A stretch of 60,532 nucleotides of DNA, the filler included, from Platydemus manokwari (Eukaryota): the NCBI GenBank assembly GCA_037951405.1. It is 5 parts of 5 records of this genome, joined end to end, with 100 filler letters (N's around TTAATTAATTAA, not from the genome) between each part and the next. Parts side by side here need not be neighbours in the genome. Positions count along the whole stretch, not along the records: positions 1 to 13,962 come from JBBMOY011564744.1; 4 more parts are not named here. One strand, written 5' to 3'. Both the position numbers and the translations under genes were made by a program. Shown one piece after another: positions 1-60,532 of the stretch. The notes under the pieces are model-generated. The model saw nothing but the letters and a program-made list of their open reading frames with translations, was not told the origin of the DNA and ran no database searches. Within the stretch, counting starts at the first letter, position 1. The number at the start of each line of letters is the position of its first letter.

Positions 1-3000
1 TACGACATTATATGCAAGCAATACTCCCAGCGACATCTTTTATCAAATCGAAATTTTAAGGTTATACACCCAATAAAACAAACACAATAAAAATAATAAT
101 AATAATCGGTTATCATTGATTGAAAATTATAAATAGAAACCTTTGATAAATTGAATTTATTTACATAATAGAATCATAGTGATTAATTGTCTAGTTTGTG
201 TTAACATGAAATGTTTTATGAATGGATGTTTTGCTATAAATTCATTGAAAAGATCGGAATTTTATCGATAAAATCCACTGGAAAATGGACAACTAACTAA
301 CCTACTGTTGAGGAAAGAGCTAAGCAAATTAACCATACAGGAAGTGTTCAATGAAATGATTTGATTTTCTATTGTTCCAATTTAACATCGTTATTTTATT
401 TGAAATAACTCCGATAACACTTATCATTCATAAAGTAACACAAAAGATCAAATGGAGATATTTTGTTTATTTTATCTTATTTTGTTACTGTGGGTTTAAT
501 CATGTTATTTCTTATATTTTCAAAAAAACAATTCCTATATTTAACATTATAATTATGGTTTCATACGAAAGTCAATCAACATTTTTTATTGAATTTAAGT
601 AAAATTTTCTCTGGTTAGTCATGCAAACATATTTAGATATAAACATTCTCAGTGATTAAGTATAGTACATAAAATTTAATTGATTTGGCAATATATTTAT
701 TCCTTAGACGATTTCAATAAATTTTAAAAAACAAAAATTATCAAACAAATTAAAATTATCACAAAACATTCCATATTAAATAATGAAATCTAAAATTATA
801 GAGATTATAAAATTATGATCCATAAATTTTAAAATAAGTTTATATGTTAATTAAATCAGTATGTTATTTAAGAAACAAATTATAAGATTATTATTTACTT
901 ACTACTACTTCATCAAATATTAATTGTAAACGAATCTAATAACTTCAAAAATAAGAATTACAAAAGAATATTTAATGAAAATTAAATCGATCACGAATTT
1001 AAACGAAAATCATTTTACATCATATTGATAGCATATTTATTTTGTAAATCATTAAGCTTGAGTTTGTTAAGAAAACAAAAATTGAATCTAGGATAGATAA
1101 AGTTAAAAGAATACAATCAGATTTCCGTTACCTTTTATTATAAAAACCATCCATTAATGGCTACATTGTTATGGGCATTCTTTCGCATTTGATTTATGTG
1201 GTTGAATTTTATTCGATTATAATTCTTTGAACACATTTCCCCTTTAAAGATAAGAGATTAGAAGAAATATGATTTGAAGAAAAAAATGTCTCAACAAAAA
1301 TCTTAATTCATAAAAATAATTCATTAGCAGGTTTTCAAACTATTATGTGACCATTGTTTCGGTATTCCCACAACTTTTCAAAGCCTTACACATTGGCCTA
1401 GCTAGGAATATCTATTTTAATTATATACACATATATAATATAGTTCAACAGAGTTTAAGTTTTTGTCTAGTAATAGAATGAAAATGAGGTTGCTCTTAGA
1501 TATTTGGTTTCATAAGTTGTAAGTTATACTTAACGCATTTTTTATTACTCTTTACAACTTCAGATAATTTTTCATTTGATTATTATTATTGAATACTATT
1601 TTGTGATCTGACAAGGTTAAATTTTATATTTAAATGGAATTCCATCAATTGATATATACCGTATGCATATTGACAAAAGAGAGAAAGAAACTTTTTAAAA
1701 TTTTCTCAAAATAACTAAATAAAAAGCTTTTAAAAAATCAATAATCCAATGGAATTATGTAATGTAAAAAATATGTAATAAAGAGTAATTGCTGCCGAAC
1801 GCCGACATATTCTTTGTTTACCATCGATAGAAACATAAACATTTTCGTAATTGAAGTCATGGATTTCAATGTGCATATATTTGTTTAATTTTACCAATTA
1901 CGCTTACTTCCTCTAATTGATATTTTAAAAAATGAGATCTAGCAAGAATTTGTATAAACGTCAATATGTTCTATTTTTATCTATTGTTTAACAGTAGCAG
2001 TCGTAGTAAATGTAAATATCATGAATTTTTCTTCAAACTGTTCTCCCTTATTTTGTCAAAGTGCTCTTTGGTTTCCTGAAAGTATAAATCCAAAAATGAA
2101 GAATTGCCTTAAAAATGGTCTTTTCATCATGTTTAGACAAGGTAGTTATGCTTACAAGCTCATTAAACCTCACTGTCATAACAAATAAGTATATTTTGTT
2201 ATTCCGAACTTTGTCCATGTTGACATATTAACTACTTCTATGAAGAATACTCCACTCAGAATCAATCTAATTATTTTCAGCTTGGACTTCTTTCAACTCT
2301 CTTCATTCATAACGCTAACGGAAGTTTCTGAGTTCAATTGTAAATATATTTCGACATTATTATCGAATATCATGCTCTATTCTCTTTTGTCATTCTCCGA
2401 AACATTCTTCACTTCCCTGTACATTCGGATTATTGATATTATCAGATCTTATTGATCCAACTCCTCTGGGTTTTTTATTATATTTGTCCATATATTAGAC
2501 AATTATTTCTCAATGAGCACTGATATTTAAAATAATCTCATTCGACTCAGCAGAAATAATCTTTCATCTTTCGGCTCTGGCAAACTACATCTCTCATTAT
2601 AAATTTTTCTGACAATCTACTTCATTGATGGTAAAGTCTTATATATTGTTTCTCTTCCAATATTAGTAGTTTTAATTCTACGAAACTAACCTTCTATTCG
2701 AAATTTCCTTATCCATTTCTTTGGAATTTCTTATAACTGGAGAATAATTTGGTCTCTCTATTCCATTTATATTGGTAACACTAGAAATTTGTTGAGATAC
2801 TTAAATTTACAAAAACTACAAGGAACTGAACTTTCCATTCTCTCGCTTTGTTAAAAGAGCTTCAAAAGAAACAATATCTTTAACAATTGCTTCACACATC
2901 GAGACTGAATTCATAACTGACTCTACCAATTTTTGAATATTGTATCTTCTTCTTTATTTGCTTCATTATTGAAATTCTCTCACAGAGATCCCATCTACTT

Positions 3001-6000
3001 TCGATAATAATATGTCAAAGCACTTAGAATATTATGGCTATTTTCCTTATCCTGGATCCATCGAGTAGCTTCGTCTGGTTTTAGCAGTCATATTTTCGAA
3101 CATTAAGGATCTTTTGTGCGACTTAGGCAACAATAACATTTTGTGGTATTGGCTTCTGGCAACATTGACTGGGTTTTGCAAATTATTTATCATTTTCAGT
3201 AGGCTTAATCTTAATTTGTTTATTTACATGAATATTTTTTACATAAAGGATTTTGCAACGAGATGTCCACTATTATACTTAAGTTATAATAATTTTTCTT
3301 TTATCTAGTGTATTGTTGGTGGTTTATTTAAAAATCCCATTGTTATATTGATTATATAAAGTATATTTATTGTGTTATCGATATAAATCTCATTCATTCT
3401 AATATTCATTACCAAACTACGACATACAAGATATATAAATCTATCATAATTGTTGTGTGTTGGGTAGGTCACAAAAAAAACCAAAATATTTACGAAAACC
3501 ACAGAAATAAAGGATTGATAAACACAAGCGCCGTGTCAATAGCCAATAAGATTCTTCCCAAATCAATTTATATTTAGAATTCAATAATCGACTGGCTCAT
3601 ACCAACAACTGTCAAGAAACGTTGAGATTCGTCAATGGTAAAAGTATTGTATTAGAAATTAATAAGAGAACGACTTGTGAGTCTAACGAATGAAAAGTGA
3701 AACTCTGAAACATCAAATGAAGGCACACGATGAGCCTATAAAAGGAATTCAATTTCACGAGCATCTGCCAATCTTTTAGATCGGTAACTCTTATCATGTG
3801 TTACTTTTAGGTGATTTTTCAAAATACCAGTTTTTTAGTTACCCCCTGTTTTGTCGATTAACTTTTTTGTTGATTTAGTATGATTTTAATCGTATCTGAT
3901 CAACAAATCGAGGTTTGTAATTTATTGTGATTTAAATTACAACTTTTACTATTCAGAGTTAATTAATATACTAACATAAAAGAATTTAAAAAGAACACTC
4001 ATTAATTTTGATAATTACTTATTTTAAAATCATAATGTTTAATATGTTCCATTTTTCTTTGTATTTACTTATTTTTTGGAGAATTCAAGATTTCGTGCTT
4101 TTATTGACTAGAAAGACTCAAAAATAATAAAAAACAAAACAACATTAATTAAAATTAATTTGGACTATATTTTTTACATTTTCTTGTTATAAATACACTA
4201 ATGAAGGATTCTCAAAAAATATATATACCTATAAAATTTTGTAATATACTCAGATACTTTAATAGAGAAGGCTAAAATTAATTGAAATAGAAGTTAAATA
4301 ATGACAATAACTAACACATAAAATAGAAGTGTGTCCTTGATTATGAAAGTGGTATAAGTCATATATTTCTTGTTTGGAGATATTAAGGGATTTGAATTTT
4401 AAAGAATTAAAAAATATTTGTGTATTATGGAATGAAATATTTTGACAATTAATTAGCGCCGGTAAATCAGTATTTAATATGATTGTGAAATTTATTACCA
4501 TTTTTAAATGGAAATTTGGTTTTGAAAGGTTGAAATGACTTATACCACTCAAGGGCTCAAGTATAATTAGAAATTTTAAATACCAAAATTATGCACAAAA
4601 ACTGACTTTAATTTTAAACTGAAATCAATCCAAACATTCCAACAATACAAATTGAGCGCTACAAGGACATAATCCAAATCAACTTTTACTAGGAATGTAC
4701 TTCGATTATTAAATCGAAATCAAATTTCAATTATATTTGAAAATCGATCCTCTATTATATAACTTTATATTATTCAAGGGAATAATTTTAAGTACTAAAT
4801 CAAATGATCGTATTTTAAAAATTCTATTTACTTATTTTTAAAGAATGATAATTTGAATTTATTATTTTTAACCAATTTAAAAAAAATTAACATTTTTGAT
4901 CAATTTTTATTAGAAATTAAATATTTTTAATTTAAATTAAAATGAATTTGAAAATTGAATTTGAAATTACATATCTTTTATATTATACAAAAATTAAATC
5001 AAATTACCTGACTGGATGATTCAATGAAATTTATAACATACAATTTGTTTTACAGAATTATTTGGTGGGTGATATCTCAATAAATATAAAAATAATAGAA
5101 ATTAAAGAATAAATCTGAATATTGATTTCATAATCGAGAAAACACAATTAAATATTTAATTTGTTTTTTTCCTTTAGACGTGTATAATACAAAGTTCGTT
5201 ATACAATTCTAAGCATAAATAAGTATGATAATAATAAGTAAGAGTATTGTAAAATTTATGCTGATGAAAGTAGAAAACTATTAAGTTAATAGAAAGTATA
5301 TAAATTATTTATACGAAATATTCCTAATATGATGTAATTTATAATATGGTGACATTTTCCGAGAAAATTTTAAGCTGAAGTATGAATAGAAATTTATTAT
5401 TTATTATGGAAATATTGTCGATTAAACTATTATTCTGTCTCATAACTTATTCTCTGTATCTGCTAAAGGAAATCGATAAATCAGAAAGTAAAAAATGTGA
5501 AAATGAAAACTAAATTTACAAACGAAAATTCAACGGAAACTTCTTGACTTTATCAAAATTTCAATTGGATTATTGAAAATATTTAAAAATTTTAACATTT
5601 TTTATAGAAACCTAAATTACATAACGTAAAAAATTAAGTTATATGTACGGTATTTCTCTTTGGTAATTACATTTATATTCAAAACTATAATCTAAGAAAA
5701 GTTAACTTTCTAAGTTCAAGATCAAATTATTATTCTGTCTACTGGAAATAATTTTTAAAAATGAATTAATTAATGGTATTAAAAAAGTTTTTCTTCTATA
5801 TTTCACTTTTGATAATACAATTCTTCCCAATGAACCTCGGAATTTTATATTACAATGAACATAATAGTTTATTTTGTGAAGATAACACTGGAATTTCAAC
5901 GACGATTCTATCAACATTTGTGTATTTTTTCGGACATTCTTGCTATCTTATTAATAGAATTCATCGTAGACTACCATTGTTAATTGACCAATTTCGATAT

Positions 6001-6614
6001 TTATAATATATTTGATTTTAACTTCCTCAATTGCAAGGTCAATTTAAAAAAATTGGTTAGATTGATCTATAGAATTTTTAATTCGCTATTAATATCGTTG
6101 GCTAATTTTTTCAAACTACCACCCTTTTCGTCCAATACTTTCAGAAAGCAAACATCTAATGTCCATTTTTGACATATTTTAGCTGTAATTCTCGAAAAAT
6201 GTTTTATCACATAAAATTTAAATAATTAATCAAAACGTAATTAGAAGGATTACAATCGACAAAAATTTAGAACATTTGATAAATAAAGTCTAAAATAGAA
6301 GTTGAATTGCTAGATGAAAATTAATAACATAAATTAAACCACGATAATTCATTGTAGATCCAAATAATAATAATACAGCTAATATATATTATTTATATCA
6401 TGGTGCACACAAAATATAGATGTTCAAGTGAGAGAATCAAACTACAGTTTTGTATAAAAAGTCATTTAAAATCTGTAAATCAAACCAAAATCCATAAAAA
6501 ACAACTGACCAGATCTAATAACATAAAATCATTAAAAAAAAAGACAAAATTATATTAATCGAATATTTTCAAATGCAAAAACTCAAAACATAAAAACAAA
6601 CTAAAAACATCAAA

Positions 6615-7954
6615 TCAATAACGGTAATGATCTGGTTTGAATGGGCCATCCATTGGAATATTCAAATAATCGGCTTGATCTGACAGAATTCTCGTTAATT
6701 TCATACCCAAATGTTCCAGATGAGTTAGAGCCACCTCCTCATCTAATTTCTTAGGTAAGAAATACACACCAACTTTATATTGATCAGTCTTTGTCCACAA
6801 TTCAATTTGTGCAAGAACTTGATTCGTGAATGAATTGCTCATCACAAAACTTGGATGTCCATGAGCACATCCTAAATTCACAAGTCGACCTTCGGCTAAC
6901 AATATTATATGTCGACCATTCTTCAACTTATAACGATCAACTTGAGGTTTGATGGTATCCTTTGATTGACAATTCTCATTCAACCATTTCGTTTCAACTT
7001 CAATATCGAAATGTCCAATATTACAAACAATTGAATCATCGAGCATTTGTTCAAAATGTCGACCAACAATTACATCTTTACAACCACTTGCTGTTACAAA
7101 CAATCTCGCTTTCTTTACTGCCTCCTCAACGGTTGTCACTTCATAACCTTCCATTGCTGCTTGCAATGCATTTATCGGATCAATTTCCGATACAAGTACA
7201 CGACAACCAAATGCTCTTAAAGCTTGACAACAACCTTTTCCAACATCTCCATAACCAGCAACTAAAGCGACTTTTCCTGCTAACATTACATCAGTCGCTC
7301 TTTTGATACCATCGACGAGAGATTCGCGACATCCATACAAATTGTCGAATTTGCTTTTTGTTACGGAATCGTTGACATTGATAGCAGGACATTTTAACTT
7401 TCCATTGGCCATCATTTTATACAGATTATGCACTCCAGTTGTTGTTTCTTCAGAGATGCCTTTAATCGATTTCAGTAAATGTGGATATTTTTCATGGACA
7501 AGATTTGTTAGATCTCCACCATCATCGAGAATCATGTTTAATGGTTGTCCATCGGGGAATATTAATGTTTGTTCCATACACCACAAGTACTCTTCATCTG
7601 TTTCACCTTTCCATGCATATACAGGAACACCAGTTTTAGCAATAGCTGCTGCTGCATGATCTTGAGTACTAAAAATATTACAAGATGACCACTGAACTTG
7701 TGCACCCAGTGCAGTCAAAGTTTCAATTAGAACTGCAGTTTGTACAGTCATGTGTAGACATCCAGCTATTCTTGCACCAGCTAAAGGCTGTTTTGCCCCG
7801 TATACATGCCTCATCATCATAAGACCAGGCATTTCATTTTCTGCTATAATAATTGTTTTACGACCCCATTCAGACAATCCAATATCAGCTGAAAATAATT
7901 TAAGTAAAATTATTGATACTTTTACATACCAACTTTATAAAGCAGTTTATACAT
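6615..7954 (-). CDS. AHCY: S-adenosylhomocysteine hydrolase (adenosylhomocysteinase), 2 exons: 7930..7954 and 6615..7888, 432 aa
   Basis: Motifs [66 protein letters not shown] and C-terminal [10 protein letters not shown]. Micro-exon ATG TAT AAA CTG CTT TAT AAA GTT G|gtatgt joins ttttcag|CT GAT ATT GGA across a 41-nt intron to give [19 protein letters not shown]. Confidence 0.97.
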
Positions 7955-9180
7955 AATAATTTTATCTAAATTTCATGTTAACATTAACATTTGTATAACT
8001 ATTTGAAATTATTTTATAAATAATTAATTAAACAAAATCAAAAATATTGCAAAAACTTAATTGAAATATAATATTTTATAAATAAATAAAAAAACGGTAA
8101 TGTATAAATATTCAATTTACTTCAATAAATCTTTAAATTGAAATATTTTAATAAATTTTTCATTTGAATAATTATGATTTTATTTGATAATATATAATAT
8201 TTAAGTCTACATTAGCAAGAGCTACTTTGAGAGATGTCAGAATCTGAACCGACAAAGAGATTTGTTGGACATTTACAGATTGTTTGAGAGTGAGAAACCT
8301 TTTTAATTGCATTATCCTGATCATTATTTTACACCATTAACTAATTTAATAATTTTTTTTATTAATAATAATATTAGTCCCCTCCATTTGGTTTTTTTAA
8401 ATCATTCGCTTGGATATTTGCATAACTTCCCAGTTATTTGCTGTTTTTTTGTATCTTGTTCAATTTCTACATTTCTTAAACAAATCATATTAATACAAAT
8501 CATCATTTTTTATTTGTCTCTACTCAGATAAAATAAAAGCATTATTATTTATTAATAATGCCTTATGTTCGATACCAAGCAAATTTACTGCAGTGAGACC
8601 AATAATCCTAGCTTCAACAATTAATTTACATAGCCTCAAAACCTTTAGGCATTTCAGTTAAGTTTTCCAATAACTTCGTTCTTATATGAGTTTGAACTGA
8701 ACTCCTTTAGAACCAGTGAGAGCAATCATGAAACATTGTAGTGTTTCTTCTTTGCTTACTTTTTACCCTATGTTGTATATCATGGATTTCCAAAGTCGGC
8801 GGTACCGCCTCATAGTGGGCTTTGCAAGGATCCAGAGAGTCGGTGGTGAATACAAGCTCACTTTGGGGCGATAATACTATAAGAATGTAAGAAAATGATT
8901 ATTAAAAATTTTGATATATCTCGTATGTTCAAAACGCTTAATTTGTCTTTAAATACAGCAGAATCCCCACAATTGCTTAAATCTGATAAATGTCAGTTAG
9001 CTGTTTGTCTAGTAAAGTTTTTTGGCGCTTTGTTCTGTTTCTCCGACTGCTTTTATACTAATTTTCGTTATCTCTGTGCCCAATCATAAATTTTCTAATT
9101 TTGGAATTCTAAAATCCTATTTTTATTTTCTGATCTATTATTGGAATTAATAAATTATATTCTTAGATTCTAATCTATTT

Positions 9181-9501
9181 CTTTCCTGTGTTCCGTCTGG
9201 TTTGGCATACCTTGCAGACTGTACACCATTCGTGTATGTCTTTTTTCATATTTAGCCAATAGTATTTTTGTCAGATACGGCTCATGGTTTTCCTGGCGGG
9301 CAGGTTTCCACCTAAAGTTCCGTCGTGATACTGTAGAAGTACTATATTTCGTAGAACTTGGGGTAAGACGATGAGATTATTGCTATCGGTTTGATACTTC
9401 ACGATATCGGCTTGGATAAGAAATCTTCCTTGTTCTCCTTTGATTTGTTTGAGTTTTTTGTCTAAGACGTAAGGTCTACTCGTTTTGTAATTTCTGACCA
9501 T
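9181..9501 (-). pseudogene. Integrase N-terminal zinc-binding (HHCC-type) region, truncated before the DDE core
   Basis: LIVLPQVLRNIVLLQYHDGTLGGNLPARKTMSRI*QKYYWLNMKKDIHEWCTVCKVCQTRR, with an in-frame stop and the second His replaced by Asn. Confidence 0.85.
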
Positions 9502-10295
9502 TGTTCTGTTTTGTATTCTATTGTTTTTACAATTTGCATAATGTCATCATCCTCTTTTTGCAATGCTGCTATATCATATTGGTTGCTTAATGTTTGGTTA
9601 GCAGTGAGTATAATTTCGGCAGTGACTTCATATTCTGTAGTGTCGGTTCGGGATAATACGTCAGCATTTCCGTTGGCTTTGCCTTTTCTATAGCACAGCT
9701 TGATATTGTATTGTCGTAGCTTTAAAGCCCATCTGATGAGTCTTGAGGCTGTGCCTCTGTGTTGCAACAACCATTGTAAAGGTTTGTGATCTGTGGTTTC
9801 GACTCGTGGTGGGATTTCTCCGGTTTCTCCTACATAAATTTCTGCATCGCCTCGTCTTTTCTGTTTGGCGATGGAAATTAATTTCCCTGTGCTGCAATCG
9901 TACACATTATCTTTCAATTGTTTTATTGCATCTTGTCCAACTACGAAATGAGATAGTGCCCCTGTTGATACTCTGGCTTCGACTGTTAACATCTGATTGC
10001 AGATGTGTAACCTACATGGTAGTATTTCTAATAAAGGCAGTTTTGTTCCATTGATTCCAACTATAAGCAGCTGATTTTCATCTTTAATGAGGTTTTGCAT
10101 TTCTATGTGGTTTAGTATTTCCGACCTGATGATAGTGACATCAGCTCCTGTATCTATGAGTGCCATTACAGAGTGGCGGTTAAGTTTTATCTGCATGAGT
10201 CCATTTCTGCCTGTGCTGGCTACGTGGACGTAATCTACCAATCCTCGCTGGTTTTGTCCTTTGATCCTTATGTCATCTTCCTGGTTGTCGATCAT
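9462..10295 (-). pseudogene. Retropepsin protease fused in frame to the RNase H C-terminus (RT deleted)
   Basis: MALIDTGADVTII...FVVGQDAI (protease), then directly TDHKPLQWLL...RLIRWALKLRQYNIKLCYRKGKANGNADVLSR (Ty3/gypsy RNase H end). Confidence 0.88.
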
Positions 10296-10599
10296 TGCCT
10301 ATAGCTCCGTTGTAGGATAAGTTTTCCGTTTGTCATTTCGAGATTTCCCTACAGGTTCCTTGAATTCTTGTTCATTTGAGTCTCCTTGTCTGATCGGTAT
10401 GTCTTGCTCGACTTGTACTAGGCAATAAGGTGGTGCACTGACTGTTGGCTGGTGCCACTGGATGTCACCATGTGTATTTGTGTACCTTTTGGTTTAATTC
10501 TTTCTGTCCAACTTGTAAATGCGTTGGAATATTCTTCATCGCTTTCGTCATTTGTTGACCATCTTGGTTTCCGGATGGTATGTTGCTTTTCCTCCATCC

Positions 10600-12320
10600 A
10601 CGTTTTCGTTTGTTTTATTTCCCTTCGGTGTTGTGCATGTATAAAGTGGTCGGCGCCGGGTGGACATAGTGCCAATAGAATTCTTCTGGTGCATCCGAAG
10701 GCTCGGTATAATAAAAACGCTGTCATTGCTCGGTGAAAAAAGAATGTTCCAAATGTCATAAAGCTACCCCAAATTTGGTACATGAAATTAACGGCGGCTT
10801 TCATGCAATGTTCGGCGGTAACCAGGTTTTCATAGTCTGATCCTTGATCCATCCTGGTAAATTCGTCTGATTATCTCAGTAATGCCTCAATCCCTTAGTT
10901 GCGGAAACATTAACGCTCGTCTAGCATCTTCGATATCTTTTGAGTTTATCGGTCCTAAACTGACACGTCCCTCTATTTCACTTAGATTTAGTGTCTGTAC
11001 TGGTAGGCGTGGTAATCCTCTTGATAATAGTGTCATCCATGCATTCTTAATCTTGTATAGTGGTGCAAAAAGTGGTGTGCACGTTCCCTTTGTAGGCTTG
11101 GCGTTTGGCTCCAATAGTATCCTGGTAATTGAAACCCTATATCTGCTTTTCCCTTGATACATGACCTTTAATTCGTTTGTGCATTCATGTCCATGAGCCA
11201 TCATGACTTGTACCTCTGTACAGTGAAACTCGTACCAGGCTTCTCCATTTACCTTGCCATATTGTTCTTTTTCCATGATGATGGGTGTGATTAAGTTTGG
11301 ATTCGCTATGGCAATAGCTAGTCGGTTGGCAGTTGACAATTAGTGTTTCCTGGTAGATCTCGAGTAGCTGTGACTGTAAGTCATGGTAGAGGAAGTCTCC
11401 TTTATTGTTCATATAGCTGGCAAGTTTAATGTCATTTTTGTGAAGTGTTTGTGCGTTTTTTAGCTTCTCTTTGCTGTAATAGACACCTTCATAATTGGTA
11501 CTGTGATTGGTGCTTTGGTTACTAGTCGAATGACGTCGGAAGACTTGTTTGACATCAGTATTGTAGATACGGCGCGTTCCTTTCTGTCTGAGCGCTCTGC
11601 AGCTCTTTCTAATTGTTTGTCGGTTACATGGGTGCCTGTTCGTTTCTCATAGACTAGCTTGGTACCAGTTATAGCAATGAATGGTCCGCTTTTAAGTAGT
11701 ATCATTTCACAGTTCTACAATTTCCGTGTTGTAAGTAACACTTTGGGTATTGTGTCATTAATCCGGTTTTGGCATCAAATGTTGCCTCAAAAGAGTGTAG
11801 TTCCACTCGGTTATCTTCAATGGTTACTAACCAGGAGGTAGATACTCCGTCCTGAAACTTGGTTCTTCCGGTACATTCTCTATTATGAGTTATTGTTCCA
11901 CCACTGGTTATTATCTCTTGCGTAATCATGTTTGGTTCTACCGTTAAACTTAGTTCAGTGTCGATACGCAGTTTTTTGGTTACGAATCCATCTCGGTAGT
12001 CGATTGGTGCTATGTTCAATATTCGTGGGATTAGTTTAGCGTCTAGTACCACTGTTCTACTATGGTATCCGCAGTAGTACTCGAAAGTTGCTACCTCAAC
12101 TCGGCATTCTTGTACCATGGCTCGTATGAAGTCATTCTCTTGGTAGATGTAATAAGTGTCTGGTTCACTTTTCTGTAACTGGTGCGGTCGCACGGTTGGG
12201 CAATTTATAGAGTCCACTAGAGAGTAGATATTGGATATCTTTGCTTTTCCGTAATCGTAGGCTTGAAGTAGAGTGGTTTTCCCTATTAGACTCATGATTA
12301 GCAGGATTTTGAGTAGTCCT
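10600..12320 (-). pseudogene. Chuvirus-like envelope glycoprotein of element A (frameshifted)
   Basis: Hydrophobic signal LLKILLIMSLIG, then AYD(Y)G..YSLVDSINCP, ECRVEVATFEYYCGYHS, YMNNKGDFLYH, AIANPNLITPI, GEAWYEFHCTEVQV..HECTNELKVMY, ITRILL, DIEDARRALMFP and TM region WGSFMTFGTFF..FGCTRRILLALCPP. Confidence 0.75.
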
Positions 12321-12385
12321 CCTAAATCGTATCCTTGGTTGCTTGAGTGTTTTATGTTTGCTTTATGTTTATCTGGCTTTCGGTT

Positions 12386-12765
12386 TAAGGTGGTCCATCC
12401 ACCTTTGTCTTCTAACCATTGGATTAGGTATCTTTGGCACGTCTGCGATGCTTGCATAACGACATCTTTAAAATGACTCGGTTCCTGATAGGATGAGGTG
12501 ATGATCTGCTGTATCAGGTATGTGAGGGCTACTTTTACGCTCTCCAGGGTCAGTCCTTCCTGAGTTAGTTCAGCTATTATGGTACGTGGGTTGGCATCTC
12601 CCTGGTTTAGTATCTGTTTCATCTTTAGCAGGTATCTTCGGATTGAGCGTATAACCCTTTCGTGCCCGTCGGTTTCTTGGTTAGGGATTCGCGGATTATG
12701 CTGTTCTACCCCGTGTGGTAATGTTAACAAGATTGTTTGGATATCCGTCTCTCGGGTATCGTGGT
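12386..12765 (-). other. Bcl-2-fold-like domain in the element A polyprotein
   Basis: BH4-like HDTRETDIQTILLTLPHG, BH1-position AELTQEGLTLESV (NWGR absent) and BH2-like RYLIQWLEDKGGWTTL with near Bcl-2 spacing, followed by a hydrophobic tail. Confidence 0.6.
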
Positions 12766-13259
12766 TAGCGTCTGCTACTTTTCTCAGGATTTTTGCCTGG
12801 ATTTTGGCGCAAGTCTTCTCGTTTCGTTCCTCCATGAAAGGTGGTCTACCTCGTTTCCGTTTGTTGAACGCTTGTGATTCGGTTTCTAATTCGTGCATGA
12901 TTTTCGTGATAGGTTCGATCTTGTTTTAGATTTGAACCTCTACGGGGACGTTTTCTTAGAGTTCGGTGAGGCCCTTGACGATTGGTGTGTTTAAAAATGC
13001 ATCCAAGTCGACCTCGTAGTTTGGCTGGATCTCGTTTGGTGGATCCGTATTGATTGTCCGGGCCCTTCTGGTTCGGGCGGTCTCGGAAGTGTGATAGTGG
13101 CTCGTTTCCACTAGTACTGGTATTGATTTGGCTGTGGTGATGTGCCCAGGCAGGCATCCTACATTGACCAAGTATTCATCGTCATCTACAGGGTGTTCCC
13201 ATATTGCCATGACGAATGGTTCCCGTACGGGTTGTGCTTTCTTGATGACGGTTCTCAGC

Positions 13260-13511
13260 CGTTTTACTTTGCAATAAATAGATTGCTGTGTTTCCAATGC
13301 TCCGAATTCTGGAGTGTGAATCTGCATTCTGACGCAACAGTGGGCTGTGACTCATCAGATGTCCGTTTTTCTGCAGAAATAGTTGGATTTCTACTTGGTA
13401 CTCAGAAGGCTTTCTGAGTTGCGTTACTAGCATTAGTGCTACTTTGTCTATGATATCGGTTGGCACGATGACTTGAATTATGTCTCCAAGCATTTGCTTG
13501 ATCCTTGTGGT
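13260..13511 (-). other. Ubiquitin-like domain in element A
   Basis: TRIKQMLGDIIQVIVPTDIIDKVALML aligns with ubiquitin [28 protein letters not shown]. It is followed by QLFLQKNGHLMSHSPLLRQ. Confidence 0.55.
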
Positions 13512-13724
13512 GTCATTCTGTTGCAGGGTCCTTTCTAGTTCCTGTCGTAGGCGTTCTGCCTTAGTCATCTGGATTGTGACAAGGACGTTTTCAGTTGTGA
13601 TAACTGTAATTGGCTCTGAGTCACCGGCAATGTGCTCCTCTTCTGCGGTCATCACTCTGTCAGCTCCTGTGTTGGCTGGTCACGAGTGGCCTCGTTCAGC
13701 TCCGGTATTGGCTGGTAACGAGTG

Positions 13725-13897
13725 AGTAGTATGTTATGTCAGTGTTTGGCGCCACCTCCCTCAAATTCTCAATTTACAAAACTATCAATTTTTCTAATCT
13801 AGTATACCCCATTGACCCCCCAACTCGCATATTTTGCAATCCATCAGTCTATCAAACTATCAAACTATCAGGCCAAACACTGACATAACATACTACT
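13725..13897. mobile_element. 173-bp MITE-like element with perfect 26-bp terminal inverted repeats
   Basis: agtagtatgttatgtcagtgtttggc (13725-13750) is the exact reverse complement of gccaaacactgacataacatactact (13872-13897). No clear target-site duplication. Confidence 0.75.
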
Positions 13898-13962
13898 ATA
13901 AACTCCTATTTTTCGGCGATTGGAAAACATAATAATAATTTAAAATCCTAATATAAAAAGTG

Positions 13963-14062
13963 NNNNNNNNNNNNNNNNNNNNNNNNNNNNNNNNNNNNNN
14001 NNNNNNTTAATTAATTAANNNNNNNNNNNNNNNNNNNNNNNNNNNNNNNNNNNNNNNNNNNN
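13963..14062. other. Artificial contig spacer
   Basis: 100 nt of N with central TTAATTAATTAA (stops in all six frames). Confidence 0.97.
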
Positions 14063-15799
14063 ATTAAATTATTAAAAAATCACTTAATGATTGTAAAATA
14101 ATTCAATTTTAATTTTTAATTTTTTAATTTTAATTTCAACATTATTTAATTTAGGTTTAAAGCCTCACAATCACATTGTCATGAAATATTTTTTATGGAA
14201 CAATTTTTGTAATCGCACTGTAGCGATATATTTTTATGTTAAAAGCCTACATTTCTGAAAAGAAAAAATATATATTATTGTGTGATAATTTATTATGGTA
14301 TTTACTTAAAATAAAATATATTTTATATATAAACCGATTAATTTAATGGCAGTAGATATAATGGCGGAAAAAAAGGGATTTTATGAATTAAAGATGAGGT
14401 ATGTTTCCAAAAAATGTACCAAAATATTTTTATTGGGGGGATTAAATAGCGCCGACACAAAAAAACAAATATGTAGAGAGTTGAAATCATCACAACTCGG
14501 TCTTATTTGAGAAACCACTAGGAAGAGTACGTGAAGTTCAATTGGACAATAACAAGAATACGTGAAGCTAAGGATACATATTCGCCATTGAAGCCTACCA
14601 TTATATGCCCTTCGATTTTGCCATTATATTGATTGTGTTCCCGTTTCAATATTAAGTGAGTTAGATTGATACTGTAAACTGCTAACCAATATGATATGTA
14701 GTATATCGTTGTATCATAATACTATAGAGATGTGCCTCCCAACAAACTCTTAGAGGTAAAGGTACTACGTCTAGAGTTGAAGTCAGCAATCGTTTCTTTC
14801 CAGATGTTGTAGGTGTCATCGTCTAGGTCATTTTTATTAGTCGTATAGTGTAGTTTTAACCAAACCATTTGTGTATAATTTGTATTTTTGTTCTATATTT
14901 CGTAATTAATAAACGTTATTGTAATCAATTGTGTTGAATTATTAATTAGATAGGATATAGGATAGGACTTTTAAAATTTGAGACTGATTGTGATTAAGTT
15001 GTATAAATTGTATCTGATAGTTATAAAATGTAGTGATTGGATCATTGCTGTCTATCGTACTATCTCCATATAGTATTGATAACAAGGTGAAGGTAGAAGA
15101 TTATAAAATAAGGTTTCATAGAGTGTACCCTAAGGGGTTGATCAGAGCTCATAGAGACTGGTCAAGTCGGAAATAATTCACAATAAATTATAAATATAGA
15201 GACTGATAATAAAATTAACTAAGCAACCCCAAAACACATCAATTATACATTATAACATGAGGTAAATATTCAGTAAGGATAAAAAATAAAAATAAAGAAA
15301 CAAAACAAAACATCAATTTATCAAAATCAATGTTAAAATGTAAATTATAGTTTATGCTGAATTTGGAATATTGGGTGATTGCTGGATTTGTCATATTATT
15401 TTTTGATTGTAGGAAAGTCACAAGAGCTTGGAACTTGGGATAAAGATTGAAGATTTAATGGGTTAATATTGTTGTTGTAGATGATTGAATCCTATTGGAA
15501 TTGAATGATATTGGGAGATTCGGATTTAAGAATGATCGAGAGATGGATATTGTTATTTGTGGTGGCATTGGGATTGTATGTAGGATTTGATTGAGTTTAG
15601 AGATAGCTGGTATTGGGTGTTGGGTTTGTTTAGATTGATGTGTTGTTGGATTGATGTTTAGATAGATGTGCATGTGTTGCTTGGATTGGGTGTACCCTCA
15701 ACAATATAATTAATCAATCTATGTCAAGTTACAACAATATGATCACAAATGTGATTAACAATACCAAATATTACCAATGATTTACAATAATCAATTAGT

Positions 15800-16410
15800 A
15801 TGGACAAATAATCACGTGAATTGCTAAATGCTATTGTTCCATTTTTAAAGTTTATTAGACCCTTGTCGGGAGATCTGCAAGGTCCTTTGTTAAAAATGTA
15901 AGATACCTGGGCCTAATGGTCTAGCAACTACACAGATAGGTTACTAAAAGACTGTTAATTACCTAATTAATAGTGAAGATTTTTGAAATAATAAAATTAC
16001 TGGTGTCACGTTACAAAGATAAAAATAATTTTTCTTTTTAGTTGGTGAACTTTGTTTACGCAGGAACGACTTTAAATAGGTTACATGATTCAGACAATGC
16101 TTGAATGTGAAGTAGTTTTTTTGCTTTCAAAAATCAATAGAATTGAAATTTATCAATAGTAGAGAGTTTACAAATAATTTATGGGTTTTTCAGTATAATT
16201 CGTTTTTGGGCCTATTTATGAGTCATTTATTCCTTTTTATAAGGTTATCTTTATGTTTTCTAACTTATCATCTTATAGATTATTATTGAATTTTTTATAC
16301 TATTTTTGGACTTTTTAAATTCTATTTTTGTAATTATTAATTTGTTATTTCTATTTTTAGGATTATTTAATCACATTTATATTAACTTTTATGTCTTCTA
16401 TTTGTAGGAG
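15800..16410. repeat. Interspersed repeat, diverged copy of the 33.1-34.1 kb LTR-like unit
   Basis: Shared colinear blocks such as gcaactacacaga and gtttacgcagg..ctttaaatag..ttcagacaa..cttga in both regions. Confidence 0.65.
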
Positions 16411-17261
16411 GGTCGTGGATTTTTGAAAAAAAATTATATTATTTTACATTATTATTTTGAGATATTTCAGTGCCCGACACAAAAATTGAGTTTTGAAAAT
16501 TTCCACAAATTGATTATAAAAATATTAAGTTCAATTGATTTCATATTGACCATAAAATTGATTGAAATCTTCTCAAAAATGAATTCCAAATAATAGGCAA
16601 AAGTGCAAATTGATTGTACAATTTTTCAACTTTCCATGTTCGCAAAAGCTTAAAACATTCTCCTAGGATAATTTTGGGGAAAATGTAATTTTAATAGGTT
16701 TTACTGATTCAAATCTCTAAAGTTACATTAAGAAATGCAAATTTTTCAACGAATAGATGATAATAAGAGTATTATGTTGAAAAATTTCGTTTGCATTCAA
16801 TCCAAATCTATGCAGTGATATGTATTTTATTACTGTTTTTGAATGAATCATAATGTTTAAATTTTTTAACTCAACTATTTGATTTTTTTTAATGATGTCA
16901 AAACTTTTTATTATTTCCTTAAAATTAAAAATTACCTTCTTATAGATCAGCCAATTTTCGAATCACAAATTTTCATGTGATATGAAGCTCAAATGCTCCA
17001 AAAATCACTTGAAAATATTAAATATTAAAATGTTGTCGATGTTAACATTCTACAAAGCAACTGCACGTGTGATCTAGAAATTAATTTCAAATATAATCAT
17101 AGATCTGAACTTTACATTAATACATTCAAACAAGTTCTTTCATGAATAATTCGAGATGATTTGTTAATAACAAATCTGGTACTATAGAATAAATAAAAAA
17201 ATTATCAAATAAAAAAAAAGAATCAAAAAATTAGAAAATAAATATATTTATTAAAACGGTA

Positions 17262-20200
17262 TTATAAAACAGCAGTTTCATCTCTGGATAATGTCAGTTT
17301 CGGTTTGATCTGCATGGTCATTAATTCCTGGAGCAACAATTTTGTTGCATATGGCATGATCACCGATGACACGTGTTGACTGGATCTGCACATCTGGCAC
17401 CAATCTTTGCTCGTGGCAAGTAATCCACACTGCTCACAAACGTATGTTCTAAACGGATCACTGCTCAATAACATACGCTCTTTAAGAATTTGCGTTGCAC
17501 CATAGCCAATCAAACAATCGCGTTCCATCTCACCAACTCTCAAACCACCATCCTGAGCTCGACCAACAACCGGTTGTCTTGTTAACGGTTGATTTTTACC
17601 CGTCGATCTGGCATGGACCTTGTCTTGTACCATGTGCTTCAATCTTTGGTAAAATACGGGCCCCATATAAATATCTGCCTCCATTATTTTACCATTGATG
17701 CCACACGTTAAAATCTCTTTTCCTGACATAGAAAATCCCTTGGATCGCATCACTGTTGGATAATCATCGTCGATATTTTTGTGTCCAGCTGTACTGAATA
17801 CTGAACTGTCTCGTATTTGACCATCAAATACCGCACACTTGTTAGCCAATAACTCCAACAATTTCCCGACTGTCATTCTGCTTGGGAAACCATGGGGATT
17901 CATGATCACATCTGGCACTAATCCATCTTCCGTGTACGGCATTTCTTCCAACGGTACAACACGTCCAATGACACCTTTTTGACCATGTCTACTGCTGAGT
18001 TTGTCTCCGATTTCCGGCTGTCTATTTTGACTAGTTTTGACACGCACAAGCGTGTATCCGTGTTCTTCTTGAGTGAACATGACTTGGGTACACTGTGTCC
18101 TTTCGGAGCCATGATATACGGTCGGAGATGGTTTTGGACCAGAATCGGGAATTTTCACTGGATCCGATGAAATCAGTGGGTCTTTTTCGGGTGTTGTAAG
18201 CTTATGTATGAGGACGTCTCCATTTTCGATGAATTTTCCAATCATTGAAGTACCATCGGCTTCGAGTGCGTGTTGCCTAGAATCTAAACAAAAATACCCA
18301 TGAATCAATAACAATGTCGAATGAATCAGATGAAGAGATTCTTATTTCTGTCATCGAATAGTAAAACATAAAGAAACAAGTTCAAAATAAAATAATTTTT
18401 AAAAAAAATAAAAATAAGAAAAAAATAAAAATAAGAAAAAATAAAAATAAGAAAAAATATAAATTACTTTTAATAGCAGGGACACCAAGATCGTCGTTAT
18501 CCTTTAAAATATCAGAAAAGCTCTTATTTGTCAAGCTCCTGAAAATACCGCGCTCTAAAGATGCTTTATTAACGATAAGAGCGTCTTCAATATCATGACC
18601 ACCGAAACATGTGATAGCTACAATAGCATTCTGACCAGCGGGTAACTCATTATATTCCACCAGATTACCGATATTACTTAGTGTCAATGGTCGCTGAGGC
18701 GTTACCAAAATGTGCTGTGTACCATCGGATCTGATTCGTTGATTATTGGATATCACACCGAGAGCTTGTTTACCCATAGCACATTGATATGTGTTTCTGG
18801 GACTTTGATTATGATGTGGAAAAGGAATCAAACTGGCCACTGCACCGAGAGCAGTAGCTGGATCGATATCTAGATGTGTATGATTGTTTGTGATATCATT
18901 TTCAGTAGCAGCTAATAAGCATTCTGCATAACCCTCTCTGGCGTCCAAATATTCAACAACACCTCGTTTGACAAGCTCATTCCATGGCATTAACCCATTG
19001 GCGAGTTTTTCTTTGATTTCATTGGTCAATCTGCTCTTACCATTCTCAACAATGATATACGGTCTCACCATTCGTCCACTATCACTGCAAACATGCAACG
19101 TTTCAACTTCTTCTTCATAATAAATCGAAACATGTTCATGTATATCGCCCTGTCGTCTTAAACATCTCAAATAATGACCGAGTTCTTTCGGTTTATCCGT
19201 CCAACCAATCGGAACACCGTTCAACATAATCACATACATGCCTGCATGATACTCGAATGTAGTCAAATCATCACCATAATTTTCCCGTATTCTCTGTTCC
19301 AAATCCAAATGAGGCAAATCGACGGTGATTTCCACCATGAAAGCCAGATTTTTCACCAAACCACACGCTTCACCTTCTGGAGTATCAGCGGGACAAACGA
19401 ACCCATACTGACTCAGATGTATTGCTCGAGCTCCTGATATTTTTCGAACCTTTTCAAATTGACTGTTTATTCTACCCAAATGTCCGAGAGTAGCGATAAA
19501 ACTCAATCGGTTCAAAACTTGTGTGACACCTGTTCGGTTCATTGCAAAACGTTGGAAATTCCAGTTGCCGGTGTAAATACATTGAAACATGCCATCGGTT
19601 ATATATGATTCTCGTATCATATTACAAGGTTCAAGAGCCATTGCTTTCTTTGTGGAAAGGTTTTTCATCAGTTCCATCTTAAGTGAACCAACGAACGATT
19701 GGAATCTATCTTCGAAAGCCAACGACAAGTACGATCCTACGAGCTCGATACGCTTAACACCATAAAAATCACGATCATCCGGCGATATTAAACCTTTTTC
19801 TGCGAGTAAAATACGCCGAACCATAAATCCCAAATATTTGGCCCTGTGAGTCATATTGTCCGAGCTACCTTTAACGTGATTCAACACTCTCCGATTCAAC
19901 TCTTGTTTGGCCATCAACAAACTTCGTTCTTCCTCTTCCAAAGACGTTGGATTGATTGTCATTTTATTCTCTTTATTCGATGCCAGTTTTATTTTTGGAA
20001 TTAACCACATTATTGCCTGTTTTTGGGAAAATATTTCGAAACTAATAGCTTCTTTGGCGCTGCAAATAAGTTCATTGTGGAGTTCATATTCGACACCGAC
20101 AGATTCGAAAATATCTTTGTGTGCTGGCATATTTAATGCAGCAAATAGTATAAATAATGGAATTGATTCGTTGAAAAGAGAATTTTGAACATAGAAATAG

Positions 20201-20841
20201 CCATTATTTTTGAAAACTGTGGTTTTGGATTTATTTTCTATGGTAAAACTAACAACATGACACACTATTTCAGGATCAGGCAATTTCTCTGACAAAGGTA
20301 CTTTGATTCCTCCTTTCTTTGTGATTTTTTGCTTTTCAATAATCATACGGTTTTTTGCCATTTGTTCCTGCATAAGAAAAACTCTTTCAGTTCCTTTCGT
20401 AATGAAATATCCACCAGTATCATGAATACATTCGCCTTGTTGAATTAATTGTTCGGTAGTTTTACCATACAAATGACATTTGTTTGATCGAAGCATGATT
20501 GGAATTCTTCCTATGATCACATTTTCTTTTTTAATGATTTTATCATTTCCAGGATATTTAACATCAACAGTCACATCACTAGCATAAGTTAAATTTCTCA
20601 ACCGACACTGATGAGGAAAAACCGGTAGCTTTGATCGTCCTTGTTCAACAATAGTTGGAAAGCCCACGTTAATATTTGAAAATTCAACAAACCATTTAAG
20701 AGAAGGTAACTCTATTTTTCCGTGAGTTTTAACGATTTTTTTCATGTCGACATCAACAAAATGGTTAAATGAATCTAAATGATGTCGAACCAAACTATGC
20801 GAATCATGATATAATTTAACTAGCTGATATTTTGGATCCAT
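17262..20841 (-). CDS. POLR3B: RNA polymerase III second-largest subunit RPC2 (divergent), exons 18468..20841 and 17262..18283, about 1131 aa
   Basis: HLDSFNHFV, PHQCRLRNLTY, CPADTPEGEACGLVKNL, IPFPHHNQSPRNTYQCAMGKQA, DIEDA, GDKLSSRHGQKG, MNPHGFPSRMTVG, GGLRVGEMERDCL and C-terminal Zn ribbon. The 184-nt GT..AG phase-1 intron (18284-18467) restores the frame. Confidence 0.9.
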
Positions 20842-23288
20842 AGACTTTATAAAAATTTAAAAAACACAAATTAAAATATATAATTACAATTTGATATAAA
20901 TTATGAATATTATTTAAACAATTTTTTAATTAAATATTTTAAAAATTAATTTTTTCAAGTTTATATTAATCTTAGTTTATTTATTTTAAAAATAGTTTAA
21001 TAAATTTAACTTATGTATTTTAAATTTAATTATTTTATAATTAACTTAAAATTCATTCACGATTGACAAAGTTATTAATTTTCGAATATGAAATGTTTTA
21101 ATTTAATCAATTCTATAAAAAATGTCTTGTCATTCGAAGCAAACAAAACATGGTTATTTTATTTAAATTTGAGTTAAATATCCCAACATGTCTAAAACTG
21201 ATTTCCAAATATCTTTCTAAATTATATAAAATATTCTGTACATGGTTATATGCGTAACCATTAAAGATTGTTTTCGATTATAGAAATTAATTAACATTTT
21301 GAATGTCAATACTAAGCAATATTACAATTATTTTTCATTAATTAATTTTAATAAGTTTATTAAAATAACAAGTTGACGAAATTCAATCCATGATATTTTA
21401 ATTAAATTAAAATTAAGTATTATATTGTGAGTGCAGTGATAAGGACAACCGAGAATTGCGTAAAATTAATTAAATAAAATATATAACTAAGAAACAGAAA
21501 TTAGCAAAAATAAGGTAATAGTAGTAATAATAAACAATTATTTGTAGGAATGCGCAATGAAGATAGAATGTAGAAACTATCCTACCATTAATTCCATAAA
21601 TAAATATCAGTGATCACAGATTCAAGAGCGAGTAAGTTAACGAATAAATAAACGGAAGTAATTACAAAGCAATTTGAATTTGGTAACATACAAATCCCTA
21701 AGTAAAAGGACACGGGAAAAAGTGATATCAATAAGAGAATATGGAGGAATAAATTCTGGATCTGGATGTCAATTCTTAATCTGAGCGTTCAAACAAATCA
21801 CGATGAACTTCAGTACTATTAATAATAATAACCATTTGCATATTGTCTATATTACATTCTGCCTTTTTTTTATCTCTGTGATTAACAGCTATTTACTCTT
21901 GCTTTTTCTAGTTATATGAATTACCTGCTTTTTATTCACATATGTAGTGTAATTAGTTTATGAAATTTAGATTTGTAAAGTATTCCAAATTGTTTAATAA
22001 GAATTAATACAGTAATTATGGGCGAATATTACACCATCGAAACCTATGATCATATTTATTTCTAATCATATTTTATTTCTTCCATTTCCTAGGATTAATT
22101 TTTATAGACAAAGTGGCAAGGTTGGAAGAATTTATAATATATAGAAAAGATCTAGCGACACGACAAAATCAAAATATTAACCCCTAATTTAAAAAAAATC
22201 TAAGATTTTAAAATTTTAATTTTTTTTAATTTATTATTTACAGCACCCACTTGCTCGTTCATTTAATAATAATAAATATAATCAATTTAGATTTTTTTAA
22301 AGAAATGTCACCATGGGGTCTACTATTTTTTCCCTATTATATATATATATATATATAATTCATATATATAATTCATGGTATATATAATTCATTTAATTAA
22401 AAATTAATTAAAAAATTAATATTTTATTTGAATGCTAGATTTGGAATATTATTTATTCGTTCTATCATCTCATTATTAGCAATATGTTGATTTTGGAAAT
22501 GTTTGGAAATTTGTTGCATTGGAATTTTACTTTTTGCGATTCTATTTTTTGACTGATGTTATTCTTTTGGAATCGGAGGAATACTTAATAATACGATTTC
22601 ATTATAATTCTTAAGAATCTTGTGATAATTTTGTAAAAATTTCTAAAGATTTTTTATTGTGTCACAAAATTCATGTCCGAGATCAGTTTTCTCATATGAA
22701 TTTAAGCTTTTAAAATAAATTTCAGCAGATTGACAACCAGTGGAAAATTTATTCATAAAATCTCCTTCAAAATCAAAGCCTCTTATCAAATAGACCTAAT
22801 GGATTAAAAGTTCTATTACATTTATTCGTATATTTATTGATCTATTTATTCATACTTTATATATTTATTTATATTATATTTATTCTTTTCATATTTTACT
22901 TTTAAGATTTATAATTTTTTTATTACAAGATTTCCAAGAATATTTATTCATTTTAATGTGTATTGGGTTTTAAAATTACTCTAAATATTCAAAACCATGC
23001 GTTCGCGTTTACTATTTTGATTTACTACCAGTCTCAACTTTTACAGCTAATAATCTATCTCATTAAATGTGCAAAACTATTTTTGTTTACTCGAAAACTA
23101 ATTCATATCCAACAAAATAACTGCAAATTCGATTATGACAATATTAGTAAGAGAATTTTCAAATTTTAACTTTTAATAATAGAAGATTTTTTATTACAGA
23201 AATTTATTTAAATTATCATGATGATCCTTCAATATGGAATTTGCCAGTAATTTATGATATATTATCTGTAGAAATATATATGATAATG

Positions 23289-23388
23289 NNNNNNNNNNNN
23301 NNNNNNNNNNNNNNNNNNNNNNNNNNNNNNNNTTAATTAATTAANNNNNNNNNNNNNNNNNNNNNNNNNNNNNNNNNNNNNNNNNNNN
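23289..23388. other. Artificial contig spacer
   Basis: N run with TTAATTAATTAA. Confidence 0.97.
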
Positions 23389-23461
23389 AAGATCTTCAAT
23401 TTAATATTTAAAAATGAAAAGCCAATTTAAAAAAGGCCATTATTTTTGCACCAACCTAATA
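23389..23461. mobile_element. Mariner transposon end (TIR plus TA)
   Basis: Reverse complement reads TA-TTAGGTTGGTGCAAAAATAATGGCCTTT, closely matching Hsmar1/cecropia-type mariner TIRs. It lies at the contig edge. Confidence 0.75.
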
Positions 23462-24453
23462 GAAACAATTAACAAATGTGCGATGCAATAGATTTTAGAA
23501 AGAAGAAGCTGTCGTGCCCTGAAGAGTTTTATCAAAAATAAAAAACCGCCGGAGGGAACTAAGTAGGGCTCCGCTGCGGTATAAAGACTAATAGTCACAA
23601 ATTCAGTTATAACTTTGTAAGGTTTTAGTGACTGACAAAAAATCTTCTTTCGAAGAATGATATCAGATGATCAACTGCAAAAATTAAGTTTACCATTTGG
23701 AAATATATCAGAGTAATTTGTCAAGCTGATTAGTGATTCTGAAACACGATGAATAATAATCACTGAATACTGGAATTGTCTCGAACTCGAATAATAATAA
23801 TCGCTATGAGATTAGTCGTTTTGTGACGAAAATACTGAATTTTACTTCAGTGTTAACTGTGATTTGTGATATGGGCGCATGATTAATTTTATATTTAATT
23901 TGTTAGTTCCTTTGCAACATCCACTGTTGTCATGGCAATTTGAATTTAAATTTGAATTTCTATTACTATGGTTGTAAATAATATGGCAATGTAGATTAAT
24001 AATCATTTTTCAAGAATTTTATGGATACTATTAATTAATGTGGGCTTATTTGCTTAATGCTGGTCTATTATTATTGTAATTTATATATATCATAAGGCTT
24101 GGAGCCTTCATGGGTATATTATCCCGACAGCACTATTTATGTATGCACAAAGATTTTATACATACATAATTGTAATCACGTGATATGAAAATATTTATTG
24201 GATTCTTTGATCTTTATTGTGAAGAATTTATTTGATATTTACTGAATTACCCTTTGAAAGAAATTATATTTTGAAGTGAGTAAACTTATTATTATTAATT
24301 AAATTAAATTTAGACACATGATAATTTCCAAAATTGTGGTCACTGAGAATCATTCAAGTACCCATATAACACCTTATTTTTTAATTTAGACCACCCAAGC
24401 GGCATTTCATTTATTGTTATCTTGATGGCCTATTCTACCACTTTCAATAGTAA

Positions 24454-25339
24454 TGTGGAATCCGACCTTACTTTACACATTAAACTATGATACAATCATA
24501 AATATATATAAAAATAAAAAGAATATTAAAAACATAAAAAAAATTAATTTTAAAAATTCTTAGATTAGATAGAAAAAATAAAATGAATAAAATTCAAAAA
24601 TTTTCATATTAAATTATTTAAAAATAAATAGAACAAAAATTTTATTTTTATAACAAATTCTTTGTTTAAATGATCTCAAGGTCACCCCGGTATAACCCAA
24701 GGTCAAAAGCAAGAAATTATTTCAAAATCTATTTTTAGTAACCACGTCAGTACTAAAAGTAGTGTAGGTCAATTTAGCATCTCAAGTAGCTAAAAATAGT
24801 AGGCTGTTGCTAAATTTAGACATGACTTCTAGAGAGCTCCTAAATTTAAAAACAAAAGAAGACTAAAAATTAACACACCAATATGACGCATGAGACCCAC
24901 AAAATCAGCATATAATAGGAAGCAAATTCAGTTTGATTGCAATTTATCATATGCGATTAATTCAGTTATTTTTCAAAATTTTAACGCATGATTCAAATTT
25001 GATTATTCCGACGACAAGCGAAACCTTTTTATCGAAGAAAAATTCAGACGAATCAATTACTGTTTATCAATTATTGAAGAAGAATTCAAACTCATCCATT
25101 TTATCTATAAATTGAAAAAGCATTCGAAAGACTCAGTTTATTTTCCACTATTATTTTGAAGAAGCATACAGCGAATCATTTTAATTTTCTTTCGAATTCC
25201 GAATCCGTCTATTTTAATTTGCAACAATCATGAGTAAAATTTTGTTTTTATTATGCTCCCATAACTATCTCAATAGCTGTGTGGTTGTTCTAAATTTACT
25301 AGGTTCTACTTATTATCTCCCACCTTTATTTTAACCACA
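24454..25339 (+). repeat. LTR-like repeat beginning TGTGGAATCCGACC (second copy starts at 60399)
   Basis: The first ~130 nt resemble 60399-60532. TGTGG...CCACA inverted termini are a candidate; no TSD, so the right boundary is uncertain. Confidence 0.5.
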
Positions 25340-26964
25340 GAGGTGACTCGCCAACTAGTTTGGCACACCTAACTGTTCTCCTGAAGGGTCTATCTGTCAA
25401 CAATAGAATTGTGCCTTTAATGTATTATAAAATCCGAATTATATTGTTAATAAAGTTATTTTATTGTATTCGTTTATTTAATAATTTATTTTCATATTTT
25501 TCCGGATAAGTTTATATTTCACCTGATTATTTATATTTTGAATATTATTAGTAGTAAACGAGAATTATTTGAACACGTCCTATGTATCTGATACGAGCAG
25601 ATTATATTGGGAACAAAATTACAACCTAATTTTATATTTATAACTGCAACTTGGTCGATAAGTGATATTCATCATTATCCTATAACACCAGAATTTTAAT
25701 TTCATTTCATTTTGTTATTATATCTTCGTAAAACCCCAACAATAGCTATTTATATTGTATTTTGCGGATCGCAACATTTACATTTTTAATCTATATTTAT
25801 TTTTTATATTTTAATTTAATATATTTTACATTGCGTTTTATCTGTTGTTTATTATTTCATTATCATATTTTACATATGCATAGGAATTGTTCATCCCCAC
25901 TATGATAAATCAATTAGTCTAATATGATTTGTTACCAGTTGAAAGCCAATCAATTGAAAACACTATCAGTCAAAATGTATTTTTATTACGGGTTATGATA
26001 ATGCTGAGGAGCCCTTTGTAGATTAATGAACTTGTCACTTCACGTTTCTGTTTTCATACATCAGACAGTAATTTAAATATTACTTTCATATTACACCAAG
26101 CTAGATACAATAATCTTTTATGTTAATGAAGCTATTTACTTTAAAGATTAAGTATATATCAATAACCCCTATTTAGTTAAACAATTTATTCTCGATTGAT
26201 AGAACTGTTAACTAATCTTATAACAAAACTTGTTCAGGCAACTAAAAATTTTGATTAAAGGCACTTAGCTTCGATGCAAGGGAAATTTCTACTAGTTTAA
26301 CGTATGCTTAAATTGCCTGTTTTTATCAGGAATTTGAAATCAAAAATTGTACAGAAAATCAAATTTCACTATATAATGCAGGTTATAAAGGTATAAGATT
26401 GGCAAATACATTAAAAACGATGTAGAAATATAAATCGTAGAAAAATTCATCGCAGTTAAAAAAATTCTAGTATAATTACTTAAAAATTACGAGAAGTGTG
26501 ACGTGAATGAACCACTATATTTATTTCTCAGTAGTAACGTATTCCTTAAATTTTATTTTTTAAACAAGGAAAATATTGAAGAGATGCTGTTGAATCTTAG
26601 CTTGATTACAAAATAAATAAAAAAATAAATCAACAAATCATATGAATGATAACAAACCATGACATATTTTGTGTGTCCGATATGAATATAAACCAAATGA
26701 ATATAATCAAAATTATAAAATGTACCATTTAGAGTTTATTCTATTTAAAATATTTGAACTTTGTAATTAGAAGTGACACTCAATTATTGAAATTATATAT
26801 TCAAGACCATTTAAAAATGTATAATTTCTCAGGTTAAGTAATATATCGATGACGTGCCATGAATAGAGTTGTGTAATGATTTGTCATGAAATATCAATCA
26901 ATCAATAATAATAATCGATAATTAAACAGATCATGCCCCATGTTATCCTGAAGCATCAGTATCA

Positions 26965-27040
26965 ATATTATTATTATTATTATTATTATTATTATCATTA
27001 TTATTATTATTATTATTATTATCATTATTATTATTATTAT
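26965..27040. repeat. (TAT)n microsatellite
   Basis: Direct reading; it produces the poly-Tyr shadow ORF. Confidence 0.9.
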
Positions 27041-27124
27041 AAAAAAATGAAAAACATCATATTGAAAGTATTAATAAGCGATTCTATCGTTGAGTTTCGT
27101 TCATTCTTACAAAATCATTCCCAA

Positions 27125-30100
27125 TCATTTCAATTTAGAATTCTTCAACTGTTCAATTTCTTTTTCAACGAGCTTCTTTTTCGTTATGGAAATCTGTGCT
27201 TTATCTCTCTTGTTTTCCGAAAGAAATTTCTTGGCCTCATTGTTGAAATCTTGCGGCAAATTCATTATCGATTGCAAATACGTTTGTCTTGCAGATGGAT
27301 CCGATGATTTCAATTGGTCCTCCAGCTTCCTAACCGACAATTCTTTATCGTGTATCTTTTGTTTCAGTGCTCCAACCAAATCTGCCGACATCTGTGAGCT
27401 ATTATTCGTCAATTTTCGTTTCAAATCTCCAATTTCATATTTCAGAACATCAATGCTTCCAATACGAAACTTGTCCGATTCTTTACCGATCGATGATACC
27501 GGAACAGGTGACATATTGTATTTCTGATTGAAATCATCAATGACAAGCCATTTCTCCTTGATTTGTTCCGATTGACTGCCCAATACTGGGTTTCTAATGC
27601 GTATTTTCACTTCCAGCTTGCCAGCGACAATTTTCCTGTTCTCCATTATATCGAACGTTTCATGAATCAAGCATTGAGATTCCAATTTTTCCAGCTTGAT
27701 GTTGCACGTGCCGTACAATTTGTCTTTTTGGAGAAATCCTTTCTTGTAATAAATATCAGCTTTCAATTGTTTATTCTTGACAACGCGTTGGAAAACACGA
27801 GATTTCAAATTGATTTGGAATTTATGATTGGAATTATAAATGGGATTATTGGATTTCCGAATGGTTTCCGTGGTGAATGTCTGATAGGCATCATTGGGAA
27901 ATGGCAATTCCAATATGATATAAGTGTCGAATTGATCCGCCGAATAACCGGAAGGCAATCCAAAATTCGTTCCTTTGACCACTTCGACCGACATTTCCGT
28001 TTCAGCCAGATCCGGATTGGATCTGATAACGGAAAACATTTTATATTCGTAATGAAATCGAGGAATTTCTGAATTCTTCTGAATAAGACATTTCAAACCA
28101 TTGAGATCTTTCTCACAAGATATCGCCAGACATTCAAATCGTTTGGCACCAATGATATCACCAGCGATGGTGACAGTGTTCTCGTATTTCTTACAGATCT
28201 TGATTTGTTCCAATAATGTGATTTGCAACTGCTTAAATAGTGTTTCTTTGCTGACATTAAGCATTTCTGATGGCATCTCACATTCATCGACATTGATCAT
28301 TTCAAAATTATAATCCATCTCGGTCGGTAGCGATGGTAATTTGGAGAGATCTACTGGCAAACCGGATTCCGATGCTTGGATAAGTTTCTCGAATCCCATC
28401 GATTGACGTAATAACTCTTTAGCCAGAGGTAAATCTCCATCGAGCTTGGCTTTCAGAGCAGCGGCTTTGAATTGACCCTGTCGATCAATCAGCATTTTGG
28501 TGCTTTTTGATGTGGGTTTTGGTTGTGGCTTCTTCACAGCAACAGTGGATGGGGTCGGTTTCGTTGAAGGAACAACAGTCTGATTGGAAAGCGGTGGTCG
28601 ACCTGGTGGTGGAGGTAATTCATCGAAAGCAAATTGCTGATTCTTTTTAAAAGCCTCGATTGCTTCCTCGTATTGTTGAACAACTCGACCTAATCGTCGG
28701 ATTTTACCATCATTACCTTCTGATTTGGCTTTAGTTATGGAATCTTTATAAAAAGCAAGCCGTAATTTAAGCTCCTCTCCCAGAGGTTGAATGGTTGGCT
28801 TTTCAGGTTCGACCAAAACATCATTCGGTTCTTCTGGTTCTAAATTTAAATCGCTGAGCTTAAATTCCGAAGGCGGTGGTGGCATATCACTCAAATCAAA
28901 AGGTTCACCGGCTTTCACCGCTGAAATAACTTCATCGAATTGTTTAGCAACAATCAACAACCCTTTAGCCAACTCAATATTTTTAGATTTGGATTCGACA
29001 GCTGCGGTTTTATATTCGATTTGCCTTTTACATAAAGCATCGATGACTATCTTTTGAGAATTTACTTCAAGATTTTTATCGTTTTTAGGAGACTGTGATC
29101 GATAAGTCTTTTGCGGAGGTTCGCTTGTAGTCTGAATAGTCGATTGTATATTAGTAGATTTGTTTTCTTTACTTTCCTCAGTTTTAAGGGAAACGTGTTG
29201 AGGAATATGAACCATTGGTGGAAATTCTGATTCATCAACCGGTTGGCCTTTCAAAGCCTTTTGTAATAACTCATTGATAAGTTTTAGAGAGCGATCGTAT
29301 CTTTTGGATTTGTTCAGATCATTTGATGCTGTTGCATGCTTAATGGCTTCCTGGTAAAGATTTTTAAGGTTTTGTAACTTTTCAACACTTTCAGACGATG
29401 CAGCTGGGACGCTCTTCTTTTGGACATGGTCTTCTACCTTTTCTTCTTTTAAGAAATCATTTAATTCAGCTAATAATTCCGGATCATTTTCATCGATGTC
29501 ACCATCATTGATATCCTAAAAGACATAAAGTGGGTTCATATGTGGTCACAAAATAATTCGGCTTAAATTAAGAAAAAGGTTATTTGAACTAATGTAATAA
29601 TAATAAACAACAATCACAATTTAAAGTCGTTTCAATATTTTGATTATAAATGTCCCGGTTATTCGGATTCACAGAGTACTTATAATGATTCACATTGTCA
29701 AGTTGATAACCGAGGTTTTGGAAATCACCTATAAGACTTTCAATAAAATATCAAAATGATTGATCCGCCTTTATCTACCATCAATTAAATACAAAAGAAA
29801 TACTTTAATTATTCATTTATTACAATTATCCTGTAATGCTTTCCTCTAGAATTATCACACCTCGACTTAGAAATAGAAAGAAATTGTTTTTTTTAATATT
29901 TAGTTTTATTTTTGAAATTTTCTACCGTTTTGTGAAGGTTGATTTATTAAACATAATTCGGTTGATGGTTCACATTTTATGATGTCGGATAAAAACTAAA
30001 TGAAATTGTTAAACCAGGTTCTATTCTATTCACAACACTTCTACATGACATTTTGAATTTTTTTTAATTTAAGTTTTTTTAATTGTAAATCGACTTAATA

Positions 30101-30850
30101 AAATCCTTAGTAAGCATGTTTAATAATATAATATTACTTATTTTTATAAATTGTAAAAAGTAAAGATTATCTATAAATTTACTTCTAATTCTAAATAAAG
30201 TGCCCTCGCTAATTTTCAAAAATTGCAATTTGGTCTACTTTTACCGTTTTCAAATAATCAAATTATAGGAAATTTTGAAGCTTTAGCCTATTTAATGTTT
30301 TATTTCAGACAACTAAAATTCTTTTAAAGCACTTAAATAAAATTCAATATTTTTAGAGAACCTAATTAAATAAAGAAAAGATTTTTGCAATACCTTTAAC
30401 ATTTTTAATATTTTATTTTAATATCCATTTTTTAACGTTGGTCAAAATATATTTCCAATATTTAATGCAATTTATTATTACCAAACTTCACATTAAAAAT
30501 TTAAATAATACAAATTTCATTTAATATTATTAATTTAATTATTGAAAATATATATGCAAATTTCTTGGAGTTCTTTAAAAATTAAGCTCTATACGTAAAT
30601 ATATGCACATAAAAAATCATACTTCATTAAGATCGAGATTAAGTAAATTATTATCTATTGCAATAGGTTTTAAATCTTTCTTTTTCGTTTTCTCTGCTTT
30701 AGGTGAAACTTTTCCTCCTCCACCTAGCAGTTCTAATAGTTCAGCTTCTAATGAAGGATCGTTTTCAAAATCCCCAATTACTGGAGCATCAAAATCATCT
30801 AAATTTGACAGAAAAGGAAGGTTTGGCCTCTTCTTATTACTTTTAGACAT
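27125..30850 (-). CDS. CC2D1: Coiled-coil and C2 domain protein 1 (Lgd/CC2D1), exons 30623..30850 and 27125..29515, about 872 aa
   Basis: N-terminal DPSLEAELLEL and DENDPELLAEL, four DM14-type repeats (GQPVDESEFPP, RQIEYKTAA..GEPFDLSDMPPPP, FAFDELPPPPG, GLPVDLSKLP) and a C2 domain ending GKLEVKIRIRNP..KEKWLVID. Phase-0 GT..AG intron. Confidence 0.92.
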
Positions 30851-33098
30851 TATATAAAAATTATCTAGATCTTTTGTATTAACAGTATATAACTGAGAAA
30901 TGTTAAATTATTAGTTTCACATTTACATCAATTAATATATTTAAACAAGGCATAGTCTGAAAAATCTTTTCAAAATGAAATATTAAATTTGAAATAAGAA
31001 ACTAAAATAATTTATTTAGTTAAACCAAATCTATTTCCTATACATAAAAACTATTTTGAGTCCTTAGATTAAAGTTACCGATAAACAAATTAAAAGTTTT
31101 AAATTAGGAATAGGACAAGCACCGGATTAGAATTAAAATTGTCTGCTGAAAATATTTTTATAAATTCCAGCAATGTGGTTATCAGTCATTTACAATGTTG
31201 GAATCCACTTTAAAGCTGATTTCTTTTTCCTTTTCTTGTCTAAATCTCACTGTGTTTAGATTATTTCCTATAAATTTTATTAGAATAAAGACTGCATCTA
31301 TTTAAATTCAGTGAATTCCAAAATAAATATTTAATTCTAATAATGACATTGTTTAATTTAGTAAATAGATAAGTTAGGAAAATTATAATTTTGCAGGAGA
31401 ATACTCACGTCGACATAAATTACAATATTTATACAAATCAATTACCAATAATACCAAAACTATTCTTGCTATGAATGCAACAAATCATGAATAAGCGGAA
31501 ACTGATTTTCGCTTTGGATTTAATATTATTTGATAGTGATTTCGTTTACCTCTTTCATGGATTCTAGCTTATTTAGGTTGCGGGAGAATCAAATAAAAGA
31601 AATTTCAAAAATATTAACAATCAAGGAATATTATGTACAACAGCAAGTAAGTTGGTACATTACTAGTAGCAAAACGATGATGAAGATTAAATGCGTAGAA
31701 CTATCATGTGGTCAATGGAATAAAAGATTTACCTTATCAGTCTTTTATAATTAAATTGATTGAATTAATTTGTGTATTTTTTCACTAACTTGCTTCTCTT
31801 GCTCCATTACGTTATAAAAAATAATATTAAATATTCAAAAAATTAAATACTTTAAATTATTAATAATTTATAATATGAGAAATTTGATTTTTACATAAAT
31901 AGAAAATATGACACCAAGTATGAATGCATTTATTTAATATAAATTTCTCATTCAATTCTTTGGACCAATGGATTAATGAATAGCTTGTGACGTATAATCT
32001 TTGATTCCTCAACAAATAAAAATGTTTCAACTACTACTTGCAAAGATAAATAAATGAAATGTTAGCAAGTTTAAGTGTGAATTAAATGAGTTGTGCATGA
32101 ATAATTTTTATTATTTCATATGCTATGTTTATAATACCTTTATGACGTGTCAGATTTTACCCATTTTTATTTAAATTTTGCTTATTCTTGTTACACTTTA
32201 TCTAGTTTGATGGTTTGTTTTCAATTACTTTGTTTGCAATTTGCAGAGTTTGTTTTATTTCTTTATCCTTATAATAACCATTTTGTTAATTGATTTGTCT
32301 TTCTTTTCTTTGCGATGACCTCTTTATTTTCAATAGACAAAACTCGGGAGAATGTTTTATTTATTAATCTTAATTTTCCCATGTATCTTAAAAAATTCTC
32401 ATTTCTGTTTTGTAGCAAAATTGTAATACTTTCTTGCAAAATTGGTATTGTTGGGTATATCACAAATCAGTCAAAAGGGTCCCAAAAACCAGGGAAAACG
32501 TAAAAATGGTCAATACACACAAACCCGAGATCACATGTGCCGTTAACAAATCAGATTCGTTCTAATGTTAATCCATATTTAGAAGCTAAGAATCGACAGA
32601 TACCTGTTTACAAACGACAGCAAGCTCAAATATCCGATAATGACGTGAGAAAATATAAGGAAATTCTCTAGTAAATCGATCCACAAACAATATCAGTGAA
32701 TTGAAAACGAAGATCCGCGACATCAAGCAGACGAAGTTAAATTCCATGGATTATTGCCAGTCTTTTTGGTTGGTAATTTCAATGCTTAGCTTCTGTGTGA
32801 TTTTGGTAATCAGTCTTTTTGATTACTCTTCATTCCGTTTTTTAACTTACTGGCGCTGATCCCATCTTGAGTAATTTTATTTGTAAATTACATTGAGATT
32901 TGTTATTGTTATTATTGAGACTTTGAGTGTATTATTTTGGTTAATACAAATTTGCAAATTCAAATTAAGTTTAAAAATATTTAAAAAAATTATTTAGCAT
33001 AGGAAAACAATATTATAATTTATTTATATTAAAAAAAATACAGCATGAAAATTCAGAATTATTATTATTCTTTTAAAATTATTATTAAATATACAATA

Positions 33099-34058
33099 TG
33101 TAAGGGCTTAAACAAATATAATATGCATAATACATAAATACCCTATATATTGTTCGGTTTTGGTCGGTTTAAATTTCAGAAGGTTTTTAAGCTCGTAGAG
33201 TTTTACACAATTTACGCCTGACTTCAAAGGCGCTGTAAAAATAATGATAGAAATAATTTAAATATGAATAAATGAACACAATAGATAAGAATATATATAT
33301 AATCCAAATCATATTACAAATATATAATCACAACCATGAATTACAATAGTTAATTATTAATTAATATAAACAAATAACCAGGTAAATTAATCAGGACGTT
33401 TATTAATTAACGACTATTGTTATCTTGTGTGAATTTAATTGTCCCTTGTGTGGAGAGCTACAAAGTTCTCCTTGGGACCTAATAGTCCGGCAACTACACA
33501 GACAAGATTTCGATAATTGAAACAAGTTAAGTTTTAATGAAATAGTGGTTGAGTGGGGCCCAAGATAATGTTAATAGCAATTGTTATATTATTTAACATG
33601 TGTATAATATGAAAAGTTATAAAATTGATAAAATTACTTATTTCGCGTTGCGAAGACAAAAATGTTTTCTTCTTTCTAGCAAGTGTACTGTGTTTACGCA
33701 GGTCGGCTTTAAATAGTTTCCTGTTTCAGACAACACTTGAGTTTCTTCTAAGTAAAATAGTGGTTTTCTTCTACAAATCATTAAAGTTATTATTTGTCAA
33801 CGTCGTCGAAAATTTTTACAATAATTTGTAGGAGTTTGTCCAATAAATAAAATAATTTATGAGTGTAGTTATGCGTCATCACTTTCTTTTTATATTGTTA
33901 TTCCTCTCCTTTCTGGCCTATCATCTTATTAGATTATTATTATATTTTCTTTATACTATTTTTGTACTCCAACGTTTTTATAATTCTATTTTTATAATTA
34001 TTAAATTATTTTTATTTACTTTTAGACTTAATCTTTATTATATTTAGTAAATATTACA
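33099..34058. repeat. LTR-like unit of about 960 bp with TGTAA...TTACA termini
   Basis: 5-bp inverted TG..CA termini and homology to 15.8-16.4 kb. No TSD seen. Confidence 0.5.
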
Positions 34059-34393
34059 ATGTCCGGCAGAAGCTCGCAACCTATTTTTGTAGTCTGTACA
34101 TAAGATGCATGATATAATAAATATGCAATTATGTCGCCTCATTTTTGCAAATTATTCTTTTGAAACAAACTAAAAATTAAATATATCAACAAAATATAAA
34201 TCAGAAAATAAGACTGAACAAAGAATTATAGAAAACAAATATGATTATCATTCTTTAATGATAAACAAGTAACATGAAAACGACTGCAAATCAATAGTAA
34301 GTTCTTAGCAAAGTTATTCCATTGAAGTGTTTTTGTCAAACAAATCAAGACTAAGATATTAATTAGCATAATAAACCAAAAATCATGTATTTC

Positions 34394-34699
34394 CTAATTT
34401 GACACCGTCTGCTTATCCGGACTTGAAACCATTGTTACATTCTCTATAAAGTCCTTAATAGAATTATTAACCATTTGTTCAATTAATTCACCATTTTGAA
34501 TTTGTGATTCAACAAAAACTTTCCAAACCTCCAAAAAAAGCGATGCGAAAAAAATAATTATAATTATAACAATACAAATAATGGTAACGATTCCCAATAC
34601 TTTATGAATCCAAAAGTCTTCACGATTAACACTGGAAATACAAATATCCAGATCAATGCCTTCTGGAAAATAAACATTTTCTACTATAGAATGAATCAT
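34394..34699 (-). CDS. Possible small single-pass membrane protein or exon
   Basis: 101-aa ORF with a clear hydrophobic segment (VLGIVTIICIVIIIIIFFASLFL) just downstream of CHMP1. No homology recognised. Confidence 0.25.
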   Translation of the reverse strand: MIHSIVENVYFPEGIDLDICISSVNREDFWIHKVLGIVTIICIVIIIIIFFASLFLEVWKVFVESQIQNGELIEQMVNNSIKDFIENVTMVSSPDKQTVSN

Positions 34700-34820
34700 A
34701 GATAGATTTATTTATAAAACATTAATTGATAATATCGATTTTTATATTGAAAAATTAAAAAAAATCGTAAATTGTATTTTCAAGCAAGAATGATAATCTG
34801 TAATCGGAAAAATATTTCAA

Positions 34821-35916
34821 TCATTGACGTAAAGCTGCTAATCTGAAAAATAAATAAATAATTTTTAAAAGGCTATTAAAAAAAAATTTCAAAATATCTC
34901 CTGGACCCATACTGGTTACCAGGCAACCAACTGCATTAACTTTAACATTTAAGTCCATTAAAAATAACAAATTTAAGGCATTTAACATAATATTTTACTG
35001 CCAACCTCTTAGTCAAATCATCTTCTTTAGCAGCCTCTCTTTCTGAAGACCGTGAACCGGAAATTAATGAGCCTTCGTTCAACTTCAAATTAGTCAAATC
35101 GTTCATAACTTCTAATCCATTTTCTTCAGCCACTTGTTTGATTAATGAATTAACTTGATCTTCTGGTGCGGACAAAGTAACAGCGTTTCCCATAGCATTT
35201 TCAACTGTTGATGTTCGAACATCGAGATCTTCAAATTGTCTCTCAAATTTCGACATGATTCGATCTATTTTTTCCAAATCCATGGAAGCCATTGCTTTTT
35301 CCAGATCTTTGGTTACATTTTGAATGCCATGAGTAACCTTATTTTATGAAAATTAATTTTAATGTCATCTTAAGCATTAATTTAAAAACAAAAATTAATT
35401 TAGTACATCAGTTAATTTAAAAAAATCGGAAAATTTATAATTTCATAAAAACTTAACAATAGACATTAAGATATGACATTTGGTCAATATACCTGTTTCA
35501 TTGTTATAGCAGTTTGAATTCTTGAGGAGACAGCATCTAATTTTGAAGATAATCTCATATAATTAAGGCATTCATTCTTCTTCCTAATAGCATTTTCTGC
35601 ATAAATTTTTGCACCTTCAATATTTTTTTGGAGTAAAGCCTAAGGCTTTAAATTGAAAGTAACTATTAAAAATATCCGATAACCTACTTTCTTCACCTTT
35701 CCTTGCTCGACTAATTGCTCCTTTTCAGCTTTTTTAGCAAATCTATCAATTTGTTTACCTGAAAACTATTTTTATCTTACATTTAAAAAGAAATCAATTT
35801 GTTAAATTACTTTCAACTGAAAAAGTGTTTCTAAATTAATTAAAAAATTCTATTAAAATGATGAAATATTAATTAATAAGATAACCATCTAGATTTGGTT
35901 TATTGAAGCTAAACAT
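34821..35916 (-). CDS. CHMP1A: ESCRT-III subunit CHMP1 (CHMP1A-like), exons 35886..35916, 35811..35830, 35688..35765, 35493..35639, 35006..35337, 34821..34842; 209 aa
   Basis: Spliced product reads ..[72 protein letters not shown] (MIM1 tail). All introns are GT..AG and in phase. Confidence 0.93.
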
Positions 35917-36370
35917 ATTTTCCTTCCAAATTACAAATTCTGTAATTTTTAAACAAAGACCTAATTGTGAAATTATAAACGAAATAAAAATAACTTCTGT
36001 AAATTGAAAATTTTTTGAATATCAAACAAATTTAAGAAACTGTTATTATACGAATATCTTCAACTTTGAATATTTGTTATTATTTAATTTTCTTATAATT
36101 TTCCCTTTTATTTTATTAAAATTTTAACAAGGTTAATCAGTAACAAAATGTTTAAAATAAGGAGTCTGGATTTTAAATTTTAATTCACTTTTATATGTTA
36201 TTATATCATTTAAGTTGGCCTACGAAAAGTATTTGGTAAACTTAAATCAAAATTTTAAATACTGTGATTTAAATTTTTTATCAAATAATGACTAATCAAA
36301 ACATGATTATTAAAATTATTTTCGCTAAATCATAAATATTGTTTAAGAAGTGACTTGAAAACTTAAGACC

Positions 36371-36446
36371 TACCAGGTGTGTCGGTAATTCCTTTCCGGT
36401 TTTTTCGCTAAACAAAAAAAAACAAAACACAAACAAAACAAAATTT
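36371..36446. mobile_element. Probable Tc1/mariner-type end at the contig edge
   Basis: TA-CCAGGTGTGTCGGTAATTCCTTTCCGGTTTTTT resembles a mariner TIR after a TA target. Only one end is visible. Confidence 0.35.
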
Positions 36447-36546
36447 NNNNNNNNNNNNNNNNNNNNNNNNNNNNNNNNNNNNNNNNNNNNTTAATTAATT
36501 AANNNNNNNNNNNNNNNNNNNNNNNNNNNNNNNNNNNNNNNNNNNN
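36447..36546. other. Artificial contig spacer
   Basis: N run with TTAATTAATTAA. Confidence 0.97.
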
Positions 36547-36620
36547 AAGTAGTTTTTAAAAAATTTTGATTTAAAGTTCAATATATAAAAATCGGACATT
36601 TCATATGGGACAACCTAATA
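36547..36620. mobile_element. Mariner transposon end
   Basis: Reverse complement reads TA-TTAGGTTGTCCCATATGAAATGTCCGATTT, a mariner-type TIR at the contig edge. Confidence 0.65.
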
Positions 36621-39021
36621 TTTATAATCGAAAGCTAATGAAGGAAGTCATTGAAACATTATTTTAAAATTTAATTTAAAAATATAACCACGAAGAAAAT
36701 TTTCATTGAGAGAACGAAAATATTTTTATTAATGTGGTGAAATTGAAAATTATAATGAATAAACTACTTCCATGGACTACTTGCAATTCTCAGGTGGGCA
36801 TGCATTCTTTGAATTCATATTCAAAACTTCAAATTGAAGTTTCTTTCTCACTGTTCTCACTACATTAATCTAAAGTAGCTTCAAAGTGAATTATTAATTA
36901 TTTAATGTTATGTGACTCGTTTGCTTATCATTCATTGATTATTTTTCTAAATAGAAGTTAACTTATTAATGAAAGAGTGATGGTTTTGAAATACATCATT
37001 CATGTTCATGTAGTTTGCCATGCCTATGTAGATAATCAATAACATGTTTATTCTAATTTTCGTAATCTCTATAAGTAGCCATAGAAAGTAATATTCATAT
37101 TTTAACGGTTGAAAATATAAATCGAAACATTTCTCAATCTAAACCCAATAACTCATTTATTAATTTGGTCAATAGATCATTAATTTGTATAACAAAAAAT
37201 CAACGTGATTTAGTTTTGTATTTAAGAATTTGCTTAAAAATCGATTTTTTTCGATTATTGATTAAAGTAAAATCTCTGAATTACAGCAATAATTTTCCAA
37301 TAAATAAAACAATTGATAAGATAATATGGATTGTAGAATATTTTTTAATATAATTTTATTGATTTATTTTTTAGTATCATTCATTAACTTTTACTTTGTT
37401 TTATAGTTTAAATTGTTGATTTAACGGCAGTATTTTGTGACTCAAAATAAGAATTTCCTGAGTATCTTCCTGGTTTGATTATTGGTTAAATATTATTACA
37501 ATCTTTAACATTGATAATTCTATGATATGCGACATACAAAACGTTTTTCATAAATATTAAATCATTGGAAATTAATATTTGAGCTGTATATGTAGAGATG
37601 TGAATAATAAAAGTAAATTTTAGAAAAATTTATATATTATTTATTATCATAATATTACAAATACTTTTATATATTCATTATCATTATATATTTATTAGGT
37701 GATCTAAACGAATTGAAAGTTGACAATGTATCACAAACCTTGTTTTTACCAATATCATTTTTCTTTAGCAATATTTATGCTGATATTATTATAGCTATTA
37801 TTCAGTTTTCTCAATTTTTATCTTTGTTCTTATAAACTTGCGGTCATGAGCATCTTCAAATTTTGGTTTATTTATCAGAATACATCACTGATTTGTTTAC
37901 TTTTAACTGTTATTTAGGGTTTTTACTTTTTCATCTTTCGTTCACAATTACTTTCTCTTGAAAACATTACTTTAAATAGTAGACAGGTGATGATATTAAT
38001 CTAATTTAAAGTAACTTTTCTTTATATTGGTGGGTATGTTATATTTAAATGCATATACGCATGGTATTTAATTCAAATATCAATCTCCTTGGTTGATACT
38101 TGCATATGTAGCCAGCATATTTCTTAAAATGTGATTTAATAGTTATACCTGCCCATGTGTTTGAGGTCTATATGATAATTTATTAAATTCATCAAATAAA
38201 ATAGCTTACAAATTTCTGCTATTATGTTACTCAGAAAATCTGTGGACATTTCTATTAGTGTTTCATATTGAAAGACTGTTGTAATATTTGTGTGGTTGCA
38301 ATTTTGGCATCATTTAAAATTATGGTCAACACGCAAGGTAGAAGGTAAAATACTAAAAGTATAGATTTATTCTGATTGTTTCTGGCAATGATCTCGTGAA
38401 ATACATCGTTCCGAATTGCATTAATTTGAAATAATCTCTACTGGCTGTAGTGGCATTATTATTTTTGGCCTGTATTTTTTTGAGTGCAATAAATTTTCCA
38501 TGTTTCGAAATTCTTACTTACATCTTCTTTCTTATATGGTCACCAATATTTTCTTTTTAATCTCTTGAACTTTTTATTTGCTTATAGATTCCCTCTTAGA
38601 ATCCCATCATGACATTGTAGTAACAATGCTTCTTGTTCTGCTTTGCTATTTATTAATAATTCTCACAATATTCTGCAAGGAATAACAATTTTTAAATCAT
38701 CCCCAACTTTATCATTCACGTTAATTATCACATTATTAATTTTTTCCTAATTAAATTATTTCTAAATTGCTTTGTCACTTATCGATCAAGCAGTGATGAT
38801 TAAATTAGAAATATTCCACTACGTAAATAAAAATGCTCTTTTAATTATCTATATAAAAATATCAAGAAAGCGATAATAAATTTATTACAAATATCGTTTT
38901 AAACAAAAAAAGATTAAAAATCATTTATTTTTTGAGAAACAATAAAGCAATACAAATAATTATAACTGCATATCTAAGCATTGCGAAAAAAAAGTTGTCT
39001 TGAAGGACTTTGCTTAAAATC

Positions 39022-39912
39022 TTAAGTATTTTTAATCCAATGAAATACTTTATTCTTTCGAAAAATGGATTGAATTGCTGAAACAATGTTTTGATTACCA
39101 CAGATAAAAATTATTGGATTGATCAATACGATAAAATAAAATAAATGAACATGTATATCATTAATGTTTGCTAAAATTTTAAAATTTACTAACGGTACCG
39201 GTATAAAGCATATTAAATAGATGACGTTTATTGAAAATAAATATCGACCGAATTTGATCAGTTTTGCTACTCGAAGTCTTTCTTCATCATTTCTTTGATC
39301 AAATGTCATTTTCTTGGTTTGCAAATAAAATGTAATAAACATTGTTAGATATGAACAAATACTTATCAATAATTCCAATAAGCAACCAACTCCATATATC
39401 ACTAGATAAGATAACCTAATTTTCTCTTGAATATTTATTGAAAAATTTAAAAAACCCAAGACTGGTAAAATATTGATCATAATAGTGAAAGATATAATGA
39501 TGATAGAAACCATTCTGACTTTTCGTGGTGTCCATTTAGCTGTTATTGGATGGGTAATAGCTAGATATCGATCAATAGCAAGCATTGTTAACATTGACAT
39601 TTCAGCTGCGCATAAAATATTTCTGATTATTTCTAAAACAATCAAAGAACAGTGTTGTTGCACTTTTATTGATGCTTTTTGTGTTATATGAATTATGATA
39701 ACAATCGATATAATAAAATCAAACATGTTTAATAACTTCATGATTAAATTAAACGTGACTCTGTGTCCGAGAAATTTCTTTTCAAAGTTGCGGTGCAGAT
39801 AAATAACGAGACCATTAAGAATCAATGCAAAGCATCCAACGATTCCATATAATATATAGAAGCTTAGATAAAAGTTTTTCCAAGGATAAATGTAATTATC
39901 ACATGTTGACAT
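39022..39912 (-). CDS. Intronless rhodopsin-family (class A) GPCR, orphan
   Basis: Seven hydrophobic segments with TM1 LILNGLVI, TM2 D, MLAIDRYLAITHP, TM6 ICFIP and TM7 LINPIIF. First ATG is at 39912. Confidence 0.85.
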   Translation of the reverse strand: MSTCDNYIYPWKNFYLSFYILYGIVGCFALILNGLVIYLHRNFEKKFLGHRVTFNLIMKLLNMFDFIISIVIIIHITQKASIKVQQHCSLIVLEIIRNILCAAEMSMLTMLAIDRYLAITHPITAKWTPRKVRMVSIIIISFTIMINILPVLGFLNFSINIQEKIRLSYLVIYGVGCLLELLISICSYLTMFITFYLQTKKMTFDQRNDEERLRVAKLIKFGRYLFSINVIYLICFIPVPLVNFKILANINDIHVHLFYFIVLINPIIFICGNQNIVSAIQSIFRKNKVFHWIKNT

Positions 39913-41477
39913 TATTTTGAATTTCAATTTGATTGATAATCACTTTATAATTTCATTATTAATTATCTGATTGGAGGATAGTACAACTGTTTTTCAAACA
40001 TTCAACGAATAGTATTTTTAGTGTAATTTTAAATTATTATGAATAATTGTGTAAATAAAGAAGAAAATCATTTTATATATAATAGCATCCAATAAAATTT
40101 AGGTAAAATATCCAAAATAATTATCATAATTTTTAATAGGCAAAAGTTTGTTTTATAAATTTAAAATAAAAATTTTAAGAATAAATTGTTATTATTCTCA
40201 CTTTACATAAAGACAATTCAATGAATTCTAATAATACGTTGTTTCGTATTATATTTTACTCATCAATATATTTACTAAAATGATGTTGTTTATCATGAAA
40301 TTAAGTTGAATAATTGGTAATATGGAAATATTCTGTTTTGATTTTGTAATTTGTTACTAGTAGACGAAATTGTTTTTTATAAATATGGAAATTTACGTGA
40401 TCTTCATTGATTTACCACTGGCACCAGATTTTCCCATTAAACTTAAACTCATTTTCCACAAACTTTGTACTTGATCAAAAATTTATCTTTTCTTAATACT
40501 TTGTAATTTCTAACTTATATTTATATCTTATATTCATATATTGATGATACTCTTATTCAGTCAGAGATTGATAATAAATTATCTTGAAAGTCTGGGTTGT
40601 CTGGGTCGTTTGGGTTGTTTACTTGAAAGAGATAAAATAGCAGGTCTATCGTTTGTTCTAAAACAACTTCCTTTTCTACCAACATCTTATACAATACTGA
40701 AAACATTGAAGACATCGAGAGTGATGACATTGAAGATTGTATTTTTTCATTATGTTTTTTCATTCATTTTGTTGAGCATAAAAAGAAGACATTAAATTAA
40801 AACAATATAAACAAAATTTAGTAAAAATGATATTTTTTATACGCATTATTGTATTCAGATTGGTAAGGAAGCTTTAACGATGACTTAATTATTTTTTACA
40901 ACTAGAACTGAATTTGTTTAAATAACCTAGTAAATAATGTGATGTTTTTGAAGAAGTATTTGATAGAGAATTTGCAAGTTTTATGTTATAAGATTATGAT
41001 TATTAAAAATTATAAAAATAATTAACCAATTATCTAACAAGAATAATACTTAGGCAAAGTAAAACTTAGTGAATGATACGAAACAACAAATGCATTCCGA
41101 TAGGATTGCATTTGTTTAAAATTTCTAAAGAGCACAGAAAAAGGAAAATAAATCATTTTGTCCTAATTCTTCTAAAATATAATCAATTGATGAGAAATAA
41201 GATGATATTTTATTGATATACTTTAAAATTGTCTGGGAATTGAAATATTTTATTTATGGAAAGGAAAAGACATAAAGATCTTAATTAATAATTTTATTAG
41301 CATTTGACGTTTTAAATATACTTAATTACATTAATCATCAATAAAGTTAGATAAATCAATAAATAGTTGTCAAGGCATTTTGAATTATCTATGAAAGCTA
41401 CTCATTGAAAGATTTGTTCTGAATATATTGTTGACATTTTGTAAAAAATATTTATTCATTTTTAAACGATATTAAAT

Positions 41478-42148
41478 TAACTAAGCATAAATCAAAATAG
41501 TTGACAGTATAAATAATGAACAATTACTGAATAAAAACAAGAAAGAATAGATCAGTGACAATAAAATTAAGCAAATCTACAATTGTCAATGCATATCATA
41601 ATGAATAAATAAAGTTTTGAAGATATTGGGAATTATTTGTCAATTATAATACTTTATTCTTTTAGAAAATTGGTAAAATCGGGGGGAGCAAGGGAAGAAT
41701 CATCAGATTACAGAATATGTACATATGGAGGAACGAACGAATAAAATCTTATGCAATCAAAATTGACTAAACCAAACCTATGCCCACCGAATAAAATATA
41801 CTACTAATTTGGAACAATAAAAAACTGGCTTGTAAAATGATGAGTGCAATGAGGAAAACCAAAATGTTCTACAAAGATACTTGAGCGGAACCTGAGGAAT
41901 CTCATAGAATTATGAAAGTGGCATCAAACGAATAAGAGATTTTAATATTCAGAAAGAAGATTGAAAAAGCAAAGGAAAACATTAAAAATATGTTGAAGGA
42001 ATTGAAGAAAATGCAATATCGGAATTAATACGGGAAAGAATGAAATAAGTAACTAAGCACAAATCAAAATAGTTGATAGTATAAATAATGAACAATTAAC
42101 GAATAAGAACAAGAAAGAATAGATCAGTGACAATAAAATTAGCCAAAT
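41478..42148 (+). repeat. About 99-bp direct duplication (41478-41576 and 42050-42148)
   Basis: Near-identical copies of taactaagca.aaatcaaaatagttga.agtataaataatgaacaatta...gaatagatcagtgacaataaaatta. Confidence 0.8.
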
Positions 42149-44952
42149 GGCATAAAGATCTCAGTGTCAGCAAAGATAACATCAAACAAGTGAAATGGTA
42201 ATTTACAAATCATGAAATCATGAAATCTTTTAATGAGTAAAGGCATGAAAACAAAGAATTAAGAAAAGCTTAAAGCTTATTAAAAATAAATAAATTTATT
42301 TAACGAAGTAAATTGGATACAAAGGGATCCAGTATGACTAATCATGGCATAAAATAAACATAATTGAGAAAGTTTGAATTTATAAATGGAATCTAATGAG
42401 CTGATAAAATTAACGAGATGAAAATGTTCAGTAAAACAATTTTGTTATTCAATAGTAATCAACACAAAAATGCTTGTATATGTTCTTCTGAGTCTCTGAT
42501 ATTTAGTGTCGTAAGATTACGGAAAATGTCGCTAAACACTTGCTGCTACATGCATAAGTGAGAAAAAACTGAAAGATAAGAAAGCGTTAAATTATTTCAA
42601 TATAAATGTCATCATATTTTTATGGTATGTTGAAAAATGGTTGGGTAGATTATGTATCAACAAAATGGAAGTAGCATATTGAGGAAACCTTGTATGCATG
42701 CAGTCAATCAAAAGAAACCTTATTGATTATAAATTCAAATCCAAAACACAAGAGATGGAGAAGTATAAAATAGATCTATACAGTTGACAGCGGTATCAGA
42801 AATATCATTATACTGATAGAAGTATAATTATACAAATGCGAACAAACGAAAACACGTCTAGCAGCTGTGTATAATGGTTTCTTAGATAGTAAGAAATGAT
42901 TAAATAATGCAGTGGGTTAATATTAATAATAAATACAAAATATAATAGAGATGAAAATTATAATTTTAAGAAAATTTTAAATTTTTCAATACAAGATTTA
43001 TCAATGTTTGAAACTTTTGAAATTTTTCCTTTTCATTAAGTGATTATGAAATATTAAGCATGTTACAATATTAGTTTAGAATAAGTTTATAATTTAAAAA
43101 ATAATATTCCATTCATGATAATGTATATCATGTCTCCAAAACCAACATGTAGACATTCCGACGCATATATTATATAATGAAGTACCTTAATCATGAAACA
43201 ACTTTTACTGTTTTATTTTAGTGTGTGGTTTTTAAAATAGTAGAGGCTAACATGGCGACCACGAATCTGGAATCGAACCTAAAAAGATCAACGACTGTAA
43301 ATTGTAAAGAAGATATAAGGAAAAGATAAAGAAGATGTAGAAGAAGATATAAAAGAAGATATAAAAGAAGATATAAAAGAATATATAATGGAGATGAAAA
43401 AAAAGTTACTATAAGATAGAAGAATTAAAGTTTTCGTATACTAAGATACGCAGATTATTCAAGTCAGAGATAATTAACAAAATCAAAGATTTTAAAGAAA
43501 GGGGACGTGAGATATTTTGTATAAATTTAATTAAAAACAATTTCAAATCACATTTTATTAACATTTTATTCAAAGTTTATTCAGATTTAATTTAATTTTA
43601 TAAAAAATAAATTAATGTAAAATTAGAAGTATTTGTTTAAATATTTGGATTTAAAATATTTTGATTGTGTCTTGACTTTTCAGTTTCTTTTTAATGCGTA
43701 GTTTTTAAAATAGTAGCGGCTAACAAGCAAAAAAAACACAAATCCAAATAATCTATTATAGAAATTAATATCATTGGTCAATAATAATAAAAATAAAAAT
43801 AATAATTAGTATTAGAATTTTAAATTTAATGTTGAAATCTCTTTAATAATGATAAAAAATGTAAAAGGTTTTATTTGTGATAATTTGTTAAGTTGATTTT
43901 GATGAAATTAAATAAATTAGAATGAAAAATTAGGACCAGAAATATTAATTATGAAACCCCTATGATTTTCCCAATTTTACTAGCAACAATAAAACAAACA
44001 ATAAATACAGCATAGCAACTACTTCAGAGAAAATATTTTCATTGAATTGTAAAATATCGTCACAATAGAATCGGAAATTAAGCCCGTATATTTTATTCAA
44101 ACCCAATATTTCCAGTTGTTCATAATGTAGTCCGCACTATGTCTTCACCCTTAATTGCAAACTTCTAAGATAGTGCGTGACGTGTCAATCATTAAGGAGA
44201 TAATTTTGCCGCCGAAGTTAGCCTTTTTTTCCGAAGCCTTGCCATCCAGTAGATGCCCTATAGAAATATAGGAAGAGTATCTAAGTATACTAATTGCCGA
44301 TGAATTCAAAGTCACATAAGATTCATTAGTGTTAAATCAATATTAACTTATAAAATTATGACAACAATTCTGACAAATATTCAATATAATTTCATTCTAA
44401 TTCTTAGAAAATTCATTCGATAAATTCTCATAAATTCATTCAAAATTGTTGATCAAAATAATTTTCAATTTTTATGTTTTCAATCATATTTTTGTATTTT
44501 ACCAGTTTCGTTAACAGAAATTACTATCTTCGAATATTGGAATAAAGTTTTATTTAATTTAAGACAATTACTTTGGAATCTATTGATCTTCCTGGAATAG
44601 TTTAGAAAATTTTCCAATCTAACTTTTCTTCTGAAACAATTAATAAAGTAAGATTCATTACTGAGGATTATTATTATTATTATCTATTACCATTTTATTG
44701 TTTATCTATTAAATATTGTTTATCTATCTAATATTTTATCCAATAATATTGTAGTTTATTTATATATTGATTAAAATTGTGAAGTTGAGACTTACACTCA
44801 AAAACCACCAATCTAAAACCACACATCAACTAATAAACACTTGGATAAAGTAGTAAGAATCACAACATATAATAAATCTTAACAATCAATATCAACGAAT
44901 CAATAGTGTGAACAAATATGCCATGTGAGCATTTGAAATGATTTTAAAATGT

Positions 44953-46720
44953 TTAAAGATTACATTTAGTATAAAATATTGTCTTAATAAATAGATGATC
45001 AACATTCTCAAAAGAAAAGGATTTCACAACGACATACGAAATAGTAAATAGGAAGTTCACTTTGAAAAAACAAAATTTTAACACCGAATTTATATTCAAC
45101 GTCGTTCGATAATCCAGTGCTTTCATCATAAGGCCATACTGCAAATTTAATATTTTTATGATTTTAATTATGACTTTTTATGAAAGTTTTGGATTATTGA
45201 AATTTGTATCGATAATTAATAAATCAAATGTTAATATCAATTATTTTTTTATTTAAATAAAATTTTTGTTAAGAAAAGTTTCGAATTCCAATTTAAGAAA
45301 TGTAGGTGAATAGATCAGATAGGTGAAAAGAATAACAGATAAATAAGGATTGAGTTAAATCAATCCATTGACGTAATTCATTAAATAATTGATTGATAAT
45401 TGATGATTTTTATTATCGAATTAAAATTGATTTTTTCAAATAGTTACACCATTTCTTAATTACCACCTTTTCACATTATAATAATCGACAAACATGCTCC
45501 TACTTGATTTCTAAATCAATTTTTCAATTTAATCAAGTCATTCAAACGAATTTCGAAAACGTCTTCAACTGTAAATCGATATCAATGATTTCTTATGAGT
45601 TATTGAAGATCTTGTCTCATTGAATGAATAGATTTATATTATTTAATATTTGTAATTTTTATTTAAATATTTCAAAATCATTTCATAAAACGTGGATTGC
45701 TTCCAATTCAAAACTTGCCTGGATTGCACTTCATTTCGATTCACAGTATTTGCACTGACCACTTCAATTATTTAACTAATTTAATCGATTCAAAAAGATG
45801 ACTATGTCTGTTTTGTGTTGATGAGAAATAAATTTGTTCATTGATATCTCGAATTAATAAATATAAGAGAATGTTAACCAATGACCGTGATTTGATTCAT
45901 CTAGATTTCACAATTATTTCAAGTTTAACTTCACATCAGTCTTTATACTTGAGATATGTGTGAATTTTATATATAGTATTTTATTTGATTTTTACTTCAC
46001 AAAGTCTGTTTGAATTTATTGTTTTTGTGTACTGGCAATTGGACCATCTAAAATGGTTTTTAAATATTTTCAAAACATTCCAATTATTAAAATATCGATT
46101 TATTTAATGAGGTCAGAAGTTTTGCTCAACCTCATGTGATTTATAAATTCATTAATACATTCTCAAAATGCAAATTTCAAATTAGCATTAAGATTTTCCT
46201 GCAATATATATAAATCACAAAACAAATTAATACGATTACATTGCAAATAGATTAATTTCAGATCTAACATTAAAAATAGGAGAAGATGCAAATGATGAAG
46301 ATCTGTTCTGTTTCTTTTTTAAAATAATATATTCTTTTCTGGTATAAATATGATTTTCCAATATTATTTCAATTACTATTCAAAAGTTAATACCATCCTT
46401 CTCACTAATGTATTTAAAAATATTATCAGTTTATTCTGAAATATATAAAATTTCATTTATGGTTTCTGGAGAACTTTAAATGATTTTAGCAAATTTAATA
46501 ATATCTCTTGCATTATCAAGTAAAGATATCTATTTATTATTAATTGACTCTCCTTCAATGTCGTTGACAGACGAACTTTGTTCGCGGTTTAAAACTGAAG
46601 TACGTTCTTTTGCAATTAAATTATATTTAGCAATATACTTTTTAGATGTTTCATGAGATTTTGTAGTTGAAAAGTTTTAAACAAGAATTTACAAATTTGG
46701 CATTTATGCTCATTCATTTT
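44953..46720 (-). mobile_element. Highly decayed hAT-like transposase relic
   Basis: BED-finger-like HKCQICKFLFKTFQLQNLMKHLKS at the 5' end and a weak dimerisation-domain-like fragment (ALDY..LK..SYVVVKSFS..ENVDHLF) about 1.6 kb downstream on the same strand. Confidence 0.35.
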
Positions 46721-49619
46721 TAAGAATCTTTTTAAGGATTTTGTTAAATGGTTTTTTAATGTTTTTGTATATTTCTCGTTTTTGTAATTTAAGAATAATA
46801 ATTTTGTAATATAAGAATAAGAAAACATTAATAACATAAAAAATTAAATTTTGAAAATTATTAGATTTAATAGAAAAAAATAAAATTATTATTTTTGTCG
46901 TCATTTCAATGGTTTAAGTATATTCATCGTTAACTTATAAGACTAGAATTTTAATTAGATTTCATTTCGTTATTATACATTCATAAAACCCCAACAATTT
47001 CAGTGCCAAGGTCTTACCGCAATCATCATTTACTTAATATCAAAGCATCTTGTTGACTTAAGTCAGAACCATTTTTGATAAAGAATAAAAAATAGATAAA
47101 CATATATCTAATATTGAGAATTGTAAAGATATTGGTGAAAAAGTGATAGATGTCACATAAAATATGATTTTCGCATCCTCAAACAGTTGTTTTGGTACTT
47201 CACACCTACGCATGAATACACAGCTAAACAGATGATCTGTTTCGGATTTGTAGTCTTTTTGTTTTAATTATTGTTTTTACCAATCAGTCTCTTTCAAACT
47301 TAGTTTAAATTTTGAGTGTAAATCGCAGTCGTCTTATCAATCTCACGTGGCTCTATTACAAATCCAAGGTACAATTCATTAAACCTTTTTGTTATTGTTA
47401 TCTTCGTCAATACACATCGATACACATTGAATGTAACTTTGTTAGATTTTATCAATTGTCACTTGATAGCTGATTAAGAACTCATTGAATGCTATTTTCT
47501 CAATTCCCCAACACAGGAATCGTAGCTAAACCAATCAGTGATTCTAATGCGGTAAATATTATCAATACACATTGTGTGGCGCAAGCAGGACCTTACCAAT
47601 CAATTGCACTATTTCTATAATTAACCTGTTATTCCACCATTACATTTTTATTAATATCAATTTCTCTTTATCAAATTCTATTTCGGGATTCTACTGATGA
47701 AATTGATTAGTGCACTTGGCACTGATTAAGCTTTTAATTCGTCTGACATTTTAAACGTTATTTTCGTCGATTATCTCTGAATAAAATTTTATTACTTTAT
47801 AATTATCTTATTCCTTGTTGTCATGCACATATACAGTAAACAATTTTATTAATTATCACTCTCAATCTACATATTATTTATACCACAAAGTCGAAATATC
47901 CAATTAAATTTGAAGAAAAATAACATCAAATTAAAATTTATCTAACAAAAACATACAAACTTTATCTATATCAGCTGAGGTAGATAAAGAGATTTTGTTT
48001 ATCTATTTTATTGATGTGAAAGTGAGTGCTAAGTAGCAACAGGTTTGCAGTAAATACAAGTTGTAATCATTATTTTATTTTGATATAAATCATAACTTCG
48101 CTTAGAAAAGAATAGATCAACTTAGTTTCAACTTTAATTTGATTTCATATCTAGTTATTTTGTTTAAGTATCATTAATTTGGTCTAAATTTTTAAAATGT
48201 TTTTTACTATTTAATTTAACTTATCTAATTTTTTAATGTGATTGTACTTTCCATTTGATGTTCCACTTTCCAAAATAGATAAATATACATTCATTAAATT
48301 TGGAAATTATAAATAGTTGAAATACACTATAATCAAATGATATTTATAATAATTTTATAAATTTTTTTCCATCACAACATTCGAGTAATTTTCGATATTA
48401 TTCAACTGCATTGTTTAAATAATTTATCCTAATATGACAGTTTAAAATTTATATTCTAACTTAATGACGAAAACTTGGAAGTCATCTATTATTTCTTAAA
48501 TATGAAAACCATGTTATTTTTATAAATCTTTTTACTAATTTAATGGGTTAAATTTCAAGATTTGAAACAATTTAGATACTTAAGTAAGTAATTTGGTTTA
48601 AATACGAGTAATGCAAAACGTAGAACATTTCAAAACTTTTAACAGGAATATTTAGTATTGTTTTTATAATAAATACTATTTTTTAATCTTGTTTTTAATT
48701 AATAGAAATGAGAAATTTATTGCAGATAGTAAAATTACGCTATATAAATAGTGTAAAGTTTTTCGATATTCTAATTTTTATCTGATATTCAATATTTGAC
48801 CATTTATGATTTTTTATCGGAAAGAGATCTTGTGATCTTCAGATCTGTAGGCATGGATTATTCTTTTTAATATTGGATTCGAAACAATGTTTTATGTCAA
48901 TGTTAAATATTATAAGTATTGAAGTGTGTAAATATAGATTATTGTTGTATTTTATATTTTAGAAGTCCACAAAGTGATGAAATCTTAAGCATTATTTAGT
49001 TAAATATTTGACCCAGTTTTTAATTAATAAATATTTGTTTCAATTTTTATGTTTTTAATTAAATTAGATTGAAATTCTTTCAAGTATTTGGCGTAAAATT
49101 GTTTAGATTTGCAACATTTGTTGACTGATTATTACAAGTTTATAAATATAATTACTGCTGAAATCTCAATGAGTATGTGATGAGAAAATACGAGTCTCGA
49201 TGCCATGTTATTATTCGTAATTGTCATTCATCCTCTTAGTTTCTCGTTAAATAGTAAGCATTAAGGAATTTTTATCTGATATTCAATATTTGACCATTAT
49301 GATTGACCATTCTTCTGATATTTCATTATTTAAATCATCATTTTAAAGATAATTGCTTATGTTTTTCTCATTATTTTGTTATGTTTTATCAATATTTTAT
49401 CTTATCTGTATTTATTTATCATTTATTAGTGTTTTATCGATCTTTTCAATGATTTCCCTCTTTAAATTAGCACAATTTAAACAACTATGCAGGCATATTG
49501 TACGTGTTGAAGTACATAACAAAGAGCAAAAGAAGATAATAATAAAATACTTTTAGCGAAAAAGAAATAAAATGTAGTGGGAAAATGCATGACACAATGA
49601 TACATCATATATCTTGTTA

Positions 49620-49662
49620 AATAATGATAATAACAATAATAATAATAATAATAATAATAACG
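49620..49662. repeat. (AAT)n microsatellite
   Basis: Direct reading. Confidence 0.85.
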
Positions 49663-49894
49663 TCAATACTACATAATTATAAATAACATAAAATCAATAT
49701 CTATATAATAATTTGAATGATATTTAATATATCCATTAAGTCATTCACAAAATTTGTTTAACATATTTATAAATTCTCATCTTAATCGTTACCATAACAA
49801 TCATGTAATTGATTATCATCGTGCTCAAAATTATTACCCAATAATATATAACATATAATAGATCTTTCCATTGCATTGGAGTTTTCGGTAGCTA

Positions 49895-50452
49895 GATAGT
49901 TATTTACAAAACTTCCATTTGCAATTGAACATTCAACATTTATTAATGTAAAATTTGTGATATTTATTTTATTTTCCAATAAATGGGTCCCAGGTTCATG
50001 TACTTTATTATTTTCAAATCCTAAAACAGAACATAAAGTAATAAATTTTATATTTCCCTTTGAGATTAATTTATATTTAAGTGTTGCTTTATCTGGTTCT
50101 ATAGAAACGTTGAAAATCGGGTTTTTATTTTTGTCTGTTTGGAATAAATTTCCGATTTTATACTCGGCAAGAAAGTTATGTATACTTTCATTTATATCTG
50201 GAATTTCTCTAGCTACTGATGAAATGAAATATTCTTTGTCATTGTATATAAATTTATTATTATTATCATTAATATTATAAACAGAATTAAAAATACTAAA
50301 TGACATTAAACCAATTTTATATTCGAATCTTTCATCTAGTTTTAAAGGAACTGGAAAACTATAACTTATTCGGATTTTTTAGTGGTAGATATTATTACTG
50401 TACTAAATTTCTTTGATAAAATGTTTATAAGTTCTGTTAATTTTTCTTCCAT
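49895..50452 (-). pseudogene. Polinton/Maverick (adintovirus-like) minor capsid/penton gene fragment
   Basis: MEEKLTELINILSKKFSTVIISTTKKS[fs]RISYSFPVPLKLDERFEYKIGLMSFSIFNSVYNINDNNNKFIY..EIPDINESI..DKATLK..SVLGFE..GTHLLENKINITNFTLINVECSIANGSFVN matches the pattern of Maverick penton proteins. It is C-terminally truncated. Confidence 0.7.
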
Positions 50453-50461
50453 TTTTTAACA

Positions 50462-50561
50462 NNNNNNNNNNNNNNNNNNNNNNNNNNNNNNNNNNNNNNN
50501 NNNNNTTAATTAATTAANNNNNNNNNNNNNNNNNNNNNNNNNNNNNNNNNNNNNNNNNNNN
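50462..50561. other. Artificial contig spacer
   Basis: N run with TTAATTAATTAA. Confidence 0.97.
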
Positions 50562-51784
50562 TTACTTTGGATAACAGAATTGTACAAGATTTTCTTTAAT
50601 AAACACTCAATTGTTCTAAAAAATTCCGGTTTTTAAGTCATAGACCCAATATAACTACATAAAAGTCCTAATAATTTAAATAGAAGGATAATAATAAATA
50701 AACAATAGGGTTAATTAAGGTAATTAATCGATATTTATTCGCATTTATCATCGTACGAATGGAGTTTAGGTTTATACATTGATTATCAATTTCACGATAA
50801 AAACAATAATTTACTTTTATTCAGTAATAAATCTGGTATACACAGTTAAAATTCTAATAAAGTTTTCAGACCTTTAGATAATCAGTTTTCTTCCGATAGT
50901 GTAGTCATCAATACTCGCCATTGAAGACATGTCGAACCAAAAAGATATACCTCAAATATCTTTCTATTTAATATTTATTAAAATCTTTATATCAATATAA
51001 ATGACATTCTATACCAGAGCCTTCCCTCGTTTACCACTGTTTTTACCATTCATGTTTGCATAAACTGTGATTCGGAGTGATTGAGTTATTAAGCTTGATT
51101 GAGTTTTTTAATAGCGTACTGCATTATGTTAAACGAATTTCATTGTAGTAAACCTATATAAAAATATTGATATCATATGTGCTATTATTTCGATTATAAT
51201 TTCATTGTTGACTAAAATTAACGCACCTAGCGGGTTTACATCACGCTTCAACCAGTAGTACAGAACTCACACTAGAAATAAAAATAATAAACATACAATC
51301 CCAACCGTTGGAATTATTACTAATTCTTATTGATGGAATTACCATGGCATACAGCGAAAATCAAAGATTAAAAATGTTAAAAATGTTCGAATAATATGTT
51401 TTATTACATATATTAGGGTGAGTATATTATTATTAGTAAAAGTATATTATCTTATTATTTATTAGTTTTAGAAAATGGACGACGAGCACTTCATAGAACA
51501 TTTGATTATATGACAGACATTCCCAACAATTTGAAAGTCTCATCAAAGATTTTAGACGTTTCATACCAGTTACGCACCACGAATAAGTCATTAAAAAATA
51601 AAAATGGCTGATGAGGAGCTAACAATGTTCATCAATTATTTGGAAACTGAAGCAATCCCGGTGCCATTCAACCTTCTCTCTTTAAAGCAAAAAAATTTCA
51701 AATAACCTTATGATAGAAATAATACAATGGAACACGATCGGGAACCCGATGGAGAAATGAATGAATCACAAGAATATTTTATAA

Positions 51785-52711
51785 TTAAAATTGAAAATCA
51801 TCTGTCATTTCTATCCTGTTTTGTATGACTTCCGTCGTCCCTACGTCATATTCATGTTTTGCCATAATATCGTCATATTTGTCTATTATCTCTTGTAATC
51901 TCTGATTTTCTTTCTCGGTTAAATTTTCTTCTGCTATTTTGATCTTTGGATAATGTTTTATTTCTCCCAATACTGCAAATTGGTTGCTATTAATTACTTT
52001 AGCTTTTACACATCTTCCTAATACCATTCCTGATCGCAATATTTTGATATTGTTCCCATAATTGGTAACTCTTAATGGATAATATCCATTCTGTGCTGTA
52101 GCTAAAACCGAACTCATCTGAATCTCATCATCTATCTGTCGTGGTTCAAACATTAATGTTTCATTCGTGGCTTCCACCGCAATCATCAATACGCTTCCAC
52201 ATCTTGCTGGTAGCCGAACTATCTCTTGTATTCTTAGCTTATCGTCTTTATGCTGGGGTGCTTGTTTATATGATATTTGTAACGTTGTTAAATCCAGGAC
52301 TACTCCTGTTAACTGTCCCAACAAATCCATTAATATTAGTATGTCGTTTAATCCTTCTGTTACCACCTTAAATTCGTGATCTATTTGTATGTTTCCGAAC
52401 GCTATATTTATCTTCACTTTCCCAGCTGTTTCAATCCTTTTCTCTCCTGCTCTTACGAGAACATCTTTATCTCTACTTATCTTTGTTTGTTCATATTCAT
52501 TGAGTAATTCCTTTCTAATCATTGATGCCTCTGCGTCTGTGTCTATTAAGGCTCTTGCCGGCCTATTGTTCATCAATACTGTTACTATGAGCCTACGTCC
52601 CTTACCTGTTGCTGAATGTATGGTGTATACTTGTTTTACATTGCTGATTAATGGATCTCTTATTTCACTCATCATCTGTTTTTCTATCGCGTATGGGTAG
52701 TACTCATTCAT
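51785..52711 (-). pseudogene. Retropepsin protease and pre-RT linker of element B
   Basis: RALIDTDAEASMI (DTG changed to DTD), DILILMDLL, then LQEIIDKYDDIMAKHEYDVGTTEVIQNRIEMTDD, the typical lead-in to gypsy RT, where the element is cut off. Confidence 0.85.
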
Positions 52712-52902
52712 TTTCCTATATCCTGGTATCGGTTGTTCAAATAGCTTCTCTTTTCTCCCTCTATATCTTACTTCCCAGTCATCATATCCCTACGGGTAAT
52801 TTGAAGGCATTTCTAGTCTCATCATAGGATTATAGAACCCCTGATTCGTCATTTGTTGATTATACACCCCTTTATTTATTGGATTGTACATTCCTAACTC
52901 AT

Positions 52903-54830
52903 TCATCGACCACATTCCTCCTCCTCTAGCCTGTTTGGTATCTGCTTTATCTGCTCCATCTCACTCTTATGATGTGTTAGCATCATAAGCTTAGCTATTG
53001 GCGGACATATGCAACATAGTATTTTCCATAAACATCCAAAAATTTCTTGTAGCGTTTTCCCCGTAATTAGTGATGAAAATACCATTTTTATTATTACCAC
53101 TATATAATATATTCCCAGAAAGAAGGAAAATATTGTTCCTATTTCCTGGAATCTTCCATATAAACTCTTAAATAGTTATTTTACTGCTTGATTGAAATGA
53201 TCCACCGATAACAAGGCTTCATAATTTAAGGTCTCGTCTGGGCTTCCTCCTAATATTCGTTGTATCATATTCATGATTACTTTTTCTCGTTATATTGGGA
53301 ACAGCATATATTTTCGTGCTTTCTCTATGTTTTCTGCTGCATAAATTCCACTTTCATTCATGTCGTTAAATGGTTGAAATTCTATGTTCCCTGTTACTCC
53401 TGAGCTTTTTAGAATTAATATGTCCGCTCTTGATTTCTTATTCTCCGTCGACACCCATCTTCCATAATCTGTTTTAAATACTGGATCCATAACGTTTGAA
53501 CACGCGTCTATTCTCGCGACCTTGTAATGATTCTTGTTACTAATTATAAAAATACTCTCTTGTTGTTGTATATGATTGGTATCTCGTTGGTGCAGTATTC
53601 ATGTTTTCTGATCACTAAGTTGTTTACCATTTTACATTAGAAAGTATAAATGACTTCTCCCACTACTCTAGCAAATGTACCTTTATCGTCAAATATTAAT
53701 GGGGCTATCAATTCTGGATTTTTTACCGTCAATGCCATCTTTGTTTGTAGCACCTTACGCCTTAGCTTACAATCATTTAACATTATTTCTATGTACATTT
53801 TCTCTAGGTACCCCTGATTAAGGTGGTAAAAGTAATCAAGCTTGTTGATAAAATACTGAGATAACTTAATATCCAATTGATCTACCTCTGTCTTAGCATC
53901 TTTTATTTTGTTCTTACTCAGATATATTCCTTTATAGTTCGTCACTATAACTTACTGTGCACATTCCTTTGTGCACAAACCTCATGGCACTGCTTGTTTG
54001 ATCCGCCATGTATACTATTGGTGGTTCTTTCATTCTGATTTCTACCGTTTCCGTTGGTGTGTCTAGATTTAATTCCTTGGAAAATTTTGTTTCCTTAAAT
54101 ATTTTTCCTTTTATTTCTCTAAATTCCGTTTTTTTGAGCAATGTCAGTGGACTCTTATACGGATTGCTCTTGTACATTATTAGTGATTCCCCCGTATCAC
54201 ATGTTGAATTATCGTATTCGCAATGTGTCCATGTGGTCATTTTCCTTGTTTTTCCATCAAAAGTGGTTTGATATTCTCGCAATTCTATAATATAGTGCCT
54301 GTATGTCATTACATGTTTTACTACCTTTCCATCTATCATGCAATTTCCTCCTTCGGAATATGCCCCATTACTAGACCAACCTGCTTGATTTACTGTGTAC
54401 CTGTTTATTCGTACTGGTGACACCACTACTTGTATTCCTTTTGGTGTTTGGTAAATTCCCTTCTCAAATGCAGCTTTATAACTTTCCACTGACGGTATTT
54501 CTGGTACTAGTAACCATGCCAGCACCAGTGTTACTGTGTATCATATTCTCTTATATGAACAATGAAAAGCACTTAATGATATACAATCTTACATTCCTTT
54601 GCTTTTTCAAACAGAAACTCAGATTCCTAATATACATACATTTCCTTTGGTCTTGACTGTATAATATTTACTGGATATGCCTCTGGGCATTGTTCAATAT
54701 CCAATAGTGAATATTTCTTTCCCCATCGTGGTTTGCCGCAGTCATATCCACTTATTCCGGCATTCGCGCCCCCTATACTGCTTATTACGTATATTGCGAA
54801 TAACGTCTGGACTATTGTTGCCAGTGTAGA
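52903..54830 (-). pseudogene. Chuvirus-like envelope glycoprotein of element B (frameshifted)
   Basis: Signal TLATIVQTLFAIYVISSIGGANAG, then GYDCGKPRWGKKYSLLDIEQCP, HCEYDNSTCDTG, YFINKLDYFYH, NDCKLRRKVLQTKMALTVKNPELIAPLI, ARVVGEVIYTF, GIYAAENIEKARKYMLFP and TM YGRFQEIGTIFSFFLGIYYIVVIIK..FGCLWKILCCICPP. Confidence 0.8.
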
Positions 54831-55694
54831 CCCTGCTCCCCGTACTAGTTTTTCGCGCTCTGGCTTTTTCACTCCCTTTAATAACGTAGTAACCACTGTA
54901 GTCCATCCTCCTAATTCATTTACCATGTCTTCGTATTCATCGTATATTATTTCTGCTCCTTGATCAATACTTACCTTTGTCTTTGGTCTCTGCATTAGTT
55001 TATTGTGCCGTATGTGTTTGTTGACTTTCGTTCAATAATTCTTGATCAAAAATATTGGAATAGCTCTTCATGATTATCATATCTTTAATGATTTTCCTCT
55101 CCCAGCACTTCTGGCAACTCCTCCGTTCGTAATTCTTCTCCTGGTGGCTTTGATACATTTTTTTCCTCATCACTTATTTCTTCTAATGATGTCATCCTCT
55201 TCTTCTATTGCCTTACTACATTCTCCTTCCTTATACGGATACACTATCTTCTTCCTCAACACCCTTTCCTGTTCTTTACTGGTATTGTTTTCTAATTCCA
55301 GTGCCTCTTTTCGTTCCTCTTGTATTTGTTTTATTACATTTTCTCGCGGTTCCCCTTTCTCTGTTGTATTTTCCTTATTTGGGCATTTATGTTTTTGCTT
55401 CTCTATACATCCTAAACATAAGTATCTTTTCTCTATCTCCTTTTGGAGCTGACTTTTCGGCATTCTTTCCATAATGTCCAATGAACTATCTCTTCCTTTC
55501 GTTCTTAATTCCAGCGCCTTTAGGAAATCTTCGCAGGAATTCAATTCACTTGATTTGGAATTTGACGACTTATAGCTAGGTGATTTTTCTTCATTAGCTT
55601 TTGTTGCTGCGGTGACTTCTTCTTCATCCAAATCTACTCCTATTATTTGATTGGCATTTATATATAGTTCCCTTATTTCTTTTTCGACCGGTTC

Positions 55695-58473
55695 TTTATA
55701 CTTGATTAGGACTCCTAAATTATTTAAAATTGTACGATTCAAATGATACTGTTCTAGCAGATACCTGCTTCTCAGTCTTATCCCCTTATTGTAAATCGTG
55801 ATACTTAGTTTATTGACATGTTCTCTCATTAAAAATTTTTGTCTATTATATTCCTTCATTGTTTTCACTACCACGTCTCCTGGCCAACTCATTATGTGAT
55901 CTTTCTCTTCTGTCCACGGGCTTTCCCATATTCGTAATTTGAATGGGTAGCAATTATAATCCATTCTACCTCTGTGTCTTAAGTAGACATAATTTACTCT
56001 TCTTTCTGATAACTTGTAGTCCTTTAATTGACTCCCTTCCACAAATAACTCTTCACTATTCGTTCTCTTTGAATGATGATACGTGAGATATCCATTTTCA
56101 TTCCTATCTGGCCATAGCTCATCTGCCCAATTTAATATAAATCGGATTTCTGCCTTTTCTAACTTTTCAGTTTTTCCACATGTGGCTGTCCATGCTGTCT
56201 TGGCACCAAATGCAAATCTATTATTCGTTGATTATTTATTGTTGCAGGTAACTTTTCCTATTTTACATCATGTGTGAATGGTAACTCTGGAATGGTTGTC
56301 CTGTGAAATGTCAAAGATCTCCATTTAAAGAATGTTCTGGATTTTCGGGGCTTCCATGTTGATCCTTCCCCTTGATGGATCATGACCTCTACAACATTTC
56401 GTCTTCTTCTTTTTATTAAATAATGCCTGCATGTTTTATCATCTTCCATAAACATCCCGTGGTGTATTAATTCCACTAGGAATGGTTTGAATGTCGCGAA
56501 CGGCCACATTGCTGTTGCCATTTGTCGAAACCTTCGTATACTTTCTACTTCGCTTACCATTACCACTCTTATTTGGTGCTGTTGCAGTATACTGGTCATC
56601 ATCATTACTGCTTCAGCCAATTCATCCTTATTCTGTTCATTTGTATTACTATCTGTTGGGGCCTGGGTTGTTGTTGCTTTTTCTGTTGCCATTCTGCTGA
56701 TTCCTGTTCTCCTCCTGGTTGCTCATCTTCACTACTGTCTCCGTCTGAGCCTTCTTTATTTATCATATTAATTTGTAAAATTATCTTGGCCTCCTCTGTT
56801 ATTATATCGATGGCTAAACATCAATTTCCCTGGTCTTTCTTTATGTATTCTCCTATACATTTCCACTCTGTCATACCTTTGTCCTTGAAACTCATTTTCA
56901 CCTTTCCTTTTATTTTTTTCCAACTCCTCCGGCCAATCCAATATTATCAACTTCCTAATCAGTTGGACTGATGTAGACATATTTAATTCCATGTCTTGTT
57001 GCACTTGCTTTCCTTCACTATCCTGTATTATTAATATAAATTTCCTCTTAATCCCGTTATATTTATTGGTGTCTCCTTGAGGGAATTCTCTTTCCCTTTC
57101 CTTCAGTTGTCCCCTTTAGGCCTGTCTCCACAAATCAAATTGTTTTCCTTGCTCGTACCGTATTATTAATTTATTAAATTCATATATAATTTCCTCTGTC
57201 ATATTTATCCTTTATAACTTCTCCCGTATTCTATACGCTTATCTTTCCACACAATAAGGGTTTGTGAAGTATTTTCTCTCCTTAAGCTGTGGATATTTGA
57301 ATGCTATTACCTCTTGACTCATTTCGATTGCATCCGTTCTTGCTACTCCATTTTTACTAACTTTTCTTCTATTTTGTCGAGTCTGTCCATCCATATGGAA
57401 TCTGGCCTCATCTAAAATTCATGACATTGCCGTCTCTTTTTCCATGCTTGATTTATTTTTATGTCTTTCCGTCTTAATACCGTTCGCATCTTTCTTGTGT
57501 CCCTACCGTGATTCTCTCTTCTCCGAATATTGATATTATTGCTTGAATCCGTTCCATTTCATCTCTTGCATCTGGTTTCCTGATACAACTCATCATATTT
57601 ACTTCCTTCGTCTCCTTTTTTTGTTTCTTCCGCCATTCTCTTTTTTTATAATAATATGCACTATAATGCGCAATTATGGTTAACTCATTATGCGTTTTTT
57701 GCGTCATCCCTAAATCACTTAATATCACCTCTTCTTAGACTGGTGTTCCCTTATGCCATGCTTCCACTCAGCATTCAGGATCTTCCTCATTTGGCCAAAA
57801 ACCAAACGTCCATTGCAATATTTCGCTTATGCTTGAATCTTCATCTACCGTAAGTGATTTTATTGTTGCTCTCCCTTTATTATTTCACTGTTAGCTTTCT
57901 TTCTTCGTGCACCAATTTTTCACAATGACTTCATGGGTATAATTTTACAATCCCGTTTTCTATTATTCCATTTGGATATCTCTTCGGGTTTTTCATTACC
58001 ACTATTTTGTTTATCTGTCCACGTCATCCTTGCATGAACATCATTATTTCATCTAAACCCAGTACCCATTCATCCGTCCATCCTGTATACTTATATTTCC
58101 ATCTCCTCTCCATTAACAATTCCAATTTTGGTACCGTCTCTTTTCCTTTAGTAGTTATCCACTCACAATGACTATCCTCCTCTTCACTAACCATTTGGAA
58201 TTCTATTATCACTTTTCCTTCTGATTTTCTTAGATTCTCTCTTCCTCTTTCTATATCATCAAAAGCTGTTCCTCCTCTAACTGTAACTTTTATCTGTCCC
58301 CTATGTCCATACACCGGTTGTGTTTTTATCTTTATTTGCTCAGCTTCCCATAACACCGGACATCGTTTAGCTATGTCTCTGTATATTTTATTCATTGAAT
58401 CATTCAAATTTATTTCTACATAAATTTGTTTCTTAACTCCATATCTATCTTTAACCAGGATTGCCAATTCATA
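55695..58473 (-). other. Array of up to five ubiquitin-fold domains (about 58190-58473, 57665-57900, 56770-57050, 55975-56225, 55695-55946)
   Basis: Each unit shows strand-strand-helix plus, in four, a ubiquitin-like G-x2-L-x5-L-x2-Y/L end: HKGTPV*EEVILSDLGM, FKDKGMTEWKCIGEY, FVEGSQLKDYKL..VYLRHRG and NKGIRLRSRYLLEQYHL. A helix-terminal WP/CP occurs in four units. Confidence 0.55.
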
Positions 58474-60398
58474 TTCTCCTTCTTCTGCATTCTTTCTGGG
58501 TTTTTCTTTAGCATCCATTTTATCATATATCCCTTTACTCTCTAATATTTTCATCAATAGCTGTTCCGCCCGTGCCTCTTTTTCTAAATAATTTGTTTCC
58601 GCTGTATTTCCCCATTCTGGATGCATTTCTTCCTCGTGCTATCAGCAATCTTTTACATGTTCCTACTATCCCTAGTCTTTCTTCCTCCTCATTTATTTCT
58701 GATGTCGTTTCTTCCCTTATTATTTTACTTTTTGTTGCTGTTAGCTGAATCAGTAAATATCCTGCCTTCTTTCCAAATTTTTTAACTCCTTCTATTATTT
58801 GCTGGAATTCAAGGGCATTACTTTTCTCGAAAAATGGCATTCCTATCCTCAGCTTCTGTTCATGTGTTAACAGTCGTTTTAATCTTATTATTACGCTTGG
58901 CGGTTCATTTTCCACTATTCTCCATACCTGAGGATCGAAAGTTCCTTCTCTATTTTCTCTAATTCTCTTTTCACTTGGTGCTTCATTTATTAATTCTCTA
59001 AATATGTCTATCAACGTTTGCACATTAATGTGGTCCATATTCTCCTGTGTTAGCTTCATCCACAATCCATCTTTATCTTCTTGTGGCAACTGCTTCCATA
59101 TGTTATCCATTTTTTCATCGATATCTCCATATCCCTTTCCACATCCTCGTAGTCTTTCTACAAACTCGTCCATAACCTGATAGTCAATTTCTCTATTGAC
59201 TAGATATTGTCCCAGATATCCAGCTTCCTTATTAGTTGTAGAATGTCCTTCCATTGTTACCAATTTTGACGGGACATATATTGGTGACGTTGCTGGCACA
59301 TTTAATACTTTTGGCAGTATTCTTTCAATTACTGGTATTGGTAAAGCTGGTTTTACTGGAATATTTCCTAACAGTACTGCCACTGCTGCTTTGTATTTCC
59401 TTCTTCGTATTACTGGGTCATTTTGAGCATATTTCTCCCCCTTTTTATTTCACCATCTTCCTCACACTTATTTCGTGGCCTTTTAGTTGACAATTCCTTA
59501 TTTCCTATGCACCATTCTACTGGCCTTCCTGTCTCTTCTGTGACATCTATTACTTGGAGATTTTGTTTCTCTTCCCAAATATCATTGATTTCATCTGGTG
59601 AACTAACTTCCTCCATTTCTGATTCTGATTCTATTTCGGATTTTATGCTATTTTCGTCCGCTGTTGCCTTATTTGACACTTCTTCCCCATGCTCTTCTTT
59701 TTTCATCAACTGCTCTTCTGTCTCCACCAGCGTGAATTCTTCCTTATTTTTGTTAACATTCTCCCAAAATTGCTTATTCGATGGTATTCCCGTTATTTGA
59801 CTTAATGTGCAATTCATAAATCTCTGACAAAGTGTTTTCACATTAATTTTATCCCTATCTCTTGTATTATATGTATTATATTTTTCTATTTCCATATATT
59901 TCTCCCATATATTTGTTACAATATTCACACTGGATTCTTCCGTTGCTATTCACCCTGTCTCTCTCATAATTACTTTATTTTGTTTGATTATTGTCATAAC
60001 TTCTCCTATTGGATCCCTCTGCTGACTGACTTCTGGGTCTATTACCCCTTTGCATTTCATTATTATAATAATTATTGTAATTGGCTCTATAGTTCCTCCA
60101 TTGGCTATCAACATTTCGACTGTTAAATTGTGCATAATAATTATTATTTTTATTCCAACGGTAATTGCGATTATTTGCTGGGCTCCTGCTTCTATAATCA
60201 TCATTATTCCTATCTGGAACTCCATTTCTATCACCATTATACTTATTGTCACTATATCTTTGGTCATTTCGCCTATAATTATTATTGTTATATCATCGGT
60301 ATCCATCATCATTGTATCTTCGATCACTTTGTCGATAATTACTATAATTATTATTCCTATTATTGTCCTGATTCCGCGCGCACTCATTATTAACATTC

Positions 60399-60532
60399 TG
60401 TGGAATCCGACCCTACCCGAAACACTAAAACATAAAATACAGATAAATATATATGAGAATAAAAAGAATTTTAAAAATATAAAAAATTTAAATTTAAAAA
60501 ATTTTTACTTTCAACAGAAAAATAAAAATAAA
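60399..60532 (+). repeat. Start of the TGTGGAATCCGACC LTR-like repeat, interrupting element B
   Basis: Similar to 24454 onward. Element B coding sequence stops abruptly here. Confidence 0.6.

Follow-up and report, generated by a model that had tools for sequence, protein, structure and literature searches.

Burro/GYPSM1 elements are planarian LTR retrotransposons of gypsy-like type and giant size (Jurka 2007 and Grohme et al. 2018, both as cited in PMC6431247) and, according to the passages of PMC6431247 dealing with their layout, they encode Gag, Ubl (Ubi2/SUMO-like), BCL2, Env, PR, RT, RH and IN in this order, env being located in frame between gag and pol. The same passages describe a length of >30 kb, BIR, ankyrin and MATH domains, multiple CCHC knuckles and a dUTPase-like domain between PR and RT, match the Burro env to mononegavirus fusion glycoproteins, report decaying fragments in Dugesia japonica and name as worth testing whether the BCL2-like domain works (PMC6431247). 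In the text available of PMC13238120 and PMC11410931 Burro is merely mentioned, and from PMC8532177 the whole word Burro is absent.

Chuvirus-like, gB-type env genes located beside gypsy pol have also been reported in many phyla, 114 arthropod elements included, with a GAG-ENV-POL order in Nematoda, Bryozoa and Platyhelminthes; the C1a group of Platyhelminthes, composed of HSV/gB-type errantiviruses, contains Smed_errantivirus_1-6, which are intact multi-copy elements, the median identity within this planarian Smed group being 33.5% (PMC13524379, in the parts covered). Cargo domains are not treated there, as judged from the 0 occurrences of “Bcl” in the main text and seven supplements and the 0 occurrences of “ubiquitin” in the supplements. 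According to the passages covered of PMC10084718, arthropods provided no clear case of capture by gypsy, and chuviral inserts are often flanked by fragments of LTR elements.

We describe here two retroelement remnants, A (~13700-9170) and B (~60390-51800), which are in all likelihood decayed and truncated Burro-like Ty3/gypsy copies of the GAG-ENV-POL type.

Two remnants and their setting

The window, i.e., the whole stretch of DNA analysed (60,532 nucleotides, filler included), is made up of five contigs separated by linker gaps (13963-14062, 23289-23388, 36447-36546 and 50462-50561). It consists of AT-rich animal DNA with a GC content of 27% outside A and B, the latter being two minus-strand islands of higher GC (43% and 36%, respectively) that represent retroelement remains; since they lie on separate contigs, their proximity in the window may not be real. 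The host genes recognised by Pfam are SAHH, the second subunit of RNA polymerase, CC2D1, a GPCR and a piece of Snf7, whereas no tRNA was found when looked for in the window. The RNA polymerase gene (20856-17262) and CC2D1 (29515-27125), both on the minus strand, are divergent and almost devoid of introns. CC2D1 is 26-41% identical to its homologues in named animals, and its search returned 70 matches with no named flatworm and no named close relative among them; in a quick tree of this one gene, carried by a contig separate from those of A and B, it is placed outside the clade of arthropods (SH-aLRT 97) and separately from two sampled nematodes, on a long branch shared with one unnamed sequence. 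The non-arthropod host suggested in the earlier note agrees with this placement.

Three further features were observed in the window: a third, more decayed gypsy integrase fragment at 38662-38002 (minus strand); a 198-aa ORF at 50378-49782 (minus strand) having no Pfam match and, by eye, a presumable likeness to a Polinton or adintovirus minor capsid protein; and an AT-rich repeat common to 60399-60532, at the 5′ end of the visible part of B, and 24454-24587 (77% over 134 nt).

For comparison, 50 relatives were obtained from a search of 1.84 billion representatives and three loci (L001, L002 and L003) from a metagenome scan (3/214); in viral contigs no relative was found with P0004, and alignment A3 gave 0 of 81 stretches.

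Table 1. Positions, along the window, of the parts of elements A and B and of one host gene
Feature	Positions	Strand	Basis or remark
Helical segment of A, ahead of Ubl; most 5′ recognisable part of A	13182..13679	-	tblastn to relative P0006
Ubiquitin-like domain (Ubl) of A, weak support	13112..13339	-	49% to P0006 aa 499-539
Bcl-2-like domain of A, in frame with env; BH1-BH2-like core 12589-12395	12347..12760	-	Pfam, profiles
Hydrophobic helix, env signal sequence of A	12269..12325	-	hydropathy
Env glycoprotein of A, chuvirus-like class III	10589..12259	-	PF24664; L001 env; six-frame reading
Retroviral-type aspartic protease of A	9798..10217	-	PF13975 E 9e-08, PF00077 E 1.6e-06; matches L001 aa 1840-1976
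C-terminal end of Ty3/gypsy RNase H of A	9501..9794	-	PF17917; 38% to L001 aa 2477-2583
Integrase zinc-binding domain of A	9178..9405	-	PF17921 E 1.9e-16, 60.4 bits; 49% to L001 aa 2603-2678
Decayed frames of B ahead of env, ~5.4 kb	55000..60390	-	ORFs
BH2-like remnant (54989-54885) and env signal helix (54824-54768) of B	54768..54989	-	alignment with A
Second, divergent glycoprotein copy, of B, with stops and frameshifts	52903..54746	-	PF24664 on three pieces; L001 env E 6.5e-85
Protease and following pol segment of B	51797..52600	-	PF13975 E 1.6e-06; L001 aa 1842-2110, E 5e-17
SAHH	7934-6615		same contig as element A

Gag and RT are missing from element A, together with the core of the integrase and much of the anchor of env. 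Its helical segment has no Pfam match; tblastn aligns 13502-13338 with aa 419-473 of P0006 at a joint E of 2.6e-09 with the ubiquitin-like piece. A TFIIS-N-like reading of 13679-13182, made by eye, was dropped, Pfam having given it no support. The ubiquitin-like domain aligns with its counterparts in L001 and L002; its profile reaches ISG15 at E 0.0099 (most, not all, of the 35 matches being Ubl chains), the L002 counterpart reaches PF00240 at E 0.0047, which is below cut-off, and ESM Atlas returned no usable match for this part of A. Between the ubiquitin-like and the Bcl-2-like domains lies an RGRP (12853-12842, minus strand), which we take to be an AT-hook-like motif, and similar motifs are likewise placed in P0005, P0006 and L002.

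The env frame of A begins 222 residues before the mature protein, in a 407-aa ORF (12925-11702) whose sole hydropathy peak is at residues 201-219 and in which the PF24664 match begins at residue 207. The six-frame reading divides this env into five frame pieces, with frame changes near 11710, 11500, 11325 and 10850, and the C-terminal anchor is shortened, ORF 10870-10418 having no hydropathy peak, as against values of 2.33 in B and 2.41 in L001. The protease is fused in frame to the end of RNase H, so that ~500 codons including RT are gone (L001 aa 1977-2476 are unmatched), and no rve match indicative of the integrase catalytic core was obtained in three frames of 8400-9502. In both A and B env is located upstream of the protease and not after pol, the mature glycoprotein of A extending over ~12259-10589.

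Neither A nor B, both of which are truncated, is surrounded by a detectable LTR pair. At the 5′ edge of A a perfect 26-bp inverted repeat encloses ~120 bp (13725-13897; depth ~2100 in the bin 13743-14000), and is probably a small high-copy foldback element separating A from its gag. At the 3′ break, in the expected place of the integrase core, there is a very high-copy repeat (8670-9203) with no Pfam match and with a depth of 11,000-12,500 vs 13-34 in the flank.

In B, the frames ahead of env contain an Arg/Asn-rich gag-like tail at 60292-59975, so labelled by eye from its likeness to P0009 and P0015, and, at 57115-56258, pieces with a weak likeness to ubiquitin, single ORFs matching ubiquitin at E 0.049 and Rad60-SLD_2 at E 0.091; the three whole frames of this upstream region match no Pfam family at E 0.05. 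These ~5 kb of cargo frames possibly hold more than one ubiquitin-like unit (58638-58024 and 57115-56258, minus strand), as indicated by weak Pfam matches and, for one of them, by eye. B aligns with A from the GGW motif onward (E 1.2e-18, jointly with env); the profile score of its Bcl-2-like remnant is 7.6 bits, within the shuffle range. The env is broken throughout by stops and frameshifts and pol ends at 51797, before RT, which in L001 begins at aa 2155; no dUTPase-like domain was recognised by Pfam in 52300-51797, a region aligning with the same part of L001.

The glycoprotein and the pol to which it is joined

The earlier note had listed motifs shared in part by two glycoproteins, and most of these stand. 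Indeed, in the six frames of the window NK.D..YH (11406 and 53846), NP.LI.P (11303 and 53720) and IE.AR...[ML]FP (10934 and 53328) occur twice each, once per element and on the minus strand, as does GE..Y.F.C..V (11246 and 53660), which in B is interrupted by a stop. YDC..YSL.D...CP is exact in B (54746) and off by one residue in A (12259), whereas C.V......CG (12106 in A) is unspecific, since its loosened pattern matched 11 other places.

The class assignment of the glycoprotein as class III and chuvirus-like, put forward in the same note, has gained support. PF24664 (Monjiviricetes_fusion) matches three of six ORF pieces in the glycoprotein region of A (E 1.3e-13, 8.6e-15 and 0.039) and three of five pieces of B (E 4.4e-13, 1.1e-05 and 6.2e-14), and the env of A is 29-35% identical to the intact env of L001 (E 3e-24 and 5e-37). 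The structure prediction that had been recommended was made on this relative, so that the class III fold is read from the env of L001: its model (pLDDT 73) finds in the PDB, by Foldseek, a list of matches every one of which is a herpesvirus gB, the best being HSV-1 gB (E 4e-12, TM 0.34, rmsd 14, 9% identity). The top viral match is the glycoprotein of Tacheng tick virus 4 (E 3e-35, 23% identity), presumably a chuvirus-family glycoprotein, and the top viral fold matches are mostly chuvirus-like glycoproteins, with 14-23% identity in the top 15 rows. An errantivirus/baculovirus F-type env is not the best match in either search, these being PF24664 in Pfam and gB with chuvirus-like glycoproteins among the folds; the env profile gave no match when compared with PDB sequences.

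Piece by piece, the envs of A and B are 24-44% identical, which indicates two old subfamilies rather than recent copies of one another. A tree was made from 41 env segments, after 12 of the 53 rows of relatives had been dropped for covering <100 residues, and with neither Anakin nor named chuvirus rows included. In it A and B both fall within a 36-row clade of retroelement-type envs, to which the planarian-errantivirus-like row P0016 also belongs; this clade is set apart from five insect or stand-alone glycoproteins by a long branch with support 100/99 under a midpoint root.

As to pol, the RNase H motifs occur once in the window (9794-9648, element A), where the remnant matches PF17917 at E 7e-05 over 29 residues (23.4 bits, under the cut-off of 24.8), and what remains of A follows the order PR, end of RH, zinc domain of IN, with RT deleted. 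RT is found in neither window copy; the full order PR-RT-RH-IN is present in L001 and L003, and all six relatives with RT carry PF17917, PF17921 and rve. The Pao-type families, which we take to be PF05380, PF18701 and PF03564, matched none of 29 window ORFs (E 1), 30 frames or ORFs (E 0.05), 28 relatives (E 0.05) and 5 locus ORFs (E 0.1). Together with the 60.4-bit match to PF17921 these results support the attribution of the pol remnants to a Ty3/gypsy-type rather than a BEL/Pao element, as had been proposed from the RNase H motifs, insofar as the type can be read from domain matches.

The relatives indicate how such a glycoprotein is embedded when the frames are open. Of the 33 relative proteins or ORFs scanned, 10 carry env in frame with PR or pol, and in L003, P0006 and P0019 env lies between gag and pol in a single frame. 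L001 is a 3426-aa open frame leading from a Ubl-like start through a Bcl-2-like domain and an env flanked by two hydropathy peaks to a full pol ending with IN; L002 has Gag-CCHC-Ubl-Bcl-2-like upstream of env, and in L003 a single frame of 2693 aa extends from Gag to IN, the Bcl-2-like part being absent. The polyprotein of L001 (2-10282) contains three protease-like domains, as well as extra hydrophobic segments, located within pol and beyond IN; behind it comes an ORF (10617-12107) with an RNase T-type exonuclease match (E 1.4e-05). In P0006 as many as four protease-like domains are present. The env-pol polyprotein of a retroelement, P0010 (HBK71150.1), is deposited under a Flavobacteriaceae metagenome bin and is likely animal DNA in a bacterial bin.

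The Bcl-2-like domain

The leader of A, taken alone, matches Bcl-2 of Pfam at E 0.043, and all 28 of its matches among PDB sequences are Bcl-2 or Bcl-2/Bcl-xL chimeras, at E 0.54-2.5. A BH2-like motif stands ahead of env in six relatives, one of them P0038, and the profile made of A and these six, which were chosen for that very motif, reaches Bcl-xL at E 6e-05; the profile of A, L001 and L002, the latter two having been retrieved solely by their env, matches Bcl-2 at E 2e-04. In both profile matches BH1-BH2 is colinear with Bcl-2 proteins. A relatives-only profile scores 46.8 bits on A, 63 on L001 and 79 on L002, the best of 20 shuffles being 10.1.

It is nevertheless quite conceivable, though not the reading that we adopt, that the resemblance is mistaken or a relic and that this stretch is just a helical part of the polyprotein, a matrix or spacer, having no role in cell death. 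The BH1 signature NWGR is indeed absent in all nine aligned sequences. The AlphaFold model of the domain is poor (pLDDT 61, pTM 0.37), and with it Foldseek, which also uses sequence, listed chains all belonging to the Bcl-2 family at E 0.17 or worse, while the 50 best rows of VIA-align for the same low-confidence model (best Z 6.8) included no Bcl-2 chain. Furthermore, nine relatives with long N-terminal regions do not match the profile, from which it follows that the domain is dispensable. On the other hand, two profiles reach Bcl-2 proteins, one of them built with rows found independently of the motif through env, the BH2-like GGW/QGW is retained across rows only 15-23% identical to A, and in Burro a BCL2-like motif is placed at the same position by the HHpred-based analysis in the portion consulted of PMC6431247. 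Other searches were uninformative: ESM Atlas gave no usable match for the Bcl-2-like part (best 0.78), a word-index search with the 407-aa ORF as query, directed at longer proteins, gave 0 of 3144 candidates, and the search with profile A1 returned two matches, both of them rows of that profile.

Within the env clade some branches retain the Bcl-2-like cargo (L001, L002, P0001, P0004, P0005, P0015, P0025 and P0038 being the relatives concerned) and others lack it; on the env tree the label requires two changes, B being on a long branch.

The distance between the BH2-like motif and the start of the mature env is 53-87 residues in all seven sequences in which both were located. Bcl-2 proteins carry a tail anchor at about the position of the signal helix, so that this helix, close behind the BH2-like motif, may double as a tail anchor. 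In its full form this proposal would have the Bcl-2-like domain function as a regulator of cell death or membranes acquired by capture, the env signal helix stay with it as its tail anchor after cleavage by signal peptidase, and the module extend beyond dugesiid planarians; in this form it is unlikely. Were the shared anchor real, each Env made would yield one membrane-bound viral-type Bcl-2. In L002 a stop separates the Bcl-2-like domain from the signal helix, which would either argue against the shared anchor or mark a damaged copy. No statement of a shared anchor was found in the texts searched.

Nature of the elements and comparison with known systems

If A and B are truncated Burro-like copies, the intact relatives suggest what has been lost, that is a single frame encoding Gag, a helical plus Ubl module, the Bcl-2-like domain, an internal signal helix, a gB-like fusogen with a C-terminal anchor, PR, RT, RNase H and IN. 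Given that hydrophobic helices flank Env on both sides, such a polyprotein would most likely pass the ER membrane twice: Gag-Ubl-BCL2 would remain cytosolic, the signal helix would put Env into the lumen, where signal peptidase would cut the helix, and Pol would be returned to the cytosolic side by the Env anchor. In this way the fusogen and the components of the particle would be synthesised jointly and held at a single membrane, the element protease releasing the rest, and the presumable role of Env would be cell-to-cell spread.

The window copies are inactive, as A is without gag, RT and integrase core and both envs are broken. That the family might still be intact and active in this genome, the breaks of A being in part assembly artefacts of a collapsed multi-copy repeat, is a doubtful alternative. 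Contig depth is 111-304 over A vs 13-34 in the flank 6000-8669 and hints at several copies, although it comes from the one matching sequencing run listed, with none of RNA among the matches, and this run is probably of the source sample, so that the depth is no copy number; these copies differ by substitutions and small indels, a 289-nt contig continues with unlike letters at the PR-RNase H junction, and the window itself consists of contigs joined by four linker gaps. However, in A the frame changes four times, the anchor is shortened, ~500 codons are lost in frame and both gag and the integrase core are absent, and B is likewise broken throughout; moreover, 696 of the 1292 contigs on 6000-14000, those of high-copy repeats being counted in, are just 90-95% alike, which fits aged copies.

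Very improbable, compared with the reading of A and B as Burro-like elements, is the possibility that in this host lineage a gypsy element took up a chuviral glycoprotein in a separate event not yet reported. Such an event could be invoked because the best viral fold matches are chuvirus-like glycoproteins and because no clear capture by gypsy was found for arthropods in the passages covered of PMC10084718, but the identity to viral glycoproteins is as low as 14-23% in the top 15 rows, A and B lie inside the 36-row env clade together with P0016 and apart from the five insect or stand-alone glycoproteins (100/99, midpoint root), and both the layout and this env group appear in the published portions consulted of PMC13524379 and PMC6431247. 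A stand-alone chuviral endogenous element neighbouring an unrelated gypsy fragment by chance, or else a BEL/Pao (Anakin-like) element, can practically be dismissed: env and protease do not share a single open frame in A or B and LTR-element fragments often flank chuviral inserts (PMC10084718, as far as covered), but the window shows the same env-PR order and spacing twice, 10 of 33 relatives have it within a single frame, and no Pao-type Pfam family was found in any window ORF or relative scanned.

The earlier note had supposed an independent and old env capture. As an unreported capture it finds no support, for both the pairing of gypsy with a chuvirus-like env and the Ubl-BCL2-Env-Pol layout are already known, the former from PMC13524379 and the order Ubl-BCL2-Env-PR from PMC6431247, in the parts of these papers that were covered. 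With both of these published and with inactive copies in the window, the significance of A and B is, as it stands, small; they add one more host genome to those with Burro-like elements. The significance would be greater if the host were not a planarian or if the Bcl-2-like domain works, and the latter question could be addressed on compact relatives such as L001, which are smaller than the 30-kb Burro.

When A and B are set against Burro, the likeness lies in the order Ubl (weakly supported in A), BCL2-like, Env, PR, (RT), RH, IN, seen in A and its relatives, the single frame being found in the relatives only. The BCL2-like domain directly ahead of env is seen in A at sequence level, B having merely the BH2-like remnant, and the env-then-PR order is present in both, with broken frames and, in A, without gag. 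The difference is that the window copies are truncated and broken, and they are likened to Burro by layout; no BIR, ankyrin, MATH or CCHC match was given by Pfam in the window, where the 5′ part is missing in A and decayed in B. With Smed_errantivirus_1-6, A and B have in common a gypsy pol and a gB-like env upstream of it, and, by eye, the env of A shares 60 of 139 residues (~43%, ungapped) with Smed_errantivirus_4, which exceeds the median of 33.5% within the Smed group. This likeness to a planarian element may point to a flatworm host.

Non-canonical nematode endogenous retroviruses in which an RNA-virus glycoprotein is carried by a metavirus, env standing before pol, have reportedly been described by Sacco et al. 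in 2022 (J Gen Virol 103:1739); the position of env is alike, whereas the host CC2D1 of the window is apart from the two sampled nematodes. Anakin, reportedly a group of mosquito BEL/Pao elements that carry a glycoprotein of chuviral type (Dezordi et al., 2020), has a glycoprotein of the same broad chuvirus-like class, but here pol is of gypsy type and the host, by one gene, non-arthropod. Finally, the chuvirus-like glycoproteins and herpesvirus gB have the class III fold in common with the env of L001, whereas here the glycoprotein is an internal part of a retroelement polyprotein.

Follow-up and report, generated by a model that had tools for sequence, protein, structure and literature searches.

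A Bcl-2-like domain ahead of the envelope protein in a decayed Burro-type retrotransposon of Platydemus manokwari

Two decayed elements and their surroundings

The window analysed here, a 60,532-nucleotide stretch of the Platydemus manokwari genome assembly GCA_037951405.1 (five parts joined by filler), is AT-rich, has intron-poor host genes, and carries two decayed Ty3/gypsy elements, A and B, both on the minus strand (Table 1). Env precedes the protease in both elements (by Pfam, and by tblastn and blastp with intact relatives), and reverse transcriptase is absent from both window copies. Read in its own direction, element A encodes a ubiquitin-like domain, the Bcl-2-like domain, a signal helix, a gB-type env, a protease and pol remnants. 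Its 5' end (capsid, zinc knuckles and LTR) is lost at the gap beginning at 13944, and repeat searches of the window, where that gap cuts the 5' end, found no LTR pair for it. A Pfam search found no MATH, BIR, ankyrin or dUTPase domain in the window, from which the regions that might carry them are partly missing. Element A is interrupted by stops and frameshifts; since reverse transcriptase and the integrase core are absent and env is in four pieces, it is a dead copy, one that cannot transpose. Very probably, this is the dead remnant of a Ty3/gypsy GAG-ENV-POL element of Burro type, from a lineage that took up a Bcl-2-family domain in the distant past and carries it in frame between the ubiquitin-like domain and the env signal helix.

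Three of the four env pieces match PF24664 (E 1e-13, 9e-15 and 0.039), and env is also detected by tblastn with intact relatives. The hydrophobic helix ahead of it, about 25 residues past the BH2-like motif, is a candidate tail anchor of the Bcl-2-like domain; a similar helix stands ahead of env in relatives whether or not they have the Bcl-2 motif. Some relatives, for example P0007 and P0020 (P numbers denote relative proteins throughout), are single polyproteins with env in frame between gag and pol. Several aspartic-protease domains per polyprotein are seen by Pfam in P0007, P0013, P0019 and P0002, with up to 4 stretches in P0007. CCHC knuckles (Pfam zf-CCHC) lie in P0007 upstream of residues 419-473, the part matched by the helical segment of element A. 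The basic GRP motif of element A is one that we take to be AT-hook-like. The ubiquitin-like domain shares the frame of the Bcl-2/env ORF, with stops between them. Alone it has no Pfam match, and an Atlas search with this piece returned none; a five-sequence profile of the domain ranks the ubiquilin-2 UBL first at a moderate E of 0.008. Ubiquitin-like domains also lie upstream of the Bcl-2-like domain in P0016 (residues about 1030-1113) and P0006 (473-522). A Gly-Gly pair follows the one in P0016, possibly, if speculatively, a signal for cleavage by a host protease.

The last helix and the BH2-like motif are the sole parts of element B's domain in frame, and that domain alone scores 4.9 bits (E 0.82 window-wide). 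Residues 91-216 of P0002 align to element B at 33% identity, across motif, signal and env start. The upstream part of the element (55170-60532, minus strand) has an Asn/Arg-rich stretch, several ORFs of 100-350 aa, a Cys-rich knuckle-like motif near 55420 and a possible second ubiquitin/SUMO-like domain at 56771-57115 (Rad60-SLD_2, E 0.09). This part has no Pfam match at cut-off and may hold further cargo.

Each of the gaps, at 13944-14062 and at about 23289, 36445 and 50462, holds an all-frame stop linker between runs of N, so adjacency across the gaps may be artificial. At element A's cut 5' end, a perfect 26-bp inverted repeat (13725-13750 and 13872-13897) lies beside a short tandem duplication and represents a rearrangement or an assembly artefact. 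Two pairs of dispersed repeats occur, 60399-60532 with 24454-24587 (77% identical), which could be an LTR or leader of element B's family, and 15968-16360 with 33605-34025 (71% identical). Nearly intron-free host genes lie at 6615-7934, 17262-20856, 27125-29515, 34942-35343 and 39022-39939; Pfam labels among them are adenosylhomocysteinase, an Rpb2-family polymerase subunit (in two pieces) and CC2D1, and the host ORFs presumably also include CHMP1-like and GPCR-like ones. A 198-aa ORF (49782-50378, minus strand) has no Pfam match, and we assume its likeness to be to a Polinton/Maverick minor capsid protein.

Table 1. Features of elements A and B, with positions counted along the window
Feature	Position	Strand	Evidence or remark
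Element A, decayed Burro-type GAG-ENV-POL Ty3/gypsy	about 8700..13943	-	3' boundary approximate
Helical segment downstream of Gag	13185..13679	-	matches P0007 residues 419-473, blastp E 1e-4
Ubiquitin-like domain	13091..13339	-	49% identical to P0007 over 41 aa
Basic GRP motif	12842..12859	-	also upstream of env in P0006, P0007, P0013, P0019
Bcl-2-like domain	12386..12757	-	Pfam, HMMER vs PDB, Atlas, alignment, profiles; all helical in model
BH1-equivalent position	12536..12553	-	NWGR absent
BH2-like motif W-x-x-x-x-G-G-W	12386..12430	-	G-W invariant in 7/7 aligned sequences
Hydrophobic helix, env signal sequence	12260..12325	-	hydropathy 2.15 over 15 residues
gB-type (class III) env	10421..12259	-	four ORF pieces: 11705-12259, 11188-11646, 10890-11339, 10421-10870
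Aspartic protease joined directly to RNase H end	9465..10298	-	Pfam; blastp vs intact polyproteins; reverse transcriptase missing
Integrase zinc-binding remnant	9166..9426	-	tblastn E 1e-11 to 1e-29; integrase core not found
Element B	51788 to window end	-	runs off window
Element B ubiquitin-like domain, upstream of BH2-like motif	56357..56596	-	Pfam ubiquitin E 0.014-0.049, below cut-off
Element B last helix and BH2-like motif	54888..54986	-	55 residues before env; stops upstream of 55031
Element B signal helix, broken gB-type env, protease	51788..54827	-	env 52942-54746, protease 51797-52693

The domain, its relatives and its predicted fold

The initial annotation had recognised a Bcl-2-like domain from two short peptides, and both do lie at this place, in the minus-strand frame 11702-12925. 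Taken alone, the 128-residue segment has Pfam Bcl-2 as its first match (E 0.005, 17.8 bits, below the curated cut-off of 31.4 bits); without the BH2 region there is no Pfam Bcl-2 match. Its best E against PDB sequences is 0.36, and all 29 of the matches listed up to E 10 are Bcl-2 proteins. HMMER pairs segment residues 61-125 with Bcl-2 helices 4-8 across a one-residue gap (E 0.36 alone), in agreement with the claimed spacing to within one residue, and aligns the BH2-like motif to the BH2 of Bcl-2. The Atlas look-alikes of the segment are Bcl-2-like 15, BID and Bcl-G (score 0.86-0.89 over the three, 0.88-0.89 for the first two), at a low level of recognition and as a lead only.

Other details of that first comparison fared unevenly. 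The suggested likeness to BH4 holds by position, but no alignment tool paired the peptide with BH4, and HMMER put BH4 on another helix (-1.0 bits). The scattered S, E, S and D identities are not conserved among relatives in the seven-sequence alignment. The loss of the BH1 NWGR motif was correctly read: none of the six sequences that reach the site, the window's among them, has its Trp or its Gly. The position of the BH1 Arg is occupied by Lys or Arg in each of the five relatives that cover it, and the window copy has no basic residue there. Helices stand at the expected places for BH4 and BH3 in the profile alignment and the model, with no scored motif match and no BH3 signature seen.

An exhaustive search with the ORF yielded 50 relative proteins (E 0.001 or lower). 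In 38 of them the start of env could be placed, and 16 have 100 or more residues upstream. A BH2-like motif stands 52-82 residues before env in six of these 16, and a seventh, shorter relative has one 47 residues before env. The motif is missing from the other 10 of the 16, and is therefore dispensable. GGW occurs nine times in 31,585 residues (the 50 relatives and two window pieces), eight of these at 47-82 aa before env. Conservation of GGW among family copies is seen at 47-82 residues before env in seven relatives and in element B, which does keep it at the same position, as first claimed. A six-frame count of the motif in the window finds 2 against 0.03 expected, a circular figure given that the pattern was derived from the same sequences; plain GGW occurs 2 times where 0.89 would be expected. 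Parts of the ORF gave no match in two word-indexed homolog searches of longer proteins, and a word-indexed search with the profile returned P0039 as its sole hit.

The window was aligned with six of the seven motif-bearing relatives (P0031 being left out as too short), which are 14-22% identical to it, and retention of the motif across sequences this divergent implies selection. Since the six were chosen by the GGW motif, a match to BH2 is favoured from the outset. A profile built from the six relatives, with the window left out, recovers the window segment (42 bits, E 3e-12), and leave-one-out profiles recover every member, with domains of 105-135 residues in P0002, P0006, P0016, P0026 and the window (18-67 bits). 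The seven-sequence profile, which contains retroelements only and no known Bcl-2, ranks Bcl-xL first among solved structures (E 9e-5; aligned positions 43-143 of 149, from helix 2/3 to helix 8), and its best matches are the pro-survival proteins Bcl-xL, Bcl-2 and A1. Pfam Bcl-2 (PF00452) matches all seven aligned members (best E 2e-5), with every score short of the 31.4-bit cut-off. The alignment shows BH2 and the buried core positions retained, and helices 2-3 are poorly conserved.

The single-sequence model is poor (pLDDT 46), and its globin matches (Z up to 6.9) were set aside as noise. The seven-sequence model, made from a shallow alignment, consists of helices throughout, and their order is as expected (pLDDT 68, pTM 0.50). 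It does not reproduce the Bcl-2 packing: the first Foldseek match is to Bcl-2, but at E 0.34 (TM 0.32, rmsd 6.6), and neither PDB nor the viral library gives one that reaches E 0.001, the top viral fold match being a lancelet adintovirus Bcl2 at a non-significant E of 0.23. The best VIA-align match of this model is an unrelated chain (Z 6.8, rmsd 3.3, 71 aligned), and Bcl-2 chains are absent among its best 50.

The env tree has 34 rows, of which 17 carry no label; one of these is P0017, where the front end resembles a fused protein of unrelated origin. Across the 17 labelled rows, 3 changes of the motif label are required, and 9 of 500 shuffles are as low. All 8 motif bearers fall in one weakly supported group (91/85), together with 5 non-bearers. 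A single gain of the motif followed by losses is compatible with this tree, which allows that history rather than showing it. At the motif, P0007 has the variant GEW and the sisters P0013 and P0019 have the helix alone, which is consistent with erosion.

Candidate roles of the domain

Because element A is dead, it protects no cell today unless its ORF has been co-opted, of which there is no sign. For intact relatives, our best guess, held at about even confidence, is a pro-survival role in which the domain would bind BH3 motifs; an anti-apoptotic role is plausible. What is observed in those relatives is the domain order, the single reading frame and the hydrophobic helix between the BH2-like motif and env. 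Points in favour of this role are the identity of the closest solved structures, the retained basic residue and the BIR domain of Burro (PMC6431247). Counting against it, no model reproduced the Bcl-2 bundle, the Pfam scores are all below cut-off, BH1 Trp and Gly are lost, there is no BH3 signature, the window copy is without the basic residue, and the motif is dispensable.

Cellular and viral Bcl-2 proteins are membrane-anchored by a tail helix (PMC11209288). The env signal helix stands at the position of that anchor, and the expected product of cleavage is therefore a Bcl-2-like protein on the cytosolic side, anchored in the membrane. Going by what is generally known of polyproteins and signal peptides, the helix would enter the ER membrane, signal peptidase would cut on the luminal side and free Env into the lumen, and the upstream piece would remain cytosolic, held at the membrane by the helix much as Bcl-2 is by its tail. 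Release of the domain from Gag could be the work of the element's protease or of a host ubiquitin-type protease. The domain would then serve as a pro-survival decoy for the BH3 motifs of Bak/Bax-like or BH3-only proteins, keeping cells alive while they make fusogenic Env and integrate new copies. Against this, an ER signal helix would not by default give mitochondrial targeting. The full proposal for intact Burro-type elements is that a single helix is both the signal sequence of Env and the tail anchor of a working viral-style Bcl-2. Each Env made would leave behind one ER-anchored death inhibitor whose groove is non-canonical, having lost BH1 Trp-Gly and retained the basic residue; the inhibitor would be tied to fusogen output and would act in long-lived stem cells. 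In that specific form we offer the proposal tentatively, as doubtful on balance. A literature search (subscription journals lay mostly outside its coverage) found neither a functional test of the Burro Bcl-2-like domain nor a proposal that the Env signal helix is its anchor. Against the literature covered, the new part here is the anchoring idea, itself an inference.

A different job for the same fold is possible, if unlikely. Here the BH3 groove would be closed, and the domain would be non-apoptotic, either a scaffold blocking innate-immune or stress signalling or a cytosolic leader linking Env to Gag in budding. Vaccinia A46/A52/K7-type proteins are scaffolds that block such signalling. Loss of BH1 Trp-Gly and poor conservation of helices 2-3, with buried core and BH2 nonetheless kept, would suit such a job, as would the atypical nature of the nearest Atlas clusters (Bcl-2-like 15, BID, Bcl-G) and the fusion of the domain to the Env leader, flanked by ubiquitin-like and, in Burro, MATH/TRAF domains (PMC6431247). 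However, the top profile matches are to pro-survival Bcl-xL, Bcl-2 and A1, and all five relatives covering the BH1 Arg position have a basic residue; many env relatives lack the domain, which disfavours an essential assembly role.

It is improbable that the domain is a relic, a captured Bcl-2 gene eroding to a linker in which the last helix and the BH2-like motif linger. Element B does retain just those parts, GEW in P0007 and the bare helix in P0013 and P0019 point the same way, the Pfam match goes once BH2 is removed, and the env tree needs 3 label changes; yet recovery of 105-135-residue domains by leave-one-out profiles (18-67 bits) at 14-22% identity argues for long-term conservation and not drift. 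Least credible, and very unlikely in our judgement, is a convergent or chance likeness, in which a helical domain of other descent happens to end in a motif of this kind: the single-sequence E-values are weak (0.005 for Pfam, 0.36 for PDB), selection of the six relatives by GGW favoured the BH2 match, and fold searches gave no Bcl-2 match above noise, but the alignment runs some 70-100 positions upstream of BH2 in register, four methods (Pfam, HMMER vs PDB, Atlas and Foldseek) rank Bcl-2 first, and others annotated BCL2 at the same position in Burro (PMC6431247).

A small family alignment now exists for a domain previously just named in annotation, and with it come concrete predictions, namely that the Env signal helix anchors the domain in the membrane, that the BH1 groove is altered and that several lineages have lost the domain. 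Should the domain turn out to be anti-apoptotic, a reverse-transcribing element would be the carrier of a vBcl-2, which could be tested in planarians, since Burro expression and RNAi are already established there (PMC8532177).

Burro and other known systems

According to section 7 of PMC6431247, BCL-2 in planarian Burro polyproteins is preceded by a ubiquitin/SUMO-like domain and followed by env, after which comes the protease. The BCL2-like motif is attributed there to Grohme et al. 2018; the paper also describes MATH/TRAF domains and BIR, another anti-apoptotic domain, in Burro, and already proposes interference with host apoptosis as worth testing. A Bcl-2-like domain before env is real and already described in kind; since the arrangement was published, the finding itself is no discovery. 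Sequence profiles and conservation across relatives both support a Bcl-2-derived domain directly before env, as the initial annotation had it, but this is not new. Burro (GYPSM1 and Burro-1 to -4, giant gypsy-like LTR retrotransposons of planarians) has the same ubiquitin/SUMO-like, BCL2-like, mononegavirus-like fusion env and protease domains in one frame between gag and pol (PMC6431247), whereas the window copies are broken and truncated, and are likened to Burro by its described domain order.

GAG-ENV-POL elements of gB type are found in flatworms, nematodes and bryozoans (PMC13524379). Smed_errantivirus_4 of Schmidtea mediterranea (HSV/gB-type env) has this same gene order, and the start of its ectodomain is identical to the element A env at 29 of 44 positions, ungapped and counted by eye; no comparable likeness is seen in the nematode rows of that page (PMC13524379). 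Judged against these planarian and nematode rows, the element A env appears to belong with the planarian C1a group, and by itself this makes a planarian-like host likely. Spans listed for the Schmidtea GAG-ENV-POL elements are 14.5-18 kb (PMC13524379), which would fit Burro's 4,873-aa ORF. Searches for Bcl in the accessible parts of PMC13524379 and for Burro in those of its supplements gave 0 matches; the rows there start inside env, where an upstream domain is invisible. The Dingle elements of the annelid Dimorphilus are likewise Ty3/gypsy with a gB-like env, but that env is downstream of integrase, and Bcl is unmentioned in the main text (PMC7854359); identity with Dingle was rejected on this gene order.

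With the Bcl-2 family the element domain shares the BH2-like motif, the helix order and a hydrophobic helix after BH2. It differs in having no NWGR and no clear BH3 or BH4, in lying within a polyprotein, and in that its trailing helix is the env signal sequence. Contact between the BH1 Arg and the BH3 Asp is a hallmark interaction, and orf virus ORFV125 retains both Gly and Arg of the BH1 motif (PMC7719400). The parallel first drawn between the loss of NWGR and viral mimics holds in part: the elements lose the Gly that ORFV125 keeps. The dsDNA-virus Bcl-2 proteins (ORFV125, vaccinia F1L and those of iridoviruses and adintoviruses) differ from the element domain as stand-alone genes of DNA viruses; like it, they are divergent, captured Bcl-2 proteins in selfish elements.

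What the first reader, a model, noticed from the sequence alone, without database searches (positions are those of the whole stretch)
51785..60398. Enveloped gypsy-type retroelement with env upstream of pol, in a polyprotein carrying ubiquitin-like and Bcl-2-like cargo
Seen in sequence: element B and the distantly related element A (9181-13724) share the order UBL(s) > PFxxxIWExP unit > GGWTT (BH2-like) > hydrophobic signal > YD(C)G glycoprotein > TM > WSxN tail > protease. Element A continues into a Ty3/gypsy RNase H tail and integrase Zn domain. Established: env-bearing LTR elements normally place env 3' of pol as a separate ORF. Inference: this is a lineage of infectious or cell-to-cell-moving retroelements with a virus-like polyprotein and host-modulating accessory domains. 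The same layout in two very diverged copies argues it was selected rather than a chance nesting.
Basis: partly seen in the sequence, partly recalled or inferred. Interest (0 to 1): 0.93.

Follow-up and report, generated by a model that had tools for sequence, protein, structure and literature searches.

The report
Decayed Burro-like enveloped retroelement copy
This is a broken, cut-off copy of a giant gypsy-type retroelement with a virus-derived envelope gene between its gag side and its protease; the layout is real but was already published for the Burro elements of planarians.

Summary
The glycoprotein is a genuine class III viral fusion protein (Pfam PF24664, three colinear pieces, E down to 6e-14). 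A retropepsin follows it (29 bits, above the Pfam cut-off). Natural relatives from metagenome assemblies carry gag motifs, this glycoprotein, protease, RT, RNase H and integrase in one uninterrupted ORF of 2,100-4,800 aa. So 'env upstream of pol in a polyprotein' holds for the lineage.

This copy is dead. Env and its tail hold at least 4 frame changes and 3 in-frame stops. The upstream part holds roughly ten more frame changes. Homology stops about 45 residues before the RT domain, so RT, RNase H and integrase are absent.

The Bcl-2-like claim rests here on a BH2-like remnant. Four relatives have a fuller domain at that position (Bcl-xL, profile E 2e-3). The ubiquitin-like claim rests on two sub-threshold Pfam hits.

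The layout SUMO-like > BCL-2 > Env > PR, with env in frame between gag and pol, was published for planarian Burro/GYPSM1 elements (PMC6431247). GAG-ENV-POL order is also reported for flatworm, nematode and bryozoan elements (PMC13524379). The finding is real, and it is a new member of a known kind.

The parts
54825..60396 (-). 5' part of the polyprotein region (gag side and accessory modules), broken; no family assigned as a whole
   Evidence: Coding-like composition and skew. No Pfam, PDB-sequence or relative match for most of it. About 10 frame changes and 3 in-frame stops along the chain of longest open stretches, counted without a guide.
59978..60292 (-). N/R/Y-rich low-complexity stretch, likely the true frame at the 5' end
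   Evidence: Translation. tblastn E 1.6e-5, without low-complexity filter, to the stretch just before the zinc knuckles of P0046/P0048. The similarity may be compositional.
56816..57058 (-). ubiquitin-like candidate 1 (SUMO-like)
   Evidence: Pfam Rad60-SLD_2 PF13881, E 0.045, 14.3 bits, below the cut-off of 23.
56348..56590 (-). ubiquitin-like candidate 2
   Evidence: Pfam ubiquitin PF00240, E 0.015, 15.4 bits, below the cut-off of 25.4, profile positions 40-71 of 72. RAD23 UBL in PDB at E 1.1 only.
   Evidence: phmmer against PDB: ASH2L N-terminal domain (3rsn, 3s32), E 0.012-0.014 over 52 residues. No Pfam hit. Motif absent from all 60 relatives.
55383..55418 (-). Cys/His motif with non-canonical zinc-knuckle spacing
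   Evidence: Read from the translation. No zf-CCHC Pfam hit at E<=1. May be chance.
54885..54983 (-). BH2-like remnant of a Bcl-2-like module (holds GGWTT)
   Evidence: A profile built from relatives only hits here, E 0.002 among 18 segments. GGW is invariant in alignments A1/A3. No Pfam or PDB hit for the window sequence itself.
54756..54824 (-). hydrophobic stretch: internal signal peptide of Env, in the position of a Bcl-2 tail anchor
   Evidence: Translation. Every one of 14 relatives has a hydrophobic stretch at this place, followed by the conserved YDC start of the mature protein.
52901..54824 (-). env: class III fusion glycoprotein of Monjiviricetes type, broken (one part, signal to WSxN tail)
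   Evidence: Pfam PF24664 on three colinear pieces: E 6e-14, 1e-5, 4e-13, profile positions 291-624 of 653. The N-terminal pieces match relatives at E 1e-13 to 4e-22. With its tail it holds at least 4 frame changes and 3 in-frame stops.
53065..53142 (-). transmembrane anchor of Env
   Evidence: Translation. Lies within Pfam profile positions 537-624.
52316..52585 (-). retropepsin (protease) domain
   Evidence: Pfam gag-asp_proteas PF13975, E 1.6e-6, 29.0 bits, above the cut-off of 28.2. Colinear with the protease next to RT in relatives. No stop or frame change inside the domain. The active-site motif is non-canonical in this copy.
51788..52315 (-). linker after the protease and first residues before RT; the element is cut off here
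   Evidence: Aligns to P0004 up to residue 1404, where RVT_1 starts at 1449. No RT, RNase H or integrase homology anywhere else in the piece.
50562..51787 (.). AT-rich flank, not part of the element as far as can be seen
   Evidence: GC 26-28%, no ORF of 60 codons or more on either strand, no homology to relatives.

Best explanation
The stretch 51788-60396 (minus strand) is a dead, 3'-truncated copy of a giant Ty3/gypsy-type LTR retroelement of the kind published as Burro in planarians. In working members, one very long ORF encodes, in order: Gag (capsid and zinc knuckles), accessory host-like modules (ubiquitin/SUMO-like, Bcl-2-like), a class III fusion glycoprotein taken from a negative-strand RNA virus (chu-like or mononegavirus-like), one or more retropepsins, RT, RNase H and integrase. 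The order and the single ORF in relatives are shown; what follows is inferred. The hydrophobic stretch before the conserved YDC start acts as an internal signal. This puts the Env ectodomain into the ER lumen, while the Gag-side modules stay cytosolic. The Env transmembrane anchor brings the chain back, so that tail, protease and Pol are cytosolic. Signal peptidase cuts at the lumenal side and the retropepsin cuts the cytosolic junctions, much as in a flavivirus-type polyprotein. After the signal cut, the Bcl-2-like module would keep that hydrophobic stretch as a C-terminal tail anchor, the normal topology of Bcl-2 proteins. The accessory modules plausibly act on host cell death and ubiquitin pathways. 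In this copy none of that can happen. Env and the upstream part are broken many times, and RT, RNase H and integrase are missing.
For: Env identity. The env part of the P0039 model matches GP64, gB and Thogoto Gp (E 1e-5) and chu-like, xinmo, qin and nya virus glycoproteins (E down to 6e-19). Single ORF in relatives: P0004 (2855 aa) has G 133-813 > PR x2 > RVT_1 1449 > RNase H > IN. P0020, P0010, P0030, P0041, P0043 (4844 aa) and P0045-P0049 show the same order. Gag motifs sit upstream in the same ORF in P0022, P0030, P0007, P0046 and P0039. These proteins come from ENA metagenome assemblies and one NCBI MAG, i.e. gene calls without introns (inference from usual practice). The window is colinear with them from the pre-signal stretch to just before RT. 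Bcl-2-like module directly before the env signal: Pfam PF00452 in P0002 (E 9.6e-4), P0039 (E 0.055) and P0012 (E 0.2), all ending at the profile's end. Bcl-xL in PDB scores E 0.01 for P0002 alone and 2e-3 for profile A1, and nearly all of the 60 listed of 102 hits at E<=1 are Bcl-2 family. The window retains the BH2-like part. Published match: Burro ORF1 with Ubi2/SUMO-like > BCL-2 > Env (mononegavirus-like) > PR, env in frame between gag and pol, and decaying copies in Dugesia japonica (PMC6431247).
Against: No Burro reference sequence could be compared, and the host of the window is unknown, so membership in Burro proper is by layout only. MATH, BIR, Smc, ankyrin and dUTPase motifs reported for Burro were not found in the window. 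Nothing upstream of the BH2-like remnant matches any relative. The ubiquitin-like hits are below the Pfam cut-offs. The single-sequence fold of one candidate region was uninformative (pLDDT 35). The Bcl-2-like part of the P0039 model has only pLDDT 50-59. No LTR lies in the piece. The membrane topology and processing scheme are inference.
Confidence: 0.8

Rival explanations
1. It belongs to a GAG-ENV-POL 'errantivirus' lineage of the kind catalogued for Platyhelminthes, Nematoda and Bryozoa. In those, gag, env and pol are three neighbouring ORFs and not one polyprotein, and the lineage is not Burro-like.
For: That order is reported for flatworms (PMC13524379). This copy is too broken to show frame continuity. 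A Cys/His motif lies not far upstream of env, as at the end of a gag. None of the Burro accessory motifs except the weak UBL and BH2-like ones was found.
Against: All long relatives found with the window's env piece carry env and pol, and often gag motifs, in one ORF. The stretch before the signal, which holds the BH2-like motif, is conserved with relatives and continuous with env in them. The published catalogue allowed gaps between ORFs and did not test for fusion, so the two descriptions may overlap.
Confidence: 0.12
2. Chance neighbourhood: a non-retroviral endogenous viral element (a glycoprotein gene of a chu-like RNA virus) landed next to an unrelated gypsy protease fragment.
For: Chuvirus-derived glycoprotein insertions are common in invertebrate genomes (PMC7642597 and PMC10084718). 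This copy has no RT or integrase and no LTRs.
Against: Env pieces, tail and protease are colinear with more than ten relatives in which they form one ORF. Composition and strand skew are uniform over the whole 8.6 kb.
Confidence: 0.03
3. A host gene domesticated from such an element, for example a fusogen or a Bcl-2-like regulator.
For: Env and gag genes are repeatedly domesticated in animals (established knowledge).
Against: There are at least 4 frame changes and 3 in-frame stops in env and its tail, and many more upstream. No long open frame exists.
Confidence: 0.01

Closest known systems
Burro / GYPSM1 giant Ty3/gypsy-like LTR retroelements of planarians (Jurka 2007; Grohme et al. 2018; Arkhipova & Yushenova 2019, PMC6431247)
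   Same: Order ubiquitin/SUMO-like > BCL-2-like > Env of mononegavirus type > protease. Env lies between gag and pol in the polyprotein. Decayed copies with stops and frameshifts are reported in one planarian genome.
   Different: MATH, BIR, Smc, ankyrin and dUTPase motifs were not detected here. A possible ASH2-type winged-helix unit is not listed for Burro. No sequence comparison with a Burro reference was possible, and the host is unknown.
GAG-ENV-POL 'errantiviruses' of Platyhelminthes, Nematoda and Bryozoa (Chary & Hayashi, PMC13524379) and the non-canonical nematode ERVs of Sacco et al. 2022 (cited there)
   Same: Ty3/gypsy pol with a class III ('HSV/gB-type') env placed before pol.
   Different: They are described as separate neighbouring ORFs, and no accessory Bcl-2-like or ubiquitin-like modules are mentioned (no occurrence of those words).
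Mosquito BEL/Pao elements, and arthropod gypsy elements, carrying a Chuviridae-like glycoprotein (Dezordi et al. 2020, PMC7642597; PMC13524379 methods)
   Same: An env captured from a chu-like negative-strand RNA virus, in the same Pfam family and class III fold.
   Different: A different retroelement superfamily (BEL/Pao) or a different env position, and arthropod hosts.
Glycoproteins of Jingchuvirales and Mononegavirales (Pfam PF24664 Monjiviricetes_fusion)
   Same: Sequence family and fold of the env.
   Different: Here the gene is embedded in a reverse-transcribing element and preceded by host-like modules.
Flavivirus/pestivirus-type polyproteins (analogy only, from established knowledge)
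   Same: An internal signal sequence and transmembrane anchors would sort lumenal glycoprotein and cytosolic enzymes from one chain.
   Different: There is no sequence relationship, and the topology here is inferred and not shown.

Membership tests
Ty3/gypsy (Metaviridae) LTR retroelement | Pair of long terminal repeats | tested here: inconclusive
   No long direct repeat in the 9,971-base piece. The element is cut at the 3' side and its 5' end may lie at or beyond the piece edge.
Ty3/gypsy (Metaviridae) LTR retroelement | Retropepsin domain | tested here: met
   PF13975, 29.0 bits against a cut-off of 28.2, E 1.6e-6.
Ty3/gypsy (Metaviridae) LTR retroelement | RT > RNase H > integrase in that order | tested here: not met
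   Absent from this piece: homology ends about 45 residues before RVT_1. Relatives have RVT_1 > RT_RNaseH > Integrase_H2C2 > rve, and the A2 profile search also returned a fungal gypsy pol (E 6e-133), so the lineage qualifies but this copy does not show it.
Ty3/gypsy (Metaviridae) LTR retroelement | Gag with capsid and CCHC knuckle | tested here: inconclusive
   No Pfam or PDB hit in the window, only a non-canonical Cys/His motif. Relatives have Retrotrans_gag, Ty3_capsid, an Arc-like capsid and zf-CCHC.
Burro-like giant planarian elements | Env between gag side and protease, in frame in the polyprotein | tested here: inconclusive
   The order is met. The frame cannot be judged in this broken copy. 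It is met in relatives.
Burro-like giant planarian elements | BCL-2-like module directly upstream of Env | tested here: inconclusive
   Only a BH2-like remnant in the window. A fuller module is present in P0002, P0012, P0039 and P0036.
Burro-like giant planarian elements | Ubi2/SUMO-like module upstream of BCL-2 | tested here: inconclusive
   Two sub-threshold hits in the right place: Rad60-SLD_2 at E 0.045 and ubiquitin at E 0.015. The fold of a third UBL-looking stretch (58027-58638, not one of the two Pfam candidates) was uninformative.
Burro-like giant planarian elements | Sequence similarity to Burro-1 to -4 / GYPSM1 references; planarian host | not testable with these tools
   No Repbase or Dfam reference or planarian genome is at hand. 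Look-ups of source contigs were left out (see referred steps).
Class III viral fusion glycoprotein, Pfam PF24664 | Match above the family's gathering score | tested here: met
   51.3 and 48.5 bits on two pieces against a cut-off of 27; a third piece scores 24.0 bits.
Class III viral fusion glycoprotein, Pfam PF24664 | Signal peptide, ectodomain, C-terminal membrane anchor | tested here: met
   Hydrophobic stretch, conserved mature start and transmembrane stretch in the right order.
Class III viral fusion glycoprotein, Pfam PF24664 | Class III fold | tested here: met
   Met for a relative only: the env part of the P0039 model (pLDDT 70-90) matches GP64, gB and Thogoto Gp with probability 1.00. 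The window's own env was not folded.
Bcl-2 family | Helical bundle with BH1 and BH2, usually with a C-terminal tail anchor | tested here: inconclusive
   Window: no Pfam or PDB hit. Relatives: BH1-BH2 stretch matches at E 1e-3 to 2e-3, below the Pfam cut-off of 31.4 bits. The model shows seven helices but pLDDT 50-59. A hydrophobic stretch follows 25-40 residues after GGW.
Ubiquitin-like (beta-grasp) domains | Match to a ubiquitin-family profile or a beta-grasp fold | tested here: inconclusive
   Only sub-threshold profile hits and no confident model.

The most novel reading that the evidence does not exclude
This is a separate branch of the Burro-like elements with cargo of its own. In addition, one hydrophobic stretch would serve both as the tail anchor of the Bcl-2-like module and as the signal peptide of Env, giving a retroelement a flavivirus-like membrane-threaded polyprotein.
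Probability: 0.25. Interest if true: 0.5.

Novelty: new member of a known kind. Interest (0 to 1): 0.25.

Why it matters
It matters little for novelty, since env in frame between gag and pol, with Bcl-2-like and SUMO-like modules before it, has been in print since 2018-2019. It is still useful in three ways. First, the lineage is wider than the planarian references: dozens of uninterrupted 2,000-4,800-residue ORFs with the same order sit unnamed in metagenome assemblies, and one is filed under a bacterial MAG. Second, the Bcl-2-like module sits immediately before the env signal, which suggests a concrete topology for how such a polyprotein is sorted. Third, it flags one possible extra module, the ASH2-like winged helix. 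This particular copy is a fossil.

Tried and rejected
- **Word-index searches:** the window's protease stretch found nothing, and P0039 residues 430-790 found only itself. The lineage is thinly sampled.
- **Upstream stretches against relatives:** local blastp and phmmer of all upstream window stretches against the 44 and then 60 relatives gave no credible match.
- **Internal repeats:** none was found among the upstream stretches, so tandem UBL repeats are not supported by sequence.
- **PDB-sequence searches of window stretches:** no Bcl-2, ubiquitin or capsid hit was significant.
- **dUTPase between protease and RT,** as in Burro: no Pfam hit.
- **AlphaFold on one UBL-looking stretch without an alignment:** pLDDT 35, useless.
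- **AlphaFold on relative P0039 with five sequences:** only the env part is confident. The stretch with the weak ubiquitin hit came out helical at pLDDT below 50, which settles nothing.
- **LTRs, tRNA genes or a primer-binding site in the piece:** none found.
it rests on an isoleucine-rich ATG ORF, and the other frame there is the more likely one.
- **Sacco et al. 2022:** the paper is not held and is cited only through PMC13524379.

Full report
**What is in the piece.** Coding-like sequence lies on the minus strand from about 60396 down to 51788. There GC is 34-38% and both skews are strongly negative. The flank 50562-51787 has 26-28% GC and no ORF of 60 codons or more on either strand. The longest open stretch is 353 codons. 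The piece holds no long direct repeat, no tRNA gene and no recognisable primer-binding site.

**The observation.**
- ubiquitin-like candidates at 56816-57058 and 56348-56590;
- PFKLRIWESP at 55917-55946;
- GGWTT at 54897-54911;
- a hydrophobic stretch at 54756-54824;
- YDCG at 54735-54746;
- a transmembrane stretch at 53065-53142;
- WSMN at 52901-52912;
- a retropepsin domain at 52316-52585.

**The glycoprotein.** Three separate pieces of the gene hit Pfam PF24664 (Monjiviricetes_fusion) in colinear order. They cover profile positions 291-379, 419-495 and 537-624 of 653, at E 6e-14, 1e-5 and 4e-13. An exhaustive HMMER search with the best piece found 39 proteins, the closest 48% identical. The N-terminal pieces, which Pfam misses, match those relatives at E 1e-13 to 4e-22. 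A model of relative P0039 is confident only in its env part. That part matches baculovirus GP64, herpesvirus gB and Thogoto virus Gp in the PDB (E about 1e-5, probability 1.00). Among predicted viral structures it matches glycoproteins of chu-like, xinmo-, qin- and nya-viruses (E down to 6e-19). So env is a class III fusogen of negative-strand RNA virus type.

**Env upstream of pol in one polyprotein.** This holds in natural relatives.
- P0004 (2855 aa) reads G 133-813, two retropepsins, RVT_1 1449-1606, RNase H, and integrase 1915-2135.
- P0010, P0020, P0030, P0041 and P0043 (4844 aa, four retropepsin copies, ankyrin, C2H2) have the same order, as do P0045-P0049.
- Gag motifs lie upstream in the same ORF: Retrotrans_gag in P0022; Ty3_capsid (weak) and zf-CCHC in P0030; zf-CCHC in P0007 and P0046; an Arc-like capsid (dArc2, E 0.007) and zf-CCHC in P0039.
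- These proteins come from ENA metagenome assemblies on contigs of 6-31 kb, and one is from an NCBI MAG labelled Flavobacteriaceae. Such gene calls do not model introns, so I take them as continuous ORFs. This is an inference from usual practice, not a reading of the DNA.
- The window is colinear with them from the pre-signal stretch to just before RT.

**State of this copy.** Env with its tail has at least 4 frame changes and 3 in-frame stops. The upstream part has roughly 10 frame changes and 3 in-frame stops along the chain of longest open stretches, counted without a guide. The protease domain has no stop or frame change, but its active-site motif is non-canonical. Homology ends at 51797, about 45 residues before RVT_1 begins in P0004. 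RT, RNase H and integrase are absent from the piece: one truncation.

**Bcl-2-like module.** In the window itself neither Pfam nor the PDB sequences report anything. Relatives give more.
- In the alignment of the stretch before env, all 15 sequences share the hydrophobic signal and the conserved mature start. GGW recurs in the window, P0002, P0012, P0036 and P0039, preceded five residues earlier by an aromatic residue in those four relatives.
- Pfam PF00452 hits exactly there: P0002 at E 9.6e-4, P0039 at E 0.055 (profile 6-100 of 100) and P0012 at E 0.2. All are below the gathering score.
- Against PDB sequences, P0002 alone gives Bcl-xL at E 0.01. Profile A1 gives Bcl-xL at E 2e-3, and nearly all of the 60 listed of 102 hits at E<=1 are Bcl-2 family members.
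- A profile built from the relatives only finds the window's BH2-like stretch (E 0.002 among 18 segments) and nothing of the rest of the domain.
- The P0039 model shows seven helices there, at pLDDT 50-59, which is not decisive.

My reading is that a Bcl-2-like module is likely real in part of the lineage, and that the window keeps only its last part.

**Ubiquitin-like modules.** Only two sub-threshold Pfam hits support them: Rad60-SLD_2 at E 0.045 and ubiquitin at E 0.015. A weak ubiquitin hit in P0039 (E 0.031) adds little. PDB sequences give nothing significant. There is no internal repeat. The single-sequence fold of another UBL-looking stretch was useless (pLDDT 35). The positions do fit the published SUMO-like module upstream of BCL-2 in Burro. 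The claim is plausible but not shown here.

**The PFxxxIWExP unit.** It aligns over 52 residues with the winged-helix part of the ASH2L N-terminal domain (3rsn, 3s32; E 0.012-0.014). Pfam is silent and no relative has the motif. After about ten such searches, a hit of this strength is a lead and not a result.

**The rest of the upstream 3 kb.** It has no assignable family. At the 5' end, the frame with an N/R/Y-rich stretch resembles the stretch before the zinc knuckles of P0046 and P0048. This may be compositional.

**What is already known.**
- Arkhipova and Yushenova (PMC6431247) describe the planarian Burro/GYPSM1 elements, drawing on Jurka 2007 and Grohme et al. 2018. These have one ORF1 polyprotein of 4,873 aa: Gag with CCHC knuckles, then MATH_TRAF_C, Ubi2/SUMO-like, BCL-2, an Env with hits to mononegavirus fusion glycoproteins, PR, dUTPase and RT-RH-IN.
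[quoted passage not shown] They also note decaying copies with stops and frameshifts in Dugesia japonica.
- Chary and Hayashi (PMC13524379) report GAG-ENV-POL order for gypsy elements of Platyhelminthes, Nematoda (after Sacco et al. 2022) and Bryozoa, and chuvirus-like glycoproteins next to gypsy pol in arthropods.
- Dezordi et al. (PMC7642597) report the mosquito BEL/Pao case.
- Burro1 is expressed and PIWI-controlled in planarians (PMC8532177).

**How it most likely works (working members; inferred).** The hydrophobic stretch is an internal signal. The Env ectodomain enters the ER lumen, and the Env anchor returns the chain to the cytosol, where tail, protease and Pol lie. Signal peptidase and the retropepsin(s) release the parts. 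After the signal cut, the Bcl-2-like module would end in that hydrophobic stretch, which is the usual tail-anchored topology of Bcl-2 proteins. UBL-looking stretches in the window are followed by Arg-Gly-Gly-like ends, so host ubiquitin-type hydrolases might add cuts; this is speculation.

- I did not fetch genomic DNA around the intact relatives, nor look up the source contig of this piece. As a result the host, the LTRs and the ORF continuity at DNA level remain unchecked.
- The alignment tool printed a consensus line.

Noticed in passing
No such module is listed for Burro. Pfam gives nothing.
   Followed up: partly
window 59978-60292 (minus): An N/R/Y-rich low-complexity frame at the 5' end resembles the stretch before the zinc knuckles of relatives P0046 and P0048.
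   Followed up: partly
window 56771-57115 and 58027-58638 (minus): UBL-looking stretches are followed by Arg-Gly-Gly-like ends, as at the C-terminus of ubiquitin-type modules. This raises the untested idea that host hydrolases help cut the polyprotein.
   Followed up: no
window 52316-52585 (minus): The protease domain is open, but its active-site motif departs from the usual retropepsin form in this copy.
   Followed up: no
window 50562-51797: Homology to relatives stops abruptly just before RT. What follows is AT-rich (26-28% GC) with no ORF, so the element was truncated by a deletion or by another sequence of unknown nature.
   Followed up: partly
relatives P0043, P0007, P0046, P0048 (proteins, no locus): Relatives carry two to four tandem retropepsin domains, ankyrin and C2H2 motifs between env and RT, a tail of about 1,000-1,700 residues after integrase, and in P0048 a further protease-like domain after integrase.
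   Followed up: partly
relative P0010 = NCBI HBK71150.1: A 2,627-residue env-PR-RT-RNase H-IN ORF is filed as a hypothetical protein of a 'Flavobacteriaceae bacterium' MAG. This is very likely a mis-binned eukaryotic contig.
   Followed up: no
relative P0039, residues 25-178: Its N-terminus matches the Drosophila Arc2 capsid domain in the PDB (E 0.007). This ties the Gag of this lineage to Ty3/gypsy-type capsids.
   Followed up: no

Follow-up and report, generated by a model that had tools for sequence, protein, structure and literature searches.

A probable string of diverged ubiquitin-like domains in the first ORF of a gag-env-pol retroelement family of the flatworm Platydemus manokwari

The locus described here raises the question of whether a retroelement of the flatworm Platydemus manokwari carries a row of ubiquitin-like domains (UBLs) and, if so, what such a row would do. 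The window, meaning the whole stretch of DNA analysed, comprises 60,532 nucleotides, filler included, of AT-rich DNA from assembly GCA_037951405.1 in five joined pieces, and the array locus lies in the last piece (50562-60532). The original prediction, made from the sequence alone, had placed here a tandem array of about five divergent ubiquitin-fold domains inside a retroelement. The five stretches quoted in it were all recovered in the minus-strand translation at their coordinates, and the retroelement context was confirmed by an env (PF24664) and a protease (PF13975) on the array strand. Our reading, which we hold with slightly more confidence than doubt, is that the broken first ORF of the element carries four to eight very diverged UBLs, which would act as uncleaved binding modules engaging or soaking up host proteins of the ubiquitin system.

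All parts of the element and all units given below are on the minus strand, along which the order is LTR edge, first-ORF pieces, hydrophobic helix, broken env and retroviral protease. The probable inner edge of a putative 5' LTR (60400..60532) runs past the end of the window and is the one probable LTR edge of the element within it; summed contig depth, within the element, peaks in this bin. A 134-nt repeat with sharp edges pairs 60399-60532 with 24454-24587 at 77% identity, and the latter stretch may be a solo LTR or a related one. A low-complexity ATT/ATA-rich stretch (59950-60400), in which several frames are open, separates the probable LTR from the first ORF. The long first ORF follows in pieces (59949-55173). 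Its N-terminal part (58538..59949, in two frames with ORFs of 179 and 304 aa) is likely Gag and capsid-like, as judged from its position and by eye; no Pfam, NCBIfam, PDB or sequence-library match was obtained for it. Behind the array come a charged linker (55173..55700) containing a single motif of knuckle-like pattern, CX2CX5HXC, at 55418 and a possible Bcl-2-like remnant, which is followed before env by a hydrophobic helix, likely a signal or anchor (54770..55170; 19-residue hydropathy 1.67). No Bcl-2 Pfam match was found in this array-bearing copy; a GGWTT stretch is common to 54770..55170 and the Bcl-2-like part of a second element described below (52/2000 shuffles).

The broken env (53050..54770) encodes a class III (Monjiviricetes/gB-type) fusion glycoprotein, with PF24664 matched on two pieces (E 6.2e-14, 51 bits, above the cut-off, and 1.1e-05). 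In the Pfam scan these pieces lie upstream of PF13975 (E 1.6e-06) on one strand, the latter marking a retroviral-type aspartic protease and the start of pol (51788..52789). After the protease, 51950-52250 (minus strand) looks by eye like the dUTPase-like PR-RT insert of the planarian element Burro, with no Pfam match. The copy stops about where the reverse transcriptase (RT) would start, no RT or integrase being present in it, and summed depth falls below about position 51560. A repeat of very high depth occupies 50563-50700, its first bin reaching 160,036 summed versus hundreds in the element. From gag through protease (59949 to 51788) the element measures about 8.2 kb, at most about 2,700 codons. 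With a class III env between a likely gag and pol, the layout is the GAG-ENV-POL layout of flatworm gB-type errantiviruses.

Copy counts were taken as contigs of run X1 placed on the stretch (share 0.83). On the piece 2330 such contigs were placed; 413 of them fell on the array (192 of these less than 90% alike), which was covered in 30/30 bins, so the array is a family feature and not a one-off insert. It belongs to a diverged multi-copy family, and the window copy is decayed. In this copy stop codons, together with frame changes near 57885, 56915 and 56170 and at other points, divide the array among three frames; all breaks were read as X. An assembly error behind the breaks is unlikely, since one contig of run X1, which may be the source sample, is identical to 54932-55572 (0 differences) and, at some of the break positions, the majority of the other contigs carry another reading.

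Elsewhere in the window a second, distant gag-env-pol element was seen at 9150-13950 (minus strand), in which an env (PF24664, E 1.3e-13 and 8.6e-15) is followed by a protease and then by RNase H and integrase zinc-finger pieces, RT being apparently missing. Its env is 24% identical to that of the array element over 115 residues. An unbroken Bcl-2-like domain (12270-12799, minus strand; PF00452, E 0.0097, below the cut-off) stands in frame just before its env signal helix, as in Burro. Among the host genes, Pfam detected a rhodopsin-family receptor, SAH hydrolase, CC2D1 and a Snf7 protein. The long frames without breaks at 6615-7934, 17262-20856 and 27125-29515, which suggest few introns in host genes, encode SAH hydrolase and CC2D1 (by Pfam) and the second-largest subunit of RNA polymerase (by eye).

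The best-supported unit of the array, U3b (56360..56614), is an unbroken predicted ubiquitin-fold domain lying between the third and fourth units of the original prediction, where it had not been listed. The Pfam ubiquitin model matched it with E 0.016, short of the cut-off. Its first match in the ESM Atlas was ubiquitin-like at 0.90, and 10/10 of the best named matches belonged to one family or clan, an agreement also reached by a third of shuffled proteins. With a four-row alignment of the units as input, AlphaFold2 (AF2) returned a model (pLDDT 75.4, pTM 0.69) whose strands and helices follow the order of a beta-grasp; when the topology of this predicted model was tested, it read beta-beta-alpha-beta-beta-(helix)-beta, in agreement with solved UBLs. 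Foldseek matches of the model included NEDD8 (E 4.5e-4), a Bacteroides ubiquitin-like protein and ubiquitin, with mouse UBL3 at rank 7 and At3g01050, which we take to be MUB1, at rank 11 and with the top TMq (0.73) among the matches listed. The wide structural search (VIA) gave ISG15 at Z 10.8 (rmsd 2.0, 73 aligned), and many UBL classes tied there; over both searches NEDD8, ISG15, ubiquitin, RAD23 and others came out level. UBL3 was not among the best 50 VIA rows, which excludes nothing. Giant-virus ubiquitin-like domains and BVDV inserts were the viral fold matches. The model is 10-22% identical to solved UBLs (Foldseek/VIA). By three partly independent routes (Pfam, Atlas, and AF2 with Foldseek/VIA), U3b is thus predicted to have a ubiquitin fold; as to its UBL class, the model appears to favour no single one, several being tied. 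The residue that presumably matches ubiquitin Ile44 (ubiquitin numbering) was seen by eye to be kept only in U3b.

The other units differ widely in condition. U1 (58189..58473), the first unit of the original prediction, is unbroken and a possible ubiquitin-like domain with a long insert; its first Atlas matches were unnamed (0.89) and the named ones were Rad60-SLD (0.87) and ubiquitin (0.87), a sub-threshold lead, while neither a Pfam match nor a ubiquitin-like PDB match was obtained. The alignment of this unit with UBL3 given in the original prediction was not reproduced: phmmer of the unit-1 ORF against the PDB, in which UBL3 is present, gave three matches at E<=10, none of them ubiquitin-like. 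U2 (57657..57906) is likely ubiquitin-like, although the frame changes close to its start and two stops interrupt it; its distance from WP to the last strand is 36, the same spacing as in U3b, and taken alone it gave no Pfam or PDB match. U3 (56800..57046), also likely ubiquitin-like, has a frame change near 56915 and one stop, and its first half was matched by Pfam Rad60-SLD_2 at E 0.057-0.091, below the cut-off. U4 (55962..56250) is likely ubiquitin-like too, bearing a frame change near 56170 and the joint motif defined below. U5 (55701..55949) is unbroken and ubiquitin-like by pattern; in one alignment of the units, U2 and U3b line up with its second half, and it gave no Pfam match and no ubiquitin-like PDB match. 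Two extra units, the doubtful U1b (57930..58182, with stops inside, placed by spacing and pattern) and the possible U2b (57150..57418, with stops inside and, by our reading, the joint motif), fill leftover gaps and bring the array to up to eight slots. In our grading three units are good, two probable, one plausible and two doubtful.

The units had been chosen by eye for ubiquitin-likeness, and they were compared all against all in 28 pairs with 2000 shuffles each (in this run the start of U2 was misframed and U3b shortened). Three of the 28 pairs reached p<0.01, namely U2-U3b (0/2000, z 6.2), U2-U4 (0.0035, z 4.3) and U3b-U4 (0.008), and two more reached p<0.05 (U1-U3, 0.018; U2-U3, 0.048); no significant pair among those tested involved U1b, U2b or U5. 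The units had been expected to align with each other, and this was seen for these five pairs and in none with unit 5. Identity between unit pieces was 10-29%. The dipeptide WP, put forward in the original prediction as a helix-end feature, was counted five times across the three array frames (2772 codons), always within a proposed unit, and 0 times in the 5833 codons of the remainder of the element. In U5 it stands 54 residues before the last strand, instead of 36-40, and is therefore not at the helix end. The joint motif [WY]P-x(33-39)-N-x-[LIV]-x-[ILV], which was defined after the units had been viewed, occurs four times (in U2, U2b, U3b and U4 by our reading), a count reached in 0/2000 codon shuffles.

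Leave-one-out profiles were equalled by 0 per 1000 shuffles for U3b (clear) and 16 for U4 (weak), the values for the others being 31 (U1b), 69 (U3), 82 (U1), 233 (U2b), 417 (U2) and 446 (U5). A profile of seven unit pieces retrieved ubiquitin-family chains in 44 of the best 60 of 65 matches; the single-domain E was only 0.03-1, the very low E of polyubiquitin being a sum of 5-bit pieces. Tyrosine phosphatases, which took first rank in two other unit profiles, were rejected as short chance matches via WP, so WP alone can mislead; matches to xylose isomerase and ASH2 were likewise discarded as short chance matches.

These results bear on a narrower reading, in which only one to three units (U3b, U2, U4) are true ubiquitin folds and the rest come from pattern-matching on a broken ORF. 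It would account for the missing pair and profile support of U5, U2b and U1b and the weak support of U1 and U3, for the unit-1 phmmer search without a ubiquitin-like PDB match, and for the single-sequence AF2 run on U4/U5, which without an alignment gave no usable model (pLDDT 33.5). We nevertheless consider it rather unlikely, because U3 (by Pfam) and U1 (by Atlas) add independent weak hints, the motif spacing is regular and sensitivity is low without homologs. The poly-UBL region is real in outline, with support that is uneven across units: one unit is predicted to fold as expected, and U2 and U4 appear from alignment to be tied to it. Of the tandem set originally proposed, a beta-grasp prediction was thus obtained for U3b, which was not on its list, and not for U4/U5, and the set extends by alignment to U2 and U4, by weak hints to U1 and U3 and by pattern only to U5.

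How the units end bears on their role. A di-glycine right after the last strand is a feature of conjugatable or cleavable ubiquitin-type modifiers. When all GG pairs in the three frames of this copy were listed, none stood in frame after the last strand of a unit; there is no terminal CAAX either, and translation continues past every unit. The units are therefore internal domains and not modifiers, lipid-anchored tags or likely cleavage signals, and the pestivirus-type processing signals of the original prediction found no support, with no di-glycine after any unit. That the units are signals for cleavage by host deubiquitinases, as in pestiviruses, or released membrane-anchored modifiers of the UBL3/MUB type, is in our view very improbable. 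It is true that BVDV polyproteins are among the viral fold matches, that BVDV ubiquitin inserts are in print and that cytopathic BVDV likewise has ubiquitin-fold sequence within a viral polyprotein (PMC13517609, as far as its available text goes). However, besides the missing di-glycine and CAAX and the continuing ORF, this element encodes its own protease. According to the same text, BVDV inserts are recent, consist of one or two ubiquitin copies and are tied to the cytopathic type, whereas the present units are old, diverged, family-wide and, at 10-22% identity, far from solved UBLs.

The likeness to UBL3/MUB stated in the original prediction consists of the ubiquitin fold, the weak Rad60-SLD_2 match on unit 3 (E 0.057) and the presence of UBL3 and At3g01050 in the Foldseek results. 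Membership of that family is a different matter: UBL3/MUB proteins are described in the available part of PMC6158211 as stand-alone and CAAX-anchored, whereas the present units are internal and without a C-terminal CAAX, and other UBLs score equally. In the same source the C-terminal cysteines of UBL3 are needed for anchoring and vesicle sorting.

A related reading makes the string a ubiquitin tag built into Gag, through which ESCRT or vesicle-sorting receptors would be recruited for budding, so that it replaces a late domain. Ubiquitin fused to Gag can rescue retroviral budding, and the string comes directly after the likely capsid in an element with an env. We find this improbable, since the hydrophobic patch of ubiquitin seems by eye to be poorly kept across the units, and the C-terminal cysteines and CAAX required for UBL3-type vesicle sorting (PMC6158211, available part) are absent here.

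Alternatively, the string may be a structural spacer or tether, whose small, stable beta-grasp beads hold the capsid off the anchor and Env in an in-frame Gag-Env polyprotein and have no specific host partner. This would suit the position of the units between the likely capsid and the hydrophobic helix preceding env, as well as unit-piece identities of only 10-29% with shared positions that look structural (helix end, last strand). It is unlikely, although it deserves to be taken seriously: the second element has 0 joint motifs and one WP in the 4799 codons of the part present, its 5' part being cut by a gap, and the neighbouring domains of Burro are host-regulatory (PMC6431247, available part).

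We prefer to see the units as most likely integral interaction domains, which would act as decoy or recruiter. In the intact element, capsid, UBL string, possible Bcl-2-like part, anchor and Env would have been joined in one polyprotein, as in Burro, a picture pieced together across many breaks. In such a polyprotein the UBL string would lie in the cytosol with the capsid on one side and the membrane anchor on the other. One host UBL, possibly UBL3/MUB-like, may have been captured and multiplied by old internal duplication, after which the divergent unit surfaces could bind different E2s, deubiquitinases or ubiquitin receptors. Such binding might shield the Gag polyprotein from degradation or dampen host responses. 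The boldest version, which we offer as a speculation with doubtful prospects, would have flatworm errantiviruses carry up to eight Gag-fused UBLs that descend by amplification from one captured gene of the UBL3/MUB-like kind and have diverged through an arms race. Each would jam or recruit its own part of the host ubiquitin system, and the Env anchor would at the same time be a Bcl-2-like domain, so that a virus-style immune-evasion cassette would sit inside a retrotransposon.

The closest known arrangement is that of Burro (GYPSM1), a giant gypsy-like planarian element described in PMC6431247, the available part of which is followed here. Its mononegavirus-related env, in frame and flanked by gag and pol, is preceded by a BCL2-like motif, and a Ubi2/SUMO-like motif (PF11976) stands between MATH and BCL-2; its polyprotein also has MATH and BIR domains in the part that holds the string here, and the authors suggest interference with host ubiquitination and apoptosis. 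The array element shares with it the env between gag and pol, a ubiquitin-like domain (U3b) upstream of env and accessory domains in the first ORF. The counterpart of its BCL2-like motif is here only the short shared GGWTT stretch, and in the second element the sub-threshold Pfam match (E 0.0097). ORF1 of Burro reaches 4,873-5,140 aa and contains MATH, BIR, ankyrin and SMC domains plus CCHC knuckles (PMC6431247), whereas the whole gag-to-protease part takes about 8.2 kb here. On the open pieces scanned of the broken copy no Pfam match to MATH, BIR, ankyrin or CCHC was found, one atypical knuckle following the array. By size, the array-bearing element is not a Burro. Burro is credited in that text with one ubiquitin-like motif, whereas the UBL string occupies most of the space between capsid and env here. 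A single ubiquitin-like motif at this place in planarian gag-env-pol elements is therefore already known (PMC6431247). The present case adds to this that the motif is replaced by an array and that the element is far smaller.

A second point of comparison is the errantivirus survey PMC13524379, whose available part gives the GAG-ENV-POL order for gB-type errantiviruses of Nematoda, Bryozoa and Platyhelminthes. Errantiviruses of the Smed_errantivirus_3 type share gene order, env class and multi-copy state with the present family, and in the supplement the row most like this env, as judged by eye, is that of Smed_errantivirus_3. In contrast, no accessory domains are described in the available part of the survey, the words 'ubiquitin' and 'Bcl' having 0 occurrences in its main text and seven supplementary files, and the window copy is broken and lacks RT and integrase. 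Troyka (PMC12440569) was ruled out as a relative, as it has no env according to the available part of its description.

The literature searched yielded no account of a retroelement with a UBL array, and nothing on one stands in the available parts of PMC10084718, PMC11410931 and PMC3383448; ubiquitin-like motifs beyond the single one named for Burro may be documented in Grohme 2018, in the Burro figure or in Repbase entries. Protein homolog searches with the 353-aa ORF and the protease gave no homolog, phmmer with a 1093-residue single frame, in which stops were written as X, had 0 matches at E<=0.001 among 1.84 billion representatives, and no relative was met among viral contigs or metagenome contigs. 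Animal repeats are sparsely represented in these collections, and the empty searches are therefore no sign of novelty.

Host-manipulating domains are rare in retrotransposons, and planarian gag-env-pol elements are a reported exception. Their ubiquitin-like motif occupies one sentence in the available part of the review PMC6431247, and no test of it was found in the literature. With an accessory region that is mostly diverged UBLs, the present family offers small, soluble and separately testable domains, of which U3b, U1 and U5 are unbroken. The array also points to an unannotated region in intact Schmidtea errantiviruses already in print (PMC13524379, available part), and it suggests that the ubiquitin system restricts such elements.
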